Shown here: piece by piece, positions 1 through 64,000 of the stretch
Numbering within the stretch: the first letter of the stretch is position 1
How the letters are laid out: the number at the start of each line of letters is the position of its first letter
Origin: an uncultured bacterium
GTDB lineage: Bacteria > Acidobacteriota > Thermoanaerobaculia > Multivoradales > J023
DNA: 64,000 bases
Reading direction: 5' to 3'
Assembly (NCBI GenBank): GCA_937948815.1
Contig: CALFAM010000329.1
Coordinates: 33 to 64,032, forward strand
Notes under the pieces: model-generated
Databases searched by the model: none
What the model saw: the letters and a program-made list of their open reading frames with translations, nothing else
Told to the model about the DNA's origin: nothing
Position numbers and translations under genes: made by a program

Positions 1-282
1 ACCAAGGAAGATCGGCAAATCGCCGGCCTGGATTGCGTCCACGCCACGGCGGTAGACCTGCTCGCAAACCTTGACAACCTGCTCGAGGAAGCTCATGCCA
101 CCTTCTTCGGGCAGGGTATCGCGCACGGGCACCGTGACGTCGCCACTGTCATTGACCTCGTAACCCAAGGCGCGAAGACGTCGCTTCAGGCCGGCGTACC
201 GAATCGCGCTGGGGCCCATGTCGACGCCACGACGCGCCTGGCCAAGATCCATGGGAATGCCGACTGTTGAGATGGTTCTCAC
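1..282 (-). CDS. rocF: Arginase (ureohydrolase family), N-terminal 94 codons; the gene continues past the window start
   Basis: Reverse translation from GTG at 280-282 gives [43 protein letters not shown]. This matches the conserved arginase N-terminal block of Bacillus RocF ([24 protein letters not shown]). GGAGA Shine-Dalgarno at 290-294 lies 7 nt upstream. It is absent from the ORF track because it runs off the edge. Confidence 0.85.
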   Translation of the reverse strand, partial: [94 protein letters not shown]

Positions 283-923
283 GGGGAGATCTCCGTTTCT
301 TGTGGTCCGGCAGTCGTTTCGGCGCTCGCCGTGACATCGATTCGAGGGTAATGCCGGCCGACGCGTGGGTCGTCGAGATGGTAGCGGTCCACGATGCAGC
401 CGCCGGCAGAGAATGGCAATCATAGTCATGAATGCCTCGGGCGCAAGACAAAAACAGGCATGCCGAAACGCCTCGATTCGCCGACGCTCTCGGTAGGGTT
501 CGGTCGAGAGGCCGTTCCTGAAAGACGTTGTGGCCAAATGCCAGCTGCAGGGGGCGTCGCGTCGAGAAACGGTCTTGTGACGTTCGCCTCTTCCCCCTCG
601 ACCTGCCGCGCAACGTCACGATCTTGGCGCTCTCGCCTAGGCTGGGTCCACCCTCTGGAGCGATTCGCCCATCAGACGACAGCATTCGAAGTTGCGGAAG
701 ACGAAGCCCAGGGCTCGGAGACGTCGGGCGGTCTTGGCCACGAGAGCCTCGGTTCCAAACATGATGGGATGCCGGACAAGGTCATCGCCGAGCTTCGCCG
801 CTGTGCTCGGGTGGCGGGCGCCGTCTGTTCCGAACCTCGGTACCCGGCCGGTCTAGGGAGATCAGACCGCTGATATCCGCGATACCCTCGTGCCGCCGAC
901 GAAACGAGCACAGACCCCGATTG

Positions 924-952
924 TTGAACACAATATGCGGGTCTCGTAGTAT
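924..952 (+). promoter_or_regulatory. Sigma70-like promoter candidate: TTGAAC (924-929), 17-nt spacer, TAGTAT (947-952)
   Basis: Read directly in a lower-GC stretch about 80 nt upstream of the ATG at 1032. The spacing is canonical. Confidence 0.45.
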
Positions 953-1031
953 GTGTTTCGGGAATTCGAGGAGCCGCGAGGTAGCTCTTGGCGCCAATTC
1001 TTCTGAGGTCTCTGTCTTGCAAAGGACCAAC

Positions 1032-1349
1032 ATGACTTACAAGCTCGAGCTAGCCTTCGCCGCTGCTTTCACCCTCGCCGCCTTCGGCACCTTCTTGTCG
1101 CCTGACAGTGCCGAGGCCTTTCCTGGAAACAACGCTCTCCACTATGTGTGCTATCACAATGACATGCCCTATACGCTTGTCTTTGTGCCCCCAGGGGCTT
1201 CGCCGAATTGTCCCGATCTCGACACGTCCAACAATCCTATTTGGGACGTACAGGACGGACTTGATTGCGACGGTCTGGAGGGGCTCGTTGGTTGTCTCAA
1301 AAAGCGGCATATCGACTGCGAGTACGAGAGTGAGCGCGGTGATCTCTGA
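1032..1349 (+). CDS. Small secreted Cys-containing protein, unknown family
   Basis: Internal ATG of ORF 921..1349 with AAGGA at 1022-1026. Signal-like N-terminus MTYKLELAFAAAFTLAAFGTFLSPDSAEA. Five Cys in the mature part. GC is lower than in neighbouring genes. Confidence 0.5.
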   Translation: MTYKLELAFAAAFTLAAFGTFLSPDSAEAFPGNNALHYVCYHNDMPYTLVFVPPGASPNCPDLDTSNNPIWDVQDGLDCDGLEGLVGCLKKRHIDCEYESERGDL

Positions 1350-1471
1350 GTTCGCGCCCTTACCTCCGATCCCTGTTGCTCAGCGCTTCGGTCTTGCGAA
1401 TTGCAAGCGTCGAGTTGATTGACCCCTACCGAAACGCACCTGCGGCCCAGGCGAGCGCCTGGGTCTGCCGC

Positions 1472-4400
1472 ATGCTGCGAGGAGTCGCCGGCATGCTGCT
1501 GGTTGGACTCGTTGTCTCTAGCTTGCCCGGGGCCGCGCAAGTCAACCCGCGGTTCGAATCACTGTGGCTCGAGCATGGGCTGCCCGACAAGACGGTGCGA
1601 GCCATTGCGCAGGACGAGCAAGGCTTCATGTGGTTTGGTACGACCTACGGGCTCGCGCGGTTCGATGGCCACCGCATGGTGATCTTCGCTGCCGATCCAT
1701 CGCAACCTACTGCCTTGTCCCACGATCGAGTTTCCACTCTCCATCGGGACGCTCAGGGCCGTCTCTGGATCGGTACTCGTGGGGGGTTGAATCGGTACCG
1801 ACCAGAGGATCGATCGTTCGAGGTCAGTCGGCACGATCCAGAGCGCGGCGACAGCCTATCGTCGGACGCAATCCTAGCCATCGAAGACGACGGCGCTGGT
1901 GTGCTGTGGGTCGGCACTACCCAAGGCTTGGATCGTTTCGATCCCGAGAGCGGGAAGGTTGAGCGGTTCGCTGACCGCCATCCGGAGCTACATGCTGGTC
2001 ACGTTCGGGCACTGCACAGAGATCTGGATGGTCGACTCTGGATCGGAACCGCGAACGGTGTCTTCGTCCTCCGACCAGGCGCAAAGCACCTGAAGCGTCT
2101 GCCCCTGCTCAGTGATTTGGAGGCCGGGCCGAGGGTCAACGCGATCGTGGCAGACGCAGCAGGCTTCGTGTGGGTCGGCACGCGCGGCAACGGATTGTGG
2201 CGTTGGGATCCGGCATCGCAGTCAGCCGCAGGGTTCGATGACGTAGTCAGCGACGACACCATCTTCTCGTTGGCGACCGATGAGCATGGCAGTCTTTGGG
2301 TAGGTTCCATGGAGAAGGGTCTGTATCGGAGATCTTCTGGCGGTTCGTGGGATCACTTTCAACACGATCCCGGGGACGCGACGTCGCTGCGAGACGATGC
2401 CGTTCTGGCCCTGCATGTCGATCGGTCGTCGACCTTGTGGGCTGGCACGTTTCAGGCCGGCGTGCACCGTCTGAGCCTTCCAAGCCTCGAATTCGGACGC
2501 CACGACAACGGTAAGAACAGCTTGGCTTGCTTGCCGTCCGCTGTCACCAACGATGTTCAGCTGGTCGGCTCCGGGCCGCTGCTGATCGCCACCGACTCGG
2601 GCCTCGCCGCTGTCGAGCCGGACACTGGCGAATGCACAATCCACAGGCACCACGCCAACCAGCAATCGTCGCTTTCGTCGAGTGTCGTCTTGAGTCTTCA
2701 TCCGGGCGCTGGCGACAACGTCTGGGTCGGGACATTGCGCGGCCTGGACCGGCTGAATCTCGCGACCCAGCGCTCGCAACGTGTTTCGGCGATTCGAGAC
2801 GTCGCGGTGTATGCGCTGGCTGGATCTGAGTCGGGAATCTTGTGGGTGGGCACGACGGACGGAATCTACCGCTCGAGAGATGGCGGATTCGAGCGGTTGG
2901 CTTTGCCCGAATCCGTTTCATCCCCGCTCAAGGTCAACAGCATCGCGATTGACAGCGCGCAGCAGGCTTGGCTCGGGACCAATCGTGGCTTGTTGATCGC
3001 ATCGGAGTCGATGGACCGGATCGATCGATCGTCCCATCGTGAACAAGCTGCACTCGAAGAGTGGGTCGGCGCGGTGCATGTGGACGCTGCTGACACGGTC
3101 TGGGTTGGCGTCGATGGTCGCGCGCTCTATGGGTTTCCACGAGTCGGCAACCCTTGGGAAGCGATGCGCAACGGGGCCGAGTTGCCCAAATTCGAGCGCT
3201 TTGGAACGATCCTGTCGGATTCTGCAGGCGATCTTTGGGTGGGCACGCCCCGCGGTTTGTTCCGGATCAATACGGTTAGCCGAGAAGTGACACCTTTCCG
3301 CGCTTCTGACGGGCTCCAGAGCGATGACTTCATCGGAAACGCGACGTTCCAATCCAGCTCAGGTCACATTTTTCTTGGCGGGCGCCGGGGATTCAACGTT
3401 TTCCATCCGGATCGAGTCTACGTCGACGATACGGCCCCGGGGGTAAGCTTGACCGAGTTCTCCCGCTTCAACGAACCGGTTTCTGTGGGAAAGGAACATC
3501 AAGGGTTTCGTCTCGATGCACCGATTGATCAGCTCGAGACCTTGACCTTGAGCCATCGAGACTACGTTTTCGGCTTCGAGTTCGCGGCGCTTCATTTTGC
3601 TGATCCGTCGCGCAATCTATACGAATATAGGCTGCATGGCTTTGATCCCGAATGGGTCAGAAGGGGTGCGAGCCGCGCGAGAGCGACCTATACCAACCTG
3701 GCTCCGGGCGACTATGTCTTCCAGGTTAGGGCGTCGAATGCCCACGGTACGTGGAATGACGAAGGCGCCAGGCTTGCGATCAGCGTCTTGCCGGCACCTT
3801 GGGCAACGTGGTGGGCCTATGCGCTATACCTGGTATTGGCGACAGCCGCCATCTCTCTGGTGTTCTTGTATCGCACCCGCGCCCTGCGCAGCCAGGCTCG
3901 AAATCTGGAGAGCAGGGTCCAAGCGCGCACAGCCACCATCGAGGCACTTCTGGACGAGAAGAACGACGAAATGGCAACGCTTTTGCACGAGTTTCGTACG
4001 CCTCTCACCCTGGTGCTGGGTCCTGTGAAGAGCGTCCTCGGCTCGGTCGAAGAGCCCGCGATCCAGCAGAAGCTGTCGGTGGTCCGCCGCAACGGATTTC
4101 GTTTGCTCCGCATGGTTGATCAGCTCTTGCATCTCGAGAAGGTCAAAGTGCAGAAGGCACTCCCCTCCGAGGTCCAGGCGGTCAAGCCCACTGTCGAATC
4201 GATCGGCGATTCCTTTCGCGAGCTGGCGCGCGAGAGCGACGTCCATGTGTCCGTCCATACGGTCGAAGAGCTCTGGGTCCGAGTGGCACCAGACACCTTG
4301 GAGAAAATTCTGTTCAACCTGCTGTCGAACGCCGTCAAATATACGCCTCCCGGCGGACGCATAGAGCTGTCAGCGGTTGCCGAAAGCGACCAAGTCCACA

Positions 4401-5524
4401 TTGTGGTCCGGGATAGCGGTGTCGGTATCGCGACGGAGCATCAGTCGAGAGTCTTCGAGCGCTACCAGCGCGTTCCGGCGGCTGAGATGGAGCAGGTCAA
4501 TGGCGCCGGCATCGGCCTCGCGCTCGTCAAAGATCTTGCTGAAGCCCACGGTGGCATGATTCAGCTCGAGAGCGAAGTGGGTGAAGGCTCGACCTTCAGT
4601 CTGAAGCTGCCTCGTGTTCCTGCTCCTCCCCCAGTCTTGGCTCGAAGAGCCGATGCCAAATGGATAGATCTGGAGTTGGAGACGCTTGCGGAACAGCTAG
4701 ATATGAAGGGCGACGGAGCGGAAGCACGCCATGGACTTCCGATCGACGGGCACGCTCGGCCCAGCATCCTGATCATCGAAGACAACGCGGACATGTCACG
4801 GTACATCGCGGACATCCTCTCGACCCGCTATGCGTGCCGCACGGCAGCGAACGGCGAGCAAGGGCTGCGAGAAGCATGGGAGGTCATTCCGGATCTCATT
4901 GTTTCCGACATCATGATGCCGGAAGTGGACGGCTACGAGCTGCTCGGCCGCCTCAAGAACGACGAGCGCAGCAGCCACATTCCTGTGGTCCTGTTAACGG
5001 CCCGTGGCGATGCCCAAAGCCGACGTCGCGGCTGGCAGGAACGCGCTGACGGATACCTGACCAAGCCCTTTGACGAAGAGGAGCTACTTCTCAGAGTCGA
5101 AAGCCTGCTCGAAATTCGTGAGATCCTGCGCCAGCGCTTTGCCCAGGAGTTCGCGCCCGGAGCTTCAGAAGTCGACGCCGTGGGCAAGGGTCTGAATCCG
5201 AGGGATCGAGACTTCGTCGACAAGTTCCGCCGTATGATCGCCGAAAACTATACTGATCCCGAGCTTCGACTGCCTCAGATGACAGCGACTTTGGCCTTGA
5301 GTGAGCGCCCTTTGCAGCGCAAGCTCAAAGCGCTGCTCGGGCGCACACCCATCGAATTCCTTCGCGCCTACCGGCTGGAGAAGGCCGGTGAGCTGCTCCG
5401 ACAGGACTTGCTGGTGGCCGAAGTGGCGAACCGCACCGGGTTTAGTTCTCAGGCGTATTTCGCGACCTGCTTCAAGGCCCATTTCGGTGTCACACCGTCG
5501 AAGTTTCGCGGTCAACCGAACTGA
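1472..5524 (+). CDS. Hybrid two-component system sensor: periplasmic beta-propeller repeats + Y_Y_Y, TM, HisKA/HATPase, receiver, AraC-type HTH
   Basis: ORF 1376..5524; the likely start is ATG 1472 (MLRGVAGMLLVGLVVSSLPGAAQ signal/anchor). Repeated WxGT..GL.R motifs. Y_Y_Y-like YEYRLHGFDPEW..YVFQVRA. Histidine-kinase H-box LLHEFRTPL. G-box GIGLALVKDLAEAHGG. Receiver ILIIEDN..DLIVSDIMMP. C-terminal AraC HTH AYFATCFKAHFGVTPSKFR. Confidence 0.9.
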   Translation: MLRGVAGMLLVGLVVSSLPGAAQVNPRFESLWLEHGLPDKTVRAIAQDEQGFMWFGTTYGLARFDGHRMVIFAADPSQPTALSHDRVSTLHRDAQGRLWIGTRGGLNRYRPEDRSFEVSRHDPERGDSLSSDAILAIEDDGAGVLWVGTTQGLDRFDPESGKVERFADRHPELHAGHVRALHRDLDGRLWIGTANGVFVLRPGAKHLKRLPLLSDLEAGPRVNAIVADAAGFVWVGTRGNGLWRWDPASQSAAGFDDVVSDDTIFSLATDEHGSLWVGSMEKGLYRRSSGGSWDHFQHDPGDATSLRDDAVLALHVDRSSTLWAGTFQAGVHRLSLPSLEFGRHDNGKNSLACLPSAVTNDVQLVGSGPLLIATDSGLAAVEPDTGECTIHRHHANQQSSLSSSVVLSLHPGAGDNVWVGTLRGLDRLNLATQRSQRVSAIRDVAVYALAGSESGILWVGTTDGIYRSRDGGFERLALPESVSSPLKVNSIAIDSAQQAWLGTNRGLLIASESMDRIDRSSHREQAALEEWVGAVHVDAADTVWVGVDGRALYGFPRVGNPWEAMRNGAELPKFERFGTILSDSAGDLWVGTPRGLFRINTVSREVTPFRASDGLQSDDFIGNATFQSSSGHIFLGGRRGFNVFHPDRVYVDDTAPGVSLTEFSRFNEPVSVGKEHQGFRLDAPIDQLETLTLSHRDYVFGFEFAALHFADPSRNLYEYRLHGFDPEWVRRGASRARATYTNLAPGDYVFQVRASNAHGTWNDEGARLAISVLPAPWATWWAYALYLVLATAAISLVFLYRTRALRSQARNLESRVQARTATIEALLDEKNDEMATLLHEFRTPLTLVLGPVKSVLGSVEEPAIQQKLSVVRRNGFRLLRMVDQLLHLEKVKVQKALPSEVQAVKPTVESIGDSFRELARESDVHVSVHTVEELWVRVAPDTLEKILFNLLSNAVKYTPPGGRIELSAVAESDQVHIVVRDSGVGIATEHQSRVFERYQRVPAAEMEQVNGAGIGLALVKDLAEAHGGMIQLESEVGEGSTFSLKLPRVPAPPPVLARRADAKWIDLELETLAEQLDMKGDGAEARHGLPIDGHARPSILIIEDNADMSRYIADILSTRYACRTAANGEQGLREAWEVIPDLIVSDIMMPEVDGYELLGRLKNDERSSHIPVVLLTARGDAQSRRRGWQERADGYLTKPFDEEELLLRVESLLEIREILRQRFAQEFAPGASEVDAVGKGLNPRDRDFVDKFRRMIAENYTDPELRLPQMTATLALSERPLQRKLKALLGRTPIEFLRAYRLEKAGELLRQDLLVAEVANRTGFSSQAYFATCFKAHFGVTPSKFRGQPN

Positions 5525-5650
5525 ACGCATCCGGTGACCTGGTCCCTGGGTGGGTAGCCGCCCGGCGACCAGGTCAGGCAGGTTGGGATCGCGCTGAAGA
5601 GTCGTGGAGGGATTCGTCCTTCTATCCAGAACACTCCCAACCTCGAATGC

Positions 5651-6382
5651 TCAGTTCGGCACGCTGGTGGAGAAGGATCTGACCTCGGTGCAAGCGCCGA
5701 TCACCAGGACATATCCGAACGCCTCGCGAGCGGCTCCCGTAGCGGGGCCGCGGGAGGCGAGGACCTCGGCGCTCACAGCGTAGGAAGTGGTCGACGCAGA
5801 GACGGGAGCCGGCTCATCGCAGAACGGCGTGCCCGAGCTGTTGCACGCCTTGGCGCGAGCGTAGGCGGTTTTGGTGTAGGGCGAAACCGGTCCGGGCATT
5901 CCAAATGTGCTGGTGGAGCGAACCGAATAGGTGTAGAACCAGGTCTGTCCGTACCAGTGGGTGAATTCCGCTTGTCCGCCACAGATCGTCTGCTGACTGG
6001 TCTGCGTCGATTTGCTGGGAACGAGCATCCGCCGACCGGCGTCGAGCAGCTCGTCCCGGCGTAGCTTCAGCTCCTGGAGGTCCAGCTGCTGTTGTCGCGA
6101 AGCCGGCTCGCCGAGGCGAACGATCTCTGAATCGATGTGATCCAGCGATCGTTCCAGCGCGGCGAAGCCAAATGCCAGCTCGGCCTGGACGCCGTCGATA
6201 TCGCGCTGCCACACATCGTCGGACTTCTGACTCCATTCACCAGTCGCGGCGAGGTCTTGTTGGCTAGTCACTTGGACCTGCACCTGCCGCATCGGCTGTG
6301 CGGAAAGGGCGGGGGCCAAGAGAGCTGCAAGGGCGATCGTGGCGGACGTGATCTTCCAGATTCCTGTGGTGGATGAACGCAT
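5651..6382 (-). CDS. Secreted hypothetical protein
   Basis: AAGGAG Shine-Dalgarno about 7 nt upstream of ATG 6382. Signal peptide MRSSTTGIWKITSATIALAALLAPALSAQP. No recognisable family. Confidence 0.6.
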   Translation of the reverse strand: MRSSTTGIWKITSATIALAALLAPALSAQPMRQVQVQVTSQQDLAATGEWSQKSDDVWQRDIDGVQAELAFGFAALERSLDHIDSEIVRLGEPASRQQQLDLQELKLRRDELLDAGRRMLVPSKSTQTSQQTICGGQAEFTHWYGQTWFYTYSVRSTSTFGMPGPVSPYTKTAYARAKACNSSGTPFCDEPAPVSASTTSYAVSAEVLASRGPATGAAREAFGYVLVIGACTEVRSFSTSVPN

Positions 6383-6949
6383 GGGCTATCTCCTTAGATT
6401 CCTCTTGCGAGGACTTGGGTGTTTTCGAACGCTATGGACGTTCCAGATCCGAAGCATCGAAGCAACTCGTGGGTTCAGATCTGGACTCGGCTACGACGGT
6501 GGCTGCGTCGGCACCTCCAGCACAGCCGGAGGGTTCGAGGGCGCACCGCTCGAAGCGGTTTGAATGTGTGAGCCGCCTGAAGAGCGGCAAGACTTCTGCT
6601 CCATCGTCAGTTGGTCGAGTGGCCGGTCCTCCGCTTGATCGGGTACGCCTGTCAAGTGTCAGTCATGTGGCCAGACGTTCTGGCTGGTGGCACGATTGCA
6701 GCGCAATCCGGACTCGAGGGGTTAGCACGCCAGCGGCAGCCCTTTGTAGGATTCCGGCGCCAGTACGCAGCCGTTCGGATTTGTGAAAGTCGTCGACGTT
6801 TTCTTAGAAGCGAGGGCTGCTGGAAGCCACGTGTAGCGCTCGGGGACCACTGCCATTCCCATGTGCCATGCACCTATTGAGGGAAGGCGAGGAAGGAACC
6901 GTGATCGGTGGCCGGGTCGCCGGCTTGGCGCCTCGATCGGGCGGGAGCG

Positions 6950-7625
6950 TCCTGCACGGAGGCCATGCCGAGCATGATTGAAGCGCTCGATCAGGTCTTC
7001 CGGCCTCTCGAAGTCACCGAAAGACGGGTGACTCCAGAGGTCGGCCACGGCACAGCCACGCGGCTAGAGCCCAGCCACGCAAAGGCCGACCGACTCGCGA
7101 CGCAGTACCGCTATCCAGGCACGTGCGACGTTGGTGCGACGAACGGCAACGGCGGCGCAAAACAGTTGTCGGGGAATGTCACGGCGAAGTCGGTACCCGC
7201 CAGCCGCTCGGCGACGATTCGGTAGGTCTACAAGAACACGCAGTACGCCGCGACCAACCGCTCTCTGGTTCTCCTCGCGAGCGCATGGAATCGCCGCTTC
7301 GGCGATCAGTGAGTCGGCTTGTGACGTACGCGGATGACAACGAGGCACCCACTCGGCGTCCTTGGTTTTGGTGTTCTCGCGCCGGTGACCAAGACCGTGA
7401 AGTGGGCCAGTTGCTCGGTCGATGTCGGTGACAACAGCAAGTGGCAATCGGTGCTCATTGCGACGAGGCATGGACCCGCATGCCCGTTGCCTCTTGGCAA
7501 TGGGTCAACACGCCAACCAGGAGTTGGTTGAGCCGCGGGCCCGGTCGCAACAAGTAACGCTGCTGGATGGTGCGCACAATCATCTCGAGGGGCGAGCCAG
7601 GCTGTGGCAAGTAGCGAATCGCCCC
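6950..7625 (-). pseudogene. Decayed IS200-like / REP-associated tyrosine transposase (RAYT)-like gene, with a frameshift and an in-frame stop
   Basis: Three minus-strand frames together recapitulate the family order. Segment 1: YLPQPGSPLEMIVRTIQQRYLL...GMRVHA. Segment 2, after a frameshift: CLVAMSTDCHLLLSPTSTEQLAHF..GARTPKPRTPSGCLVVIRVRHK, compare HAYCLMSNHxHLL...FNRRHGRxGHLFQGRFK. Segment 3: GVLRVLVDLPNRRRAAG, compare YVxLNPVRAG, followed by TAG at 7064-7066 and DLWSHPSF. The HUH histidine and the catalytic Tyr positions appear substituted. Confidence 0.45.
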
Positions 7626-7629
7626 ATTG

Positions 7630-8070
7630 CTACTCGATCCGTCGGTCGAGCGACCGGTACTGCATCGCCTTGGCGACGTGTATGCACTGGATGGCGTCAC
7701 TCGCGGCCAGATCCGCGATGGTGCGGGCGACTTTGAGGAGGCGGGTGACAGCTCGTACCGAGAGGTGAAGCGGCTCGAAGGCAGCGTCAAGCAGGGCTTG
7801 GGCCCGGGTGTCGGGCCAGTAGTAGCGAGGCCGGTCGTTGCCCTCAGAGGTTGCGTAGGTGGGTGTGTCGGACGCCTGCCCGAATCGATGATGCTGCCTG
7901 CGGTGGCCGCCCGCGATCCGCTCGGCGACAGCGGCGGTGCATTCTGACGACGCTTCACGCAGTTCGGCCAACGACACGGCCAACGACACCGCCGGCACTT
8001 CGACGTGCAGGGCGCGCAGTCTGCAGCGTAGATCGCCGGCCCGCCTCACATCTCCGAGCGCCAGGACGTC
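7630..8070 (-). pseudogene. comM: 3' remnant of comM/yifB (Mg-chelatase-like AAA+ competence protein); only about the last 135 codons remain
   Basis: ORF 7630..8049 ends ...LHLSVRAVTRLLKVARTIADLAASDAIQCIHVAKAMQYRSLDR, the Mg_chelatase C-terminal signature (LSxRAxxRxLKVARTIADL...HxxEAxQYR). Upstream it begins at ..LHVEVP immediately after the cupin stop codon. The roughly 360 N-terminal codons of a normal comM are absent. Confidence 0.6.
7966..7989. repeat. Perfect 12-bp tandem duplication GGCCAACGACAC x2 inside the comM remnant
   Basis: Read directly. It encodes the duplicated VSLA-VSLA in the remnant. Confidence 0.9.
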
Positions 8071-8090
8071 GACCGATCTCGATCAACCCA

Positions 8091-8417
8091 TCACGGCGCT
8101 GGCGCCAGCACGACGAGGACGACCAGGCGCTCGTCGCTGTCGTTCTCGATGCCGTGCGGCACTTCTTCCGGCGCCACCAGCAACTGGCCGGCCCGCATGT
8201 CCAATCGCTCACCGTCGAGCAGGAAGCAGCCTCGACCTTCGAGCACGTGGTAGAGCTTGTCCATGCCGGGGTGGGTGTGCAAGGCGTGGGACTGCCCGGG
8301 CTCGAAGGCATTCAGGCCAACCATCATGCGGGGTGAGCGGAAGAGGGTTGCCTTGCCCATCTTGTCGGGTTGGAAGAGGGCATGACGAAGCGGATCGACA
8401 ACAGTTGGGTGGTTCAT
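8091..8417 (-). CDS. Cupin domain protein
   Basis: 108 aa with the cupin metal motif GQSHALHTHPGMDKLYHVLEG ... PEEVPHGIEN. Confidence 0.8.
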   Translation of the reverse strand: MNHPTVVDPLRHALFQPDKMGKATLFRSPRMMVGLNAFEPGQSHALHTHPGMDKLYHVLEGRGCFLLDGERLDMRAGQLLVAPEEVPHGIENDSDERLVVLVVLAPAP

Positions 8418-8593
8418 GTGCGCGATCTAACCAGATCCAGGCCGGAAGGAGGCGGAAGCTTCGTGACCAAGAGGGGCAATCCGCCAGAGTCGCGCCTTGG
8501 CTGGCACAAAGACCGAGGGGCCCTTCGCATTGGGACCGCTTGGTTCATCAGGGCAGTGTTGCCTGGCGGACTGAGATTGCTCCGAGAAAGAGG

Positions 8594-8622
8594 TTGACAC
8601 AGGGTGTTGGCGAGAATAGTCT
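8594..8622 (+). promoter_or_regulatory. Sigma70-like promoter: TTGACA (8594-8599), 17-nt spacer, TAGTCT (8617-8622)
   Basis: Consensus -35 and correct spacing, 22 nt upstream of the TetR ATG. It overlaps the 21-bp operator-like motif. Confidence 0.5.
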
Positions 8623-8640
8623 ACATACATGGAGGTCAGT
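8620..8640 (+). promoter_or_regulatory. Operator-like 21-bp motif, copy 1: TCTACATACATGGAGGTCAGT
   Basis: Matches copy 2 at 9196-9216 in 19 of 21 positions. It contains the imperfect palindrome CTACA-N4-TGGAG and overlaps the -10 element, the predicted start site and the GGAGG ribosome-binding site of the TetR gene. Confidence 0.45.
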
Positions 8641-8643
8641 CCC

Positions 8644-9177
8644 ATGGGCGACACGAAAACAAAGATCTTGGATTTGGCAGAGAGCTTGACCCAGAGAAGG
8701 GGATTCAACGGTTTCAGCTACCTGGACCTGGCCGAGGCAATTGGCATCAAGCACTCGAGCATTCACTACCACTTCAAATCCAAGGCCGACCTGGCGCTGG
8801 CCCTCGTGCAGCGAACTCGTGAACGCCATCGCGATGCATTTGAGTCTTTCGATCGCGATCTCGACAGACCGGAGCAGCGCCTTCAGGCTCTTGTCGACTT
8901 CTTTCAGGGATACGTGCGAGAACAGAAGTTCTGTATGTGCGGGATGATGTCGGCAGAGTTGCACTCCGTCAGTCCGCAGACGAAACGCCAGCTTGTGAAG
9001 TACTTCCGAGACTTCCAGAGCTGGATCGCGCAGCAGTTCATGGAAATGGAGAAGTCGGATGCCCGAGAAGAAGCACTCAGGTTCGTTAGTGCCCTAGAGG
9101 GTTCGCTGTTGTTGGCGAGACTGGAGGGCGATCCAGCAGTTGTAGCCAACGGATTGAATCCATTCTTCAGCAAGTGA
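8644..9177 (+). CDS. TetR/AcrR family transcriptional regulator
   Basis: GGAGG at 8631-8635, 8 nt before ATG 8644. N-terminal HTH KILDLAESLTQRRGFNGFSYLDLAEAIGIKHSSIHYHFKSKADL. GC is visibly lower than the window average. Confidence 0.85.
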   Translation: MGDTKTKILDLAESLTQRRGFNGFSYLDLAEAIGIKHSSIHYHFKSKADLALALVQRTRERHRDAFESFDRDLDRPEQRLQALVDFFQGYVREQKFCMCGMMSAELHSVSPQTKRQLVKYFRDFQSWIAQQFMEMEKSDAREEALRFVSALEGSLLLARLEGDPAVVANGLNPFFSK

Positions 9178-9195
9178 CGTATCGTACGTACAGAA

Positions 9196-9216
9196 TCTAC
9201 ACACATGTAGGTCAGT
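9196..9216 (+). promoter_or_regulatory. Operator-like 21-bp motif, copy 2: TCTACACACATGTAGGTCAGT
   Basis: Contains the perfect palindrome CTACA-N4-TGTAG. It sits 19 nt after the TetR stop and just upstream of the next ORF (TTG 9221). Confidence 0.45.
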
Positions 9217-9220
9217 TCGT

Positions 9221-9685
9221 TTGATCAGAACGAGCTTCTCAAACCCAAACCAAGAAAGGGACCAACTCATGTCAGAAAACAGCAACCACGCATTGACGCC
9301 TGAGACAGCCAGTGATGAGGCCCATAGCTTCGCGGAGTACAAGGCAGTTATCGCTGCTCTGCAGCCCTACATTGATGCTGCGAAGACAGGTGACGGAAGT
9401 CACATCCGATCGGCATTCTTCGATCATGCCCATATCGTCGGTTCAATGAACGGCGAATTCTTCAACATGAATGCAGACGAATTCCGCGATGCAGTGGACG
9501 GCAACGCATCGCCGAATGTTGAGCACCGAATCGCATGGGTCGATATCTCGGGTCCGGCAGCAGCAGCAAAGGTGGAGTTCATCAACTGGGTTGGATTCAG
9601 GTTCACCGACTTCTTCGTTCTCTACAAACAAGACGGGCAGTGGAAGATCAGCGGGAAAGTCTATGACTCTCACGCCAAGAACTGA
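9221..9685 (+). CDS. NTF2-like / putative lumazine-binding family protein (alternative start ATG 9269)
   Basis: YIDAAKTGDGSHIRSAFFDHAHIVG...HRIAWVDISGPAAAAKVEFINWVGFRFTDFFVLYKQDGQWKISGKVY resembles SnoaL/NTF2-fold lumazine_bd_2 proteins. The TTG 9221 start mirrors the TetR start geometry. ATG 9269 (MSENS) is equally possible. Confidence 0.65.
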   Translation: MIRTSFSNPNQERDQLMSENSNHALTPETASDEAHSFAEYKAVIAALQPYIDAAKTGDGSHIRSAFFDHAHIVGSMNGEFFNMNADEFRDAVDGNASPNVEHRIAWVDISGPAAAAKVEFINWVGFRFTDFFVLYKQDGQWKISGKVYDSHAKN

Positions 9686-9874
9686 TCCTGAGTGTGAGTG
9701 CTGGCGAGCGGACCACCTGATCAGCCAACCGAAAGCAGGAGAGCTTCCCCTGGCCTTCAAGCACCCATACGCCACGCGATGGACAGCTCACTACCAGAAT
9801 TCGACGCGTCGGACCGCCAAGACAACCCGGGAGCGAGTGCGTCCCTTCGTGGCACTGGAAACAAGGAGAGAAAC

Positions 9875-10618
9875 ATGAACAATCGAATCAAAGACAAGGT
9901 CGTCGTCATTACTGGCGCGAGCAGTGGACTCGGCGAAGCAACTGCCCGCCATCTCGCATCGAAGGGCGCAGCCGTCGTTCTCGGCGCTCGCCGTCTCGCC
10001 AGACTCGAGGCGATCGTGGCCGATATCCGAGCGGCAGGTGGGAAGGCTGAGGCAGTCACCACAGATGTCACGCGTCGCAGTAGCGTGCAGGGGCTGGTCG
10101 ACAAGGCCGCTGCGACCTTTGGTCGGGTTGATGCGATCATCAACAATGCTGGGGTGATGTCGATCGCACCCATGAGCGAGCTCAACGTCGAAGAATGGGA
10201 CCGCATGATCGACGTCAATATCAAAGGAGTGCTCTACGGCGTTGCCGCCGCGCTTCCCATCTTCGAGAAGCAAGGATTTGGCCATTTCATCAATATTTCT
10301 TCCGTCGCTGGAATCAAGGTCTTCAGCCCGGGTGGAGCGGTCTACAGTGGCACCAAGTACGCCGTCCGCGCCATCAGTGACGGCCTACGCTTCGAGGTTG
10401 GTGGGTCGATTCGGACCACGACCATCGAACCCGGAGTCGTGGACACCGAGCTCAAGCACGGTACCTCACACGAGGAGAGCTCGAAGTTCGTCAACGAGTT
10501 CTATGAGATCGCGATTCCGGCTGATTCTGTGGCGCGCGCAATCGCCTACGCCGTCGAACAGCCCGACGACGTTGATGTCAACGAGATCGTTCTACGGCCC
10601 ACAGCGCAGGATTTCTGA
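9875..10618 (+). CDS. Short-chain dehydrogenase/reductase (SDR)
   Basis: AAGGAGAG before ATG 9875. Cofactor motif VVVITGASSGLGEA, NNAG, and catalytic YSGTKYAV. Confidence 0.9.
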   Translation: MNNRIKDKVVVITGASSGLGEATARHLASKGAAVVLGARRLARLEAIVADIRAAGGKAEAVTTDVTRRSSVQGLVDKAAATFGRVDAIINNAGVMSIAPMSELNVEEWDRMIDVNIKGVLYGVAAALPIFEKQGFGHFINISSVAGIKVFSPGGAVYSGTKYAVRAISDGLRFEVGGSIRTTTIEPGVVDTELKHGTSHEESSKFVNEFYEIAIPADSVARAIAYAVEQPDDVDVNEIVLRPTAQDF

Positions 10619-10821
10619 ATCACGTTCTGAGTCGGGTGCCGATGCCGATACTCGTAGAGCCAATCTGAACGGCTTCGCCACTGGCCCATTCCGTTGAGCG
10701 GCGCAGGCAGCCCGCGACCACTCGCCTCCGACTTCCGGCGAGCACGCGTGGAAGCGACGAGTTTCTCGAGCCAAGGGGCCATCATCGGAAGCTGATGTGG
10801 CCCGATCCCGGTCACGGTGTG

Positions 10822-10861
10822 AGAGTAAAACGGGGTCGACATCAAATCGATGTCGACCCCG
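10822..10861 (-). terminator. Rho-independent terminator: perfect 13-bp stem, 5-nt loop, U-tract on the minus strand
   Basis: CGGGGTCGACATC-aaatc-GATGTCGACCCCG at 10831-10861. On the minus strand it is followed by TTTTACTCTC. It lies 88 nt downstream of the stop at 10949. Confidence 0.7.
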
Positions 10862-10948
10862 TGGCCGATTGGGTCGCGAGCCGCTGCAGGCAGAGTCCGC
10901 GGCGCAGCAGAAAGCTGGTGACGCGGAAGGCCCGAGTACGCAAGAGCC

Positions 10949-11938
10949 TCAGCGATACGTGTCGAGGATCGACGCGTCGACCCAATAGATGTCCCGGTCT
11001 CTGGAGTAGAAGAGGTAGCGACCGTCCCGCGTCACAAAAGGACAGTAGTCCTGGCCTTCGGTGTTGATCGTGGGGCCCATGTTCTTCGCCTCCGTCCACT
11101 CTCCACTTGCCATCCGGAAACTCACATAGAGATCGCCATTCCCGAGACCGTCTGGTCGACCAGAGGAGAAGATGAGATAAGACTCGTCCGGTGCCACGAA
11201 GACGTCCCCGTCATATCCCTCGGAGTTCACGGAGTCGCTTAGCGGAATCGGCTGTTGAAACTCACCGTCGACCATCGGGGCCGCGTGGATGTCGAAGTTC
11301 ATCTCGTCTCCCTCGGCTACCGCGCGGTTGGTCGTGAAGTAGAGGGTTCCTTCGTCGGTGAACGTTACGTAGTACTCGGTTCGATCGGAGTTGAGCACCG
11401 GGCCGGCGTTCTGGGGCGGTCCCCAGCCGTCTTCCGTCCGAACCGAGTACCAGAGATCAGGATCCTTCGGTTCGCCCGTGCCGTCGAGGGGCTGGTTCGA
11501 GATGAAATAGAGCCGGGTTTCGTCCGGAGACAAGGCGGCATCCATGAAGCTGTACCGCTCGTGGGAGATGATCGTCCGAGGCTCGGTCCAGGTCTCGCCG
11601 ATCAAACGCGTGGAGCGGATCTCGGCGCTCTTGTCGCCACTCACGCCGAAGATGAGCTCCGTACCGTCCGCCGAGAACACAGAGGCGAACTCGCCACGGT
11701 CTGGCAAAGAAATCTTCCCTGGGGCAAAGATCTCGGGAACCAGTTGAGGAGGAGTCTGGTTGAAGTAGAGGTGGGACTCAACAGCGGTCTCTTGGTCCAC
11801 AGCCTCTTGGTCCACAGCCTCTTGGTCCACCGAAGGTCCGAGGCATCCAGCCAAGCTTAGGCTGCCGAGCAGCGCCAAGCATCTCATCAGCGCGGAAGAA
11901 GTACCTTCGTTGAGTCTTCTCGGGGATCCTAGCTTCAT
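10949..11938 (-). CDS. TolB-like PD40 beta-propeller lipoprotein
   Basis: ATG 11938 (or 11887), with lipobox LSLAGC. PD40-type repeats follow (SADGTELIF, SPDETRLYF, DEGTLYFTT, PDESYLIFSS, RDGRYLFYS). Confidence 0.75.
   Translation of the reverse strand: MKLGSPRRLNEGTSSALMRCLALLGSLSLAGCLGPSVDQEAVDQEAVDQETAVESHLYFNQTPPQLVPEIFAPGKISLPDRGEFASVFSADGTELIFGVSGDKSAEIRSTRLIGETWTEPRTIISHERYSFMDAALSPDETRLYFISNQPLDGTGEPKDPDLWYSVRTEDGWGPPQNAGPVLNSDRTEYYVTFTDEGTLYFTTNRAVAEGDEMNFDIHAAPMVDGEFQQPIPLSDSVNSEGYDGDVFVAPDESYLIFSSGRPDGLGNGDLYVSFRMASGEWTEAKNMGPTINTEGQDYCPFVTRDGRYLFYSRDRDIYWVDASILDTYR
11791..11830. repeat. 15-bp tandem repeat CTTGGTCCACAGCCT, about 2.7 copies
   Basis: Encodes VDQEA-VDQEA-VDQE in the linker just after the lipobox. 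Confidence 0.9.
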
Positions 11939-12706
11939 GGTCGCATCTCTCGTTCCCTTGCGGTGTGTCGGCAGTGGAGTGAATTCGGTGACCGAAATGG
12001 ATTCGACCAGGATAGCGGCGGGAGAGTTCCCGGCAATCTGCTGATCAACATCGTCTTGCCGGACGCCGGCCACGGTGCCGGTCTTGGTAAGAGGTGTCGC
12101 AGTGCCCTTCGTCTGCTTCCCCACAGCCAACAAAACAACCGCGAGCGACACGGGCCGGCATCAAACCGGGCGACGCCGACTTCACCGCCCGCAAGGCGTT
12201 CGACGGCCATCCGATGCACGACGAGAAGTGGGCCGGTAGGCCGTGACAAGACGTTCACGGGTGTGTCTGGCAAGGCTTGGAATCGCTGCTTCGGTGACCG
12301 ATGGCCGCCCCTGGTCCGTTGCTGCGGATGCTGCCGCAGAACCCAAGTCGTGCCCACAGGCACGGTCTCATCACGTCGGTGACGACGGAGGGATCCTCGC
12401 TCGATCCTGACCTCCGGCGACGTGCCGCCAAGCCGGAATCGGATCGAGCCTCAGCGCGCCAACGGGCGATCCGTGACACCACCTCTCTTGACGCCTAGGC
12501 TCCGGCTGAGGGCGAAACCGTGCCGAAATGGGCCCCTGGGGGCGTGCATCCAGTCACCCTCCCGGACCTCGAACGCCAAACACGGATGATCGAGGTCCAG
12601 GTCGGAGTCCATTCCAGACGCAATGGTGCCGGACACCTGCTTGCCGGCCAGCCAACCCAATGCTCGGCGAATCTGGAGGAACGCTAGCGTTCACAAGATC
12701 GAGATC

Positions 12707-14653
12707 TCAGTCCAAGGCATCGTTGAACCAGGCCCAGCCTACGTTGCCAGGGTCCATGGTGCAGCTCACACGTCGAACCTTGAGGGTCGCAACTTGGTCT
12801 GAGGGGCTCCAGAATTCCAACGCTTCATGGGTGTTGTCGAAGGAATCGGAGAAGGCGAGGGTGCGCCCGCTGGAATCGACCAGCAGGAGATCCATGTCCG
12901 CACCAGGAGTGAGAGCGTAGGTCGGGTTGGCTGGGAACGCGGGATTGGCCGTCCAGGCTATGGCGGCGCGGAAGAGACTCCCTTGCTCCAGGGCCACGGT
13001 GGCCACGGTATCGACCCTCCTCGGGCCGCACGACGAGAAGAAGGAGCCCCAGTTGCCCTTGGACCGGTCGGCCGTGTCGACCGCTGCGTCGGCATCAATT
13101 CCGCCGAAGCCCATGCGGTCTTTGGTGGTCGTCCCGCGGAGATCGTGGTTCGCGGACGTGAGCAGCACTGCCCGAAGAGCCTCCGGAAAGAAGTAGATCC
13201 AAGGCTGTGCATGCAGGACGAGAGCCGCGGTGCCGGTCACGATGGGCGTGGCTACGCTGGAGCCGGTGGCTTCCATCCAACCGGCGGAACCGTGGCTGGG
13301 AACCGTCAGACGGTATCCCGGTGCCACGAGATCCGGTTTCGTCCGATCACCACGCCGCGAAATCGGAGATCCAAAGGATGACGCCGAGACGATCCGGTCG
13401 TCGCCACGACTCGCTGTGCCCTTATCGTCGAAAGAACCCACCGCAAGTGCGCTGTAGGCGGTCGCAGGGGAAGAGACCATGTGAAAACCGAGGCGGCCAA
13501 ATTCACCGAAATCACCTGAGGCAGCCACGAAGGTGCGGTATCGGGTACGGGTGACGTAGTCGACGTATCGATCGGCAGAGCTCAGGCTGCCACCCGACAT
13601 TCGGCCCCAACTGAAGTTGATGACGTGGCTGCCTTTGTCAATGATGATGTCCGCGGTCTTTGTCAGGTCCGTCTCGTCCCATGAGCACGCGGCACCCGCC
13701 CGCGCGTTGGATCGTGGGGCGATGCCTTTGTGGGTGGCATCCTGGGCCCGGAGTACGCCCATTACATTGCTCGCATGCTCGCTACCGGTCCGACAGTTGC
13801 TCTTCTGGTAGTGCGTCTTGAAGTGCCAGCCGTGGGGTGCGAGAAGGCCAGGGAGGGCCACGAGGGGGGCACCCCACTCGACCATGCCGACCCTGCCGAA
13901 CGCCCCCAAGTTCCCGGTGTTGTGGACGAAATCTGCGAATACGGCCTCGCGGGCCACGTTCATATACGGTTCCATCGAGTGGCTCAGGTAGATGTACGCC
14001 GTTTCCGGCCAGGTCGCCATCTCGGCGATCTCTTCAGCCCGGGCCTCTGTCCAGACGATCGGAGCGTTGGTGCTGTGGTCGCTCGCCAGGTCCAGCATCG
14101 AGAGACGCTCCTCGAACGCTCCAAAGAGCGGAGCAAGATGAGCCCGGAGGGCCTCACCGTTGGCCTGATCGAAAGCATCGATGTCTGTTTCACTAACCGA
14201 GTCGAGCTCGGGAATCGGTAACGGCTGGAAGGTCTCCAGCTCGGCAAGCCAGACGATCACCTTGCGAGCGTCCTGAGGCCTCTCGTCCATCGCCGCGACC
14301 AGATCTGGGCTGATCTTGGTCGTTTCGAGGGCGTCAAAGAAGTCGATCTCGCGCAGCGCGTCCAGGTCCACGATGGCGCCTTCCAGGGAGACGGCGACTT
14401 CCGTCATGGCCTCGCCAGTTGCTTCGGAGATCTTGAATACCGCGATGGCTTCTCCTTCACGGGTCAAGCGCGTGACCTCGGCACCCACGACCAAGTCTTC
14501 GATGCCGACTCCCGTCTCTCCAGAGGCTTCCTCCAGGGCGAGATGGCGAGCCTCCTCGAGCCCGGGCAGCGCCTCCCCGAGCAATGGGCCAGGAGCGTGC
14601 AGGATGAAAGACAGCGAGACAATCAGGGCGGCAGCGGTTTGACGGGAGCACAT
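12707..14653 (-). CDS. Secreted subtilisin-like serine protease (S8 family)
   Basis: Signal-like N-terminus. Ser motif ATGSSVATPIVTGTAALVL. His region GSEHASNVMGVL. 648 aa. Confidence 0.85.
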   Translation of the reverse strand: MCSRQTAAALIVSLSFILHAPGPLLGEALPGLEEARHLALEEASGETGVGIEDLVVGAEVTRLTREGEAIAVFKISEATGEAMTEVAVSLEGAIVDLDALREIDFFDALETTKISPDLVAAMDERPQDARKVIVWLAELETFQPLPIPELDSVSETDIDAFDQANGEALRAHLAPLFGAFEERLSMLDLASDHSTNAPIVWTEARAEEIAEMATWPETAYIYLSHSMEPYMNVAREAVFADFVHNTGNLGAFGRVGMVEWGAPLVALPGLLAPHGWHFKTHYQKSNCRTGSEHASNVMGVLRAQDATHKGIAPRSNARAGAACSWDETDLTKTADIIIDKGSHVINFSWGRMSGGSLSSADRYVDYVTRTRYRTFVAASGDFGEFGRLGFHMVSSPATAYSALAVGSFDDKGTASRGDDRIVSASSFGSPISRRGDRTKPDLVAPGYRLTVPSHGSAGWMEATGSSVATPIVTGTAALVLHAQPWIYFFPEALRAVLLTSANHDLRGTTTKDRMGFGGIDADAAVDTADRSKGNWGSFFSSCGPRRVDTVATVALEQGSLFRAAIAWTANPAFPANPTYALTPGADMDLLLVDSSGRTLAFSDSFDNTHEALEFWSPSDQVATLKVRRVSCTMDPGNVGWAWFNDALD

Positions 14654-14901
14654 GGCTTGGATCCTTTCGGGAAGAACGAGAGTGAATCGGCGGCCGCATG
14701 CGGGCCTTCCTACTCAAGTTCACGCCACCCGGATCCAAATCCCTTCATACTTTCTCCAGCGACCCAAATCTCGTGCGGCAAGAACGTACCGGAGGCCGAG
14801 GTCCGCCTGGCAAATCGCGCAGCGTCCGGAGGCTGAGGCAGCTCCGTGTCGCCAGACCCGGGCTCTACGGCTGTCTTCTCCGGGTGCGCTGCGGCTCTTC
14901 G

Positions 14902-15648
14902 CTAGTCGGGTGTGCGGATGCTGGTGACGGGAGGGAGAGGGCGTTCGGTGGGTTGGAGGAGGATGGTGATGTCGGCGCGGTCGCGCAGCTCTTCGGTCCA
15001 GTGAATGATCTCTTGGTCGAGCAGGCGCTCGGTGAGCAAGGCTCGGATGGCGTCGCGGACGGCCTCGAGGGGCGGCTGGGGCTGGCCCGCCGCGCGTGCC
15101 TGGACGGTGACTTCCTGGTCGAAGTGCTGTTGGATGGCTTCGTTGCTGACGAAGACCCGGGCGCGCAGGCGTGTCTCGACGTGGTGCAGAACGCGGAGCT
15201 GATCGGCGAGGAGGGCTTCGAGGCCGGCTTCGGTCATGCCGAGTGCTTCGAGGCGGGCTTCGAAGGCGCCTGCGTCGGGGAAGCGCGCCCGGATCGCGGT
15301 GACCTGCTCTCGAAGGGTTTGCGGATCGATCGACTCGCGTTCGAAGCGTCGAACGTCGCGCAGCCGAACGTGCTGGTCGATCAATCCGTCGAGCACACGC
15401 TGGCGATAGGCGTCGGCGGCTTCCTGGTCCCGGCCTGCGACCAGCCCAAAGGCGATCGCGCGCTCGACATCGGACAGCAGGATCGGCGTCTCGTCGACGA
15501 CCGCGGCGATCCGGTCGATCAGGAACCGAGAGGCCGGCTGCTCTTCGGCGCGGAGAACCGACGGCGACCATCCGAGGCCGAGCGTGAGGACCAGTCCGCC
15601 GAACAGGAAGGCTGGCCGCGCCAGAAGCATGGAAGAACGGGCGTGCAT
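14902..15648 (-). CDS. SurA N-terminal-domain-like periplasmic chaperone
   Basis: Signal/anchor segment, then IDRIAAVVDETPILLSDVERA... and a helical chaperone-like remainder. No PPIase domain is present. Confidence 0.7.
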   Translation of the reverse strand: MHARSSMLLARPAFLFGGLVLTLGLGWSPSVLRAEEQPASRFLIDRIAAVVDETPILLSDVERAIAFGLVAGRDQEAADAYRQRVLDGLIDQHVRLRDVRRFERESIDPQTLREQVTAIRARFPDAGAFEARLEALGMTEAGLEALLADQLRVLHHVETRLRARVFVSNEAIQQHFDQEVTVQARAAGQPQPPLEAVRDAIRALLTERLLDQEIIHWTEELRDRADITILLQPTERPLPPVTSIRTPD

Positions 15649-15913
15649 GGTGTCGAGAAGACTACTCCGGCCCCGTGCGTTCCCCCAAGCCGCCAGGCCT
15701 ATCGGCAGACGCCGACGCGCGCCACGAAGCGGAAATCAGGGCCCGTACCCTCCGTACACAAGAGTCCTCCGCGACACGGATCGGTCGCGCGCGTGGAGTG
15801 GAACCGGTTGTCTCGGGGTACGCTCGGGTCCGGAGCCTGACGTCGTACCGGCGTCGCGTGGCCATCACGCAGGTCGAGTGGAGAACCTTGTGAGTGAGTC
15901 TGCAAATCTTGGG

Positions 15914-16723
15914 ATGGTGCAGTTGATCAGCTCGCCGATCGGCAATCTTGGCGATCTGTCACCACGGGCCCGCGATGCGCTGGCGGAAGCCGATCTGGTC
16001 GTGTGTGAGGACACGCGACACAGCGGGCGGCTGCTCAAGCATCTCGGGCTCGACAAGCGTCTCGTATCCATGCACGACCACAATGAGCGGCAGCGGCTGC
16101 CGAAGCTGCGTGCGGCGCTCGCGGATGGCCAGACGTTGGCCGTTCTTTCGGATGCGGGGACGCCGTTGGTGTCCGATCCCGGATACGTGCTGGTGCGCGA
16201 GGCGATCAGCCTGGGCGCGCGGGTCGAGTCCCTGCCGGGTGCGTCGGCTGTGACCACGGCCTTGGTGGTCTCCGGCCTGCCGCCCTACCCCTTCACCTTT
16301 CTCGGCTTCACGCCTCCCAAGGGTGGCCGCCGGCAGCGCTTCTTCGAGCGCTTCGCGGGGCTCGACCACACGCTGATCTTCTTCGAGAGCCCGCATCGGC
16401 TACTCAAGAGCCTGGAAGATGCTCTGACCATCTGGGGCGACCGGCCGGCCGCGGTCTGTCGCGAGCTGACCAAGCTGCACGAGGAGACCGTGCGCGGCAC
16501 CCTGAGCGAAGTCCACGAACGATTCGCGGCGCGCCCGGGCATCAAAGGTGAGTTGGTGGTGGTCGTGGGGGGCGCGGATCCTTCGCAGGTCGCTGAAGGA
16601 GCGTCGCGCGATGGGCGGGCCGAGCAAGGTGGAGGCAAGCGGGCTCGGAGACGGGCGAAAGGATCTGCGGGCAAAAAGAAAGCCCGCGAGTCTGCGGAAC
16701 GTCGCAGCGCGGGCATCGCATGA
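15914..16723 (+). CDS. rsmI: 16S rRNA (cytidine1402-2'-O)-methyltransferase
   Basis: LISSPIGNLGDLSPRA..ADLVVCEDTRHSGRLLKHLG...LSDAGTPLVSDPG...ESLPGASA...FFESPHRL are hallmark RsmI blocks. It has a Lys/Arg-rich C-terminal tail. An alternative GTG start is at 15890. Confidence 0.9.
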   Translation: MVQLISSPIGNLGDLSPRARDALAEADLVVCEDTRHSGRLLKHLGLDKRLVSMHDHNERQRLPKLRAALADGQTLAVLSDAGTPLVSDPGYVLVREAISLGARVESLPGASAVTTALVVSGLPPYPFTFLGFTPPKGGRRQRFFERFAGLDHTLIFFESPHRLLKSLEDALTIWGDRPAAVCRELTKLHEETVRGTLSEVHERFAARPGIKGELVVVVGGADPSQVAEGASRDGRAEQGGGKRARRRAKGSAGKKKARESAERRSAGIA

Positions 16724-16726
16724 CCA

Positions 16727-16752
16727 GAGGGTGCCCGCGTGCGGGCACCCTC
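16727..16752. terminator. GC-rich hairpin with an 11-bp stem between convergent genes
   Basis: GAGGGTGCCCG-cgtg-CGGGCACCCTC, 4 nt after the rsmI stop and 19 nt before the stop at 16771. No strong U-tract. Confidence 0.5.
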
Positions 16753-16770
16753 CTCTACCATCGGGCAGAC

Positions 16771-17259
16771 TTACATCAGATCGACCATCTGGAGCGCGCG
16801 CCGGGCGAAGCGTGCTGGCACCGAGACGTCGACATCGACGTCCGAGCTGTCGACCTGGACGCGGAACCGTCCTCGCGACTTGGTGACCAGCACGTCGTCA
16901 CCGGCGCTCTGCACGTGAACCAAGGTACCGTTCGGGCAGTCTTCGATCGCATCCACCATGGCGATGAGCCCTTCCCGGAAAGGCTCCATCTCGCGGCGAA
17001 CATCGGCCAGGGCATCGTCCGGGATGATGTGTGGCGCCACGAAGGCCGCGACGTCGACCAGCAGGGCTGGTACCGGAATGACCAGGTTGACTCCGTCGGC
17101 GCTGCGATCGTGGACCCGGACGGTGACCGTGCCGGTCGCGGCGATGGCGGTTGCCACCACGACGAAGGGCATCAGCATCACCAGCATGGCAATGATCAGG
17201 AACCGCGGCCAGCGGCGGCGCGAGGCGGGGCGTGTGTGATTCGGTTGATTCGCGCTCAT
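16771..17259 (-). CDS. Membrane-anchored hypothetical protein, paralog of 17348..17956
   Basis: N-terminal TM FLIIAMLVMLMPFVVVATAIA. It shares blocks with its neighbour (VRVHDRSADGVNLVIPVPALL vs VRVENGDSDGEVVTVNLPLSLL). Confidence 0.55.
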   Translation of the reverse strand: MSANQPNHTRPASRRRWPRFLIIAMLVMLMPFVVVATAIAATGTVTVRVHDRSADGVNLVIPVPALLVDVAAFVAPHIIPDDALADVRREMEPFREGLIAMVDAIEDCPNGTLVHVQSAGDDVLVTKSRGRFRVQVDSSDVDVDVSVPARFARRALQMVDLM

Positions 17260-17347
17260 GGTGTTCTCCCTTTCCTAGGGCCTACGGTTCGCTCGTTGAC
17301 TTTGTTCCAGCCGGATGCTGATTTTTTCGTGAAGAGCTCGCCAGGGC

Positions 17348-17956
17348 TCAGCGGTTGCTCGACTCGTTCTGGTCGTCCACCCACACGCGCACGGTCTGAT
17401 CGCCGTCGCGCACGGACACCAGGTTGCCCGGTCCGTAGTCCGCCAGGGCTTGCAGCGCTGCGGCCACGTCGAGGCGGTTGTCCGGGCCCGAGAACAGGGC
17501 GTCCACGACGGCCAGCGGGAAGCTGACATCGATCTCGGTGTCGGATTGGTAGCTACCCTCGTTGCTTCCGACCCGCAGGAAGTTGCCTTCCTTCCAGACT
17601 CGGAGATTCTGATCCTCAGACTGGAGGGTCATGTACGTGGCATCGGGGGAGTTGCGAATCTGGTCCCACATGTTGCGCAGATCGGTCCAGCTCAGCTCGA
17701 CGTCGTCGAGGGCGAGCTGAGCTTCGTTCTGGGCCTCGTCCAAGAACTCTTGGGGGATCATCGCCGCCGCCGCGGAGAGCAGCGAGAGCGGCAGGTTCAC
17801 GGTGACGACTTCGCCGTCGCTGTCGCCGTTCTCGACCCGTACGTGGATCCAGTGCTCGGCGGATGCCGAAGCAGACACGGCGCCCAGGGTAGCCAGCAGC
17901 AGGGTGCAGATGGCGATGGCAGTCGTACGGAAGAGGAAGGTTCGATTGGCTTTCAT
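17348..17956 (-). CDS. Secreted hypothetical protein, paralog of 16771..17259
   Basis: GGAG 7 nt before ATG 17956. Signal peptide MKANRTFLFRTTAIAICTLLLATLGAVSASASA. Confidence 0.6.
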   Translation of the reverse strand: MKANRTFLFRTTAIAICTLLLATLGAVSASASAEHWIHVRVENGDSDGEVVTVNLPLSLLSAAAAMIPQEFLDEAQNEAQLALDDVELSWTDLRNMWDQIRNSPDATYMTLQSEDQNLRVWKEGNFLRVGSNEGSYQSDTEIDVSFPLAVVDALFSGPDNRLDVAAALQALADYGPGNLVSVRDGDQTVRVWVDDQNESSNR

Positions 17957-17989
17957 GGTAAGTCTCCAGTAGGTCCGTTCACAAAAAGG

Positions 17990-18016
17990 AAACGACTCAC
18001 CGCCTGCATTTGTTAC
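17990..18016 (-). promoter_or_regulatory. ECF-type promoter candidate: GTAAC-N17-CGTTT
   Basis: The minus strand reads GTAACaaatgcaggcggtgagtCGTTT. The -10 element lies 33 nt upstream of ATG 17956, with the Shine-Dalgarno in between. Confidence 0.35.
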
Positions 18017-18177
18017 AGCAGATCTTTTTCGAGTGTGAGATTGGCGGGTCCCAGGAGAACCATGCCAGGCGGCGCGACCGTACTGCTTACTACACGGGCG
18101 GCGGGCAGCCGCGCGCGCCCACGGCGAAGGTGCAGCGCCTCACGCAGCATCGAGCAATCTGGCAAGGGAAACGAATC

Positions 18178-19083
18178 ATGAGCCTGCAAGCAAGCGCGCA
18201 GCGCTGGGCACCGACACTACGGTTGGCATCGATCGCGGTCGCGCTCGTGGCCCTTGTCATGATCCTTCGGACGCTGCCGATCGAAGAGCTGTCCGAGCGT
18301 ATGCAAGCTTGGGTCGCGAGTCTCGGCGTGTGGGGGCCGGCGGTCTATGCCGGGATCTATGCCATCGCCTCGGTCTTCATGCTGCCGGCGTCGGCGCTCA
18401 CCGCCCTCTCGGGCGTGCTCTTTGGCCTGGGTTTGGGGACTGCGGTGGTGTCGGTGGGCTCGATCGCGGGTGCGGCGCTGGCGTTCTTCCTCGCCCGCTA
18501 CCTTCTGCGCAACAAGGTGGCCACGATGCTCGCATCACAGCCCAAGTTGCGGGCCATCGATGCAGCGATCGCCGAGGGCGGTTGGAAGATCGTCGCGATG
18601 CTGCGACTGTCTCCGCTGGTGCCCTTCAACGTCCAGAACTACCTCTATGGGATGACCCCGATTCGCTTCGTGCCCTGCATCGTGACGAGCTGGCTGACGA
18701 TGCTGCCCGGCACGTTTCTCTACGTCTACATCGGCTACACCGTCGAACAGCTTGCCGGTGCCAGCCGTGAGCGGACGGTTTGGGAGTGGCTGGCGCTCGT
18801 TGCCGGCCTGCTCGCGACGCTGGCGGTCACGGTCTATGTGTCGAAGCTGGTCACGCGGAAACTCGCAGAGCAGACCCAGATCGACGAGGCAGCCAGCACG
18901 CCCGAGACCGAGATCGCCACGGCTGACGAAGATGCTGCCGCTCGACAGCGCTGGCCTGTCGGCGTGTTCGTCACACTGCTGGTCGCCGGTGCCCTGGTCA
19001 CAGCCGCCTTCTATCTCGAGTCGAATCCCACGGCTCTGCGCGAGCTGCTCGGCTTGGCAGCCGCACCGCCTTCGGTCAGCTGA
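18178..19083 (+). CDS. TVP38/TMEM64 (DedA-related, SNARE-associated) family membrane protein
   Basis: ATG 18178. Family blocks AVYAGIYAIASVFMLPASALTALSGVLFG...FFLARYL...RLSPLVPFNVQNYLYG. Confidence 0.85.
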   Translation: MSLQASAQRWAPTLRLASIAVALVALVMILRTLPIEELSERMQAWVASLGVWGPAVYAGIYAIASVFMLPASALTALSGVLFGLGLGTAVVSVGSIAGAALAFFLARYLLRNKVATMLASQPKLRAIDAAIAEGGWKIVAMLRLSPLVPFNVQNYLYGMTPIRFVPCIVTSWLTMLPGTFLYVYIGYTVEQLAGASRERTVWEWLALVAGLLATLAVTVYVSKLVTRKLAEQTQIDEAASTPETEIATADEDAAARQRWPVGVFVTLLVAGALVTAAFYLESNPTALRELLGLAAAPPSVS

Positions 19084-19108
19084 GGCGAGCCTGGCCGTGG
19101 CTCGGACC

Positions 19109-20299
19109 CTAGGCTGCGGTGATGATCGACTTCAGTGCGTCGACCAGGCGATCGACCTCAGACTCGGTGTTGGTGATGCCAAAGCTGATGCGCAACGACG
19201 CCACCGCTTCGCTCACGGGCAGACCCATGGCAGTCAGCACGACACTCGGCCGGGGCTTGCCGGCATGACACGCCGCGCCAATCGAGACGGCCATACCGCG
19301 GGTATCGAGGGCCATCATCAGATCCTGGCCAATGCGCCCGGTCAGTGCGATGTGCGAGGTGTGTGGGAGGCGAGGCGAGTCGGTGCAGTGGACGGTGGCG
19401 GTGGGAATCTCGGCGAGGCGTCGCTCGAAGTGGTCACGCAAGCCGCGCAGCAGCCGGTCGCGCGCTTCGAGCTCGCGGCGCGCCAGCTCGGCGGCGATGC
19501 CGAGCCCGACGATCGCCGGTACGTTCTCAGTCGACGATCGGCGACCATCTTCCTGGCCGCCGCCGACCAGCATCGGCGAGAACGTTGCATCCTCGCGCAA
19601 CCACAGGGCGGCGGCACCGTGGGGACCATGAAACTTGTGACCCCCGATTACCAGGTAGTCGACACCGAGCGCGCGGACGTCGACTGCAATCTTGCCGACC
19701 GCCTGAACCGCATCCGACAACACCGGTACGCCCGCTGCCGAATCCGCCGCCTTGCCCTCCGGATGGTCGCGGCAGACCCGCGTCACGTCCGCCACCGGCT
19801 GGATGGTTCCGACCTCGTTGTTGGCGACCATGGCACACACCAGCCGCGTGTCGTCACGCAGCGCTGCGCCGACAGCGTCGGCCGTGACCAGCCCTCGCGC
19901 GTCGGGCGCCAGCTCGGTGACCGTCATGCCGGCAGCCTCGGCACGGCCAGCCGCGGCGCGCACCGAAGGGTGCTCGAGGCTCGAAGTGATGAGATGGCCA
20001 GTGAAGCGATGGGCTTCGGCGATCGCGGCGATCACGGCGTTGTTGGCTTCGCTGCCCGACGAGGTGAAGACGATCTCCTCCGGGGCGCCACCGAGCAACG
20101 CGCTGACCTGTTCCCGGGCAGTGGCCACGGCCGCGGCCGCGGCACGACCGAAGCGGTGGGCGGATGACGGATTGCCGTGCTCGGCGTCGAGCCAAGGCAG
20201 CATGGCGTCCCGCACACGCGGATCGATCGGCGTGGTGGCGTTGTGGTCGAAATAGGCTGGCGGTGGACGTTGAGCCGTGGGCGTAGGCGTTTCAGGCAT
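19109..20299 (-). CDS. Cysteine desulfurase (NifS/IscS-type class V aminotransferase)
   Basis: ATG 20299 (MPETPT..YFDHNATTP). PLP lysine motif IGGHKFHGPHGAAAL. Catalytic Cys loop SIGAACHAG. Confidence 0.9.
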   Translation of the reverse strand: MPETPTPTAQRPPPAYFDHNATTPIDPRVRDAMLPWLDAEHGNPSSAHRFGRAAAAAVATAREQVSALLGGAPEEIVFTSSGSEANNAVIAAIAEAHRFTGHLITSSLEHPSVRAAAGRAEAAGMTVTELAPDARGLVTADAVGAALRDDTRLVCAMVANNEVGTIQPVADVTRVCRDHPEGKAADSAAGVPVLSDAVQAVGKIAVDVRALGVDYLVIGGHKFHGPHGAAALWLREDATFSPMLVGGGQEDGRRSSTENVPAIVGLGIAAELARRELEARDRLLRGLRDHFERRLAEIPTATVHCTDSPRLPHTSHIALTGRIGQDLMMALDTRGMAVSIGAACHAGKPRPSVVLTAMGLPVSEAVASLRISFGITNTESEVDRLVDALKSIITAA

Positions 20300-20495
20300 G
20301 ACGCTTGATTCTATGCTGCAAAGGGAGGGGGCCGTGGTGCCCGACGCGAACAAGCTCAGCTCGAACCCGCCCGGTATGGTGGTGGGCGCGCGGGCACGCC
20401 GCGGCCGGTCCCTTGCCACTGGACGCGCCCGGGCGGTTGCTCGTCCCGCCTCGATTGCTGCCGTTCGCCCCGGAGACGTACGATGCCGGAGAAGT

Positions 20496-23075
20496 ATGAT
20501 GATTTGGATGAAGCATCTGTCTGTTTGCAAGGTGTCGCGATCGTGGAAGGATCTCGGGCGGATCCTGGCCATGCTGGTCGTCCTCTCGCTCGCGGCCACC
20601 GTCGTCAGTGCCAAGAAAGGTGACAAACCGGAAGATCAGCTTCCGGAGGCGTACCAGCAGTGGCTCCACAGTGTCGACAAGCTGATCACCAAGGCCGAGC
20701 GCCAGGTCTTTCTCGAGCTCGGCAAGGACTACCAGCGCGACGCCTTCATCGAACGGTTCTGGAAGGCGCGGGATCCCTATCCGAAGACCAGTCGCAACGA
20801 GGCGCGGGAGACCTGGGAAGCGCGGCAACGACAGGCTGCCGAGCTGTTCGGCGATCTCGATGACGAGCGGTCGCAGATCTGGCTGCTCCAGGGCGAGCCG
20901 AGCGGCCGCGTCGAGGTCCGCTGCGCCGACCTCTTCCCCACCGAGGTGTGGTTCTACAGCAGCCGCGACTACTATGGGGGCGACACCCTCATCCTCTTCT
21001 ACCGGGCCTTCGGTCTCGGCACCTGGAGAATGTGGCATCCGCTCGATGGCATCGGCGACCTCGCGGTGAGCGGAAGAATCACCTTCCAGCAGATTGCCAA
21101 TGGCTGTATCGACGGTGAAGCGGTCGCGACGGCGCTCAACTTCCTCCAGAATCTGGGGCCAAATGGCGTAGCCACCGTTCAGGCGCAGCTCGCGCGGCCC
21201 GCGGAGCGGCCCAAGGGCGAGTGGGTCGCGTCGTTCCAGGCGTATACGACCGATCTTCCCGAAGGCGTCGAGCTCTTCCCGGCCGAAGTCGACGTCACCT
21301 TCCCGGGGCGCTATCAGTCGCGAACCGTGGTGCAGATCGCGGTGCTCGCGTCGATCGCCGATCTCGCGCCCGAGGTCCTCGGGAACTTCAGCGCGTATGA
21401 CCTCTTGATCACGGGCGAGCTACTCGCGGAGGGCAAACTTCACGACAACTTCCGGGTGCAGTACAAGTTTCCGAGCAATGAGGTTGCCGATCAGATCGCC
21501 GCCGCCGAGGCTGGCGCAGGCCTGCGCGAGGGCGCTGGCCTGCCGCTGATTTTCGAGCGGCGGGTTCGGAAGGGAACGTACGATTTGATCCTGCGGATCG
21601 AGGATCTCGGCAGCGGTCGAATGCATCGCTACCAGAGCACCATCGACGTTCCGGAGGTCGGCACGGCGCCGCCGCCGCCCGTGGACAGTGAGACCGCACG
21701 AATCCTCGCCGAAGCCAATGCCGCGCTGCGCAACGGTGAGACGACCGTAACCATCGCGCCGCTGGTCGGCGAGTGGCAGACCGGCCTCGTCCGCATCGAC
21801 GCCATGACCACCGGTACGGACATCGACACCGTCACTTTCCTGCTTGACGGGGATGCCGTGCTCACCAAGCGCTCGCCGCCATTTAGTGTCGAGCTCGATC
21901 TTGGTGCGGTGCCCCGTGCGCGAACCCTGCGCGTCGAAGCCCGTGACGAAGCGAACGAGGAAGTGGCGGCAGATCAAGTGCTGCTCAACGGGGGCCGACA
22001 TCGCTTTGCCGTGCAGCTGGTCGAGCCGCGCCGTGGCAAACGCTACGTCGGGAGTCTGCGGGCCGAGGCCCAGGCTCAGGCGCCCGAGGGCGAAGGCATT
22101 GCGCGGGTCGAGTTCTACCTCAACGAGACCCTGGTCTCGACCGTCTACCAGCCGCCTTATGTCCAGCCGATCGTGCTGCCCGAGAACGAGCCGGTCGCCT
22201 ACGTTCGCGCGGTGGCCTACACGCCGGATGGTAGCGCGACTGAAGACCTGGTCTTTGTCAACGCGCCGGACAACGTCGAGTCGCTGGACATCAACTACGT
22301 CGAGATGTTTACGACCGTTCTCGATGGGGACAAGCGGCCGGTCGAGGGCATGGTCCAGGAAGATTTCATCGTGGCCGAGGACGGCGTGCCGCAGGAGATC
22401 GCACGGTTCGAGCAGGTCCGGGACCTGCCGATCCACGCGGCGATCATGCTCGATGTTTCAGCGTCCATGGAGTCGCGCCTGGCCGCCGCCCAGGGTGCGG
22501 CGCTCACCTTCTTCGAGCAAGCGATCACGCCGAAGGACCGGGCGACCGTGGTCACCTTCAACGACCACCCCAACCTCGCGGTTTCCTTCACCAACGACAC
22601 GACCTCTTTGGCAGCCGGGCTTGCCGGGCTCAAGGCCGAACGCGGCACTGCCCTCTGGGACAGCCTGATCTACACCCTCTACTACTTCAACGGCGTCAAA
22701 GGGCAGCGCACCGTGCTGCTGCTCTCGGACGGCAAGGACGAGTCGAGCAAGTTCGATTGGGACGACGCGATCGAATACGCCCGACGGGCGGGTGTCACCA
22801 TCTATGCGATCGGCCTGGACCTCTCGCGGGGCAACCTCGACGCGCGCAGCAAGCTCAACAAGCTGGCTGCCGAGACAGGCGGGCGCACCTTCTTCATCGA
22901 CAACACCACCGAGCTGGGCGCGGTCTACGACGCGATTCAGCGTGAGCTGCGGTCCCGCTACCTGATCACGTACCAGTCATCGAACGTCACCGGTTCGAAG
23001 AAATTCCGCAGCGTCGAGCTGGAAACCACGCGCCGAGGGCTTCAAGTCAAGACCATCCGCGGCTACTATCCATAG
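20496..23075 (+). CDS. GWxTD-like N-terminal domain + Ig-like repeats + C-terminal VWA domain protein (Acidobacterial VWFA-related type), paralog 1
   Basis: N-terminal TM. FIERFWKARDPYP...ERSQIWLLQGEP. MIDAS motif MLDVSASM. VWA blocks TALWDSL and LLLSDGKDESS. Confidence 0.85.
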   Translation: MMIWMKHLSVCKVSRSWKDLGRILAMLVVLSLAATVVSAKKGDKPEDQLPEAYQQWLHSVDKLITKAERQVFLELGKDYQRDAFIERFWKARDPYPKTSRNEARETWEARQRQAAELFGDLDDERSQIWLLQGEPSGRVEVRCADLFPTEVWFYSSRDYYGGDTLILFYRAFGLGTWRMWHPLDGIGDLAVSGRITFQQIANGCIDGEAVATALNFLQNLGPNGVATVQAQLARPAERPKGEWVASFQAYTTDLPEGVELFPAEVDVTFPGRYQSRTVVQIAVLASIADLAPEVLGNFSAYDLLITGELLAEGKLHDNFRVQYKFPSNEVADQIAAAEAGAGLREGAGLPLIFERRVRKGTYDLILRIEDLGSGRMHRYQSTIDVPEVGTAPPPPVDSETARILAEANAALRNGETTVTIAPLVGEWQTGLVRIDAMTTGTDIDTVTFLLDGDAVLTKRSPPFSVELDLGAVPRARTLRVEARDEANEEVAADQVLLNGGRHRFAVQLVEPRRGKRYVGSLRAEAQAQAPEGEGIARVEFYLNETLVSTVYQPPYVQPIVLPENEPVAYVRAVAYTPDGSATEDLVFVNAPDNVESLDINYVEMFTTVLDGDKRPVEGMVQEDFIVAEDGVPQEIARFEQVRDLPIHAAIMLDVSASMESRLAAAQGAALTFFEQAITPKDRATVVTFNDHPNLAVSFTNDTTSLAAGLAGLKAERGTALWDSLIYTLYYFNGVKGQRTVLLLSDGKDESSKFDWDDAIEYARRAGVTIYAIGLDLSRGNLDARSKLNKLAAETGGRTFFIDNTTELGAVYDAIQRELRSRYLITYQSSNVTGSKKFRSVELETTRRGLQVKTIRGYYP

Positions 23076-23185
23076 CGTAGCCGCGTCGATGAAGCCCCGG
23101 TGTGTCCGCGCACCGGTCTCCAGAAGATCCAGCCACTGGTGAGGCTCGGTCATTCGTGAGTCCCATTCGCCCATGAGAAGGGGTC

Positions 23186-25879
23186 GTGAACGCTGAGCAG
23201 AAGCGCTTGGCGGCCACAGCTTCGCCTGGCGCCGGCGTGCGCTGGTGGGCTGTGGTGGTGCTCGTCAGCCTGGCGTCCGGGCTCCTGGTCGGAACCGTCT
23301 GGGGTGATCGCTCGGCAGACCGCAACCAGCGGGAGAAGGCGTCGATCGACCCCGATCAGTTGGCCGAAGACGCGGAGCTGGTCCACGTCGCTCCGCGGCA
23401 CCGCACGTTCCTACAGTCTGTTGCGCCGCTGATCAGCGCAGTCGAGCGGGACGTCTTCCTGTCGCTCAAGGAAGACTACCAACGCGACCATTTCGTGCGT
23501 CGCTTCTGGCGGGCGCGTGACCCGTTTCCAGACACCCGTGTCAACGAGCTGCGCGAGACCTGGCAAGAACGCTCGGCTCTGGCGCTGGAGCGGTTCGAGG
23601 ACTTGGAAGGGGAACGTGCCAAGGCGTTTCTGATGCTCGGGGAGCCTCCGCGTGTGGTGCACGCGGCGTGCAGCGACTTGCTCCGTCCGCTCGAGGTCTG
23701 GACTTACCCCCGCGGCGCAGGTGGCGTCGGGCACATGGTGTCGTTGGTTTTCGTGGGTACGCGTGCCCGCGGCCAGGGCGCCCACCGCCTCTGGCGACCG
23801 ACCGAAGGTTTGCGCGCGCTGACCGTGCCCGGCGTGCTGTCGTCCACGTTCGACGATGCCGTCATCACCCGAGCGATCGACGATCGATGCCCGCGGGGCA
23901 GCATGATTCTCGATGGCATTCAGAGTGCCCTGGTGATCAGCGGGGTCGATTCGCTGATGCCGCCCGCGCCCTCCGACGAGTGGGTGCTGGCGCTGCGCGA
24001 TCGCTCGACGGATCTCGATCCGGAGAGTGAAGCGTTGGAAGCCTCGATCGCCTGGGTCTTTCCCGGGCGCTACCAAAGCCGGACGGTGGTGCAGGGAGTC
24101 GTGCGCGTGCCGCGTTCGGCGGCCGAGCCGGCAGTGCGTGGCGCGCATCGTGCCTATGGATTCTTGGTCGACGGTGAGGTGGTCGCACGGGGGGAGTTGT
24201 TCGAGCGCTTTCGCTATCGCTTCGACATGCCAGAAGACAACGTCAGCGGCACCGAAGCATTGCCGCTGATCGTCCAGCGTTATCTGCGCCCCGGTACGTA
24301 CACGGTCATCGTCAAGGTGCAGGATTTGACCTCCGGACGCGTGTTTCGCGACCGGCGAGAAGTCGACGTGCCGCGGATCGCGCGTGCGACAGCCACCGCG
24401 GTCGGCCTCCCGGGCACCGCGCCGGACGATACGTTCGACGATCAAGCGCAGGCGGTCGCCAGTCCACCTGCCGAGCAAGGCGAGGCGATCGCGGACGTCT
24501 GGCTCGGCGACCGGCTCAAAGAGGCGACGGCGGGCATCGGAACGGGCGACCATGCGATCGAGCTGGTGCAGCCGCCGCGCGTGCTGACCGTTGGCAAGCT
24601 GCGCCTGGTCGCGCGGACCCGTGGCGACGGCATTGATCGAGTCGTCTTCGCCCTCGATGGCAAGCCGATTCTCACCAAGTCACGGCCGCCGTTCAGTGTC
24701 GAGCTCGATTTGGGCAATGCGCCGCGCCCCCACAGCGTTCGGGCCACGGCCCTGGACGAAGACGGCGCCGAGCTGGCCAGTGACGAGGTTCCGGTCAACA
24801 TCGGCCCGCATCGCTTTGCCGTGCGCGTGATCGAGCCCCATGCGGGTCGGCGTTACCGGCGCAGCCTCCATTTCCGTGCCGCGGTCGAAGTACCCGAAGG
24901 CGAGCGGCTCGACCGTGTCGAGCTGTTCTTGAACGATCTGCGCCTCGCTACCCTCTACCAGCCGCCCTTCGAGCAGCCGATTCTGCTCGACGGCTCCGGC
25001 GATCTGTCCTGGCTCCGAGTGGTCGCTTACCTGGTCGGCGGCGCCGAGGCAGAAGACACGGTGCTGATCAACGCGCCCGATGTGCAGGAAGAGCTGGACG
25101 TGGAGTTGGTGGAGCTCTTCACCTCCGTGGTCGGCAAGGGTGACAACTTCGTGGAGGGACTCTCCGCAGCCGACTTCTCGGTTCGTGAGAACGGTGAGCC
25201 GCAGACGATCCGCCGATTCGAGCTGGTGCGCGATCTGCCCATCCACGCCACCCTGGTGCTCGACACGTCGCTCTCGATGATCGAGGAGGTGCGCGACGTC
25301 GAGAAGGCCGCGTATCGCTTCCTCGATGAGGTCATCACCGAGCGCGATCGGGCCGCGGTCATCACCTTCAATGACGCGCCAACCCTGCAGGTCCGTTTCA
25401 CCAACGACCACACCATCCTCGCGGGCGGCCTGGCGAACCTCAAGGCCGAAGGGGAGACCGCGCTCTTCGATACGTTGATCTTCGGCCTCCACTACATGAG
25501 CGGCTTGACCGGCAAGCGTGCCTTGGTGGTGCTCACCGACGGGGAAGACTCGAAGAGTGAGTATGGCTTCGTCGAAGTACAGAACTTCGCCCGTCACGCC
25601 GGTGTTTCGCTCTACATCATCGCGCTGTCGCTGCCGGCGGGGGCGAATGACACCCGAATCCAGCTGCGCAAGCTGGCTGCCGAGACCGGCGGCGGGTTTT
25701 TCACGATCAGTCGCGTGGCGGCGCTCGGCAAGGTGTACGAGCGGATCCAGGAGGAGATGCGATCCCAGTATCTGCTCGCGTACCAATCTGCGAGTCGCGA
25801 TGCGGGATTTCGCAGGATCGAGGTCGACGTGGGGGTCAAGGGCCTCAAGGCCAAGACCGTCAGTGGCTACTTCCCCTGA
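23186..25879 (+). CDS. GWxTD-like + VWA domain protein, paralog 2
   Basis: Collinear with the upstream gene (FVRRFWRARDPFP, RPPFSVELDLGNAPR, YQPPFEQPILL). MIDAS motif VLDTSLSM. GTG start at 23186. Confidence 0.85.
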   Translation: MNAEQKRLAATASPGAGVRWWAVVVLVSLASGLLVGTVWGDRSADRNQREKASIDPDQLAEDAELVHVAPRHRTFLQSVAPLISAVERDVFLSLKEDYQRDHFVRRFWRARDPFPDTRVNELRETWQERSALALERFEDLEGERAKAFLMLGEPPRVVHAACSDLLRPLEVWTYPRGAGGVGHMVSLVFVGTRARGQGAHRLWRPTEGLRALTVPGVLSSTFDDAVITRAIDDRCPRGSMILDGIQSALVISGVDSLMPPAPSDEWVLALRDRSTDLDPESEALEASIAWVFPGRYQSRTVVQGVVRVPRSAAEPAVRGAHRAYGFLVDGEVVARGELFERFRYRFDMPEDNVSGTEALPLIVQRYLRPGTYTVIVKVQDLTSGRVFRDRREVDVPRIARATATAVGLPGTAPDDTFDDQAQAVASPPAEQGEAIADVWLGDRLKEATAGIGTGDHAIELVQPPRVLTVGKLRLVARTRGDGIDRVVFALDGKPILTKSRPPFSVELDLGNAPRPHSVRATALDEDGAELASDEVPVNIGPHRFAVRVIEPHAGRRYRRSLHFRAAVEVPEGERLDRVELFLNDLRLATLYQPPFEQPILLDGSGDLSWLRVVAYLVGGAEAEDTVLINAPDVQEELDVELVELFTSVVGKGDNFVEGLSAADFSVRENGEPQTIRRFELVRDLPIHATLVLDTSLSMIEEVRDVEKAAYRFLDEVITERDRAAVITFNDAPTLQVRFTNDHTILAGGLANLKAEGETALFDTLIFGLHYMSGLTGKRALVVLTDGEDSKSEYGFVEVQNFARHAGVSLYIIALSLPAGANDTRIQLRKLAAETGGGFFTISRVAALGKVYERIQEEMRSQYLLAYQSASRDAGFRRIEVDVGVKGLKAKTVSGYFP

Positions 25880-26114
25880 TGCTGAATCTTGTCGGTCGCG
25901 GTCGGTCAGCTCTGAAAACGGGGCCGAGATGTGCCGTCGCCAGAGCTGTTGCCTGGCAATCTGCCCGCGTCCTGGTGGCCGACCTGCGTAGGCTGCGCGA
26001 CTGAAGCCTGGTCTGAGATTGCCTTTCACGACCCGCGTCCCTGCTCGCGATTCGTCGTGGCTCGAAGAATTCGCTTCCTAGGTCCGCAACTGATAAGAAA
26101 CGTGTTGCAAACAA

Positions 26115-26136
26115 AAAACAAGTAATACATTGTTTT
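26115..26136. promoter_or_regulatory. Inverted repeat AAAACAA-N8-TTGTTTT inside a roughly 60-bp AT-rich island
   Basis: Read directly. It is the only strongly AT-rich stretch in the window (26100-26150) and lies about 120 nt upstream of the three-gene operon that ends in a wHTH regulator. Confidence 0.3.
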
Positions 26137-26253
26137 AATTGATAAAAAATGCCAAGCTCTCAGCACCATACAACGAGGGCTGAGGGTAGATGGCCGGCAC
26201 GAAGGCGTGGCCACCTGCTGGCTCGGCCACGCGAGACTGAGGAGCGATTCGAG

Positions 26254-26595
26254 ATGGCGACTATCGCACTTTTCGTGTTTGCCGGTGCCGCTGTTGGTGG
26301 ACTGATTCTGGCCGCGGCTCACTTTCGGGGGCAGTCCCTTCCGATGCCCGTAAGCCTGGCTCACGGGGCGGCAGGTGCCACCGGTTTGGTGTTGTTGGGC
26401 TTGGTCGTTTTTGGCTCCGAGCCGGTGCCGGCGCGGCTTCCGCTCTCCGCCCTCCTGCTTGTCGTCGCCGCGCTCGGTGGGTTCTTCCTATTCTCCTTCC
26501 ACCTGCGTGCGAAGCGCGCGCCCTCGCCAGCCGTCGTGATTCACGCGTTGGTCGCGGTGGCTGGTGTCGTGACCTTGCTTCTCGCGATTCTCTGA
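26254..26595 (+). CDS. Four-TM membrane protein, unknown family
   Basis: GAGGAG at 26239-26244 before ATG 26254. Four hydrophobic spans. The stop overlaps the next start (TGATG). Confidence 0.55.
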   Translation: MATIALFVFAGAAVGGLILAAAHFRGQSLPMPVSLAHGAAGATGLVLLGLVVFGSEPVPARLPLSALLLVVAALGGFFLFSFHLRAKRAPSPAVVIHALVAVAGVVTLLLAIL

Positions 26596-27065
26596 TGAGC
26601 GAATCGCCAACTCACGGCCGCGGGCTGCGCATTCGAGGACACCCGGTCCATGCCATGCTGGCCGGGCTGCCCGTGGCATTTTGGGTCGGGGCCAGTGTTT
26701 GGGATGTCGTGGCCTTCTTCCGTCCCGACCCGAAGTGGGGTGAATTCGCTTTCGCTATGCTGGCTCTTGGCTTGGCCACTTCCTTGCCGGTCATGGTGAC
26801 CGGCTTGTTGGACTTCGGTCGTGTCCAGCCCGATCATCCTGCGGAAGCGGTAGCATGGCGTCATATGATCTCGATGATGCTCGCCACAGGAATCTTCTTC
26901 ACGAGTCTTTGGTTACGCCGCGGGCAGCTGGAGGCACCGACACCACCGATGGCCGCTTGCATGGTTTCAGGCTTGGGTGTCGTGGTCACGACCATCGGTG
27001 GCTGGCTCGGCGGTGAGTTGGTCTTTCGTCATGGCGTGGGGGTTGAGTCAGAGGAGCGTTCATGA
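26595..27065 (+). CDS. DUF2231-like membrane protein
   Basis: GHPVHAMLAGLPVAFWVGASVWDV is the typical N-terminal HP..h..P motif. The C-terminus reads GGELVFRHGVGV. Confidence 0.7.
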   Translation: MSESPTHGRGLRIRGHPVHAMLAGLPVAFWVGASVWDVVAFFRPDPKWGEFAFAMLALGLATSLPVMVTGLLDFGRVQPDHPAEAVAWRHMISMMLATGIFFTSLWLRRGQLEAPTPPMAACMVSGLGVVVTTIGGWLGGELVFRHGVGVESEERS

Positions 27066-27763
27066 GCGATACACCCAGCCTCGATGCGATGAGTGAGCCA
27101 CGGCGCGAGATTCTCGTCGCGCTCAAGACCGGCGGACCGCGCTCCATTGCCGAGTTGGCCGAGCGTTTGACCATTACCTACGAGGCGGTGCGCCAGCATA
27201 TGGCGCAACTCGAGCTCGACGGATGGGTCGGTCGGCAAGTCGTCCGAACCTCCGGGGGGCCCGGCCGGCCGCGCAGCAGCTTCAGCCTCACCGCGGCTGG
27301 TGATCACCTCTTCCCCAAGGCGTACGACGAGCTCTCCGTGCAGCTCATCGACGCTGCCATGGACGAGTTCGGGCCGGAAGCGGTGCAGAGACTCCTCGAG
27401 ATCGTTGCCGAGCGCAAAGTCGAAGAGTGGGCGGGGGTCGTCCGCAACCTGCCCCTCGAAGCAAGGCTGAAGCTGCTGACCGGGATCTACAAGGACGACG
27501 ATCCGTTCTGCCATCTCGAGTACGGCGAAGATGGCAGCACCAAGCTGGTCGAGACCAACTGCCCGTATCTCGAGGTTGCGCGCCGCCGACCGGCGCTTTG
27601 CAGCGTCACGGTTTCGGTGCTCCGACGCTTGCTCGGTCGCAAAGTGGTACGAACCCAGCGCTTCCAAGACGGACACGGCCGCTGCGTATTCAAGATTCTC
27701 GACCAGCCGGCGGACGGATCGCGCCTCTTCGACTGGGAGCCCGAGCTCGAGTCGATCGCGTGA
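27062..27763 (+). CDS. ArsR/DeoR-type winged-HTH regulator with a Cys-containing C-terminal domain (SufR-like)
   Basis: ATGA overlap with the upstream gene. wHTH REILVALKTGGPRSIAELAERLTITYEAVRQHMAQLELDGWV. C-terminal NCPYLEVARRRPALC...GHGRC has C-X12-C spacing like SufR. Confidence 0.75.
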   Translation: MSDTPSLDAMSEPRREILVALKTGGPRSIAELAERLTITYEAVRQHMAQLELDGWVGRQVVRTSGGPGRPRSSFSLTAAGDHLFPKAYDELSVQLIDAAMDEFGPEAVQRLLEIVAERKVEEWAGVVRNLPLEARLKLLTGIYKDDDPFCHLEYGEDGSTKLVETNCPYLEVARRRPALCSVTVSVLRRLLGRKVVRTQRFQDGHGRCVFKILDQPADGSRLFDWEPELESIA

Positions 27764-27897
27764 TCCGTCAGTGTGATTCCGGAGCGCCCTGTTCGCGTCT
27801 CGCTGCTTCCTCACCTGCCGTTTCGAGCAGACGCCTTCCTAGGTTGGTCTGGCCTCTTCATCCCGGTCTCTTCATTCGGCTGGCGCCATTCGCCGCC

Positions 27898-29154
27898 ATG
27901 AGCGCGAGAACCCGCCGGCTTTGGGCCGCTGTGGTGCTCGCCGTATTCGTTGCGGCGTGCCGGTCTCCGCAAGGTACGCGGGCGCTGAATTCATCGGCCA
28001 AGGCTGACGCCACCATTACGATTTTGATCTCGCTCGACGGTTTCCGCTGGGACTATGTCGACTGGCCGGAGGCTGCGAACGTGCGTGCCCTGGCGGCACG
28101 GGGCGTGCGGGCGAAGGGTCTGATCCCTGCCTTCCCGAGCAAGACATTCCCGAGCCACTACACCACTGTGACTGGCCTTCACCCCGGCAACCACGGCATC
28201 ATCTCGAACAACATGCTCGATCCGACACTGGAAAGCCAGTTTCAGCTCGGTGATCGAGATGCTGTGGAAGATCCCCGGTGGTGGGGAGGTGAGCCGATTT
28301 GGGTCACCGCCGAGAAGGCTGGACTGATCAGTGCCGCCATGTTCTGGCCGGGAACCGAAACCGAGATTGCCGGCGTGCGCCCGACCTTTTGGCATCGCTG
28401 GGACGAGAGCTACGCCTACCGCGACCGTGTCGCTCAGGTGCTCGCCTGGCTCGATCTGCCTCCCGGCGAGCGGCCACGTCTGATCACGCTCTACTTTCAA
28501 GATCCCAACGACACGAGCCATGACCACGGCCCCGAAGCTGCCGAGACGCGGGCTGCGGTTCGGGAAGTCGACGACAGGTTGGGAGACCTGCTCGCCGGCA
28601 TCGCGGAGCGCGGCCTCGAGACACAGGTCAACATCGTGGTGACGTCGGATCACGGCATGGCCGCGGTGGGCCCCGAGCGGGTGGTCATCGTCGACGACTA
28701 TGTGCGTCTCGAAGAGGGCGAGCTCTTCGAGTCGGGAGCCTTCATGCAGATCGTTCCCGGCCCGGGTCGCGAAGCCATGCTGCTCGAGGCGCTGCGCGGC
28801 GCGCACCCGCGGCTCGCGGTCTATCGCAAGGACGAAGTGCCCGGCCGCTTCCACCTCGGCACCGGGCCGAGAGTGGCACCAATCATCGGTGTTCCGGACG
28901 TTGGCTGGCACGTCGCCACCCGCGACTGGCTCGCGCGCCACGGTGAGACGATGATCAAGGGCGACCACGGACAGGATCCCGCGGATCCGCGAATGCACGG
29001 CATCTTCATCGCCGCCGGCCCCGTGTTCCGCGATGGGGTCGTGGTCGAGCGTTTCGCGAGCGTGGAGGTCTACAACGCGCTGGCTCGGACCCTGGACCTG
29101 GTGCCCGCGCCGAACGACGGCACGCCCGGTGCCCTCGACCACCTATTCGACTAG
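27898..29154 (+). CDS. Ectonucleotide pyrophosphatase/phosphodiesterase (alkaline-phosphatase superfamily), probable lipoprotein
   Basis: MSARTRRLWAAVVLAVFVAAC lipobox-like start. LISLDGFRWDY...FPSKTFPSHYTTVTGLHPGNHGII, and a TSDHGM metal site. Confidence 0.9.
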   Translation: MSARTRRLWAAVVLAVFVAACRSPQGTRALNSSAKADATITILISLDGFRWDYVDWPEAANVRALAARGVRAKGLIPAFPSKTFPSHYTTVTGLHPGNHGIISNNMLDPTLESQFQLGDRDAVEDPRWWGGEPIWVTAEKAGLISAAMFWPGTETEIAGVRPTFWHRWDESYAYRDRVAQVLAWLDLPPGERPRLITLYFQDPNDTSHDHGPEAAETRAAVREVDDRLGDLLAGIAERGLETQVNIVVTSDHGMAAVGPERVVIVDDYVRLEEGELFESGAFMQIVPGPGREAMLLEALRGAHPRLAVYRKDEVPGRFHLGTGPRVAPIIGVPDVGWHVATRDWLARHGETMIKGDHGQDPADPRMHGIFIAAGPVFRDGVVVERFASVEVYNALARTLDLVPAPNDGTPGALDHLFD

Positions 29155-30389
29155 CTGCCCTGACGCGGCGCGTCGCGTAGCGCCTTGGTCAGAGGCGCGG
29201 GAAAGCGCGGCATGACCCGCTCGTCGCCGAGTGCCCGTTCGAGGGCTTCGGCCGCCTCGCGAACAAATACTTCCGCTTCCGGGCAGGGTGCCAGGAGCCG
29301 CCAGGCGATACTGCCGTCGTGGCGCTGTGTCCAGCCTCCGATCACCCGCCCGTGCCACCAGACCGTCGGTCCGGCGTTGCCATTGCGATCGAAGAGCTGG
29401 CTCGTCCACGAGGGCTCGAGAAAGCGCTCTCGCTGTTTGTAGCCCATGATCGTCGGGTCCAAGCCGGGGAGCAGGGCCACCCCCGGAGGTGTCTCGGCCA
29501 TCGGGCTGCGGATGGTGTCGAGGTCCGCGTCGAGCACGAGCTGAGGCGAGGGCCAAGAGCCCACGTACACCTCGCGGACGGCGTGTCCGAGCTGCTCCAA
29601 CGCCTTGCGGACCATCCCTTTGGGCAGGCCGGTCCACCAGACGATGTCCTCGAAGCTGGCTGGGCCAAAGGCGGCCAGGTAGTGGTGGACCAGGTCCTGC
29701 CGTGCGACTTCCGGTGGCGATATGGGCGCCAGGTCCGGTAGCCAGCTCGTGACGGTGGCCCAGTTGTACTTGCCACTCCGCCAGCTACCCTGCTGGTGTG
29801 CGCGCACGGTCGCACCCTCGATTCCCAGCCCACCCATGAGATGGCCGCCGATCACCACGCGGGCCCCGTAGGGCTTGTCCGGCTTGTAGAGGAACGAAGC
29901 GCCGAGGGCGGGCACGGTGGACGCGAGCTCGGTGGCGGTGGCGGGGCCGTCGGTCAGCGCGGCGACGACGGCTTCGCGGGTCTGCTCGAGGACGCTCTCC
30001 GCATCCGGCTCGCGCGCCAGCCCTGCAGAGACCAGGAACCGCGCCTGGTCGATGCGCGCCTTGCGTGCGAGTCGCTCGCGGTAGATCGAGAGCACCGTCG
30101 GAATCGTCGCGGTGGGCAGGACATGCAGCGTACGTCGCATGCAGAGCCAGCGCACCAGGCTCCGATCCGTCTCGAGCGCGCAAGTCATCACCCGTGCGGT
30201 CTCGTCCAGGCTCGCGTGTCCGCATCGGATGTGTGCGGAGAGGTGGACGGTGGCCGGGTCGGTGGCATGGAGCGCGACCAATCGCGAGACCAATGCAACA
30301 GGATCGCTCGCGGCGGGGGTTGGCGGCAGGTGGTGCCGCTCGGCAATGCGGCGCAGCGTCTGCTCGGGGTCGAGGGCGGTGAGGCTCAC
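29151..30389 (-). CDS. Winged-helix DUF1006 / YcaQ-AlkZ family protein
   Basis: GTG 30389 forms a GTGA overlap with the kinase stop. Family blocks LVRWLCMRRTLHVLP and HYLAAFGPASFEDIVWWTGL. The stop overlaps the convergent gene stop (CTAG at 29151-29154). Confidence 0.75.
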   Translation of the reverse strand: MSLTALDPEQTLRRIAERHHLPPTPAASDPVALVSRLVALHATDPATVHLSAHIRCGHASLDETARVMTCALETDRSLVRWLCMRRTLHVLPTATIPTVLSIYRERLARKARIDQARFLVSAGLAREPDAESVLEQTREAVVAALTDGPATATELASTVPALGASFLYKPDKPYGARVVIGGHLMGGLGIEGATVRAHQQGSWRSGKYNWATVTSWLPDLAPISPPEVARQDLVHHYLAAFGPASFEDIVWWTGLPKGMVRKALEQLGHAVREVYVGSWPSPQLVLDADLDTIRSPMAETPPGVALLPGLDPTIMGYKQRERFLEPSWTSQLFDRNGNAGPTVWWHGRVIGGWTQRHDGSIAWRLLAPCPEAEVFVREAAEALERALGDERVMPRFPAPLTKALRDAPRQGS

Positions 30390-33376
30390 GGTCGAAGCTC
30401 GGCGATCTGCTGGTAGCGGTCGCGCTCCGCTGTGTCGTTCCAGGCCCGATAGACCTCGCTCATCCGCACGGCGGCCTCGCGCACCAGGCTGGCGCGCACG
30501 CGATCCCGCTCGGCGATCTGGTCGAAGCCGTCGGCGAGGCGTGCCTCCCACTGTCCACGCACACCCCGCTGGGCGCGAATCGCCGTTTGGATGTGGTCGG
30601 CACGGCGCACGTCCCAATGATCGGCCGGGAGGGACGCATGCAGCACCTCGAGCGCGGCGTCGATGGTCTCTGCGGCTTCGTCCAGGCGGTCGAGCGAGCG
30701 CAGGGTGTCGGCGTGCGCAGCGCGGGCGTTGGCCACATCCGGGTGCGTGGGGCCAAAGCTGTCTTGGTAGAGGGTCGCCGCCTCGGCGAGGAGCTTCGCT
30801 GCGAGCTCGCGTTCACCTTGCATGCGGTGCATGCGAGCCAGGCTCACCTTGCTCTCGGCAACCGCGGGGGCGGCACGACCGAGGGCTTCCGTTCGGTTGG
30901 CGAGGCTGCGCTCGAGGAGCGCGCGGGCCCCTTCCAGGTCGCCACGATCGAGCAGGATGGCGCCGCGGACCGACAGCACTGCGGTGATCCACACATGATC
31001 TTCGTCAACCCGTGTGCGTAGCACCGCGAGTGCCTCGTCCGAGGATGCCAAGGCGTCGTCCAGTCGACCTTGGAGGCGCAGCAGACGGGCCATGTTGTGG
31101 CGGGTCAGCCCGATGTTGGGGTGATTCTCCGGGACGCTCTCGACGAAGATCTCGAGCGCTTTGCGCATGCTGGCCTCCGCCTCGTCCAGCCGGCCCAGCA
31201 CCATGGCTAGCCGCCCGAGGTTGCCATAGATCATCGCCACGAAGGGATGACGCTCACCGTGGATCTTTCGAAAAACGCGCAGGGCTTCGCGATACGACGC
31301 CGCGGCGCCTTCGAAGTCGGCCTGGGCGCGCAGCACGGCTCCCAGGTTGTTGTAGGTAGCCCCGGTTTCGACCGTGTCGCCCAACCTCGGTACGAAGATG
31401 CTCAAGGCTTCGCGGAGTGCCTGCTCGGCATCGTCGTAGCTGTTCTTGTTGCGCAGAATCTCCCCGAGCGTGTTGAGGCTGCTGGCTACCTCCAGGCTCG
31501 AAGGGCTGTGCTGTCGAATCCGCGCCAGCGCTTGCCGGGTGAGCGCCTCGGCCTCGTCCATGTCGCCGCGCATGGAAACGATCGAAGCGAGGTCCGAGAA
31601 GGCGTTGGCCTGTTCGGCATGGTTGCTGGGCGGGTAGACGTCCAAGGCTCGCCGGAGAGACGACTCAGCGGCTTCCAGATCGCCGGTCTCGCGCAGAACC
31701 AGCGCCTGCTGATGCAAAGCTTTGGCGAGGGTGTCGGCGTGATTCTCCTCGTGTGGCGTCAGCAGCGCGATGGCGTCGCGCAGGTGAGCTGCTGCCTGCT
31801 CGGTATCACCGAGCAGGAGGTGGGCAATGCCGAGGTCGCCGAGGGTGGCGCCGACCTCCGGATGGTCGACGCCGAGCTCTTGGCGGCGCAAGGCGAGGGT
31901 GCGATCGAACAACGCCTTCGCCTCGGGATACGAGCCGAGATGTTTGTAGACCGTCGCCAGCGTGTCGTAGAGGCGGGCCTGGGTGTCAGGTTGATCGGCG
32001 AGATCGATTTCGATGCGTTCGCGTTGCGCATCGATCAGATCCTTGACGGGAATACGCTGATCCGGTTCGTTGCGCGGATCCTGGCTCTTGAAGATACCTT
32101 CGAGGAACGCGACCGCTTCTTCGGCGCGCTGCTGCTCCTGAAGGGCGAGGTTGCGCTCATTGCCGAGCCGATGTGCCTGCACGGAGGCGTTGAAGGCGAA
32201 CGCGGTCATCGAGGCCGCGAGCAAGCCGGCGAGGGCCACCGGCACACGGTTGCGGGCCGTGAACTTGCTCGCGCGATAGCCCCAGGTGTTGGGACGCGCC
32301 CGCACCGGCTGGCCCGAGAGATAGCGGCCGATGTCGTCCGACAGGGCTTCCACCGAGGGATAGCGCTGCTCGGGCTCGCTGACCAACGCCTCGAGGGTGA
32401 TCCGGTCGAGATCGCCGATCAGCAGCCGGCGCCGAATGGGGAACGCGGTCTCGGGAAGCGGCGTCTCGCTCGGCAGCCGCGGCGGTCGCGTATCGAGCAG
32501 CCGTTCGATCTCGGCCGGGCTCTTGCCCGTCAGGTCGAAGGGCTTGCTGCCGGTCAGCAGCTCGTAGAGCAAGACACCCAGCGAGTAGATGTCGCTGGCG
32601 ATGGTAATGGTGCGCCCTGCGATTTGCTCCGGGCTGGCGTAGCCCGGCGTCAGCGCGCGGTACAGCGTCTGGGTCGGTGTACCTTCGGCGCCTTCCTGGA
32701 GCAGCTTGGCGAGCCCGAAGTCGAGCAGCTTGGGCTCGCCTTCCTCGTTGACCAGGATGTTCGCCGGCTTGAGGTCACGGTGGACGACCAGGTGGCGATG
32801 GGCGTAGTGTACGCCCGCGCAGACCTTGCGGTAGAGCTTTAGGGTAGCCCGGAGGCCGAGCTGCTGCTGCTGGCAGTGTGCGGTGATCGGCATGCCGCGG
32901 ACCAGCTCCATGACCACGTAGGGCACGCCTTCGTCGCTGGTGCCGCCATCGTAGAGGCGAGCGATGTTGGGGTGGTCGAGCTGCGCGAGGATCTGCCGCT
33001 CGCTGAGCAGCCGACGCTCGAGATTGGGATGCGACAGGCCCTGGAGAAGCTTGACGGCGACCTCGCGCTCGAATTCGTCGTCCGCGCGCTCGGCACGGTA
33101 GACGAAGCTCATTCCACCGATCCCGATGCGTTCGCGCAAACGGTAGGGCCCGAGGTGCTTGCCTTGCCACGGATCGTCTTCGGCGGCCTGGGCCTCGAAG
33201 ATGGGACGGTCGAGGAACGAGTCGTCTCTCGCGCTCGTCAGCAGGCGCTCGAGCTGACTGCGCAGTTTCGGGTCCTCGCGCTCGATTTCGGCCAGAAAGC
33301 CGGGTAGCTCGTCCGCCGACTGTTGAGACGCACGATCCCAGAGGCTTGCCAGGCGCTGCCAGTCTTGAGGTTGCAC
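30386..33376 (-). CDS. Ser/Thr protein kinase with TM segment and a long TPR repeat domain
   Basis: Hanks kinase motifs GIGGMSFVY, VAVKLL, HRDLKPANIL, DFGLAK, YASPE. A TM follows at about aa 385, then many TPR-like repeats. Confidence 0.9.
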   Translation of the reverse strand: MQPQDWQRLASLWDRASQQSADELPGFLAEIEREDPKLRSQLERLLTSARDDSFLDRPIFEAQAAEDDPWQGKHLGPYRLRERIGIGGMSFVYRAERADDEFEREVAVKLLQGLSHPNLERRLLSERQILAQLDHPNIARLYDGGTSDEGVPYVVMELVRGMPITAHCQQQQLGLRATLKLYRKVCAGVHYAHRHLVVHRDLKPANILVNEEGEPKLLDFGLAKLLQEGAEGTPTQTLYRALTPGYASPEQIAGRTITIASDIYSLGVLLYELLTGSKPFDLTGKSPAEIERLLDTRPPRLPSETPLPETAFPIRRRLLIGDLDRITLEALVSEPEQRYPSVEALSDDIGRYLSGQPVRARPNTWGYRASKFTARNRVPVALAGLLAASMTAFAFNASVQAHRLGNERNLALQEQQRAEEAVAFLEGIFKSQDPRNEPDQRIPVKDLIDAQRERIEIDLADQPDTQARLYDTLATVYKHLGSYPEAKALFDRTLALRRQELGVDHPEVGATLGDLGIAHLLLGDTEQAAAHLRDAIALLTPHEENHADTLAKALHQQALVLRETGDLEAAESSLRRALDVYPPSNHAEQANAFSDLASIVSMRGDMDEAEALTRQALARIRQHSPSSLEVASSLNTLGEILRNKNSYDDAEQALREALSIFVPRLGDTVETGATYNNLGAVLRAQADFEGAAASYREALRVFRKIHGERHPFVAMIYGNLGRLAMVLGRLDEAEASMRKALEIFVESVPENHPNIGLTRHNMARLLRLQGRLDDALASSDEALAVLRTRVDEDHVWITAVLSVRGAILLDRGDLEGARALLERSLANRTEALGRAAPAVAESKVSLARMHRMQGERELAAKLLAEAATLYQDSFGPTHPDVANARAAHADTLRSLDRLDEAAETIDAALEVLHASLPADHWDVRRADHIQTAIRAQRGVRGQWEARLADGFDQIAERDRVRASLVREAAVRMSEVYRAWNDTAERDRYQQIAELRP

Positions 33377-33430
33377 GGCTCCTCCTGCTCTCTTGGTGCC
33401 CGTTCGCCCGTCCGCGTGCTCCCGCGTTCG

Positions 33431-34003
33431 CTAGCGAAGCTCGTCGCGTAGCCAGGCGCGTGCCATCTGCCATCGGCGCGACACCGTTGCCTCGCCGACA
33501 CCGACCACACGTGCGATCTCTGGGATGGTCAGTCCGCCGAAGAAGCGAAGCTCGACCGCGCGCGCGGCGACCGCGTCGACCTTGGCCAGCCGCTTCAGTG
33601 CCTCATCGAGCGCCAGCAGGTCGATGCCGCCGCCAGCCGCGCTCAGCTTCTCGGGATCAGCGGTCAAGCGGAAGAAGGCGCCACCCCGTTTCAGCGAGCT
33701 CTTCTGACGGTAGCGGTCGACCAACACCTGGCGTGCGATGCGCGCAGCGAGGGCGTAGAACTGCAAGCGACTCGACCATCGAAGGTGTCGATTGGCGGCA
33801 AACCGGAGGTAGGTCTCGTGAACCAGCTCGGTCGGCTGAATCGTGTCTTGGTGCGAGGCGAATAGCTGGCGCGCTGCGATCTTACGCAACTCGGGATAGA
33901 CCAAGTCGAACAAGCTATCTCCCGCATCCCGATCGCCCTGCTCCCAGCTTTGCAGCAGGCGCGTGACATCGGCCCCGGGAACGGACTCCCCAGTCTCGCG
34001 CAT
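33431..34003 (-). CDS. ECF sigma factor of the kinase-associated type (DVTRLL..W..GD N-terminus)
   Basis: DVTRLLQSWEQGDRDAGDSLFDLVYPELRKIAARQL, a region 2 helix, and the region 4 HTH EIARVVGVGEATVSRRWQMARAWL. Confidence 0.9.
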   Translation of the reverse strand: MRETGESVPGADVTRLLQSWEQGDRDAGDSLFDLVYPELRKIAARQLFASHQDTIQPTELVHETYLRFAANRHLRWSSRLQFYALAARIARQVLVDRYRQKSSLKRGGAFFRLTADPEKLSAAGGGIDLLALDEALKRLAKVDAVAARAVELRFFGGLTIPEIARVVGVGEATVSRRWQMARAWLRDELR

Positions 34004-34137
34004 CGTGTCCCTAGCGTACCGCAGTCCCCCTGCGGGCTCGGAGCAGCACGGGCGACAATGCGCTGTGTGCGGTTGCCAGCCGAGCCACTCGCGGTGTCAG
34101 CCGGCAGCCCGACGGTGCGGCAGGCGGCTGTGGGTCG

Positions 34138-36810
34138 TCAGCCGTGGCGGGCCCGAAGCAGGGCGATGACCTGGCGAATCGACAGCGGCGCCAAGCCCTT
34201 CTTTCGATTTTGATCGCCGATGGCAAATGCTAGACGCCACTGCGCGAAGAGGATCTTGTAGGCGGCGAAGAGGCTGTTGTCGGGATCGTAGATGTTGGTG
34301 GCTTCGGAGGAAACACCATTGAGCTCGAGCACGCTGAGGTTACGCCCGGCGTGGAAGTCTTCCAGGCTCGGTGCGCGGAGGTCGAAGCGGCCGAAGTAGA
34401 AGCCGTCGAGGCTCTGGCTGATGCGCTCGACCTCGGCCTCGAGCGCCGCGGTACGGTGGGCCTCGCCATCCAGGAAGACGGCGCCGAGGCGATGGGTCCC
34501 GATCTCGACCAGGCGCACGATTTCGCCAGCCGCGGGCACTTCGTCGATCCGAGCAGCGAGGCCGGCGAGGTAGGTCGATGCCATGGCCACTGCGCGCGGG
34601 TCGGCCAGAATCAGGCGCTCGATCGTCGACCGGCCGTCGCCGACCACCTCGGGGAGCTGTTTGTCGGTGATGGCGAAGATCCGCCCCTTCTCTTCCTCGG
34701 GCAGCCGGACGTAGAAGACACCCAACTCGGGGCCTTCGACATAGGCCTGCACGATCGCCGCGCCACGCGTCTGGCGGCAGAAGGATTCGATGTCCTCGTG
34801 CGTGCATGCCTTCACCACGCCCGTGCCGCGCTCGCCGACATTGGGTTTCAGGATGATCGGGAAACGGAGGTCGTGCTCGCGCATGAAGGCGTCGACCATG
34901 TCGATCCGGGCGCCGACTGTCGCATCCGCGGGTAGCACCCGAAAGGGCGGCACCCACTGCTTGCCGAGATGGCCGAGGATCGTCGACTTCGACTCGCCCA
35001 CCAGGCCACCACCGGCAGGCAGACCTGGATTGGCGAGGGTGAAGAGGGTTGCGCTCCGGTAGCGCAGGGCGAGCCACGCGATGTAGGCAACCACCGGCGG
35101 ATAGAGACGCCAAATGGGCCAGAACTCCCAGTGGATTTGACGTCGCCACCAGCCGAGGAGCTGGCGTCGACCGCCATAGGTGAGCAGGCGCTGGCCAACA
35201 CCGATGACCAGCCAGATGGTCACCAGGATGCCGACGAATCCGAGCACGGCGTACTGCTCGAATCGCTCGAAGAACGCCAAGAACTGGTCACCCAGCCGCC
35301 GTGAGATCTCGACCACCAGAGGGGTCCAGATGGCGACTGGCAAAAGTAGCCAGAGCGCGTAGACCCGCACGGGCATCCGCACCAGGCCGGCCGACACGTA
35401 GGTGGGAAGCCGGAGACCGGGAATGAACCGGCTGGCGAAGATCACCGCCGGACCCCGCTTGGCGAACCAGCGCTGGCTGCGTGCCAGTGCAGCCGCGCTC
35501 ACCAGGTACTTGAGCGGAGCCCGACTGAGGCTCTTGTGACCGAGTCGGCCGGCTCCATAGAGCAGCATGTCGCCGATGAAGATGCCGCTGGCGCAAGCCA
35601 TGGCCGCGGGTACGAAGCCGATGTTGCCGCGGGCGACGAGAAGGCCGGCAGTGATGCAGGTCAAATCCTCACTGGCCATGGTGGCGAGGGCGAGAAGTAC
35701 GAGGATGACCAGGAGCGTGACGCCTTGGGCGCGAAAGGACGCGAGCACTCGAGGCGCCGCGGCAAGAGCTTGCCGCTCCGGTGTGCTTGCGGCGCGGGCG
35801 ATCGCGGTGCCGGAGACGACCCGTGACACGAACGCCTCGATCGGCGCGGCGAGGGCCTGCGGCTGGCGAAAGACCATGAAATGGTTGGCATCGAAGGTGA
35901 TCAGCTCGCTCTGCGGCACCAGGCGATGGCTCTCTTGCGCCGCCGCGAAGGGCACCAGCATGTCGTGCTCACCATGGACGATCAGGGTCGGCTGGGCCAG
36001 CCGTTCGAGGATCGGTGTCAGCGGACGCTGGTCGGTATCGTAGAAGTTGCGGGCGTAGGGGATATCGAGGGGGAACCCATCGAGCTTGCCGAAGTGTGGG
36101 AGGGCCTGATGGAGCACCGTGATGCCAGCGAGCTGGATACCGTGCAGCGCGTGATTGACGTGGTAGTTGCCCAGCAACTCCAGCTCCTGGACGCCGATCG
36201 AAGAAAGCAGCACCAGCGAGCGAACGCGCTCGGGAAGGCGGTCTGCGAGGTGCAAGGCGACACCGCCTCCCATGCTGAAGCCAACCACGTGTACCGCGTC
36301 GATTCCGAGCAGGTCGAGGAGGGCTGTGGCGTAGGCGGCGTGGGCCTCGATCGAGTAGCTGGCGACCCGACGCGTCGATCCACCGAACCCGGGAAGATCC
36401 GGGGCGATGACGTCGTAGCGCTCCGCGAGCCGTGCACCGAGGGCCTGGAAGTCGTCGGCCGATCCTGGGCTGCCGTGAAGCAGCAGGATGGTCGGCCGAG
36501 GGGTCTCAGCCTGCCAGGCACGGTAGGCCATTCGGGTGGTCCCGCGCGTGCCCGCGGTCGGTGCGACGTCCTCGGAGCCTGTGCCGGTGAGCGAAGCGGG
36601 CAAATCGAGGAAGGCACGGTCAGCCGGCAGCGCCTCGGGTGCCCGCAAACGCACGAAGTGCGAGCTGGCCAGTGCGATGCCGTAGAGCGCGAGGGCGACC
36701 CATAGCCAGCGCTTCCGTTTTGGAGATGGCGAGTGGTCAGGAGCGCGGGTCTCGGGAGCTTGCGAGGCGGTGCGCTTCGCTTCCAGGTCGGGATTCAGAT
36801 CAGCTCGCAC
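34138..36810 (-). CDS. Tri-domain fusion: TM-anchored alpha/beta-hydrolase + DedA/VTT membrane domain + C-terminal ATP-grasp ligase
   Basis: Uninterrupted 890-aa ORF. KRKR-TM anchor. Hydrolase motifs LLLHGSPGS, GFSMGG, HGEHD, ANHF. Multi-TM DedA-like region (GDMLLYGAGRLG, FASRFIPGLRLPTYVSAG). ATP-grasp-like C-terminus (ILKPNVGERGTGV, VQAYVEG, VVGDGRSTIERLI, VLELNGVSSEATNIYD). Confidence 0.85.
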   Translation of the reverse strand: MRADLNPDLEAKRTASQAPETRAPDHSPSPKRKRWLWVALALYGIALASSHFVRLRAPEALPADRAFLDLPASLTGTGSEDVAPTAGTRGTTRMAYRAWQAETPRPTILLLHGSPGSADDFQALGARLAERYDVIAPDLPGFGGSTRRVASYSIEAHAAYATALLDLLGIDAVHVVGFSMGGGVALHLADRLPERVRSLVLLSSIGVQELELLGNYHVNHALHGIQLAGITVLHQALPHFGKLDGFPLDIPYARNFYDTDQRPLTPILERLAQPTLIVHGEHDMLVPFAAAQESHRLVPQSELITFDANHFMVFRQPQALAAPIEAFVSRVVSGTAIARAASTPERQALAAAPRVLASFRAQGVTLLVILVLLALATMASEDLTCITAGLLVARGNIGFVPAAMACASGIFIGDMLLYGAGRLGHKSLSRAPLKYLVSAAALARSQRWFAKRGPAVIFASRFIPGLRLPTYVSAGLVRMPVRVYALWLLLPVAIWTPLVVEISRRLGDQFLAFFERFEQYAVLGFVGILVTIWLVIGVGQRLLTYGGRRQLLGWWRRQIHWEFWPIWRLYPPVVAYIAWLALRYRSATLFTLANPGLPAGGGLVGESKSTILGHLGKQWVPPFRVLPADATVGARIDMVDAFMREHDLRFPIILKPNVGERGTGVVKACTHEDIESFCRQTRGAAIVQAYVEGPELGVFYVRLPEEEKGRIFAITDKQLPEVVGDGRSTIERLILADPRAVAMASTYLAGLAARIDEVPAAGEIVRLVEIGTHRLGAVFLDGEAHRTAALEAEVERISQSLDGFYFGRFDLRAPSLEDFHAGRNLSVLELNGVSSEATNIYDPDNSLFAAYKILFAQWRLAFAIGDQNRKKGLAPLSIRQVIALLRARHG

Positions 36811-37417
36811 ATACGGTCTCGTTCAGCTCGGCGGTCTCGGCCATCTCGGCGTCGCGCTCCGCCTGGGCGCGGTGCGCGGAGGTCGACGGCGCAACGCCGA
36901 AGCCCGCGGGCGGCTCGACACCCCGGTAGCGCATCAGCAGTCCGATCAGCGCATAGTGGTGGACCGTGTGGCTGAGCAAGACCTGTAGCTCGCGCCCGAT
37001 CGACGAAGCAGCCCAACCGTCCGTCGGTGACGCCCAGACCACACCTTCTGCGTGCACGGTCACGGCATTCCCGGCGTCCGCAATATCGATCCGGCCGAGT
37101 TGCTCGATGACTTCGAGCAGCGCGGCTTCGGCAGCCTCACGATCGGTCTCGAGGCGCGGGTCTCGGTCGCGCGCGTCGTAGTCGATCCGCCCTTCGCCGA
37201 GGCCGCGAAGGAAGTTGCGGAAGAAGTCGATCGTGTGGCGCAAGTGGGCGCCAATGCTTCCGATTCCGGTCGAAACCTGGGCGGTGTAGGCGTCGTCGTC
37301 GAGGGCGCGCACCAGGTCGAGGCCCTGATCGAGCACGGCAATGGTGTGAGCGGTGATGGTCAAACCGAAAATCTCCTGGCGATCGGCGCCCTGCGAACGC
37401 GCTTGACGACGCGTCAT
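36800..37417 (-). CDS. DinB-family (four-helix-bundle metalloprotein) protein
   Basis: ATG 37417 forms an ATGA overlap with the GNAT stop. His-triad context IGAHLRHTIDF ... LSHTVHHYALI. The 3' end overlaps the next start by 11 nt. Confidence 0.7.
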   Translation of the reverse strand: MTRRQARSQGADRQEIFGLTITAHTIAVLDQGLDLVRALDDDAYTAQVSTGIGSIGAHLRHTIDFFRNFLRGLGEGRIDYDARDRDPRLETDREAAEAALLEVIEQLGRIDIADAGNAVTVHAEGVVWASPTDGWAASSIGRELQVLLSHTVHHYALIGLLMRYRGVEPPAGFGVAPSTSAHRAQAERDAEMAETAELNETVCAS

Positions 37418-38238
37418 CCAAAAAAGATTCGCACCTGCCGTTCGCTCAAGATGGCGACATCGAGCAGGGCCAAAAAGTCGATGGTCTTGAATCCGCGGTC
37501 GATAGCGGGCCCGCTGCACACGGTCGCGCCATGCCGTAGATACGTTCGAAACAACCTGGGGATTTGGATTTCCTCCAGGGGCACCGGAGCGTCGCTCGCC
37601 GGGCAAGCATAGCCTGGCATCGGGGCCAGACGGATCTCAGGATGGAGGTGGTCGTGGGCTGCGAGCCACTGCATGGTGCCCCAGCCCTCATGGGGGTTCT
37701 GGCTGGTCAGTGAACAGCAGCCAAAGAGAAAACGCAGGCGGTTGGCGGCCACGTAGTGTGCCAGGCCCTTCCAGAGAAGGAACAGAACGATGGTGTTCCG
37801 GTGACCGTTGGCAATGCAGGCGCGTCCGAGCTCGACCGCTTGCTCGGTGACGGACTGTGGCATGTCGGCGAAGTCGAAGACGGTCGCGGAATAGAGCCCT
37901 TCCCGCTCACTGGCGCGGGCCGCGGGTTGCAGTCGGTAGGTCCCGACCACCTCACCTGTCGAGCGATCTTCCACCATCAGGTGGTGGCATGCACTGTCGA
38001 AGCGGTCGTGGTCGCGTCCGGTTTCGAACGATGTTGCGAGCCCTTCGCCGAGCTCCAGGTTGAAGACCTCGAAGCGTAGGCGCAACACGGCGTCGACATC
38101 TTCCGAGCTGTGCGCGAAGCGGGCGACATAGCGGCCCTTCTCGATGACCGCGTCTGGGAGCTCAGCGGCCGAGAGCTCGCATTCTCCTGGGGCTTGGGGA
38201 TCGAGGCCTTCTGGGCTGAGATCGATGCCTGGCTTCAT
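37414..38238 (-). CDS. GNAT N-acyltransferase of the OlsB / N-acyl amino acid synthase type (Acetyltransf_5-like)
   Basis: ARFAHSSEDVDAVLRLRFEVFNLELGEG....GRDHDRFDSACHHLMVEDRSTGEVVGTYRLQ matches the family signature (E..A.RLRY.VF..E.G......D.D.FD..C.HL.V.......VVGTYRL). Confidence 0.8.
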   Translation of the reverse strand: MKPGIDLSPEGLDPQAPGECELSAAELPDAVIEKGRYVARFAHSSEDVDAVLRLRFEVFNLELGEGLATSFETGRDHDRFDSACHHLMVEDRSTGEVVGTYRLQPAARASEREGLYSATVFDFADMPQSVTEQAVELGRACIANGHRNTIVLFLLWKGLAHYVAANRLRFLFGCCSLTSQNPHEGWGTMQWLAAHDHLHPEIRLAPMPGYACPASDAPVPLEEIQIPRLFRTYLRHGATVCSGPAIDRGFKTIDFLALLDVAILSERQVRIFFG

Positions 38239-38310
38239 TGCATAGCCTCTTGGGCGAGGTCGGCCTGGGCGGATCCGTGCGCGCTCAGCGAGGTCGAACG
38301 TGAGGCGTCA

Positions 38311-38343
38311 ACACGTGGCGCGAACACGTGACGCGAACACGGG
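38311..38343. repeat. 13-bp direct repeats with CACGTG cores: ACACGTGGCGCGA / ACACGTGACGCGA / ACACGGG
   Basis: Read directly, 73-105 nt upstream of the GNAT start. On the minus strand the repeats abut a TTGACG hexamer (38311-38306). Confidence 0.8.
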
Positions 38344-38385
38344 GGGCAAGGCAGCACCGAAGCGAGTGCCGCCCTGGACTCGTCC

Positions 38386-39150
38386 TCAGAGCCGCTCGAT
38401 GGCGCTCGGATCGGCACGCAGGATCCACTGATCGCCGACCTGGACGACTTCGCCGGTGATCGCCACGGTCTCTGCGACCCATCCGAGCACCTCCTGGTTG
38501 ATCGTGCTCCCGTCTGCTCCCACCAGCAGAAGGTACGTGCCCACGCCATCCTGGTTTCGCTGTACGAAGAGCGGAGGAATGCCGCCGCGGATACACAGCG
38601 AAGCGCAGGCGCGATGAGGTTTCGTCGACCCGGGCTTCATGACGCCGAGGTAGCACTTGCTGTCGACGATCTCGCCACGCAGCGTCATCGTACCGTGAGC
38701 AACCTCGTCTGGGCCACGCTGCACGGCGCCCGCGACTGCCTCGACACTGCCGTCGACGACCTCCAGCATGGTCTGGTCATCTCGGTAGATCAGGGTGCCT
38801 TCCAGTTGGACACGCTGTCCCACGACGTCCGCGACCATCGGACCTGCACCGAATTTGCCCGCGGCGACCAGGTAATAGCGTGAGGAGCCACCGCCGGGCC
38901 GGTCGACCAGCAGCAGTGGGTGCGGGTCGACGACCACCGTACCTGCGAAGGTGCGGACGTTGCCGAATTCGAAGAAGGCGACGTCGAACGTGTGTTGGGC
39001 GGCAGCGAGCACGACCGCCAGAAGCGGTGCCAGCACGAGCAAGCCGATGACACCCTTGCGGACGTGGGTCGCGATCGGCCGCGGCGCGGTCGGTAGGTAG
39101 CCGATGTAGAAGGGGTCCTGAGACGCGTTGGTTGGAATCTGCTCAGCCAT
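38386..39150 (-). CDS. Membrane-anchored hypothetical protein with a C-X14-C-X3-C motif
   Basis: ATG 39150 overlaps the upstream stop by 8 nt (ATGGCTGA). TM GVIGLLVLAPLLAVVLAAA. The extracytoplasmic part contains KCYLGVMKPGSTKPHRACASLCIRGG. Confidence 0.65.
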   Translation of the reverse strand: MAEQIPTNASQDPFYIGYLPTAPRPIATHVRKGVIGLLVLAPLLAVVLAAAQHTFDVAFFEFGNVRTFAGTVVVDPHPLLLVDRPGGGSSRYYLVAAGKFGAGPMVADVVGQRVQLEGTLIYRDDQTMLEVVDGSVEAVAGAVQRGPDEVAHGTMTLRGEIVDSKCYLGVMKPGSTKPHRACASLCIRGGIPPLFVQRNQDGVGTYLLLVGADGSTINQEVLGWVAETVAITGEVVQVGDQWILRADPSAIERL

Positions 39151-40210
39151 GACGGCCTCCCGCGCTTTCCGTGCCGTGAATCGGCGCCGGCTGGACGGCG
39201 GTCCCCGGCGGGTTCGGGCGTGGATCAATGAAGACACGTCCGTTTGCGACCCGCACGTTGAAGGTGGCTACCTTCTCCGTGAAGGGTGCTGGTGCCCTGC
39301 CATTCGCCGGCTCGTACTGGAAGCCGTGCCAGGGACAGACCACACACCCGTCGACGATCTTGCCCTCGCCCAGCGGGCCGTTCTGGTGCTTGCACACACT
39401 GGAGAGCGCAGAGATCTTGCCGTCATACTGGTAGACCGCGACCCGCTCGTCTGCCACGGACACCAGCTTGGCGCGCTTCTCGGGAATCTCGGATACGGCG
39501 CAGACCTCGAGAAAGCCGTCCGTGCTCCGTGGCCCGCGGAGGGGCTGATCTCCCGCTCGCTCCCGCCAGCCGGTCACCAGGTGGAGCGCCAGCAGCCAGA
39601 CCATGCCAGCACCCAGCAAGGCGACCAGCACGGGATGGGTCTCGACCTGCAAGACCCCGAGCGCCACGTGCATCACGATCGCCGCGTAGGCGACGTAGAC
39701 CATCATGTGCAGAGATTTCCACACCGGTGGGCTGAGGTTGGCCAGCCAGAAGTCGTGGCTGGTCGCCGCCATCAGGAAGAGGATGGCCAGGGCGAGCAAG
39801 CCGAGAGGCTGAAAGGGAAACTGGGCGAGGCTGTCGTACCGGCTGTTGCCGAGAAGTACGTTGACCAGCGGATTGAGCGAGCCGAGAACATGAAACTGCA
39901 CCGTGGCGAAGCCGCCGTGGGCCAGCGCCAGTACGAACATGGCGATGCCGAGGTGCCGCCGGTTGTACAGCAGAGGCAAGAAGCGGCGGTCCAGTCGGCA
40001 CAAAGGGCCGATTGACAGGATGATGTGGAGCAGGAGAAGCGCCCCCGTGCCGAAGGCTCGGATCAGCGCACTCTCGACGGTGATCTCTGGCTGAAGCGCC
40101 ATGCTTCCGGCTACGAAGGCAGCGATGTAGAGAACGATGCCCCCGACCAGCGTCAGGTCGTAGACTTTTTTCTGGCGATTCCAGCCGACGGCCTGGTACG
40201 ACTCGCTCAT
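39143..40210 (-). CDS. Ferric-reductase-type (MsrQ/YedZ-like) six-TM domain fused to a C-terminal Rieske [2Fe-2S] domain
   Basis: Six hydrophobic spans with conserved His (LLLHIILSIGP, RRHLGIAMFVLALAHG, AAIVMHVALG). Rieske motif CKH-X16-CPWH. Confidence 0.85.
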   Translation of the reverse strand: MSESYQAVGWNRQKKVYDLTLVGGIVLYIAAFVAGSMALQPEITVESALIRAFGTGALLLLHIILSIGPLCRLDRRFLPLLYNRRHLGIAMFVLALAHGGFATVQFHVLGSLNPLVNVLLGNSRYDSLAQFPFQPLGLLALAILFLMAATSHDFWLANLSPPVWKSLHMMVYVAYAAIVMHVALGVLQVETHPVLVALLGAGMVWLLALHLVTGWRERAGDQPLRGPRSTDGFLEVCAVSEIPEKRAKLVSVADERVAVYQYDGKISALSSVCKHQNGPLGEGKIVDGCVVCPWHGFQYEPANGRAPAPFTEKVATFNVRVANGRVFIDPRPNPPGTAVQPAPIHGTESAGGRHG

Positions 40211-40731
40211 GACGGGTTCTCCCCGGGCGCGCCGTCCTCGTTGGCGGGCGGTTCGACCGACGAACCCGCAGGGATCGTCAATGCGCCCTGATCGAGGACT
40301 TCCTGGTGCCCCAGGCTGTAGAGGATGATGCGGCCATTGGTGGCCTCGGAAGGGAGAGGGTAAGCAGTGTTGCGCAGCGGACCGAGCAGCCTGGCGCCGG
40401 ATGGCAGGCCGTCCGCCGCCGCCGCATCCGCGGAAGGCGTGCCTGACAGCCAGTAGATCAGTGTGTCGGGCGTGCGAACCGCGGCGCTCGGGGTCACGGC
40501 GAGCAGCCGGCCGCCGTTCGACGTGTCGAAGACGCGGACGGAGGCGTCGACGGTCGAAAAGAGGTCCGGGCGTTCGACCAGCAGCTGGCCGAGGCTCTCG
40601 GACTCCACTGCCTCAGAGGCGCGACTCGAGTCGCCGGGGCGCGCGCCGATGGCCAGCGCGACGGCCACGGGCAGCAGCACGGCCAACATGACGAACATGT
40701 GGAAATGGCGGCGTCGAAGCGGCGCGATCAT
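40207..40731 (-). CDS. Membrane-anchored hypothetical protein
   Basis: ATGA overlaps at both ends (40728-40731 and 40207-40210). One N-terminal TM (FVMLAVLLPVAVALAIG). Confidence 0.6.
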   Translation of the reverse strand: MIAPLRRRHFHMFVMLAVLLPVAVALAIGARPGDSSRASEAVESESLGQLLVERPDLFSTVDASVRVFDTSNGGRLLAVTPSAAVRTPDTLIYWLSGTPSADAAAADGLPSGARLLGPLRNTAYPLPSEATNGRIILYSLGHQEVLDQGALTIPAGSSVEPPANEDGAPGENPS

Positions 40732-40973
40732 GCGTTGTCTCCGGGAGAGGGTGTCGCGCGCAGCCACCGCACGAGCAAGAACGGCCACAAGGCAGCCGCG
40801 CCCGGCACGATCAGAATGCGAAATCCCCACGTCGCCTCGGCAGCGGACGGATCGATCGCGCGCGCGCCGCGCCATGCGAATGCGAGCGCGAACAGCAGGC
40901 CGATCGCCAGGTAGATGGTGGTGAAGCTCACCAGCCCGGTTGCCAGGCTGGTCGCGAGCGAGGAATCTGTCAT
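40728..40973 (-). CDS. Small two-TM membrane protein (81 aa)
   Basis: GGAGA 6 nt before ATG 40973. Two hydrophobic spans. First gene of the coupled operon. Confidence 0.5.
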   Translation of the reverse strand: MTDSSLATSLATGLVSFTTIYLAIGLLFALAFAWRGARAIDPSAAEATWGFRILIVPGAAALWPFLLVRWLRATPSPGDNA

Positions 40974-41030
40974 CCGCGTCTCCGTCGGGTCATTGGGCGT
41001 GGCTTCGTGCTGCGCCGTTGCATTTTCACT

Positions 41031-41040
41031 ATTGCGCAAT
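41031..41040. promoter_or_regulatory. Perfect 10-bp palindrome ATTGCGCAAT
   Basis: Read directly, 58 nt upstream of the start at 40973, in the 450-bp divergent intergenic region. Confidence 0.25.
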
Positions 41041-41425
41041 CGCCGTCCGAGGTTACAGGAGGGTATTCGGCTCCGCTGGCGAGACGGATCGAATCTGCAA
41101 GAATCGGGCGTGCCGGACCGCCCTTCCGGCACCCTCTGCGAGTCACGGGACGAGTCCCCGTCGATTGGGCGCTCGGTGGAGCACGGCTGGCGTCTGAGTC
41201 TCCTGCTTCGTCCAGCTCTGCGATCGACTCATACACTCCTCGCCACGCCACAGCCCGAATCACCAAGAGGCTTGCGAAGGACCGTGGTAGCTTTTGGACT
41301 CATATGTGCAGACTTTAAGAGGCTCCACCGAGCAGTGCGCCCATTCAACATCCAGGATCGTTGGTCAGAGTTGAGTAAGCTCCGGTGCGACCCGACACAC
41401 ACCCTTCGGTGCAAGGAGGATTGCA

Positions 41426-41992
41426 ATGTCCCGTAGTTCCCGAACTGCCGGCCTGATCGCTGCGGCGCTGCTCGCCAGCGCAGCGGCTGTGCAGGCCCAG
41501 GCCCCAGCGGCAACCGAGTTCCGGCCCGCGACTCCCGAAGAAGCTCAGGTACGGTCGATCGCCCCCGGTGAGCGCGCTGTTCCTTCCGCCCTCGCCTATC
41601 AGGCACGCTGTGACGAGAAACCAATGCGTACCGCGACCGTCTCGCTCAACTGGACCGCGACGTCAGGCGAGGGGGTCGTCGGCCAGCGAGTCGATATCAG
41701 CAAGTTTCCCGAGGGCTTCGCCACCGGGCGTTTCGAGACCACCGGAGCAATCGATGCGGCGCAGTCGACGGCTGCCGTTGCTGGACCGGAGCCGGGTCTC
41801 TCGTACTACTGGCGTGTCTGGACCATGACCGCGGATGGCGGCATTACCAGTCGCGTCGAGCGCTTCGACGTCCCCACCTGCCCCGCGGACTCGACGGGTC
41901 TCGACCCGAATGACTATCGCCCGACGGGTGCCGCTGCGGCGGGTGCCGGCTCGGACAAGGCGAACACCGACAACCCGGCCTCTTCCCGCTAG
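41426..41992 (+). CDS. Secreted hypothetical protein
   Basis: AAGGAGG before the ATG. Signal peptide MSRSSRTAGLIAAALLASAAAVQAQA. The C-terminus is low-complexity. Confidence 0.65.
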   Translation: MSRSSRTAGLIAAALLASAAAVQAQAPAATEFRPATPEEAQVRSIAPGERAVPSALAYQARCDEKPMRTATVSLNWTATSGEGVVGQRVDISKFPEGFATGRFETTGAIDAAQSTAAVAGPEPGLSYYWRVWTMTADGGITSRVERFDVPTCPADSTGLDPNDYRPTGAAAAGAGSDKANTDNPASSR

Positions 41993-42022
41993 TCCGGGCT
42001 TCGGACGGAAAGGAATCTCAAC

Positions 42023-44440
42023 GTGTTGAATGCTCATGAGCTTTCGCAGCCGAAGGGCGCTCGTGCCTCGGTCTGCACGATTCTCTCCATTGCGGCACTG
42101 GCGCTCCTCACCAGCCCAGTCGTCGCGCAGGTGACGTGGGAAGACGTCAATCCCGACTTCACCGATACCCACGGTATCGACCCGGATCGCGCCAGTGGTG
42201 GTCGCGTCAATCGCCTGGCCATCGAAGCCGGCAACAACTCGGTCATGTACGCCGCGAGTGAATGGGGCGGCATGTACAAAAGCACGGACGCTGGTCTGAC
42301 CTGGGGACGCCTCGACGGCCATCTGCCAGTCGCGGCCTGGGACGTCGAGATCGATCCGGGCAATCCTTCGAAGGTCTACGCCACGTCCTTCTTCGATGGC
42401 AAGGCGGCCTCGGTCTCGGGTATCAACGTCAGCTCCGATGGCGGTGCCACCTGGACCCACCCGGCCTCGGCCAATCCGCCCGCCGGCTTCTGTCAGAACC
42501 TGCGCGACGAGACCGAGCTGACTGCCTTCGGCATCTCGGTGCACCCAACGAACAACGCGATCGTCTACATCGGTACGAGCTGCGGTCTCGCCAAGAGCAC
42601 GGACGCGGGCGCGACGTGGGAGTACATCGATCCCTCGCTGACGCCGGGTACCGCGACGCGGGTGTGGGATGTCATCGCCCGACCGGGCGGCGTGGTCCAC
42701 GTTTGCGGCAATGATGGCTACCTGCGTTCGGACAACGGCGGAACCTCGTGGGTCCAGGGCACCGGCCTGCCAGGCGGGCGTTGCAACCTCGCGATGTCGC
42801 CGGACGAGGACTACGTCCTCCTCGCGGCGGTCGGTACCTCGATCTACGAGACCACCAACGCCAACTCCGCGACACCCATGTGGACCCAGACGCGCCAGAA
42901 CCTCTCGCCCCAGGGCCGCGTGCCCTTCGTGGAGACCAACCAGCGATCTGACAATGGCGCTGACAACGTCTTCGATCTCTGGTTCGGCGATGTGTCACTC
43001 TGGCGTGTGGGCTGCACCACGCCGACTCCGCCGGCGCCGGGCGGCGCTCCGCGCTGCGGTACTGCCAATGTGCCGGCATGGGCGGGGCCCTTCACCCGCA
43101 CGGTCGGCGGTCATGACGACATGGGCGACGTCATCTTCGACTCCGAGGCTGCCAACGATGCCTGCCCGGTCTTGATGTCGTCCGACGGTGGCGTCTACTT
43201 CAACGCCGACTCCACGGCGGATTGCCACAACCCGAACTGGGATGAGCCGAATGTCACGCCGCATGGTCTCTGGCCGTTCTCGATGTCGGGCAACGACCGC
43301 CCGGGCGCGGCTGAGGATCTCTACTTCGGCAACCAGGACAACGGCCTGTTCGGAACGATCGACATCTCCGATCCCTCGCCAACCTGGCACAACGAGCTAT
43401 GCTGCGACGGTTTCGATACCGCGGGTGACGATGATGGTGCGATCTTCTCGATCTGCTGCTTCGGCGGCGGCGGGCGCTCGACCCAGCTCGTGCGCACGCA
43501 GCCCGGTTTCGTGAATGGTGCGACCGTTACCGCCGGCAACTACCCGCCCGGCGGCTTGCTGCCGACCTTCAACATTCCGGACTCGATCGTCCGCTACAAC
43601 GATTCGAGCTATGTGTTGATCACCCGTGATTGCACGGTGGGTGCTGGTGGCTGTCTGGGTGCCGATGGCGGGGTCTTCATCACCGACGACATCGATGCCG
43701 GATCGGTCACCTGGACCGAGCTCGGCAATGCCACCGAGCCGCCGACCAACCAGGTCTGCGGCGTCCAGGTTGGCGTCAATGGCGGCGGTACCCCGACCTT
43801 CTACGTACAGACCGGCGACTGCGACCAGCAGGGTGCCGCGGACCGTATGTTCCGCTACACGGGCACGGCGCCGGGCAATGCCTGGACGGAGATCACCTTG
43901 CCCGCGGGTGGCTTCGGCTTCCTGGCGGCCAACCCGTCGAATCCGAATCGTTTGATCGCTTCGGGCCAGACCGGCACCGACGCGGCGATGTTCTCGTCGA
44001 CCGATGGCGGCACCACCTGGACCGCCATGCCCGCGCTCGATGCCCTGATGAACGGTGGCGGCGACTTCCCGATGCGGAACTTCCGTGGACCGTCGCGTTT
44101 CACCGGCTTCAATGGCTACTGGCAGCCGAGTTTCGCGGCGTTCGATCCGGACACCCCCACCATCTTGGCCGGCGGCCAGGACTCGGGTGTGTTCATGAGC
44201 ACGGATGACGGCGCGAATTGGACCTTGGTCTCGGATCCGCGCACGTCGGATACCTCTGGTACACCGCACATTCCGCGCCCGCGCTACGGCTACTTCGACA
44301 CCGAGGGCGGCGTCACGACGTTCTACATCGGCAGCCAGGGCCGCGGCATCTGGCGCGGTACGGTCGGCGTGGTGGTGGACATCTTCGCGGACAACTTCGA
44401 GTCTGGCGATACCTCGGCCTGGTCGGCCACCATTCCGTAA
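42023..44440 (+). CDS. Secreted BNR/Asp-box repeat beta-propeller protein (sialidase / GH74 / Sortilin-Vps10-like fold)
   Basis: Six SxDxGxTW Asp-boxes (STDAGLTW, SSDGGATW, STDAGATW, SDNGGTSW, STDGGTTW, STDDGANW). Signal-like N-terminus. GTG start. Confidence 0.8.
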   Translation: MLNAHELSQPKGARASVCTILSIAALALLTSPVVAQVTWEDVNPDFTDTHGIDPDRASGGRVNRLAIEAGNNSVMYAASEWGGMYKSTDAGLTWGRLDGHLPVAAWDVEIDPGNPSKVYATSFFDGKAASVSGINVSSDGGATWTHPASANPPAGFCQNLRDETELTAFGISVHPTNNAIVYIGTSCGLAKSTDAGATWEYIDPSLTPGTATRVWDVIARPGGVVHVCGNDGYLRSDNGGTSWVQGTGLPGGRCNLAMSPDEDYVLLAAVGTSIYETTNANSATPMWTQTRQNLSPQGRVPFVETNQRSDNGADNVFDLWFGDVSLWRVGCTTPTPPAPGGAPRCGTANVPAWAGPFTRTVGGHDDMGDVIFDSEAANDACPVLMSSDGGVYFNADSTADCHNPNWDEPNVTPHGLWPFSMSGNDRPGAAEDLYFGNQDNGLFGTIDISDPSPTWHNELCCDGFDTAGDDDGAIFSICCFGGGGRSTQLVRTQPGFVNGATVTAGNYPPGGLLPTFNIPDSIVRYNDSSYVLITRDCTVGAGGCLGADGGVFITDDIDAGSVTWTELGNATEPPTNQVCGVQVGVNGGGTPTFYVQTGDCDQQGAADRMFRYTGTAPGNAWTEITLPAGGFGFLAANPSNPNRLIASGQTGTDAAMFSSTDGGTTWTAMPALDALMNGGGDFPMRNFRGPSRFTGFNGYWQPSFAAFDPDTPTILAGGQDSGVFMSTDDGANWTLVSDPRTSDTSGTPHIPRPRYGYFDTEGGVTTFYIGSQGRGIWRGTVGVVVDIFADNFESGDTSAWSATIP

Positions 44441-44492
44441 GCCTTTACGGACGCTTCAGGAGCCGGTCACCGCACCGGCTTTGTGACGCGAG

Positions 44493-44536
44493 AAACGTCC
44501 CCTTGCGAGCTCTCTCGCAAGGGGACGTTTTGTTTT
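44493..44536 (+). terminator. Rho-independent terminator: perfect 17-bp stem, 4-nt loop, T-tract
   Basis: AAACGTCCCCTTGCGAG-ctct-CTCGCAAGGGGACGTTT followed by TGTTTT. It abuts the stop of the convergent gene at 44535. A second 7-bp hairpin is at 44461-44480. Confidence 0.8.
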
Positions 44537-46964
44537 AGGGATCCGTGGTGAACGGTGGGATTGGGGCGGTCCACGCAGACAAGCCCGTTTGCTGGCAGCC
44601 GGCAACGATCTGCAGATCGTAGGTCGTGTCGGACGCGAGACGCAGAACGGCCTGGTTCAGGGTGGTTTGGCGGAATGACCAGTGCTGGGCGCCTTGGGGC
44701 TTGTAGCGCAGCAGATAGTCCGTGTTGTTCAGCCCGCCTTGCCAGACCAGGGAAGCGGTCTGTGAGGTCGTCCCGGTGACCTGGATGGAGTGCGGCGGAT
44801 GGCAGGGTATGAACGAGGGGTCCATCGTGTCCGAGACCCACGTGTCGAAGTTGGCATACCAGGAGTAGCTCGGCGGGTCAGGCTGGGCGAAGGTGATCTC
44901 CGAGCGTGCATCGTCGGCGCTATCGCGCTGGATCCAGCCGTTGACCGGGTAGCCGCTCATCCGCAGGTTGGTGAACGTATTGTCGAGGATCTGGAAGTTC
45001 ATTTCCGCGCCGGGATGCCCGACGAATGGCAGCGGGTTGATCGGATTCGGGTCGACGTACGCCAAGCGATTGCGCGCATCGACGTTCGTCCAATCATTCT
45101 GTGTCGTATAGCGCATGCGGAAGGCTTGCTCGTTGTTCCACAGCGTCAGGTTGTCGATCGCTTGGCGGTTGCGGATCGCGCATCGGCGGTTGCCTCCGCA
45201 CACCCCGACGATGTGCGTTTCGTAGTGGAACGGGATGTCGCGGTACCAGTCCACATTGTCGTGGTTGTTGAAGCGCAGCTTGAAACCGACGAAGCTTCCG
45301 TAGGCCGTGAAGTTGTCGAACTCCAGAATGGGCAGATCAGAGATCACGATTCGTTCGTCGACCTGGCTGTGGTTCCAATAGCGAGGCAGCAAACCGTGGC
45401 CCGCGCCGTAGACCGCGTCGAGATCTTCACGCGGAAAGTAGGAATAGCGGTTGTGGGTGAGACTGCCGTTCTGGAAGGTGTCGGAAATGTCCGGAGCTCC
45501 GGTGGTGAACCAGGTCATGCCGGTACCGTCACAGCCACTGGCAACATTGTCCCGGACGCGCAGGGCTGGACCCTGGAACCAAAATCCGTCGCCCCGGAAA
45601 GCAAAGTCCGACAGCGGTTGTGGGCGTAGCGGGTTCTGGAACACGACCCGAGCCAGCTTGTACTCGCCGTTGCCTGTTCCGCGGATCGCGATGTTCTCGA
45701 AGAAATTGCCCAACTCGTCGCCCAGCTCGGTCACGAAGCCTGCGCCCGCGAAGTCATAGGCAATGTTCCGCTGGAAGTCGACGTGGCTGCTGTGGTTGAC
45801 GAAGCCCCAGCCGATGGTGCCGTCGACCACGGAGCCATAGACCTTGGAAGGCGGGCTGGCTGCGTTTGGCTGCGTGCCGTTGAGGTGGAAATGCAGCGCG
45901 TAGCGGCCACGGCGATTCTGAACGGCCGCGTCGGCGGGCATCATCAGGTTGTAGTCGGTCGGGTTGCCTTGACCATCCCGGATGATGTCGACGATCACGT
46001 CGTCGAGCGGAATGCGCTTGTCGGTTCGGCCAAGGTTCTCGAAACGAACATTCTCGATGTGGACGTCGCCATTGCGCAGCATGACGTGCCCGCGGTCGTG
46101 CGTGGCGGTCGTGGTCTCCGAGCGCAGCACGAGGTTGCGGCTCAGGTTGACGATGTGGAAAGGCTTGCCGTTCACGCCGTAGTGGTCAAACGACAGCTTG
46201 GAGGTGAGGTCGAAGCGGTCGCCGGTAATCGTATCGATCGTCACGCGCTCGTCTTGGGACGATGTGGTCTGGGGGCTGAGCACGCGCTGGAAGTAGGTGC
46301 CGGCGACCACGAGCTCATCGCCCGCTGCCCAGTTGCCATGGGGTGGCTCGAGGAAGAAGGCATCGCTGCCGGCGGGCAAGCCCTGGTCGAAGGCGATCAT
46401 GTGGGTCTTGGGGGCACCGAAGAGTCGCACGGTGCCGTCCGAGATCAGGCCGCGGCTCCGCTGCTTCGCGTCCCAATCGAGGTCGAAACCGCCACTCGAT
46501 GTGAAGACGATCTCGGCGGTGTGATGGGGGGCGACGGGGAATCCGGGCGCGCCGATCATGAAGATCCCGTCGTCGGCTGGGTCGGGGCCGTTGTCGGACA
46601 CGTAGAGCGTTTCGACGAACAGCTGGGTGGTGCCGTGGATGAAGAGGCGAAACTCGCCCGCCACATGGATGAGTCGATGGCGCGCCGGCTCGGGGCGTTG
46701 AATGGTCACCCGGGTGTTGGCGGCGATGAGCACGTCGTCGCCCGTCGCGGGAATCGTCGACACCGTTCCCCAGGTGGCGGGGTTGTGCCAAGCGCCGCTC
46801 TGTACGGAAGTGAATTCATAGATACCGTCTGGCGGCTCGGGGAAATCCTGTGCGGCTGTCGATGCTGGCGCCAAGACAGCGGCGAGCGCAAGCAGACGGG
46901 CGGATGTTCGGGCTGCCTGCGCCAGCATGCGGTGCCGACGCCGGGGTGTTCCAACGTGTCTCAT
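44535..46964 (-). CDS. Secreted large protein, probable parallel beta-helix with C-terminal FN3-like domain
   Basis: Signal-like LLALAAVLAPASTAAQD. Long N/G/D-rich periodic region. C-terminal IQVTGTTSQTASLVWQGG..YLLRYKP...YDLQIVA is FN3-like. The family call is tentative. Confidence 0.7.
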   Translation of the reverse strand: MRHVGTPRRRHRMLAQAARTSARLLALAAVLAPASTAAQDFPEPPDGIYEFTSVQSGAWHNPATWGTVSTIPATGDDVLIAANTRVTIQRPEPARHRLIHVAGEFRLFIHGTTQLFVETLYVSDNGPDPADDGIFMIGAPGFPVAPHHTAEIVFTSSGGFDLDWDAKQRSRGLISDGTVRLFGAPKTHMIAFDQGLPAGSDAFFLEPPHGNWAAGDELVVAGTYFQRVLSPQTTSSQDERVTIDTITGDRFDLTSKLSFDHYGVNGKPFHIVNLSRNLVLRSETTTATHDRGHVMLRNGDVHIENVRFENLGRTDKRIPLDDVIVDIIRDGQGNPTDYNLMMPADAAVQNRRGRYALHFHLNGTQPNAASPPSKVYGSVVDGTIGWGFVNHSSHVDFQRNIAYDFAGAGFVTELGDELGNFFENIAIRGTGNGEYKLARVVFQNPLRPQPLSDFAFRGDGFWFQGPALRVRDNVASGCDGTGMTWFTTGAPDISDTFQNGSLTHNRYSYFPREDLDAVYGAGHGLLPRYWNHSQVDERIVISDLPILEFDNFTAYGSFVGFKLRFNNHDNVDWYRDIPFHYETHIVGVCGGNRRCAIRNRQAIDNLTLWNNEQAFRMRYTTQNDWTNVDARNRLAYVDPNPINPLPFVGHPGAEMNFQILDNTFTNLRMSGYPVNGWIQRDSADDARSEITFAQPDPPSYSWYANFDTWVSDTMDPSFIPCHPPHSIQVTGTTSQTASLVWQGGLNNTDYLLRYKPQGAQHWSFRQTTLNQAVLRLASDTTYDLQIVAGCQQTGLSAWTAPIPPFTTDP

Positions 46965-47237
46965 GATCAGCTCCCTTGAAGTGCTGGTGACGGCGTGTCA
47001 CCCCACCGTCCGTACAGGCGGTGATGCGGGCCGGACCTCCGCTTGCCTGGGCTCGGCTGCTGGATTCCTGTGACGAGGCTGCCGGAACGTGACGTCGTGC
47101 GAGCTGTGAGACGGCCATCCAATCGGGCGAACGGGTTGTGAGGGGACGCGAGGCTGGGGCGGCGGTGTCGGGCGTGCGCTCCGGTTGGACGACGGACCCT
47201 CGGCTTCCGGGTGCTGCCGCTGATATCCTCGCGCGCT

Positions 47238-49163
47238 ATGATCTCGGTCTCCAACCTCGCCAAGTCTTTCGGGCAGCAGACCCTTTTCGAAGGGGTCTCG
47301 ATGCAATTCGATCCGGGCAAGCGCTATGGCCTGGTCGGCGCCAACGGCTCGGGTAAGTCGACCTTCCTGCGGGTGCTCATCGGTGATGATTCGGCCAGCG
47401 ATGGCGCGGTCGCGGTCCCCAAACGCTTGCGCATCGGCGTGCTCAAGCAAGATCACTTTCAGTACGAGGACACGCCGATCATCGAAGTCGCGATGATGGG
47501 TAATGAAGCCGTCTGGGCGGCGATGGAAGAGAAAGAGGAGATTCTCGCCAAAGCCGAAACCGACTTCGATGCCGATCGCTATGCCGAAGTCGAAGAGATC
47601 ATCTTGCGCCACGACGGCTATGCGCTCGAAGCGCGCGCCGGAGAGATCCTCGAAGGTTTGGGCATTCCGACAGCGTCTCATCGACAGCCGCTGTCGACCC
47701 TCTCCGGTGGCTTCAAGCTGCGCGTCCTACTCGGTCAGACGCTGGCCGCGGAGCCGGACGCTTTGCTGCTCGACGAGCCAACCAACCATCTCGACATCCT
47801 GTCGATTCGCTGGCTCGAGACGTTCTTGGTCGATTTCAAGGGTCTGGTGATGGTGATCTCTCACGATCACCGTTTCCTCGACAATGTGTGCACGCACATC
47901 GTTGACGTCGACTACCAGACGATCATGCTCTATCCGGGCAACTACCAGGCGTTCATCAAGGCCAAGGCTGCCGAACGGGAGCGCAAGCAGAGCGAGATCG
48001 GCAAGCGCGAGAAGGAGATCGCGGACCACAAGGCCTTCGTCGAGCGCTTCCGGGCCAAGGCCACCAAGGCTCGGCAGGCCCAGAGTCGCATCAAGGCGAT
48101 CGGGAAGATTCAGATCGACAGCTTGCCCCAGTCGTCACGGCGCTATCCGAACTTCCGATTCGAAGCCTGCCGGCCGAGTGGCAAGGAAGTGCTGGTGACC
48201 AAAGGCGTCTCCAAGGCCTTCGACGACAAGCACGTCCTCGAGAACGTCTCGTTGACCATTCGGCGAGGAGAGCGCGTCGCGATCATCGGTCCCAACGGGA
48301 TCGGCAAGTCCACCCTGCTCAAGATCGTCATGGACGAGCTGAAGCCCGACAGTGGTGAAACCGAGTGGGGGTACGAGGCACACCCCGGCTACTTCCCCCA
48401 GGATCACAAAGCCCAACTCGGCAATCCGCGCGCTTCGGTCGAGAGCTGGCTCTGGGATGTTTGCCCTGCCGAGCCCATCGGCTTCGTGCGCGGCCGGCTG
48501 GGCTGGGTGCTGTTCTCGGGCGACGAAGTCGAGAAAAAGGTCGGTAGCCTGTCGGGCGGCGAGGCGGCGAGATTGGTCTTTGCCAAGCTCGGTGTGCTCA
48601 AGCCGAACGTGCTGGTGCTCGACGAGCCGACCAACCATCTGGATCTCGAAGCGATCGAGGCACTGGTCGAAGGCCTGCGGTCCTTCGACGGCTCGCTGAT
48701 CTTCGTCTCGCACGATCGCTGGTTCGTCCAGCAGCTTGCCGACCGCATCGTGGAGATCACGCCGTCGGGCATCCGAGATCACCAGGGCACCTATGAGGAG
48801 TACGTCGAGCGCTGTGGCGACGATCACCTCGACGTGCAGCAGGCGCTCCTGCGCTCGCGCAAAGAGAAACGCAAAGACAAGTCGCGCGGCGCCAAGAGTG
48901 GCGGCGAGGACGAGAAAGCGCGCCTGCGGCGACGCGATCGCTTGCGCAAACGGCGCAACGACGTGACGGCCGAGATCGATGCCGCGGAGAAGCGCATCGG
49001 TGAAATCAACGAGAAGTTCTGCGATCCTGGGTTCTACGATCGCTCACCGGCCGCCGAGGTGCGGCGTCTCGAGGCCGAGCAGAAACGGTTGGGCGAGAAG
49101 GTCGAGACCAGCATGGCCGAGTGGGAGTCGATCGAAGCCGAGCTCGCTGAGATGGAGTCGTAG
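47238..49163 (+). CDS. ABC-F family ATPase (two ABC cassettes, no TM domain)
   Basis: Walker A GANGSGKST and GPNGIGKST. Signatures LSGGFKLR and LSGGEAAR. Charged coiled-coil C-terminus. Confidence 0.9.
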   Translation: MISVSNLAKSFGQQTLFEGVSMQFDPGKRYGLVGANGSGKSTFLRVLIGDDSASDGAVAVPKRLRIGVLKQDHFQYEDTPIIEVAMMGNEAVWAAMEEKEEILAKAETDFDADRYAEVEEIILRHDGYALEARAGEILEGLGIPTASHRQPLSTLSGGFKLRVLLGQTLAAEPDALLLDEPTNHLDILSIRWLETFLVDFKGLVMVISHDHRFLDNVCTHIVDVDYQTIMLYPGNYQAFIKAKAAERERKQSEIGKREKEIADHKAFVERFRAKATKARQAQSRIKAIGKIQIDSLPQSSRRYPNFRFEACRPSGKEVLVTKGVSKAFDDKHVLENVSLTIRRGERVAIIGPNGIGKSTLLKIVMDELKPDSGETEWGYEAHPGYFPQDHKAQLGNPRASVESWLWDVCPAEPIGFVRGRLGWVLFSGDEVEKKVGSLSGGEAARLVFAKLGVLKPNVLVLDEPTNHLDLEAIEALVEGLRSFDGSLIFVSHDRWFVQQLADRIVEITPSGIRDHQGTYEEYVERCGDDHLDVQQALLRSRKEKRKDKSRGAKSGGEDEKARLRRRDRLRKRRNDVTAEIDAAEKRIGEINEKFCDPGFYDRSPAAEVRRLEAEQKRLGEKVETSMAEWESIEAELAEMES

Positions 49164-49262
49164 ACGCCAGTCCCCCACCGGGGTGCAACGCGAGCACGGC
49201 CCGCGCCGTATGATCAGTTGCGGCGCATCGCGCTCTTGCGGTGTGCTCGATCAGGAGCCCGC

Positions 49263-50048
49263 ATGGACCGAACCGGCGTATCACCGGCTGTCATCTTCAT
49301 TATCTTGTTGATCGTCGCTTCGTTGGCGGTTGGTGGCTATTTCTGGTTCCGTCAGCAGCCGTCGATCCCGACGACGCCAGCGGCGGCGGCCACGTCTGCC
49401 GATTCGCCGTCGCCGACGGCCGCCACGCCGACCCCCGCGCCGCCGCAGGAGTTGCTGCCGACCCTCGATCAGAGTGATGGCCTGGTTCGGACGGTGGTGA
49501 GCGAGCTCACCTCCCACCCAAGACTGCTCTCCTGGGTTGTCTCTGACGAAGATCTGACCCGCACGTTCGTCGCCGGTGTCGAGCGTGTGGCCCAAGGCAA
49601 GAGTCCGCGCTCACAGATGGCGGCATTGGCACCGGAGGGGGTTTTTCAAGCCCAGGCTGACGGTGATGGCGGGTTGTTCGCGATGGCGGCCAGCTATGCG
49701 CGCTACGACCTGATCGCGAACATGGTCAGCGCCATCGACACCGAAAGTGCGGCCCTCGCCTACCGTCGCTTGCGCCCGCTGTTCAACGAGGCCTACCGCG
49801 AAATCGGTCCGCAGGGCACCGACTTCGACCGTGCTCTCGGGCGCGCGATCGCCTCGCTGCAGCAGGTCCCAGTCATCGAGTCACCAGAGCTCGAAGCGAC
49901 AGTCGAAGGCTATCGGTACCGCAATCCCGAGCTCGAAGCGTTGACCCCCGCGCAGAAGCACTTGCTGCGCATGGGGGCGCCCAACGTTCGCCAGGTGCAG
50001 GCCAAGCTGGCCGAGATCGCTGCCGCGATCGGGCTGCCGACCCAATAG
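49263..50048 (+). CDS. Membrane-anchored hypothetical protein (possibly DUF3014-like)
   Basis: ATG 49263. TM VIFIILLIVASLAVGGYFWF, then a Pro/Ala linker and a globular domain. The family name is from memory only. Confidence 0.6.
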   Translation: MDRTGVSPAVIFIILLIVASLAVGGYFWFRQQPSIPTTPAAAATSADSPSPTAATPTPAPPQELLPTLDQSDGLVRTVVSELTSHPRLLSWVVSDEDLTRTFVAGVERVAQGKSPRSQMAALAPEGVFQAQADGDGGLFAMAASYARYDLIANMVSAIDTESAALAYRRLRPLFNEAYREIGPQGTDFDRALGRAIASLQQVPVIESPELEATVEGYRYRNPELEALTPAQKHLLRMGAPNVRQVQAKLAEIAAAIGLPTQ

Positions 50049-50052
50049 GTCA

Positions 50053-50089
50053 CGACAAAAGCAAAACGGCCGGCGCAGGGCCGGCCGTT
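50053..50089 (-). terminator. Terminator hairpin AACGGCCGG-N7-CCGGCCGTT with a U-rich tail on the minus strand
   Basis: Hairpin at 50065-50089. On the minus strand it is followed by TTTGCTTTTGT. It lies 29 nt after the stop at 50118. Confidence 0.65.
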
Positions 50090-50117
50090 CAGATCCTCGC
50101 GGGAGGAAGCGCTCAGG

Positions 50118-51872
50118 CTAGCTCGAAGAGGACTTCTGGTTGCCTTGCAGCTTGGCGAACGCGGAGGCCATGGCGCCGAGACCGGTCGACGTGGTCTGTC
50201 GCGACTGCTTCTTGAAGTCGCGGTAGTCGGCGTCTGTTCCGACCGCCTTGGACGTCTCGGTACCGAGGGAGATGCGCTTCCGGCCGGTGTCGATCGACAG
50301 GACCTTCACCGATACCTGCTTGCCCGCGTGGTACTGGCGCTTGAAGTTCATCCCGCCTCCCCCGCCGCCGCCTTCACCCCGCAGCTCGGAGAACGGAAGC
50401 AGGCCGGTGAGACCGGGTTCGAGCTCGATGAAGGCACCGAAGTCCGCGACGCGCTCGACGGTTGCTTGCACCACGTCACCAATCGGGAAGCGCTCTTCGA
50501 CACCGTCCCAGACCTTGGCGTTGGGCACGGGACGCAGCGACAGGCCGAGGCGGCGACGACGCGGCTCGGTCTCTTGGACCCAACCTTCGATCTTGTTGCC
50601 CTCGGCCAGGCTCTCGTCCTCCATCGTCTTGCCGTGGGGCAAGCGGGACGTATGTACGAGACCCTCGATGCCGGGCTCGACCTCGACGAAGAGGCCGAAG
50701 TCGGTCTTGCGGCGAATCGTGCCGGTGAACGGCGAGCCAGCGGGCAGACGTTCGTTCAGGGTCTTCCAGGGGTCGGCCTCGAGACGCTTCATCGAGAGCG
50801 AAATGCGTTCGCCACCCTTCTCGACCTTCAGCACCTTGACTTTGACTTCCTGGCCGACCGAGACGAGCTCCCGAGGATTCTCGACCCGGCGCCGGCTCAG
50901 CTCTGACACATGGACCAAACCTTCGATGCCGTCGGCGATGCGCACGAAAGCACCGAAATCGGTCAGCGAGCGCACCTTGCCTTCGAAAACCGCGCCGACC
51001 TTGACGGTCTCGCGCACCTTGGCGGCTTTGTCTTTGCGCTCCGACTTGAGGGCATCGGCACGCGAGACGACGACTCGCCGACCGTCCTTGGCCACGTCGA
51101 TGACCACGAACTTGAAGGTACGATCGACGTAGCGCTTGGGCGCCCGTGGGCTACCGGTCTCGATCTGAGAGACGGGGCAGAAGGCCGCGATTTGGCCGAG
51201 CGCGACGTGGTAGCCGCCCTTGTTCCAGCCGATGACCTTGCCTTCGATCGGCGCCTTGGTCTCCATGGCGACGACGAGCGGTGCCAGCACGGGATCGAGC
51301 GCGGGGTCGACGACGGCCTCGTTCGCACCCTCCGGCTTGGGCTGCACGCCGCCTTCTTCAGCCGAAGCTGCGGCATCAGCCTTCGAATCCGATGCGGCCG
51401 CGTCGACCTTCTCTTTCGCGTCGGCCTTCTCTTTCGCGTCAGCCGGTTTTGCGTCAGCCTTCTCTTTCGAATCGGCCTTCGCTTCTACGTCCGCGGGCTC
51501 GGAGGCCTCGGTCGTCTCGTCAGCCGGCTTGGCGTCTGCGGGCTCGGAAGCCTGGGCCTCGGGCGCCTTCTCCTCGGAAGCCTCTGCCTCAGTTGGAGGC
51601 GCTTCGCTCGCAGCCGGCGTTTCTTGTGCCGCAGCTTCGGCTGGCTCCGCGGGCGGCTCGGCCGTGCTGTCGGCCGGCGCGGACTCCGCGCTTGCCTCGG
51701 CTCCACTGTCAGACGCACTGGCGTCTGCGGTGGGCTCGGTATCGGCCGCCTGGTTGGCGCCGTCCGCGGCCTGGGTATCGGCAGCAGAAGTCTTGTTGGC
51801 TTCGGTCGCGTCGCCAGCGTCGGGCGCGGCTGACGTCGTTTCCGGTTCGGGTGTAGTCGAGGAATCGGACAT
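50118..51872 (-). CDS. S1 RNA-binding domain protein (ribosomal protein S1-like, four S1 domains) with a long acidic N-terminal extension
   Basis: Four S1 motifs (GKVIGWNKGGYHV, GKVRSLTDFGAFVRI, GTIRRKTDFGLFVEV, ATVERVADFGAFIEL). The first 190 aa or so are Ala/Glu/Asp/Lys-rich low complexity. Confidence 0.8.
   Translation of the reverse strand: MSDSSTTPEPETTSAAPDAGDATEANKTSAADTQAADGANQAADTEPTADASASDSGAEASAESAPADSTAEPPAEPAEAAAQETPAASEAPPTEAEASEEKAPEAQASEPADAKPADETTEASEPADVEAKADSKEKADAKPADAKEKADAKEKVDAAASDSKADAAASAEEGGVQPKPEGANEAVVDPALDPVLAPLVVAMETKAPIEGKVIGWNKGGYHVALGQIAAFCPVSQIETGSPRAPKRYVDRTFKFVVIDVAKDGRRVVVSRADALKSERKDKAAKVRETVKVGAVFEGKVRSLTDFGAFVRIADGIEGLVHVSELSRRRVENPRELVSVGQEVKVKVLKVEKGGERISLSMKRLEADPWKTLNERLPAGSPFTGTIRRKTDFGLFVEVEPGIEGLVHTSRLPHGKTMEDESLAEGNKIEGWVQETEPRRRRLGLSLRPVPNAKVWDGVEERFPIGDVVQATVERVADFGAFIELEPGLTGLLPFSELRGEGGGGGGGMNFKRQYHAGKQVSVKVLSIDTGRKRISLGTETSKAVGTDADYRDFKKQSRQTTSTGLGAMASAFAKLQGNQKSSSS
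51400..51485. repeat. Imperfect 18-bp tandem repeats (GCGTCGRCCTTCTCTTTC)
   Basis: Encodes KEKADA/KEKVDA repeats within the N-terminal extension of the S1-domain protein. Confidence 0.85.
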
Positions 51873-52091
51873 GGCAATAGCTCCCGTGATTCGGGTCGCG
51901 CTTGGAAGGACGGGATTCGATGCCGGCGGGCGCCGGAGCTGCTTAGCTTATAGCAGATCGTTGGCGAGATACAGCCCATTGGCTGCTGCAGGTGTCGAAA
52001 TCACCGTGGTAGCGTCGCCAGCCTTCTGGCGCGGCGCGTCGAACGTGCCTCGCAACCGCATTTGCACCCTTCTGCCCACCCGACGAACACC

Positions 52092-53408
52092 ATGAGACAG
52101 GTCGAGCTCGCGCGATTTTGGCTGCCCCTCTATGCCAGCTGGCTCCTCATGATGATCGAAGGGCCGCTGGTCAGCGCGGCCATCAATCGGCTGCCGGACG
52201 AAGTCACCATGCTCGCTGCCCTGGGCATCGTCTTTGGGCTGGCGGTGTTCATCGAAAGTCCGATCATCAACCTGATGGCGACGGCCACGGCCTTGGTGAA
52301 TGATCGGCAGTCTTATCGGCAGACTCGATGGTTCGTACTGCATTGGATGCTGCTGCTCTCCGCCGTCTCCGCCGTCGTCGCGTGCACGCCTCTCTTCGAC
52401 TGGATCGTGCGCGACGCCATGCAGGCACCCGCGGACGTGGCCCAGCGGGTCCGTACCGGCATGATCATCATGATTCCGTGGAGCGCGGCGATTGCCTGGC
52501 GACGGTTCTTGCAGGGTGTGCTGATCGGTGCCGGCCGATCACGACCGATTGCGGTAGGCACTGCATTGCGGCTGGCGCTGTCGGCTGGATGCGCCTTCTC
52601 GCTCGGTGTGTGGTCGGGCTTGTCGGGGATCGAGGTAGGCGTTTACGCGCTGATGGTCGGTGTGGTGGCGGAAGCGTTGTTCGCCTCGCTTGCGGCCCGT
52701 CCGGTGATCCGGGGTCTGTCGGAGGCTGCCTCTTCCGAGCCTCTTTCCTACCGGGCGCTGCTCTCGTTCCACCTGCCCTTGGCCTCGACTAGCATGTTGA
52801 CGCTGGTGGCGCAGCCGTTGGTATTCGTGGTGCTCACCCGGCTCGACCGTGCGTCCGTGTCGCTGGCCGCCTGGTCGCTGGTCTTCCAGCTCACCTTATT
52901 GGTCCGGTCGGCCGGATTCGCCCTGCCCGAGATGGTGATCGCGCTGGATCGGGACGCCACGACCGCACGCGCGCTGCGCCGATTCAGCTTGATGCTGGCG
53001 GCGGCGACCTTTGCGATCATGTTGGTCTTCCTCGCCGAGCCAGTCGCTGACTTCTACCTTCAGACCTTGCAGAGTGCGACCCCCGAAGTCGCAGCCCTGG
53101 CCCGCATCGGTGTGCTGCTACTGATTCCGCTGCCCCCTGCCGTGGTCATGATCTGCTGGCTGCGAGGCCGATTGATGCAGCGGCGTGAAACCAAGAAGGT
53201 CAATGGCGCGATTCTCTGGCGCATCGGCGTCTTCGTCCCGGTGCTTGCCGGCGGACTGCTGTGGGGCTGGCCAGGTTTGGTAACCGCAACCTGCGCGCTG
53301 GACCTCTCGGTGTTCGCCGAGCTGACCTATCTCCTACTCGCCACCCGCCGCTCCGGTCGCGAGCCGATCGCACCACGGGCCTCCCCGCAGACCTCCCCGG
53401 CTGCTTGA
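52092..53408 (+). CDS. Polytopic membrane protein, MOP/MATE-flippase-like
   Basis: About 12-14 hydrophobic spans. The N-terminal pattern WLPLYASWLLMMIEGPLVSAAINRLP resembles MOP-superfamily exporters. The family call is tentative. Confidence 0.6.
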   Translation: MRQVELARFWLPLYASWLLMMIEGPLVSAAINRLPDEVTMLAALGIVFGLAVFIESPIINLMATATALVNDRQSYRQTRWFVLHWMLLLSAVSAVVACTPLFDWIVRDAMQAPADVAQRVRTGMIIMIPWSAAIAWRRFLQGVLIGAGRSRPIAVGTALRLALSAGCAFSLGVWSGLSGIEVGVYALMVGVVAEALFASLAARPVIRGLSEAASSEPLSYRALLSFHLPLASTSMLTLVAQPLVFVVLTRLDRASVSLAAWSLVFQLTLLVRSAGFALPEMVIALDRDATTARALRRFSLMLAAATFAIMLVFLAEPVADFYLQTLQSATPEVAALARIGVLLLIPLPPAVVMICWLRGRLMQRRETKKVNGAILWRIGVFVPVLAGGLLWGWPGLVTATCALDLSVFAELTYLLLATRRSGREPIAPRASPQTSPAA

Positions 53409-53601
53409 AGCGCTGGCCAGCGTCGGCAGGCACCCGCGGGGCCCGGTGCCTCGTTCTTGCCATCCGATGCCACCGAGTGGCCGCAGGCGTGCTGCGCCGC
53501 GGTCGGATCCGATCGCCATCCTCCAGCTTCGTCACACCCTACTGAGCCTCTCGCCCGTCGTCCGCCAGCTTGAGGCGCAGAGAAATCAATGGAGATCGAG
53601 G

Positions 53602-54057
53602 ATGGGAACACGTGGTGAAGAACGACTCGTCGCGGGAGGCTGGGCCGTTCTCTGTGCCGGCCTGATGGCCGAGGTTGGGATTCAGATTCTGTTTAGCAAG
53701 GGTGATGTGCCTTGGGTGGCTCGCGCTGCAGCGATGTCGATTGCGTTTCTGGTTGGCATCGGTCTCTCCCGGCGCCTCTGGCTGGCGGCACGCGCGACAT
53801 CGTATTGGCGCGGTGCGCTCTGGGGAACCGTTGGTTCGTTGTTCACCGCGCACGCTGGGACGCTCTTGTACGTTGTGGTCGGTACTCTTCTCGAAGGTGG
53901 CTGGTCGCGCTTCGACGACGATCTTCTCGAGATCGTCGTCTCCATGCTGGCGGCACCGACGGTCCTCGGTTGGTGGCTGGTCGTGCCGTCGGGGGTGATT
54001 GCCGGCTGTGTCTTCGTGGCGATCTTTCCGCGTCGCACGGAGCTGGTTTTGGAATAA
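53602..54057 (+). CDS. Small four-TM membrane protein
   Basis: GGAGA at 53591-53595 before ATG 53602. Hydrophobic spans throughout. Confidence 0.5.
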   Translation: MGTRGEERLVAGGWAVLCAGLMAEVGIQILFSKGDVPWVARAAAMSIAFLVGIGLSRRLWLAARATSYWRGALWGTVGSLFTAHAGTLLYVVVGTLLEGGWSRFDDDLLEIVVSMLAAPTVLGWWLVVPSGVIAGCVFVAIFPRRTELVLE

Positions 54058-54065
54058 TCCCGGGC

Positions 54066-54872
54066 ATGGCCGGAACCGACAACCGCGGGGCAAACGATAT
54101 TGATCCACATGCGCCGAGCATCGTCCTGGTCGGACCACAGCTCGGGGAAAACATCGGCGCCAGCGCGCGGGCCATGCTCAACTGTGGGCTGGGTGACCTG
54201 CGCCTCGTGGCGCCGCGCGACGGCTGGCCGAGCCCGCAAGCGGAAGCTTCGGCGTCAGGCGCGCGCGCGGTGCTCGACGCAACGCGCTGTTTCGACGATA
54301 TGGCGGCCGCGGTTGCCGACCAGCAGCATGTCTACGTGACCACGGCACGACCACGGGACATGGACAAGCGGGTGGTCGACCCCCACGTCGCGGCAGCCGA
54401 GATTCGCGCCGCGGCTCAGCGTGGCGAGCGCTCGTGTGTCGTCTTCGGCCGTGAGCGAACCGGTCTCTTCAACGATGAGGTCGTGCTCGCCGGCACCGTC
54501 ATCACCATGCCGCTCAACCCAGGGTTCGCGTCGCTCAATCTGGCCCAGGCGGTGCTGCTGATCGCGTATGCATGGCGAACGAGCGGTGCGGAGGCGCTCG
54601 ACGAGCGCACGATCCCCTCGGGGCGCGCGCTGGCGACGAACGCCGAGGTCGTCGGCCTGTTCGAGCATCTCGAAGGCGCCCTCGATCTGACGGGCTTCTT
54701 CAAGACGGACGCACTCCGCCCCGTGATGGTCCGCAATCTGCGCAATCTCTTCCAGCGGGCGGCGCTGAGCGATCAGGAGGTCCGCAGCCTTCACGGCGTG
54801 GTCACCGCGCTGTCCGGCCTCCGCAAGCACCAGGTGCCGACCCCCGCGCCGGTCGACGACGAAGCGTCTTGA
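54066..54872 (+). CDS. SpoU/TrmJ-type RNA 2'-O-methyltransferase
   Basis: IVLVGPQLGENIGASARAMLNCG...VVFGRERTGL...PLNPGFASLNLAQAV are SPOUT class motifs. Confidence 0.85.
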   Translation: MAGTDNRGANDIDPHAPSIVLVGPQLGENIGASARAMLNCGLGDLRLVAPRDGWPSPQAEASASGARAVLDATRCFDDMAAAVADQQHVYVTTARPRDMDKRVVDPHVAAAEIRAAAQRGERSCVVFGRERTGLFNDEVVLAGTVITMPLNPGFASLNLAQAVLLIAYAWRTSGAEALDERTIPSGRALATNAEVVGLFEHLEGALDLTGFFKTDALRPVMVRNLRNLFQRAALSDQEVRSLHGVVTALSGLRKHQVPTPAPVDDEAS

Positions 54873-54896
54873 ACGCGCGATAGCGAACGCCAGAGC

Positions 54897-55763
54897 CTAG
54901 TGGTCGCCAGGGTTGGTGGCGTCTGCGGGGCTGACAAGCCCTGGCTCGAGGGTGCGCACGGTCTCGAGATCGGCATGAGTGTCGACATCGCGAAGTGCGG
55001 ACGGATCGAGCGTCACCGTCACGACTTCATGGGCCCGTGTCCGCAGAAGGCTGCCGGCACCGCGGTCGCCCTCGAGCTGAAGCAAGCGAGGGAAATGCTC
55101 GCGTGCGAAGAGCGCGGGGGCGCCGCGTACCGTGCCACGTTCGTCCGCGGCGGCGGCGATCGTCCGCTGGCTCGATCGGAAGGTCTGGATCAGCTGACGC
55201 AGATGGCGAGCCTCGAGGAGAGGCTGGTCTGCGGGCATCAGTAGGGCGGCGTCGATGTCCGGCGCCAGCTGCGCGATCCCGGCAGCAACCGACGTGCTCA
55301 GCCCTGCCTGCCAGCGCGGATTGTCGACGATTTCGAGGCGCCGTGTGGTCGGCACCTGAAGCGACGTCACGGCCTCGCGTACAGCGTCGCCGCGATAGCC
55401 CACAACGGCGACCACCTGCCGAACGTCGGCATCGAGCACGGCGAGACAGGCGTGCTGCACCAAGGGGCGGCCGCGAAACGTGGCGAGGGTTTTGGGCAGT
55501 CGCCGAGGGTCCCGGGCACGTGTTGGTTCCGGCGCGTCAGGGGCGGATGCCGTGAAGCGCGCTCCCCGCCCGGCCGCCAGGATGATTCCGCCAATACGGG
55601 CATGGTCGTTCGGTCGTGGTGCCGAGCGCTCGGCCGAAGGGGTCGGTGGTTTACCCCTGCGATGTGGTTTCAGGGGATCGGTCGGAGTGTTGTTCACGGC
55701 GCGTGGCAGGGTACCAGGCGCCCGTGCGGGAAGCGCTGTCGAGCGGTCGACGCCTTCGCGCAT
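54897..55763 (-). CDS. MobA/MocA-like nucleotidyltransferase
   Basis: GGIILAAGRGARF...RGRPLV...MPADQPLL. The N-terminal 60 aa or so are Pro/Arg-rich. The start is uncertain because there is no in-frame ATG or GTG closer to the domain. Confidence 0.7.
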   Translation of the reverse strand: MREGVDRSTALPARAPGTLPRAVNNTPTDPLKPHRRGKPPTPSAERSAPRPNDHARIGGIILAAGRGARFTASAPDAPEPTRARDPRRLPKTLATFRGRPLVQHACLAVLDADVRQVVAVVGYRGDAVREAVTSLQVPTTRRLEIVDNPRWQAGLSTSVAAGIAQLAPDIDAALLMPADQPLLEARHLRQLIQTFRSSQRTIAAAADERGTVRGAPALFAREHFPRLLQLEGDRGAGSLLRTRAHEVVTVTLDPSALRDVDTHADLETVRTLEPGLVSPADATNPGDH

Positions 55764-55793
55764 GAGCAATCGTTTCGTGCCAGGATCGGCGGC

Positions 55794-56480
55794 ATGGAAA
55801 GGTCATCGGTAGACATGTTGCCCTTCGAGACGCGCTTCGATCTGCCTGGCTGGGAGCTCTACGGAGCGCTGCTCGATACCGCCGGCTCGGGTGACGAACC
55901 TGACGGCGCCGCCTTGGCAGCGGTGCGGGCCGGAGTGGTCGAGGGTGCGCGCGCCAGTCGTTCCCTGAAGACCTTGGCGGCCTCGCCGACCGTGGCAGCT
56001 CTGCGTCGCTTGTTTCGGGCCGCGGGATGCGATCCAACCCGCTATCGACCGTCTTCGGAAGCACTGCTGCGCCGGGTCCTCAAGGGAGACGATCTGCCGG
56101 TGATTTCACCCTTGGTGGACATCAACAATGCGCTGTCCCTTGAGCTCGCCGTACCGTGCTGCGTCATGGCGCAAGACACGGTCCATCCGCCGCTCGTTCT
56201 GCGAGCAGGCGAGCCTGATGAGGCCTACGAGTCGCTGCGCGGCCCGTTCAAGCTTGCGGGAAAGCCGCTGCTGGTCGATCAGCTTGGCCCGTGTGACTCT
56301 CCGATCACGGGCAATACGCGCGTCAAGGTAGACGGTTCCACCCGCCGAGCGTGGTTGCTGGCGTACCTGCCAGAAGGCGTGGTGACCGCGCAAGAGGCAG
56401 ACGACGTGCTCCGCCGTTTGCTCCACCGAGCGCCAGTCGCGCGGATCGAGCATGCCGGTCGCGCGGCGAGCGCGGCGTGA
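55794..56480 (+). CDS. B3/B4 tRNA-binding domain protein
   Basis: RYRPSSEALLRRVLKGDDLPVISPLVDINNALSLELAVPCCVMAQD matches the B3_4 core. Confidence 0.7.
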   Translation: MERSSVDMLPFETRFDLPGWELYGALLDTAGSGDEPDGAALAAVRAGVVEGARASRSLKTLAASPTVAALRRLFRAAGCDPTRYRPSSEALLRRVLKGDDLPVISPLVDINNALSLELAVPCCVMAQDTVHPPLVLRAGEPDEAYESLRGPFKLAGKPLLVDQLGPCDSPITGNTRVKVDGSTRRAWLLAYLPEGVVTAQEADDVLRRLLHRAPVARIEHAGRAASAA

Positions 56481-56505
56481 ATCGGCGCCGTGGTAGCGTG
56501 ATTGG

Positions 56506-57156
56506 ATGAGCTGGAAGAAGCGTATGAAGGTCCTGAATGTGTCGATTTCACGTCGCCCGCTTCGCAGCGCGTTGGTGACGGGCGTGGTCATGCTCTTCGG
56601 GGCAGGTGTCTTCGTTTCTTCATCTGGACTGGCGTTGGATGTGGTCTACGTCGTGCGTCATGCTCAGAAGTCGAAAGATGACTTCTGGCGTGACCATGGC
56701 TCGCTGCGTCCCTTGAGCGAGAAGGGCGCGGTGTGCGCCGGTCGCCTGGCCACCAAGCTCGTGGACGAGTCAGTGGCTGCGGTGTACAGCAGCGAAACGA
56801 CGCGGACGGTCTCCACTGGCCTGGCGGTCAGCGGAGCGTTGCCGGCCACCGCAACGGCCACCGACGACACGGTACGCGACCTGGCATCGTTCACACACGC
56901 GGCCCGAGAACGCCATGCCGACGATCGGGCGATTCTGGTGGTCGGCCATAGCAATACGGTCGGCAAGGTCGTCGCCGCGTTCGCACCCGAGGTCGAGGCC
57001 TGCTGGGATGCGCTGGCCATGCGTCCGGACGGATCGGTCAGCGAAGCACAGTACGGCGACTTGTGGCGGATCGAGATCGGAAAGCCGGCGTGCGAGGGTG
57101 GCGTCGAGCATGCCACTCTCGGCCAGGCAGACGGGGTCGACTGTACGACGCAGTAG
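56506..57156 (+). CDS. Histidine phosphatase family protein (SixA/PGAM-like), membrane-anchored or secreted
   Basis: VVYVVRHAQKS catalytic RH motif and VVGHSNTV. N-terminal hydrophobic segment. Confidence 0.7.
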   Translation: MSWKKRMKVLNVSISRRPLRSALVTGVVMLFGAGVFVSSSGLALDVVYVVRHAQKSKDDFWRDHGSLRPLSEKGAVCAGRLATKLVDESVAAVYSSETTRTVSTGLAVSGALPATATATDDTVRDLASFTHAARERHADDRAILVVGHSNTVGKVVAAFAPEVEACWDALAMRPDGSVSEAQYGDLWRIEIGKPACEGGVEHATLGQADGVDCTTQ

Positions 57157-57266
57157 CGGGGCGGTGCCCAGCGCGTGGCGATGGCCGTGTGATGGCGGCG
57201 CTCGCGCGGCCGATCGAAATCGCCGACTGTCCATGACGGCCGCACGCCGTCGGCGCATGTCGCTTC

Positions 57267-58430
57267 CTACGTACGAGCACGCGTTGGACGCCCGATCAGG
57301 ACGGGTGCCCACCAAAGAGCCGCCGCGAGCGTCAACGTGAGAGCGAGCCAAACGGGTTTGCTCGGCGTTGTCCAAATGCGGCCGCGGAGCACCGGGCTCG
57401 TATAGGTTCCCGTGGTGTGGCCCTCGCCGGCTCGTGTCAGCAGGCTGTGGTCGACCTCTTCGCTCGGTAGCCGTCCATCGGGGGGCAGCGGTTTGGTGAT
57501 GTAGGGCTGAAAGAACGTGTGGAGCAGGTTGTCGACATGCCAGGCGGCCAGGTAGTCGCCGTCGGCATAGCGCTCGTTGCGGTGCCCGTTGTGACGGCTG
57601 GCTTCCGTGAGGTAGTAGTCCTGCAAGCAGCAGATTTCCCGCCCGGTCGGTGGGTTGGGGCCTGCCCATCGTTCGGCGCGGTCAGCAGCCAGGGCACGAA
57701 GCTGGTCGGGGGTATACCAGGAAAGAAACCGTCCAGCGACGGGGTCCTCGATGTGGTAGCCGAGATGGGCAAAGAAAACGAAGAAGCCGATCGTGAGAGC
57801 CAACACGGACGTGCTTCGAAACAAGGTGGGGAGTGCAGCACGAACCGTGAGGTGGGGTTGTCGCCATCTGGCGTCTGACGCGATGCAGAGCGCGAACAGC
57901 GCGCCGGTCACCGAAGCTGCGGCGTTGATGCCAATGTCGCGCGCTTCTCCGGTGCGACTGGGGGCGATGAACTGCACGGTTTCGTCGAGGGCGCCCGCGA
58001 AGGTCGACCAGATCGTTGCCAGCAGTGCCGCCCAGACCAGGCCGCGGCAGCGCAGGGCGCCGACCAGGAGGAAGGCGAGGCCGCCGTATTCGACGATGTG
58101 AATCCGCTCGCTCAGCGCGACCTGGAGACGCAGGCCGCGCGGTAAGGCAGGGCTCAAATGGGTGGATTGGACCCACAGGGCGATCAGCACCAGGACGAGT
58201 CCGGAATAGCGAAGGGCTCGTTGGCTGCGGATGCGCGTCAGCGCAATGCCCAGGGTGACGAGCAGCAGCAGACCGAGTCCGGCGCCGAGGATGACGACGC
58301 CACGCTCGGGGAAGAGGTCGAAAAGACCTCGCCGGAGCAAGCTCATGAAGGGGGCGCTGGCGATGATCGCCAGCGCCACGATCGTCGGTGTCAGCAGCCG
58401 GCGCATCGGTAGAGGCGGTGTCTCGAGCAT
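57267..58430 (-). CDS. Polytopic membrane protein with VanZ-like N-terminal domain
   Basis: Multiple TM spans. ERIHIVEYGGLAFLLVGAL and DETVQFIAPSRTGEARDIGINAAASVTGAL resemble VanZ family blocks. Confidence 0.6.
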   Translation of the reverse strand: MLETPPLPMRRLLTPTIVALAIIASAPFMSLLRRGLFDLFPERGVVILGAGLGLLLLVTLGIALTRIRSQRALRYSGLVLVLIALWVQSTHLSPALPRGLRLQVALSERIHIVEYGGLAFLLVGALRCRGLVWAALLATIWSTFAGALDETVQFIAPSRTGEARDIGINAAASVTGALFALCIASDARWRQPHLTVRAALPTLFRSTSVLALTIGFFVFFAHLGYHIEDPVAGRFLSWYTPDQLRALAADRAERWAGPNPPTGREICCLQDYYLTEASRHNGHRNERYADGDYLAAWHVDNLLHTFFQPYITKPLPPDGRLPSEEVDHSLLTRAGEGHTTGTYTSPVLRGRIWTTPSKPVWLALTLTLAAALWWAPVLIGRPTRART

Positions 58431-58548
58431 CCGCTAGAGGGTACCAAGGGCCGCGGAGCGAGATTGTGGCCAATTCGAGGCAGGTTCCGGGGTGTACACC
58501 GGCCTTTTCTTGTCAGGTGACGTACAATTACGAACGGAGTAGCGAGTC

Positions 58549-59409
58549 GTGCCGGATTCTTCCTTTACTTCGACATCGAGCGACGACGTGGCCACGAAAA
58601 TTCGGGCCGCGGAGCAGATGCTGGAAGGGTATATCCAGCGGCGCAAGAAGCCGTTGGCCGAGCTGGCGCTCTCGACCCTGCTCGAGCTTGCGCCTCAGCA
58701 CCCGCGGCGCGACGACTACACGATTTGGGTCGCGGAGATCGACCAAGAGGTCGCGGCGCAGTCGAGGGTCGAAGAGGCGTCGACGGGCGTACGGCGCGCG
58801 TTGATGGCCGGTGACTTCGAGTCAGCCCGGCGCAACCTGGCCGCCCTCGAGCCGCTCGATCCCGACGCGGCTTCGGCACTGGCGGGCGAGCTCGAGACCT
58901 CTGAGCGGACGCAGGCCGCGGACGCGTCGATCGAAGCACGCAAGCAGCGCATCGAATCCATGCTCACCGCCGGTGAGGTCAACGACGCCGAAGTCGAGAT
59001 CGAAGCCCTGGTCGAGCTGGAAGTTCCGAAGGTCACGGTCGACTTCTTCCTCCGCAGGCTCAAGGATCGCCGAGAGGCCCTGCGCAGTGCTGCCGAGCTG
59101 CGTTCATTGGAAAGCGTGTTCGACCAGCATGTCGACCGGCGCCGGTGGCCGTCCGCGCGAGATGTTGCGCGTGTGGTGGGCGAGCAGTTTGGCGACCTCG
59201 ATCGTGCCAGCCGCATGCTGGCCGAGATCGATCGCCAGGAAGCCGGTGAACGGCGGAAGCGGTCGGTGCAGCAGGGCATCACGGCCCTGGAGGGCTTCCT
59301 CGCCCGGGGTGATCGCCAGCAGGCCGAGCTGGCCTTGCGTGTCCTGCGAGGCTTGTCCGTCGGCGACGCCGAGCTTGCGCCCTACAAGCAGCGCCTCGAG
59401 TCCCTGTAG
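58549..59409 (+). CDS. Helical-repeat hypothetical protein
   Basis: GTG start. Entirely helix-prone and charged sequence with no recognisable catalytic motif. Confidence 0.5.
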   Translation: MPDSSFTSTSSDDVATKIRAAEQMLEGYIQRRKKPLAELALSTLLELAPQHPRRDDYTIWVAEIDQEVAAQSRVEEASTGVRRALMAGDFESARRNLAALEPLDPDAASALAGELETSERTQAADASIEARKQRIESMLTAGEVNDAEVEIEALVELEVPKVTVDFFLRRLKDRREALRSAAELRSLESVFDQHVDRRRWPSARDVARVVGEQFGDLDRASRMLAEIDRQEAGERRKRSVQQGITALEGFLARGDRQQAELALRVLRGLSVGDAELAPYKQRLESL

Positions 59410-59513
59410 CGGCGCCTCTTCGGGCGAGGTGAAGGGCGCGTGCTGCGCTGCAGTCACGGGCTGGCGTGTCAGCCTTGCTGTCGCGACGTCACCGTCATAG
59501 TCTCCACCGCGTG

Positions 59514-61652
59514 ATGAACGACGCAAACTCTACGGTCGCGGCGTTGTCCGGCGAGGCTGCCAGGACTTCCCACCAGGCAGAGCCTTCCCACCGGGCAGAA
59601 CCTTCCTCCCAGGCAGCCATTGAACGGTTCGCCTACATGACCTTGGCTCGAGAGCTGGACAGCCGTTTTGCATCGCTGTTGCTGACGGGTCGTCTGGCCA
59701 AGTGGTACAGCCAGATCGGTACCGAAGCCACATCCGTGGCGGCGGGCTTGGCGCTCGCCCCTGGAGACGTGCTCTGCAGCTTGCATCGCGACCTGGGGGC
59801 CATTCTCGCCGTCTACCTCGACCCGGCGCGGGCGTTCCCCGGCTGTGGCTTTGGTGCGGCCGATGGCTTGCGGCCCGAGCCCGAGAAGGTTCTCTATCGG
59901 TTGGCCTGCCAGCTGCTGGGGCGTGGCGACGGCTTCTCGAGTGGCATCGAGCGTTCGTTTCACTATGCCTATCTCGACCCCAATGCGGGCATCCGTCACA
60001 TCGGAATGATCAGCCATCTCGGCGCCATGATTCCGGTTGCGGCGGGCTGTGCCTTCGCGCTCAAACAGCAAGGGAGCGATCGTGTCGCGCTGAACTTCAT
60101 CGGTGATGGTGGCACGTCGACCGGCGATTTCCACGAAGGCCTCAACATGGCCTCCGTGTGGCGCCTGCCGCTGGTGCTCGTGGTCGAGAACAACCGCTAT
60201 GCCTTCTCGACCCCGACCGCGGAGCAATTCGCGGCCAGGCGGTTGTCAGATCGCGGTATCGGCTACGGCATGGCCGCGGAGACCGTCGATGGCAACGATC
60301 CCGCGGCTGTGGCTGCAGCGGTCGAGCGTGGCGTCGCGCGGGCACGCGCTGGCGAGGGGCCGACATTGGTCGAAGCGATGCTCGGTCGCATGCGGGGCCA
60401 TAGCGAGGGCGACGATTCCCTGAAGGTGGTGCCGCCCGATGAGCTGCAGGGCTACTTGGCCGACGATCCAGTCCCCGCCTATCGCGAGCACCTGTTGTCG
60501 ACCGGTGTGCTTGAAGCCGACCTGGCGGGGCGCATCGATGCCTGCATCAGCGAGCTGGTGGAGACGTCGGTCGAGAGCGCATTGGCGTCGTCGCAGCCCG
60601 ACCCGGCAACGGCGCACCGTCCCGTCTTCGCAGCCCCCGCCCTCGTCTCCGAGGCGCGTCTGCCGGAGCCGGAGGTGCGGGGCGAGCCCGTGACCTATGT
60701 CGAAGCGGTTCACCAGGCCCTGACGGAAGAGATGGAGCGAGATCCCTCGGTTCTCTTGATGGGGCAAGACATCGGCCGCTTCGAAGGGGCGTTTCGGGTC
60801 ACGCGCGGACTGTGGGCGAAGTGGCCGGATCGCGTTCGCGATACCCCGATCGCCGAGAGCGGTACATTGGGCATCGCCGCCGGTTCGGCCATGCTCGGCT
60901 ATCGCCCGGTGGTGGAGATGCAGTTCGCGGACTTCATCACCTGCGGCTTCAACCAACTCGTGAACGTCATTGCCAAGCTCTTCTATCGCTGGGAGATTCC
61001 TTGTCCGCTGGTGGTTCGCCTGCCATCGGGCGGTGGCGTGGGTGCCGGGCCTTTCCATTCGCAGAATCCGGAAGGTTGGTTCGCCCATGTCGCGGGACTG
61101 AAGGTGGTCTGCCCGGCGACCGTGGTCGATGCCAAGATTCTGCTCAAGGCCGCGATCCGCGACCCCGACCCGGTGGTCTTCTGTGAGCACAAGTTCCTCT
61201 ACCGCCGCATCAAGGGGCCGGTACCCGGCCCGGAAGCCGTCGGTCGCCTGGGCGAGGCGCGGGTGGTGCGGGAAGGAACCGATCTCACCCTCGTGGCCTA
61301 CGGCGCGTCGACCTGGACGGCGCTCGAAGCCGCGGACGTGCTGGCGTCGGAAGGTGTCGAGGCGGAGGTCGTCGACCTGCGGACGCTGGTGCCGTTCGAC
61401 GAAGAAACGGTCCTGGCCGCAGTGAAGAAAACCGGGCGCGCCGTGGTCGTTCACGAGGACCAGCTCACCGGCGGATTTGGTGGTGAGATCGCCGCCCGCA
61501 TTGCAGATCAGGCCTTTGCCTGGCTCGACGCACCGGTGCGACGGGTGGCCTATGCCGACGCACCGTCCCCGTTCGCCAAGAAGCTGGAGCAGGAGCTGTT
61601 GCCGACGAAGGACAAGGTTCTCGCGGCAGCGCGTGACGTGCTGGCCTTCTGA
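59514..61652 (+). CDS. Fused 2-oxoacid dehydrogenase E1 component (alpha + beta subunits in one polypeptide), TPP-dependent
   Basis: The alpha part has the TPP motif GDGGTSTGDFHEGLNMA..LVVENNRYA. The beta part has VTYVEAVHQAL..MGQDIG..FRVTRGL..DTPIAESG..EMQFADF. Confidence 0.9.
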   Translation: MNDANSTVAALSGEAARTSHQAEPSHRAEPSSQAAIERFAYMTLARELDSRFASLLLTGRLAKWYSQIGTEATSVAAGLALAPGDVLCSLHRDLGAILAVYLDPARAFPGCGFGAADGLRPEPEKVLYRLACQLLGRGDGFSSGIERSFHYAYLDPNAGIRHIGMISHLGAMIPVAAGCAFALKQQGSDRVALNFIGDGGTSTGDFHEGLNMASVWRLPLVLVVENNRYAFSTPTAEQFAARRLSDRGIGYGMAAETVDGNDPAAVAAAVERGVARARAGEGPTLVEAMLGRMRGHSEGDDSLKVVPPDELQGYLADDPVPAYREHLLSTGVLEADLAGRIDACISELVETSVESALASSQPDPATAHRPVFAAPALVSEARLPEPEVRGEPVTYVEAVHQALTEEMERDPSVLLMGQDIGRFEGAFRVTRGLWAKWPDRVRDTPIAESGTLGIAAGSAMLGYRPVVEMQFADFITCGFNQLVNVIAKLFYRWEIPCPLVVRLPSGGGVGAGPFHSQNPEGWFAHVAGLKVVCPATVVDAKILLKAAIRDPDPVVFCEHKFLYRRIKGPVPGPEAVGRLGEARVVREGTDLTLVAYGASTWTALEAADVLASEGVEAEVVDLRTLVPFDEETVLAAVKKTGRAVVVHEDQLTGGFGGEIAARIADQAFAWLDAPVRRVAYADAPSPFAKKLEQELLPTKDKVLAAARDVLAF

Positions 61653-61692
61653 CCGCGATAGCAGTCCATAAAACGCAGATCGGTGGAAAACG

Positions 61693-61719
61693 AAACGGCC
61701 GGGACGAGCCCGGCCGTTT
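61693..61719. terminator. Bidirectional hairpin AAACGGCCGGG-N5-CCCGGCCGTTT (11-bp stem)
   Basis: Lies between convergent stops at 61652 and 61748. The sequence closely resembles the hairpin at 50065-50089. Confidence 0.6.
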
Positions 61720-61747
61720 CAGGGTCATTGCCCGAGGGTGATTCGGC

Positions 61748-62734
61748 TCAGCGCCGCCGGCGCTCGTTGCGCTTGCGCTCGAGCTCTCGGCCAAGCTCTT
61801 CCATGCGCTCTTGGAGCTCTTCCATCCGGACTTCGAGCTCGCTGAAGTCGAGGTTCTCGAGCCGGGTCACGTAACCCTTCCATTCATCGCTCTCGAAAGT
61901 GTGCGTGATGGCGCTGAGCGCGTCCTCCAGCTCGGCTTCGTCCAGCACGCCGACGCTCAGGTTGGCGATGCCGGAAAAGTCGAGCCCCGAGAGGGCGTCG
62001 CCGATCACCCCGAGATCCAACGATTCGAGGGCATGGGTCACGGACTGATCGATGAGGCCCGATAGCTCGATCGTGGCACGCTGGCGCGCTTCGATGGTCG
62101 CGGTCACGACTTCGGCCCGGCGATCGCGAATAATCTCGATATCCGCCGGCGCATCGCCCTCGATCTTGCGGATCAATGAGCCGAGCTGGCCGCGACCCCG
62201 AATCCGTTCCCCATTGACGGAAGTGATGATGTCGCCGACCTGGATACCCGCGCGGGCGGCCGGTGAGTCTTCGATCACGCGCGACACGAGCGTTCCGGTC
62301 TCGGATGGGGCCCCAAAGTGAGCACGCAGCTCCTCGGTCAATGCGCTGGTTTGCACGCCGAGGAAGCCGCCCGAGGCGCCCAGGTTGAGGTAGCTCGGGC
62401 AGTCTTCGCCCTCGCCACAGTCCATCAATCGCAACGCGCTCAAACCCTCGAGCCCAGCCAGCCCCCCGAGCCCCTTCAGGCCCTCGAGCGCCTTCAATGC
62501 TTCGAGCCCCCCGAGCCCCTTCAGCCCTTCGAGCGCTTCGAGCCCTTCCAGATCGCTCAGGCTGTCGATCGTGATCACGCGGTGCTGCGCAGTGGCTTCT
62601 TCGTCGTCTCGATCGGATGTCTGGGCAAGGAGAGGCGCTGTGCCGAGCAGCAAGGTGGCAACCGGCAGCGCAGCCAGGCGGCGCAGTCGAGAAGCGAGCT
62701 GGGGAGCAGAGAACGGTCGGAGTGCATCGTTCAT
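61748..62734 (-). CDS. Secreted PDZ-domain protein with Gly-Leu repeat region and charged C-terminal helix
   Basis: ATGA overlap with the anti-sigma stop. Signal-like LPVATLLLGTAPLLAQT. PDZ core GFLGVQ..GTLVSRVIEDSPAARAGIQVGDIITSVNGERI. No protease domain. Confidence 0.8.
   Translation of the reverse strand: MNDALRPFSAPQLASRLRRLAALPVATLLLGTAPLLAQTSDRDDEEATAQHRVITIDSLSDLEGLEALEGLKGLGGLEALKALEGLKGLGGLAGLEGLSALRLMDCGEGEDCPSYLNLGASGGFLGVQTSALTEELRAHFGAPSETGTLVSRVIEDSPAARAGIQVGDIITSVNGERIRGRGQLGSLIRKIEGDAPADIEIIRDRRAEVVTATIEARQRATIELSGLIDQSVTHALESLDLGVIGDALSGLDFSGIANLSVGVLDEAELEDALSAITHTFESDEWKGYVTRLENLDFSELEVRMEELQERMEELGRELERKRNERRRR
62462..62551. repeat. Two imperfect 45-bp tandem units built of 9-bp GAGCCCYTY-type subrepeats
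   Basis: Encodes LEGLEALEGLKGLGGLEALKALEGLKGLGGL in the PDZ protein. Confidence 0.85.
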
Positions 62735-63276
62735 GGGGTGGAACCTCCAGTGGAGAAGACAGCGCGTTGGGCTTGGCCATCGCGTGCGCGTGAATGCTGT
62801 GTCGGCCAGGCGCCGGGTTGGTGGCGGGCCAGCCGTCCGAGATCGAGAACGTAATCGGCCTGCTCCGTACCGCCGAGATAGACGACCGGGCGCGCGGCCG
62901 CATGCAGGCGCTGGAGTGCCGAAAGCTCGGCGCGAAGCTGTTGGTATTCGGACTCGAGCGCCTGAATCCGACGGGCCTTCGCGCTTGCTCGAGAATCGGG
63001 CGCGGCGGTGCTGGGCATGGGCTCGCTGCTCGCGCGATCATGATGCCCGTCTCTCCGGGACGAAGGGTACTCGAGCACCTGGGGTGCAACCGTCACCATG
63101 GCGACCACGGCGAGTGCGAAAGCGGCGGCCGTGGCCAGGCGAGGCCTGCGCGAGATGGGCGCCCGGCGCATGCGGGCCAGGACTCGCGGTGCCAGCCGAG
63201 GGGGTGCTTGCTCGCGAGGAAGGCTTCTCAGCAGCTCGTCGAGCTTCGGGTCCAGGTCATCGTTTGTTGGCTTCAT
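62731..63276 (-). CDS. Single-pass putative anti-sigma factor
   Basis: ATGA overlap with the sigma factor stop. Short cytoplasmic N-terminus, TM LATAAAFALAVVAMVTVAP, periplasmic C-terminus. No zf-HC2 motif. Confidence 0.55.
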   Translation of the reverse strand: MKPTNDDLDPKLDELLRSLPREQAPPRLAPRVLARMRRAPISRRPRLATAAAFALAVVAMVTVAPQVLEYPSSRRDGHHDRASSEPMPSTAAPDSRASAKARRIQALESEYQQLRAELSALQRLHAAARPVVYLGGTEQADYVLDLGRLARHQPGAWPTQHSRARDGQAQRAVFSTGGSTP

Positions 63277-63902
63277 GACCTCTCTCCATTCTCTGTAGAG
63301 CGCCAATAGGGCGCGAGGGCCTTCTTGAGCAGCGCGCGCGCGCGGAAAAGCCGAGACTTGACTGTACCGTCGCTGGTGCCGAGCGCCAGCGCGATCTGCT
63401 GGTACGAAAGCCCTTCGATCTCGCGCATGACCAATGGAGCTCGATACCGTAGATCGAGCGTTCCGATTGCATCGAGCACCCGTCGCTGGGCTTCGTCCGC
63501 GAGCAGGCTGGCCTGTGGCGACGTGGTTTGGCGCTGCTGTTCGGTCAGGGTGAACAGCGGCCGCAGCACATTCCAGCGGCTCTTGCGTCGTTCCTGGCTG
63601 CGCACCAGGTTGGTGGCGATGCGCAGGAGGTAGGCGGCCAATGTACCCTGATCCTGGTAGCGGTCCAGATGACGGAAGAAGCGCACGAAGGTCTCTTGGG
63701 CAAGCTCTTCCGCCTGGGCACGGCAGCGCAGCATCTTGGTCAGGTAGTTGACCACCAGGTCCTGGTGCCGGCCGATCAGCTCGGCGAAAGCCTCGTCGTC
63801 AGCAGCCCGCGACCGAGCGAGCAACTCCTTGTCAGAAATAGGGGTTGCATCCCGTTCGGGTCCCAGCGAGGTAGTGGTCAGGGGTTGGGGCTCTGCGTAC
63901 AT
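63273..63902 (-). CDS. ECF (sigma-E type) RNA polymerase sigma factor
   Basis: Region 2 FAELIGRHQDLVVNYLTKML..AEELAQETFVRFF. Region 4 PLVMREIEGLSYQQIALALGTSDGTVKSRLFRAR. Confidence 0.9.
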   Translation of the reverse strand: MYAEPQPLTTTSLGPERDATPISDKELLARSRAADDEAFAELIGRHQDLVVNYLTKMLRCRAQAEELAQETFVRFFRHLDRYQDQGTLAAYLLRIATNLVRSQERRKSRWNVLRPLFTLTEQQRQTTSPQASLLADEAQRRVLDAIGTLDLRYRAPLVMREIEGLSYQQIALALGTSDGTVKSRLFRARALLKKALAPYWRSTENGERS

Positions 63903-63913
63903 CTCGACCTACA

Positions 63914-63939
63914 TAACGCCGAAACAGAGCGAAGGTTCC
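63914..63939 (-). promoter_or_regulatory. ECF-type autoregulatory promoter candidate: GGAAC-N16-CGTTA
   Basis: The minus strand reads GGAACcttcgctctgtttcggCGTTA. The -10 element ends only 11 nt from ATG 63902, which would imply a near-leaderless transcript. Confidence 0.35.
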
Positions 63940-64000
63940 CGCGATCTCATGCGTAGGTGTGAACGGATTGCCCTCTCGCGCGTTGTAGTAGATGAGGGAC

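Follow-up and report, generated by a model that had tools for sequence, protein, structure and literature searches.

Three overlapping genes on the minus strand of the window (the whole 64,000-nucleotide stretch of DNA analysed) code for an OlsB-like GNAT, a DinB-fold protein and a polypeptide in which an alpha/beta-hydrolase, a DedA module and an ATP-grasp ligase are fused. Is this a genuine system, and what might it make? Hundreds of bacteria, most of them uncultured, carry the set beside genes for amino-acid-lipid synthesis, and its product is undescribed. No description of the operon or the fusion system was found in the searchable literature, in agreement with the initial annotation, which had considered it undescribed. 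We hold with about even confidence that the three genes retain, in reduced form, a widespread accessory system of OlsB/OlsA-type aminolipid synthesis, itself undescribed, operating by the mechanism proposed below. This reading is based on domain identities, invariant catalytic residues, the linkage of GNAT, PlsC, DinB and TANGO2 genes, and rearrangements that keep these partners together.

Organization of the Locus

Both gene junctions were read directly from the sequence. The GNAT gene ends with ...TTT GGA TGA and the DinB gene starts with ATG A.., an ATGA overlap at 37414-37417. The fusion gene starts at a GTG at 36810 while the DinB stop codon TGA occupies 36802-36800, giving an 11-nt overlap. 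The three genes and their overlaps are as initially annotated, and each of the five domains predicted at that time was recovered with Pfam/NCBIfam profiles or, for the ATP-grasp domain, with a profile search against the PDB and Foldseek.

Table 1. Features of the operon and of the adjoining upstream genes (positions in the window; aa, amino acids of the fusion protein where a range is given).
Feature	Position	Strand	Remarks
OlsB-like GNAT (Acetyltransf_5) N-acyltransferase gene	37414..38238	(-)	274 aa
DinB-fold putative metalloenzyme gene	36800..37417	(-)	205 aa, counted from ATG at 37417
Hydrolase-DedA-ATP-grasp fusion gene	34138..36810	(-)	890 aa, single unbroken ORF
Non-conserved N-tail, KRKR and membrane anchor helix (aa 1-56)	36643..36810	(-)	anchor helix, aa 30-56
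Alpha/beta-hydrolase domain, lipase or acyltransferase type (aa 66-335)	35806..36615	(-)	PF00561
DedA/VTT lipid-transporter domain (aa 360-545)	35176..35733	(-)	PF09335
Conserved WEFWP...Y.P hydrophobic helix, ATP-grasp membrane tether (aa 561-585)	35056..35130	(-)	
ATP-grasp carboxylate-amine ligase domain (aa 586-890)	34138..35055	(-)	PDB profile, fold
TANGO2-like gene deletion scar, 12 nt	36801..36812	(-)	nucleotide comparison with L004, L022, L019
P283, orphan membrane-anchored protein	38386..39150	(-)	invariant GEIVDSKC..G.MKPG..K.HRACA..C motif
Ferric-reductase-type (MsrQ-like) membrane domain fused to Rieske [2Fe-2S] domain	39143..40210	(-)	PF01794, PF00355
P222, single-pass membrane protein, family unassigned	40207..40875	(-)	one hydrophobic segment; start codon uncertain

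The GNAT and DinB Proteins

The GNAT matches PF13444 with 99.5 bits (cut-off 22.4). Its best NCBIfam models are OlsB equivalogs, aligned over the full length with 141 and 127 bits but not reaching their cut-offs of 350 and 320. A score so far under the equivalog cut-off (141 vs 350 bits) does not specify the amino acid that it acylates. The DinB protein matches PF12867 (39.2 bits) and PF05163 (37.9 bits), each above cut-off. Its His triad (H61, H150 and H154) is invariant in 49 homologues, as are R60, Y80, R83, R85, R142 and H153.

Modules of the Fusion Protein

The fusion belongs to a family found in several hundred genomes of at least 7 phyla, annotated in all of them just as "alpha/beta fold hydrolase". 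Of the best 120 matches in either of two database searches, nearly all are ~770-950 amino acids long, with 86-100% of the query covered. An assembly artefact, such as a stop or frameshift, is ruled out by these long matches, and the unbroken three-part polypeptide reported initially represents a real, conserved family. An alignment of 118 homologues reveals invariant catalytic residues in all three modules.

The hydrolase domain matches PF00561 with 124 bits (amino acids 106-325). The motifs GFSMGG, HGEHD and ANHF pointed out in the initial annotation are conserved, and S179, D283 and H310, found respectively within them, as well as G113, are invariant in the 118 homologues. The top Foldseek match is PlaF (PA2949; 6i8w), a membrane-anchored phospholipase A1 of Pseudomonas aeruginosa, with 331 aligned columns that span about the whole of the 310-residue chain; the scores of many soluble esterases nearly equal that of PlaF. 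Like the fusion, PlaF is anchored by one N-terminal membrane helix that precedes its alpha/beta-hydrolase, while it is a stand-alone protein with 24% identity to the fusion hydrolase.

The central module scores 53.7 bits with PF09335 (cut-off 33.9; amino acids 386-500). DedA proteins act as lipid flippases or scramblases, and the known fusion partners in the COG0586 family are PAP2 and rhodanese; hydrolase and ATP-grasp domains are not among them (PMC10127716). Residues D382, R461 and R467, aligned with D51, R130 and R136 of YqjA, are invariant in the 118 homologues, a trait shared with the YqjA/YghB/UptA group (COG0586), and both arginines typical of DedA proteins that flip undecaprenyl phosphate are retained. 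Unlike COG0586 members, the module lacks an equivalent of E39 and the loop in the first hairpin. UptA is its closest NCBIfam model, with 68.8 bits, far under the cut-off of 250.

The RimK ATP-grasp profile gives 18.1 bits with the single fusion sequence, under its cut-off of 21. The identity of the carboxyl-terminal domain is thus based on the profile search against the PDB, which found CphA2 (7ta5, E 5e-9) together with cyanophycin synthetases, GshAB and Ddl, and on the fold, the AF2 model (pLDDT 91) matching the G domain of cyanophycin synthetase CphA1 (7wae, E 1.9e-10) in Foldseek. GshAB, Ddl and the G domains of cyanophycin synthetase activate a carboxylate and then form an amide bond; as in RimK, the reaction proceeds via an acyl-phosphate. 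The fusion shares with these proteins, which are its best profile and structural matches, the fold and the ATP/Mg2+ residues; identity to the top structures is just 17-20%. K655, E829 and N831 are invariant in the 118 homologues. The domain differs from CphA1 by the absence of the M and N domains and by the fused DedA module. Where the others have an N-terminal substrate domain, the fusion has a membrane helix plus the conserved segment NP...GG..GESK. This WEFWP helix is also present in most stand-alone ATP-grasp homologues; in the 118 homologues W561, W564 and Y570 do not vary and E562 is kept in at least 90%.

Membrane Topology

The N-tail (pLDDT < 50 for amino acids 1-25) has in the family a median length of 8 amino acids; its net charge is +1.9, compared with +0.3 beyond the helix, which is how a signal-anchor with its N-terminus inside looks. 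The ATP-grasp domain is placed in the cytoplasm by the strongly K/R-rich loops that precede it (net charge +6.9 for amino acids 421-466 and +5.3 for 541-562, just before the WEFWP helix). The accessibility map of YqjA is consistent with this topology (bioRxiv 10.1101/2021.10.18.464800). The hydrolase domain is probably periplasmic or exported. Loop charges and YqjA map therefore agree with the layout proposed initially (ATP-grasp cytoplasmic, hydrolase exported), export of the hydrolase being most likely. In the AF2 model residues 363-393 form one continuous helix, and the fusion family is devoid of the loop that the first hairpin of canonical DedA proteins has; were this helix to span the membrane, the hydrolase would lie in the cytoplasm.

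Related Loci and the Missing Partners

Linkage was counted in 58 related fusion loci with enough upstream DNA, which are phylogenetically non-independent and include many from Acidobacteriota. Upstream of the fusion, GNAT is found in 45 and DinB in 41 of the 58, across several phyla. The gene order GNAT/DinB/fusion is far beyond chance, and the initially suggested co-occurrence across phyla is observed.

A PlsC/OlsA-like O-acyltransferase with an intact HX4D motif lies directly after GNAT in 34 loci, contradicting the initial argument that a missing OlsA/PlsC speaks against an ornithine-lipid pathway. PlsC is absent from the fetched DNA of the window and of the loci most closely related to it (L001-L007, L016 and L022). 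The frequency of PlsC in the relatives and the GNAT-PlsC pairs of split versions show that the window derives by reduction from a cluster containing OlsB and OlsA.

A fourth recurrent partner escaped the initial annotation. A TANGO2-like Cys-Ntn hydrolase is encoded directly upstream of the ATP-grasp or fusion gene in 29 of the 58 loci and in L089, L093, L094 and L095. Its Cys2 and N-R-D-E motif are at least 90% conserved, with C2, R19, D20 and E21 invariant. PlsC and TANGO2 profiles gave no match in the window, save for a TANGO2 match confined to an upstream alternate frame. The gene was deleted there: the scar ATGTGC + GAGCTG is the relic of the ancestral TANGO2 start ATGTGCACGGTGAGCTGG (M-C-T-V-S-W), and the fusion GTG start now falls within it. 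Lacking PlsC and TANGO2, the window may yield another product than the full cluster does, such as a mono-acyl lipid.

In different phyla the partners stay linked whether the genes are fused, split or reordered, through independent rearrangements. One such version, GNAT-PlsC-DinB-[DedA-ATP-grasp], has no hydrolase, another has a separate DedA gene beside ATP-grasp, and the order DinB-(TANGO2)-ATP-grasp-GNAT-PlsC occurs in Gammaproteobacteria, among them cultured Arenicella xantha with DinB-TANGO2-ATP-grasp-OlsB-OlsA. DinB is the most persistent ATP-grasp neighbour in split versions. In L093 an OlsC-family hydroxylase (PF05118) is encoded ~1.2 kb further on. L089 has DinB-TANGO2-ATP-grasp with no GNAT nearby, and some stand-alone ATP-grasp homologues have no lipid gene in their vicinity.

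A linked Rieske/ferric-reductase module, overlooked initially, lies immediately upstream of the operon. P283, without match in Pfam or the PDB, adjoins GNAT in 23 of the 58 loci and is found beside DinB-TANGO2-ATP-grasp in one Phycisphaeraceae genome. The ferric-reductase/Rieske gene is syntenic in 23 loci and also in L089, and P222 occurs in 15, without exception alongside the Rieske module.

Proposed Role and Alternatives

We infer the substrate, the direction of transport and the reaction of each domain as follows. The OlsB-like GNAT would N-acylate an amino acid from (3-hydroxy)acyl-ACP and, in most relatives, the PlsC/OlsA-like enzyme would add the second acyl chain. The fusion would act on the lipid at either side of the inner membrane. 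Its ATP-grasp domain, held by its helix at the cytoplasmic membrane surface, would convert a carboxylate (the free alpha-carboxylate on the head group of the lipid is the most plausible one) to an acyl-phosphate and ligate an amine, possibly an amino acid, taurine or ammonia, with DinB as a putative metal-dependent partner. The DedA domain would translocate the lipid, and the N-terminal hydrolase, on its PlaF-like anchor and probably periplasmic, would deacylate or transacylate it.

An unlikely variant is that the head group is amidated, the ATP-grasp domain activating the lipid carboxylate, the TANGO2-like Cys-Ntn hydrolase serving as glutaminase-type ammonia donor and the resulting carboxamide making the lipid more cationic; the TANGO2-less window would rely on free ammonia or some other amine. 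Ammonia donors of this kind are known in MurT/GatD, acting on lipid II, and in the subunits of carbamoyl-phosphate synthetase, and class II glutamine amidotransferases belong to the Ntn Cys enzymes. The position of TANGO2 next to the ligase and its conserved motif fit this scheme, against which stand its complete absence from many loci, including the window, and the proposal that human TANGO2 hydrolyses fatty-acid amides, not glutamine (PMC13044924). The flow could also be opposite, as in LplT-Aas salvage or repair: the exported hydrolase would cut outer-leaflet aminolipids or phospholipids, DedA would flip the lyso-product or N-acyl amino acid inward and the ATP-grasp domain would re-ligate it with ATP. 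The transmembrane module order is compatible with both directions, the top structural match PlaF degrades membrane lipids, and DedA proteins shown to flip undecaprenyl phosphate bring it back inward, from the outer leaflet to the cytoplasmic face (PMC10127716). Such salvage is nevertheless doubtful, the tight coupling of the cluster being to OlsB/OlsA genes, which are biosynthetic, and not to degradative ones, and hydrolase-less versions retaining the same partners. There is likewise only a small chance that the hydrolase is the missing O-acyltransferase of PlsC-less operons, the window and the relatives named above, possibly by transacylation from phospholipids. Planctomycete OlsI, likened here by description and not by sequence, is an alpha/beta-hydrolase that O-acylates lyso-ornithine lipid, acting as aminolipid O-acyltransferase (PMC12493201). 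However, PlsC and the fused hydrolase occur together in most loci, acyl-ACP is absent from the predicted periplasmic location, and PlsC may be encoded elsewhere in PlsC-less genomes.

Two readings that dispense with aminolipid modification fare worse. It is very unlikely that DedA flips undecaprenyl phosphate or another phospholipid for fused enzymes acting on an envelope polymer, OlsB/OlsA adjacency reflecting a shared envelope regulon only. Among curated models UptA matches the DedA module best and the phosphate-binding arginines are conserved, but that score is far below cut-off, ATP-grasp is tied to GNAT-PlsC even without DedA, and the linkage withstands the rearrangements. Quite improbable, too, is that DinB, TANGO2 and ATP-grasp make an unusual soluble amino acid or dipeptide, then N-acylated by the OlsB-like enzyme. 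ATP-grasp L-amino-acid ligases exist, with 3vot among the weak matches in the PDB profile search, and L089 has the three genes without a GNAT; the membrane helix conserved even in most stand-alone forms, the fusion or proximity to a lipid transporter and the absence of the usual large N-terminal substrate domain argue against this reading.

Comparison with Known Systems

The operon shares a full-length OlsB-like GNAT (PF13444) with the OlsB/OlsA ornithine-lipid pathway, and related loci add an OlsA-like PlsC (HX4D) after GNAT and, in one case, a nearby OlsC-family hydroxylase. It differs by a GNAT under the OlsB equivalog cut-offs, by the lack of OlsA in the window and by the DinB, TANGO2, ATP-grasp, DedA and hydrolase partners, none of which is included in described Ols systems. 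The head groups of these lipids are modified by OlsC/D/E/G and, in cerilipin, by taurine transfer. The latter offers a biochemical precedent for an ATP-dependent addition to the carboxylate of ornithine, taurine being joined to the ornithine carboxyl of ornithine lipid (PMC12971839); the likeness to the operon is one of chemistry and not a claim of homology.

The initial description of the fusion as an MprF-like design built from unrelated parts is a fair analogy. MprF, the lysyl-phosphatidylglycerol synthase-flippase, also combines a cytoplasmic head-group enzyme and a lipid translocator on one polypeptide, and periplasmic hydrolases such as AcvB provide it with an exported alpha/beta-hydrolase that acts on the product. 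The two are not homologous, domain profile searches of the operon proteins having found no LPG_synthase/MprF domain. The fusion has a DedA transporter, draws energy from ATP through ATP-grasp rather than from aminoacyl-tRNA, and probably acts on an aminolipid, not on phosphatidylglycerol.

Organization of the gene cluster

The cluster consists of three overlapping minus-strand genes that code for an OlsB-like N-acyltransferase (GNAT, 274 aa), a putative metalloenzyme of 205 aa (DinB) and a fusion protein of 890 aa. ORF calls and direct reading of the junctions bear out the initial annotation on this point: an ATGA is common to the GNAT stop and the DinB start, and the GTG of the fusion lies ahead of the DinB stop, giving an 11-nt overlap. 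No promoter-like sites were seen in a scan of positions 33300-41300, where terminator-like sites do not exceed expectation. The window gave no matches to Rfam models and none in a tRNA scan.

Just downstream are found genes for an ECF sigma factor and for a Ser/Thr kinase of 996 aa that contains long TPR arrays. Homologous pairs occur near the fusion in only about five related loci, at a distance of several kb and in either orientation, so that they are probably unrelated paralogue-rich regulators; rare and variably placed in relatives, the pair was left out of the system. An 805-aa ORF a few kb from the cluster is rich in Sx(D/N)xGxTW-like motifs, which recur along it and look like sialidase/BNR-type repeats.

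Coordinates of features in the window and in related loci
Feature	Locus	Positions	Strand	Assignment or remark
GNAT ORF	window	37414-38238	minus	Acetyltransf_5
DinB ORF	window	36800-37417	minus	DinB_2 and DinB
Fusion ORF	window	34138-36810	minus	alpha/beta-hydrolase + DedA + ATP-grasp
ATGA	window	37414-37417		GNAT stop and DinB start
GTG	window	36810		fusion start
DinB stop	window	36802-36800
ATGTGC-GAGCTG	window	36801-36812	minus	DinB/fusion junction
P222, ferric-reductase/Rieske and P283 genes	window	38386-40875	minus	directly upstream of GNAT
ECF sigma factor and Ser/Thr kinase genes	window	30386-34003	minus	PF07638 (sigma factor)
805-aa ORF	window	42023-44440	plus
TANGO2 homologue	L019	9273-10010		invariant Cys2
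TANGO2 homologue	L057	9150-9890		invariant Cys2
Asp/Arg beta-hydroxylase-family gene	L093	9973-10875		PF05118 (OlsC family)

Modules of the fusion protein

Four of the five domains proposed initially are recovered by Pfam or NCBIfam, and the ATP-grasp is recognized by profile and fold instead. The hydrolase module matches PF00561 with 124.1 bits (cut-off 25.8). Its triad with GxSxG elbow (S179, D283 and H310) is invariant in 118 aligned homologues, as is G113 of the oxyanion HG motif, whose H112 is at least 90% conserved. The top Foldseek structural match of the module is PlaF, an alpha/beta-hydrolase acting as a membrane phospholipase, whose chain is aligned over approximately its full length. 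The DedA module scores 53.7 bits with PF09335 (cut-off 33.9). Its residues D382, R461 and R467, invariant in the 118 homologues, align with D51, R130 and R136 of YqjA, the membrane-embedded acidic residue and the two arginines expected of DedA/VTT proteins. The full-length AF2 model of the fusion has a pLDDT of 90.5 and a pTM of 0.73; the first 25 residues are non-conserved and modelled with low confidence.

A single-sequence search of the ATP-grasp module with Pfam RimK gives 18.1 bits, under the cut-off of 21. A profile of the domain and its stand-alone homologues matches cyanophycin synthetase 2 (CphA2, 7ta5, E 5e-9), and also CphA1, GshAB and Ddl, while the AF2 model of the domain (pLDDT 91) retrieves the CphA1 G domain by Foldseek (7wae, E 1.9e-10, probability 1.00). 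The ATP-binding lysine K655 and the Mg2+-binding E-x-N (E829, N831), which aligns with the E-x-N of CphA2, are invariant in the 118 homologues. The linker helix WEFWP...Y.P (aa 561-585) and the segment NP...GG..GESK are also highly conserved, with most positions invariant. The domain is predicted to belong to the amide-forming branch that includes the CphA G domain, RimK, GshB and Ddl. A membrane helix takes the place of the large substrate domain; the M and N domains of cyanophycin synthetase are absent, with no Mur-ligase match in Pfam, and only the G-like domain is found.

Nearly all of the best 120 matches in each of two database searches have about 770-950 aa and 48-58% identity to the fusion, two closer relatives aside, and those named are labelled solely "alpha/beta fold hydrolase" or "carboxylesterase/DedA". 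The window fusion itself has no record under its exact sequence, and its relatives suggest an Acidobacteriota-like source. When one genome per GTDB species was scanned, at least 570 stretches were confirmed, to be read as several hundred genes since two patterns can match one gene. Judged by record titles, the carriers are Acidobacteriota, Gemmatimonadota, Verrucomicrobiota, Bacteroidota (Rhodothermales, Cytophagia), Planctomycetota, KSB1 and Desulfobacterota. The fusion forms a real, conserved and unnamed protein family. The ATP-grasp domain family comprises 2,761 representative clusters. By length and match position these fall into triple fusions (about 850-900 aa), proteins with DedA + ATP-grasp only (about 520-600 aa) and a stand-alone protein (about 350-390 aa) that keeps the membrane helix in most cases. 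No cultured carrier of the triple fusion is found among the best 120 listed matches of either search; a cultured organism with the cluster, Arenicella xantha, has the unfused version only.

Membrane topology

Topology was assessed from family-wide charge counts and homology to YqjA. The net charges of loops 421-466 (+6.9) and 541-562 (+5.3) and of the amino-terminal tail (median 8 aa, +1.9) point to the cytoplasm, the neutral loop 504-521 would be periplasmic, and both flanks of the hydrolase (+0.3) carry no signal. Cysteine accessibility in E. coli YqjA assigns A20, S52, V59 and V180 to the periplasm and V99, L117 and G217 to the cytoplasm (bioRxiv 10.1101/2021.10.18.464800). Charge counts, the YqjA map and the alignment of D382 with D51 combine into a layout in which an N-in anchor leads to the hydrolase in the periplasm, and the DedA core to the ATP-grasp in the cytoplasm. 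This anchored periplasmic hydrolase is consistent with PlaF as the top structural match. In the fusion family the first DedA hairpin has no loop, and residues 363-393 form a single helix in the AF2 model; should this helix cross the membrane, the hydrolase would lie in the cytoplasm. A periplasmic hydrolase is nevertheless probable. The cytoplasmic position of the ATP-grasp, as first proposed, is firm, being borne out by the K/R-rich loop charges and the YqjA homology.

GNAT and DinB

GNAT matches PF13444 with 99.5 bits, and its NCBIfam alignment extends over aa 35-272, taking in model positions 6-253 of 256. The best NCBIfam matches are OlsB equivalogs, with scores below the cut-offs that mark ornithine specificity (141 vs 350 and 127 vs 320 bits). 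DinB scores 39.2 bits with PF12867 (cut-off 24.8) and is also above the cut-off of the DinB Pfam model. Its homologues keep an invariant metal-binding histidine triad (H61, H150, H154) together with five invariant Arg/Tyr residues, and DinB, whose metal site is Arg-rich, has the appearance of an obligate partner to the ATP-grasp. PDB sequence searches with GNAT and DinB gave no matches.

Gene neighbourhood in related loci

Eighty related loci were searched with the window proteins and with profiles of two extra genes from relatives, and counts were made in the 58 loci that have 3.5 kb or more of DNA upstream of the fusion. The association of GNAT and DinB with the fusion extends to these relatives, with an OlsB-like GNAT in 45/58 loci and DinB in 41/58. 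A PlsC-family acyltransferase is found in 34 of the 58, a TANGO2-like protein (PF05742) in 29 and a Rieske/ferric-reductase protein with the orphan P283 in 23. The most frequent order is GNAT-PlsC-DinB-TANGO2-fusion, with L019 and L057 as examples of this full cluster. PlsC keeps HX4D and EGT and TANGO2 keeps Cys2 and N-R-D-E; these partners and DinB look functional from their conserved residues.

The linkage persists through fission and reordering of the genes. A hydrolase-less version reads GNAT-PlsC-DinB-[DedA-ATP-grasp], DedA is a separate gene in DinB-TANGO2-DedA-ATP-grasp, and a Phycisphaeraceae genome carries Rieske-P283-DinB-TANGO2-ATP-grasp. Gammaproteobacterial contigs have DinB-ATP-grasp-GNAT-PlsC or DinB-TANGO2-ATP-grasp-GNAT-PlsC. 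The latter order is that of cultured A. xantha (GCA_003315245.1, QNRT01000002.1, about 945.7-950.0 kb), where NCBI names the ATP-grasp "carboxylate--amine ligase". A few stand-alone ATP-grasps lie near none of these genes. In L093, one of the gammaproteobacterial contigs, the DinB-TANGO2-ATP-grasp-GNAT-PlsC cluster is followed about 1.2 kb downstream by a gene for an OlsC-family protein, which fits an ornithine-lipid-type product there.

Upstream of GNAT, P222 is a single-pass protein and P283 a membrane-anchored orphan with an invariant Cys/His motif and no relatives in Pfam or PDB, profile search included; the third protein joins a ferric-reductase-type membrane domain to a Rieske domain. 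The P222-Rieske-P283 genes, which accompany the cluster in the 23 loci and in the Phycisphaeraceae genome, may provide the DinB-type metal enzyme, or a partner in the periplasm, with electrons.

A reduced cluster with a TANGO2 scar

The window holds no PlsC or TANGO2 homologue anywhere in its 64 kb; the OlsA/PlsC gene adjoining GNAT in many relatives is absent. A TANGO2 profile match within it is an alternate-frame DinB 3' end in stop-to-stop ORFs and was discarded, being no gene. The closest relatives (L001-L007, L016 and L022) are also devoid of PlsC within the stretches of DNA retrieved and have P222-Rieske-P283 directly upstream of GNAT as in the window. At the DinB/TANGO2 junction of relatives L004, L022 and L019, the sequence ATGTGCAC(G/A)GTGAGCTGG is the TANGO2 start (M-C-T-V-S-W) overlapping the DinB stop. 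The window junction retains a relic of this start, so TANGO2 was deleted there. The GTG of the fusion sits inside the relic and was recruited from it in the window lineage, and the 11-nt overlap is a deletion scar.

TANGO2 homologues with the invariant Cys2 are also present in loci L093, L094 and L095 (A. xantha). The operons in which these bacterial TANGO2/NRDE homologues occur are conserved and also encode OlsB/OlsA synthases of N-acyl-amino-acid lipids and the ATP-grasp, a setting that points to such lipids as a candidate class of TANGO2 substrates. A recent proposal makes the human protein a Cys-Ntn hydrolase of some fatty-acid amide (PMC13044924), and its substrate is still under debate (PMC13044924, PMC11867700).

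Proposed role and alternatives

Aminolipids are major phosphorus-free membrane lipids. On the best-supported reading, the cluster serves an OlsBA-type aminolipid pathway as an accessory module. Most plausibly, the ATP-grasp would activate the carboxylate of the lipid head group and then add an amine; ATP-dependent transfer of taurine to the ornithine carboxylate is known (PMC12971839). The DedA module would transport the lipid across the membrane, DedA proteins being lipid flippases or scramblases (PMC10127716). The alpha/beta-hydrolase would remodel the lipid, either as a phospholipase like PlaF or as an O-acyltransferase like OlsI (Sinac_1601), an alpha/beta-hydrolase with that activity on aminolipids (PMC12493201).

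Several rivals compete with this scheme. Amidation might proceed via TANGO2; the hydrolase might itself be the missing O-acyltransferase; and the module might run in reverse, as salvage, or serve an UndP-related function or the synthesis of a soluble precursor. What the analysis shows is the gene structure, which domains are present, which residues are conserved, the linkage and part of the topology, and the chemistry is what we infer; the accessory aminolipid module is a strong, testable lead and not an explained system.

A broader joint reading, to which we give a rather low probability, would make the family's ATP-grasp the first identified member of a class of ATP-dependent ligases, long looked for, that extend ornithine-type lipids at their head-group carboxylate, cerilipin or dipeptide lipids being examples. 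In the fused form one polypeptide would then ligate an aminolipid in the cytoplasm, flip it by DedA and remodel its acyl chains in the periplasm, and co-inherited TANGO2 would act on the same N-acyl-amino-acid lipids, a pointer to the native substrate class of human TANGO2.

The cluster provides candidate genes (membrane-tethered ATP-grasp, DedA, DinB metalloenzyme and Ntn hydrolase) in a field where recent reviews list no aminolipid transporter and no enzyme for the taurine transfer (PMC11631085, PMC12971839). Aminolipids would be a new substrate class for DedA proteins, the TANGO2 linkage allows a disease-related human protein to be approached through bacteria, and A. xantha is a cultured host usable for tests. 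Members of the family abound in soil and sediment Acidobacteriota, Gemmatimonadota, Verrucomicrobiota and Bacteroidota, hence an unknown lipid class may be environmentally widespread.

Comparison with known systems

Searches of the literature on combinations of OlsB, DedA, ATP-grasp, DinB, TANGO2 and aminolipids found no description of the system and recent aminolipid reviews do not mention it, in agreement with the initial annotation, which recognized no characterized system. Its MprF-like interpretation stands in part: the design logic is alike, but the resemblance ends there, the LPG synthase C-terminal and MprF flippase domains having no Pfam match at E <= 0.01. The DedA module scores 68.8 bits with the UptA equivalog NF052604 (cut-off 250). 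The system is not MprF, cyanophycin synthetase or UptA, because the defining features of each were looked for and are lacking. With the Ols pathway the cluster has the first two steps in common. Aminolipid biosynthesis is the known class to which it is assigned, and the new part is the set of accessory enzymes with a dedicated transporter.

Follow-up and report, generated by a model that had tools for sequence, protein, structure and literature searches.

A conserved four-gene cassette encoding a ferric-reductase-type membrane domain fused to a Rieske domain, and its possible role in transmembrane electron transfer

The window analyzed here, a 64,000-nucleotide stretch of DNA from an uncultured bacterium of the Acidobacteriota, carries on its minus strand four consecutive ORFs, g1 (40728..40973), g2 (40207..40731), g3 (39143..40210) and g4 (38386..39150), whose products have 81, 174, 355 and 254 aa, respectively. 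Stop and start codons overlap as ATGA at the g1/g2 (40728-40731) and g2/g3 (40207-40210) junctions, and g3 and g4 share the 8 nt ATGGCTGA (39143-39150), confirming the coupling that the original prediction had proposed. GGAG or GGAGG is located within 15 bases upstream of all four start codons, and public protein collections hold all four products with identical boundaries. The g1 frame stays open upstream of the ATG at 40973, as far as a GTG at 41132; the 81-aa form has the GGAG and is called publicly, and the longer GTG-start frame was not preferred. The end of the cassette was consequently moved from the 41040 given previously, 67 nt past this ATG, to 40973.

The g3 product combines two domains. 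Its residues 17-215 (39566..40162, minus strand) constitute a six-helix domain, assigned on the basis of invariant columns, the K/R content of each loop and the helices of the AF2 model, which contains six long helices (pLDDT 83, pTM 0.78). In the profile search, residues 57-178 matched PF01794 with 48.0 bits (1.6e-12) against a cut-off of 28. Two pairs of His, H86/H98 in TM3 and H168/H181 in TM5, are invariant in both the 39- and 67-homologue sets; the original prediction had described such a six-span domain with conserved His pairs and had regarded the absence of the heme-ligand His as evidence against itself. H62, H107 and H152 are likewise invariant; H210 shows no exception among the 39 sequences, and its conservation in the set of 67 is 90% or higher. 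Invariant residues occur also in all three periplasmic and both cytoplasmic loops, and homologues across phyla show 52-70% identity in the best aligned segment. The paired His are separated by 12 residues in TM3 and 13 in TM5, as compared with 14 and 13 for H101/H115 and H209/H222 of NOX2 (PMC3591440); according to the same paper, the presence of all four His marks two-heme FRDs resembling the "long form", while two or three remain in YedZ and STEAP. The helical part had no PDB match by sequence profile search, and of the 106 Foldseek matches (E <= 0.001) the 50 listed were all on the Rieske domain, so the kinship to NOX, STEAP and MsrQ is drawn from the Pfam profile together with the arrangement of the His. 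On this basis, we consider the membrane domain to be of the ferric-reductase type, with two b hemes predicted. Assignment to the cytochrome b of the bc1/b6f family was rejected because no cytochrome b Pfam family was matched, and assignment to MsrQ because NF003831 reached 35 bits where its cut-off is 130 and no molybdoenzyme was found among the neighbors, either in the window or around the related cassettes.

Downstream of TM6, Pfam found Rieske families only, with no FAD- or NAD(P)H-binding domain in the C-terminal part of g3. The Rieske domain (residues 234-317; 39260..39511, minus strand) matched PF00355 with 62.3 bits (4e-17) against a cut-off of 20.3, and its ligands C273, H275, C292 and H295 are all invariant, in agreement with the CKH-X16-CPWH motif noticed earlier. 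It reads CKHQNGPL...CPWHGF, and the extra disulfide Cys pair of the bc1 type (CTHLGC...CPCHGS) is absent. By sequence, dioxygenase ferredoxins are its best matches in the PDB, and among the 50 listed out of 106 Foldseek matches, CarAc, BphA3 and naphthalene dioxygenase ferredoxin superposed with TM-scores of 0.82-0.87 and an rmsd of about 2 Å. We infer that the domain is of the low-potential ferredoxin type.

The side of the membrane on which this domain lies is important for the interpretation, and a periplasmic location had been named beforehand as contradicting the proposal. Six spans precede the domain. The average number of K/R is 12.4 in the inside-facing segments of g3 and 1.3 in its outside loops, and a twin-arginine motif is absent from 39 g3 and 67 g4 sequences; because of these two observations, the Rieske domain is predicted to be cytoplasmic, with both termini of g3 inside. 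We also considered the Sco2149-type dual Sec/Tat Rieske protein, in which the spans are odd in number, the last TM is preceded by a twin-arginine motif and the Rieske domain is periplasmic (PMC5449189), and rejected it on the basis of the even span number (six) and the missing motif of g3; the loop ahead of TM6 reads QVETHP, and no [ST]RRxF[LVI] was found in the 39 g3 sequences. In natural g3::g4 fusions, the TM helix of g4 comes after the Rieske domain without an intervening span, and this order places the g4 barrels on the opposite side of the membrane from the Rieske domain.

The g4 product has a cytoplasmic N-tail (FYxGYLP), one TM helix (33-51) and two periplasmic OB-like beta barrels in the AF2 model (pLDDT 89). 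It matched nothing in Pfam or NCBIfam and nothing below E=0.01 in a PDB profile search; Foldseek returned OB-fold proteins only, the best at E=1.5e-3 and none at E<=0.001. Its relatives nevertheless amount to 2580 representatives in a library clustered at 50% identity. The second barrel carries the motif KC-x2-G-x-M-x-P-x5-H-x2-CA-x2-C-x2-GG-x-PP (residues 165-193; 38572..38658, minus strand), in which K165, C166, G169, M171, P173, H179, C182, A183, C186 and G190 do not vary among 225 diverse sequences and which, in the secondary structure of the AF2 model, forms a helix-loop-helix insert between strands 1 and 2 of the second barrel. The single TM span of the original prediction thus stands, and its Cys pattern C-X14-C-X3-C should be corrected to C-X15-C-X3-C. 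We propose this Cys3-His-Met motif as an acceptor or metal site.

The two smaller products are less distinctive. Hydropathy gave two spans for g1 (14-32 and 53-71) and one for g2 (12-30), the same span counts as previously noted. The g1 family has the conserved motif GFRLLILPG..ALWP and no conserved Cys, and its only recurrent His sits in a C-terminal NPHR tail that g1 of the window does not have; no Pfam or NCBIfam match was obtained. In g2, a conserved cytoplasmic N-terminus (MIxPLRxxHR) is followed, after the span, by a beta-rich, fast-evolving periplasmic domain without conserved Cys. Mean column identity of g2 is 28%, a word search returns 3 homologues only, and Pfam, NCBIfam and the PDB profile search (none below E=0.01) gave no match; Ig-V-like matches were weak and non-significant.

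The gene order g1-g2-g3-g4 recurs in 80 genome loci of at least 8 bacterial phyla, including Acidobacteriota, Planctomycetota, Verrucomicrobiota, Kiritimatiellia, Bacteroidota, Gammaproteobacteria, Cyanobacteria and others, and this recurrence across many phyla indicates a linkage beyond chance. g4 lies directly downstream of g3 in 78 of the 80 loci, a g1 relative was found by tblastn directly upstream in 73, and a g2-like ORF, mostly with the MIxPLRxxHR motif at its N-terminus, ends at the g3 start in 59; lack of neighbor conservation, which the original prediction had put forward as an argument against itself, was therefore not observed. Single-protein g3::g4 fusions exist in several lineages, accounting for about 9 of 150 g4 representatives. 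Taking the overlapping start and stop codons, the gene order in the 80 loci, these fusions and the invariant loop residues of g3 together, we regard the four genes as one functional unit, whose products would be subunits of one inner-membrane redox complex. We found no paper characterizing the four-gene system, as had been supposed; the sole mention was an entry in a catalogue of domain architectures, in which Zhang et al. 2013 (PMC3591440, model M4) list Rieske domains as "electron transfer agents" joined to bacterial FRDs and note that bacterial variations of this sort do not generally persist. That entry gives no function, partners or distribution, whereas the cassette spans at least 8 phyla.

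The surroundings of the cassette are also partly conserved. On the minus strand, 147 nt downstream of g4, lies a gene for an OlsB-like N-acyltransferase of the GNAT type (37414..38238; PF13444, 1.9e-28), for which the NCBIfam OlsB models gave 141 bits, under their cut-offs; such a gene is found within 6 kb of the cassette in 30 of the 80 loci, across phyla, and is followed in 10 loci by a PlsC/OlsA-like acyltransferase gene, labeled from NHxxxxD and FPEGT motifs read by eye. The OlsB-like stop overlaps, as ATGA, the ATG of a minus-strand gene for a DinB-family protein (36800..37417; PF12867 and PF05163), also present in 30 of the 80 loci. The GTG start of the next minus-strand gene (34138..36810) overlaps the DinB end by 11 nt; according to Pfam, its 890-aa product joins an alpha/beta-hydrolase, a DedA/VTT membrane domain and an ATP-grasp-like C-terminus, and it occurs in 32 of the 80 loci and also in two further loci, L081 and L083. 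The linkage to aminolipid synthesis genes is thus a conserved one. In other genomes, genes combining Rieske with Glu_synthase and Rieske with TPP domains abut the cassette in 17 loci each, belonging to at least 6 phylum-level groups, and periplasmic YHS-domain genes occur in 19 loci. TANGO2 is another recurrent neighbor, and one locus adjoins a cytochrome oxidase operon. A promoter motif of the sigma-E/AlgU type heads the operon in 10 Terriglobales loci, and ECF sigma genes are present near the cassette in 9 loci as well as in the window. Neither a donor reductase nor a metal transporter or metallochaperone was found within the window.

Enzymes of the FRD family (NOX, FRE, STEAP and MsrQ) are the main known route for carrying single electrons from the cytoplasm to the membrane exterior, and to our knowledge all characterized members start from flavin or quinol. 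With the long forms of NOX, FRE and FRO, the cassette shares the six-helix PF01794 domain, the four His in TM3 and TM5, the N-in/C-in topology and a C-terminal cytoplasmic input module; it differs from them in that this module is a one-electron Rieske [2Fe-2S] domain instead of an FAD/NADPH dehydrogenase, in the spacing of the TM3 pair and in its three dedicated accessory membrane subunits. MsrPQ (YedYZ) resembles the cassette in that an FRD-family hemoprotein feeds a dedicated periplasmic partner encoded adjacently; however, YedZ keeps three of the four His (PMC3591440) while g3 has all four, and MsrP is a soluble, Tat-exported molybdoenzyme while g4 is a membrane-anchored tandem OB-fold protein without a molybdenum domain. 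STEAP, which has a related membrane domain and reduces Fe(III)/Cu(II) at the outer face, offers the closest parallel to the metal chemistry proposed here, but it is eukaryotic, carries a single heme together with FAD and an F420-type NADPH domain at its N-terminus, and lacks both a Rieske domain and accessory subunits. CarAc, BphF/BphA3 and naphthalene dioxygenase ferredoxin have in common with the g3 C-terminus the fold, the sequence, CxH...CxxH and the lack of the disulfide pair; these are small soluble carriers between reductase and oxygenase, whereas the Rieske domain of g3 is tethered to a di-heme domain with no oxygenase nearby. The bc1 and b6f complexes also combine a Rieske center with a two-heme membrane cytochrome, but their cytochrome b fold is non-homologous and their Rieske protein is of high potential, disulfide-bearing, Tat-exported and located on the outer side.

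We propose, at about an even chance for the model as a whole, that the four products form one complex in which electrons move outward from the Rieske domain by way of two hemes and reach a periplasmic site on g4. The cytoplasmic Rieske domain would accept single electrons from a cytoplasmic donor, a part probably played in other genomes by the Rieske-fused FMN (glutamate-synthase-type) and TPP enzymes encoded next to the cassette, and pass them first to the inner heme b, held by H86/H168, and then to the outer one, held by H98/H181, within a NOX/FRE-like six-helix bundle. g4 would place its N-tail beside the Rieske domain, cross the membrane once and hold its barrels over the periplasmic face, with the Cys3-His-Met motif as the likely exit site, and g1 (two spans) and g2 (one span and a periplasmic beta domain) may complete or stabilize the complex. 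Cofactor loading, the outward direction, the identity of the acceptor and the physiological role are inferences, and O2, a quinone and a metal or thiol site on g4 are all candidates for the acceptor. As exit chemistry, reduction of a bound soft metal, for example Cu(II) to Cu(I), or of Fe would be favored over a Cys-based center; a specific metal-reductase chemistry at the g4 site, taken by itself, is nonetheless rather unlikely. The role of the cassette would probably be the maintenance or defense of the cell envelope.

Several observations fit this model poorly. no functionally characterized relative of g4 was detected, and the g4 motif could be structural, like zinc sites inserted in OB folds; the window offers no metal transporter, metallochaperone or donor reductase; a metal-reductase role leaves the aminolipid, DinB, TANGO2 and DedA neighbors unexplained; and the membrane domain has a TM3 His pair of 12 residues versus 14 in NOX2, no PDB sequence match for its helices and no FRD helices among the 50 of 106 Foldseek matches listed. 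The adjoining Rieske+Glu_synthase (FMN) and Rieske+TPP genes, in 17 loci each, and the single locus next to a cytochrome oxidase operon can be read as signs of a respiratory dehydrogenase anchor, in which Rieske-fused flavoenzymes would feed the two hemes to reduce (mena)quinone near the periplasmic side, with g1, g2 and g4 serving structure or assembly. The related MsrQ reportedly contains an unexpected ubiquinone cofactor, as the title of a 2025 paper has it (PMC12525009), and we counted this for the quinone reading together with the likeness to di-heme succinate:menaquinone reductases. Menaquinone reduction by a di-heme anchor has known precedents (PMC12663545). These flavoenzymes are, however, missing from the window and from most loci, and the invariant periplasmic motif and the g3::g4 fusions would be left unexplained; we judge this alternative improbable, at a level slightly below that of the specific metal chemistry.

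Still less probable, to an equal degree, are two readings modeled on known FRD enzymes. If the outer heme reduced O2 to periplasmic superoxide, the Rieske domain would simply replace the FAD/NADPH module of a NOX, and the four heme His, the mostly aerobic host taxa and the invariant R51 at the outward-facing end of TM2 and H107 immediately behind TM3, which may be comparable to the Arg/His pair at the NOX oxygen site, would be accounted for. The Pfam match, however, cannot separate NOX from other FRDs, and O2 reduction requires no partner, yet three accessories and a ligand-like g4 motif are conserved. Alternatively, g4 may be a periplasmic enzyme that, under envelope stress, repairs or reduces oxidized protein, lipid groups or disulfides with electrons from an MsrQ-like g3, for which MsrPQ is a precedent (PMC5449189) and with which the sigma-E/AlgU-type promoter motif in Terriglobales, the ECF sigma genes near 9 loci and in the window, and the envelope-lipid neighbors agree. 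This would require one-electron hemes to drive two-electron thiol chemistry, which is unusual; g4 is unlike any known reductase, no gene for MsrP or another molybdoenzyme is present, and the MsrQ model scored 35 bits versus 130. The reverse direction, from a periplasmic or quinol donor through the hemes and the Rieske domain to cytoplasmic Rieske-dependent enzymes, is very improbable: a ferredoxin-type Rieske protein normally donates to other Rieske proteins and Rieske-fused enzymes are neighbors, but inward movement of electrons would oppose the membrane potential, and a low-potential Rieske center would be a poor acceptor from quinol.

Going beyond the outward model itself, it is possible, at somewhat less than an even chance, that the cassette represents an unrecognized class of transmembrane reductase distributed across phyla, which uses a Rieske domain in place of the flavin/NADPH module and a dedicated tandem-OB subunit, with its invariant Cys3-His-Met site, as periplasmic acceptor, is fed in some lineages by Rieske-fused FMN/TPP dehydrogenases, and belongs to an ECF-controlled envelope module with aminolipid and DedA genes. 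What is new in the cassette, which shows 52-70% identity from Acidobacteriota to Bacteroidota and Cyanobacteria but has not been named, is the iron-sulfur input and the three private subunits. Solving this system would give a function to four gene families together, and it could bring to light a kind of periplasmic redox chemistry not seen before, for instance superoxide formation, the reduction of metals or envelope repair, in hosts that include abundant soil and marine bacteria.

The cassette consists of four minus-strand ORFs, g1 at 40728-40973 (81 aa), g2 at 40207-40731 (174 aa), g3 at 39143-40210 (355 aa) and g4 at 38386-39150 (254 aa); the g1/g2 and g2/g3 junctions are ATGA, and g3 and g4 share an 8-nt overlap, ATGGCTGA. 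Four minus-strand ORFs had been claimed in the original prediction, and the coordinates and overlaps bear this out; the end at 41040 that it had assigned lies 67 nt upstream of the g1 ATG. GGAG or GGAGG is present within 15 bases 5' of the start codon of each of the four genes, and public protein collections hold all four products with identical boundaries. Hydropathy gives two spans for g1 and one each for g2 and g4.

We searched for relatives of g3 using one genome per species and obtained 80 loci, in which g3 has 52-68% identity to the present protein and which belong to Acidobacteriota, Planctomycetota, Verrucomicrobiota, Kiritimatiellia, Bacteroidota (several orders), Rhodothermales, Gammaproteobacteria, Eisenbacteria, one cyanobacterium and others. 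Sulfidibacter corallicola M133 (L078) and Splendidivirga corallicola BMA10 (L077) are carriers in culture. Directly downstream of g3, g4 is found in 78 of the 80 loci, and g1 lies upstream in 73; tblastn finds g2 in 36, and an ORF ending at the g3 start, mostly with the conserved g2 N-terminus, is present in 59. The cassette is a unit and not a chance juxtaposition, and the pairing of g3 with g4 is obligate.

According to Pfam, g3 carries a ferric-reductase domain (PF01794, Ferric_reduct) at residues 57-178, with 48 bits against a cut-off of 28, and a Rieske domain (PF00355) at residues 234-317, with 62 bits against a cut-off of 20.3; its sequence assigns it to the ferric-reductase domain (FRD) superfamily as a member with a Rieske domain. 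In the AF2 model (pLDDT 83, pTM 0.78), a beta-rich domain comes after six long helices. Two alignments, one of 39 and one of 67 homologues, both show H86 and H98 in TM3, H168 and H181 in TM5, and the Rieske ligands C273, H275, C292 and H295 as invariant, and the Rieske motif CKH-X16-CPWH had been read correctly in the original prediction. Four His in TM3 and TM5 bind the inner and outer hemes of this superfamily, whereas STEAP and the short forms of bacteria, YedZ among them, retain only two or three (Zhang et al. 2013, PMC3591440). As regards these four residues, g3 is classed as a two-heme NOX/FRE type. Within the membrane domain (window 39566-40162) there are four more His beyond the canonical heme ligands, H62 (TM2), H107 (outer loop), H152 (inner loop) and H210 (TM6), which are all invariant in the 39-sequence set; for H210, conservation is 90% or more in the set of 67. 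H62 and H210, toward the cytoplasmic half, may indicate an additional cofactor or metal site.

Among the matches listed, the nearest relatives of the g3 Rieske domain in both sequence and fold are soluble ferredoxins of carbazole, biphenyl and naphthalene dioxygenases (profile E down to 4e-11, TM-score 0.82-0.87, rmsd about 2 A); every Foldseek match listed for g3 is a Rieske protein, and NOX, STEAP and MsrQ are absent among them. The g3 sequence has no counterpart of the disulfide cysteine pair found in bc1-type Rieske proteins, so the midpoint potential of its centre is likely to be low.

The sidedness of this domain was judged from the charge distribution. Averaged over 39 homologues, K/R counts are 3.4 for the N-terminus, 4.3 for loop 2, 1.3 for loop 4 and 3.4 for the segment after TM6 (sum 12.4), and 1.3 for loops 1, 3 and 5 taken together. 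A motif search found no twin-arginine motif in g3 or g4 homologues, and because of this, of the K/R bias and of the six spans, the Rieske domain is predicted to be cytoplasmic. A dual Sec/Tat arrangement is known for other Rieske membrane proteins (PMC5449189); for g3, Tat or dual Sec/Tat export was ruled out by the six spans, the lack of an RR motif and the strong positive-inside bias. Natural g3::g4 fusion proteins exist, with lengths of 600-619 aa, and account for about 9 of 150 family representatives; in them the g4 TM helix follows directly after the Rieske domain, and the g4 barrels must therefore lie on the opposite, periplasmic side if the Rieske domain is cytoplasmic as predicted; the g4 N-termini aligned poorly in the joint g3::g4 alignment. 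The domains, the ligand residues and this predicted sidedness of the cassette proteins are established by the analysis.

Searches of Pfam, NCBIfam and PDB sequences gave no match for the partner protein g4, whose family, at E<=0.001, numbers 2580 representatives when the library is clustered at 50% identity. Its AF2 model (pLDDT 89) places a TM helix at 24-51 and shows two barrels of five strands, both bearing the helix that characterises OB folds; a fold identity was sought by Foldseek, which returned generic OB-fold proteins alone (SSB, RPA-like, eIF5A), none at E<=0.001. In the second barrel a helix-loop-helix insert separates strands one and two, and ten residues of this insert (K165, C166, G169, M171, P173, H179, C182, A183, C186 and G190) are 100% conserved in 225 diverse g4 sequences; the cysteine spacing is C-X15-C-X3-C, correcting the C-X14-C initially reported. 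Soft-metal sites, above all those for Cu(I), typically have such a Cys/His/Met set, and the copper site of Sco proteins is CxxxC plus His. Zinc sites are inserted in some OB folds, and by analogy with these the g4 site may instead be a structural zinc site, although Met would be an unusual ligand for zinc.

The g2 protein evolves fast (mean column identity 28%), keeping the N-terminal MIxPLRxxHR, one span and the short motifs PD.LLYW and LYS.AH, and the alignment contains no conserved Cys. Neither Pfam, NCBIfam nor PDB gave a sequence match for it. We considered g2 as a Tat substrate on account of 'RRRHF' in the window and 'HRRAF' in Terriglobales, and rejected this because the conserved residues are L5, R6 and H9 and Bacteroidota read RKRHR. 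In g1, which has no Pfam or NCBIfam match, GFRLLILPG..ALWP is kept, often together with a C-terminal PP.E.N.HR.

The FRD plus Rieske architecture is a catalogue item (model M4) given with no function in PMC3591440, beyond which nothing else on it was found in the literature searched, nor was any characterisation of the cassette. Such bacterial FRD variations are generally not persistent according to that paper, whereas the present cassette spans at least 8 phyla. NOX and FRE proteins have FAD/NADPH domains, and g3 lacks them; the cassette also lacks MsrP, g3 stays below the cut-off of the MsrQ model, and the defining features of STEAP, bc1/b6f and Sec/Tat Rieske proteins are not found in it. 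The cassette would work like a transmembrane wire of the NOX/STEAP/MsrQ type, of which the input module and subunits are new.

The best-supported mechanism is outward one-electron transfer across g3, in which electrons would pass from a donor to the Rieske centre, then to the inner heme, the outer heme and a periplasmic site formed by g4 with g2. We infer the cofactor loading of g3, the direction of flow and the acceptor. Inward flow through g3 is the rival as to direction, and outward flow is favoured because the membrane potential and a low-potential input favour outward movement. As to the acceptor, a metal ion bound on g4 is proposed with low confidence because of the analogy with FRE and STEAP metalloreductases, supported by the ligand set and by YHS neighbours. 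The competing readings are that g3 is a dehydrogenase anchor reducing quinone, that the cassette reduces O2 as NOX does, or that it supports an envelope-repair activity as MsrQ does. Neither outward transfer nor any rival explains the link to the aminolipid genes described below. The electron-export module of the original prediction is supported as far as sequence analysis goes.

The best candidates for the electron donor come from genes directly adjoining the cassette, namely a Rieske plus glutamate-synthase FMN domain fusion of about 540 aa and a Rieske plus TPP enzyme fusion of about 650 aa, each in 17 of the 80 loci; they are seen at L003 1938-5520 and at L081 7406-9019. They occur in Planctomycetota, Bacteroidota, Kiritimatiellia, Thermoanaerobaculia, Multivoradales, one gammaproteobacterium and one cyanobacterium, and are possible donors because the nearest structural relatives of the g3 domain perform Rieske-to-Rieske transfer. 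Other neighbours are an SDR at the operon head (27/80), TANGO2/NRDE (23/80), a DoxX-like protein (21/80) and a periplasmic YHS protein (19/80); when representatives of the two fusions, SDR, TANGO2, DoxX and YHS were compared with the window, only the g3 Rieske domain itself was matched. In Terriglobales, g4 and DinB are separated by inserted YHS and DoxX-like genes, and in L083, from a 5.2-Mb genome, the cassette has as neighbours a cytochrome oxidase operon (COX1/COX3/COX4/COX2) and a periplasmic protein with a YHS domain (2629-6631 and 8516-8992).

After g4 there is a 147-nt gap and then three more minus-strand genes, encoding an OlsB-like N-acyltransferase (GNAT; 37414-38238), a DinB protein whose start overlaps the OlsB-like stop as ATGA, and, with an 11-nt overlap, an 890-aa alpha/beta-hydrolase, DedA and ATP-grasp protein. 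This translationally coupled block (window 34138-38238, minus) is also seen in L081 (11873-16779) and L083 (11828-16523), and its members lie near the cassette across phyla (OlsB-like and DinB in 30 loci each, the hydrolase-DedA protein in 32, of 80). TANGO2/NRDE, BKACE or a PlsC/OlsA-like acyltransferase (labelled from motifs only; after OlsB in 10/80) joins it in some loci. The block resembles an aminolipid module.

The hydrolase-DedA gene is immediately followed (30386-34003, minus) by an ECF sigma factor (PF07638), a 232-aa ORF that matches no family and a TPR-repeat Ser/Thr kinase of 996 aa; ECF sigma genes are near the cassette in 9 other loci. Divergent from g1 (41426-44440, plus) are a secreted protein of 188 aa that matches no family and an 805-aa BNR/sortilin-type (F510_1955-like glycosyl hydrolase) protein, neither of which is conserved beside the cassette elsewhere. 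In 10 Terriglobales-type loci, GTAACC(T)-N16-TCTGA occurs 33-55 nt upstream of the SDR gene heading an SDR-g1-g2-g3-g4 operon (L010:4551, L011:4551, L015:884, L016:724, L018:4552, L019:4551, L022:4537, L028:4553, L035:1478 and L068:4537), with 11 matches in 1.8 Mb against 0.77 expected and with flanks that are not conserved. This promoter-like motif matches the sigma-E/AlgU consensus, and hints at ECF (envelope-stress) control of the Terriglobales operon. A motif scan of the window did not find it, and a promoter/terminator scan of 33900-41500 gave nothing above shuffle expectation. A search for riboswitches and other RNAs with Rfam was negative at E<=1 for 33000-42500 and, at gathering score, for 11 related loci, and the g4/OlsB-like gap folds no better than shuffles (z = -0.07). 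A 12-bp hairpin with no T-run after it lies a few bases past the g4 stop, and after it come, in tandem, three copies of a word resembling CACGTGTT (CACGTGTTCGCG, CACGTGTTGACG and TCACGTTCGA; gap region about 38290-38373, minus), which are possibly an operator for the downstream block.

The cassette is very widespread and strongly conserved, and would encode an as yet unnamed membrane redox complex.
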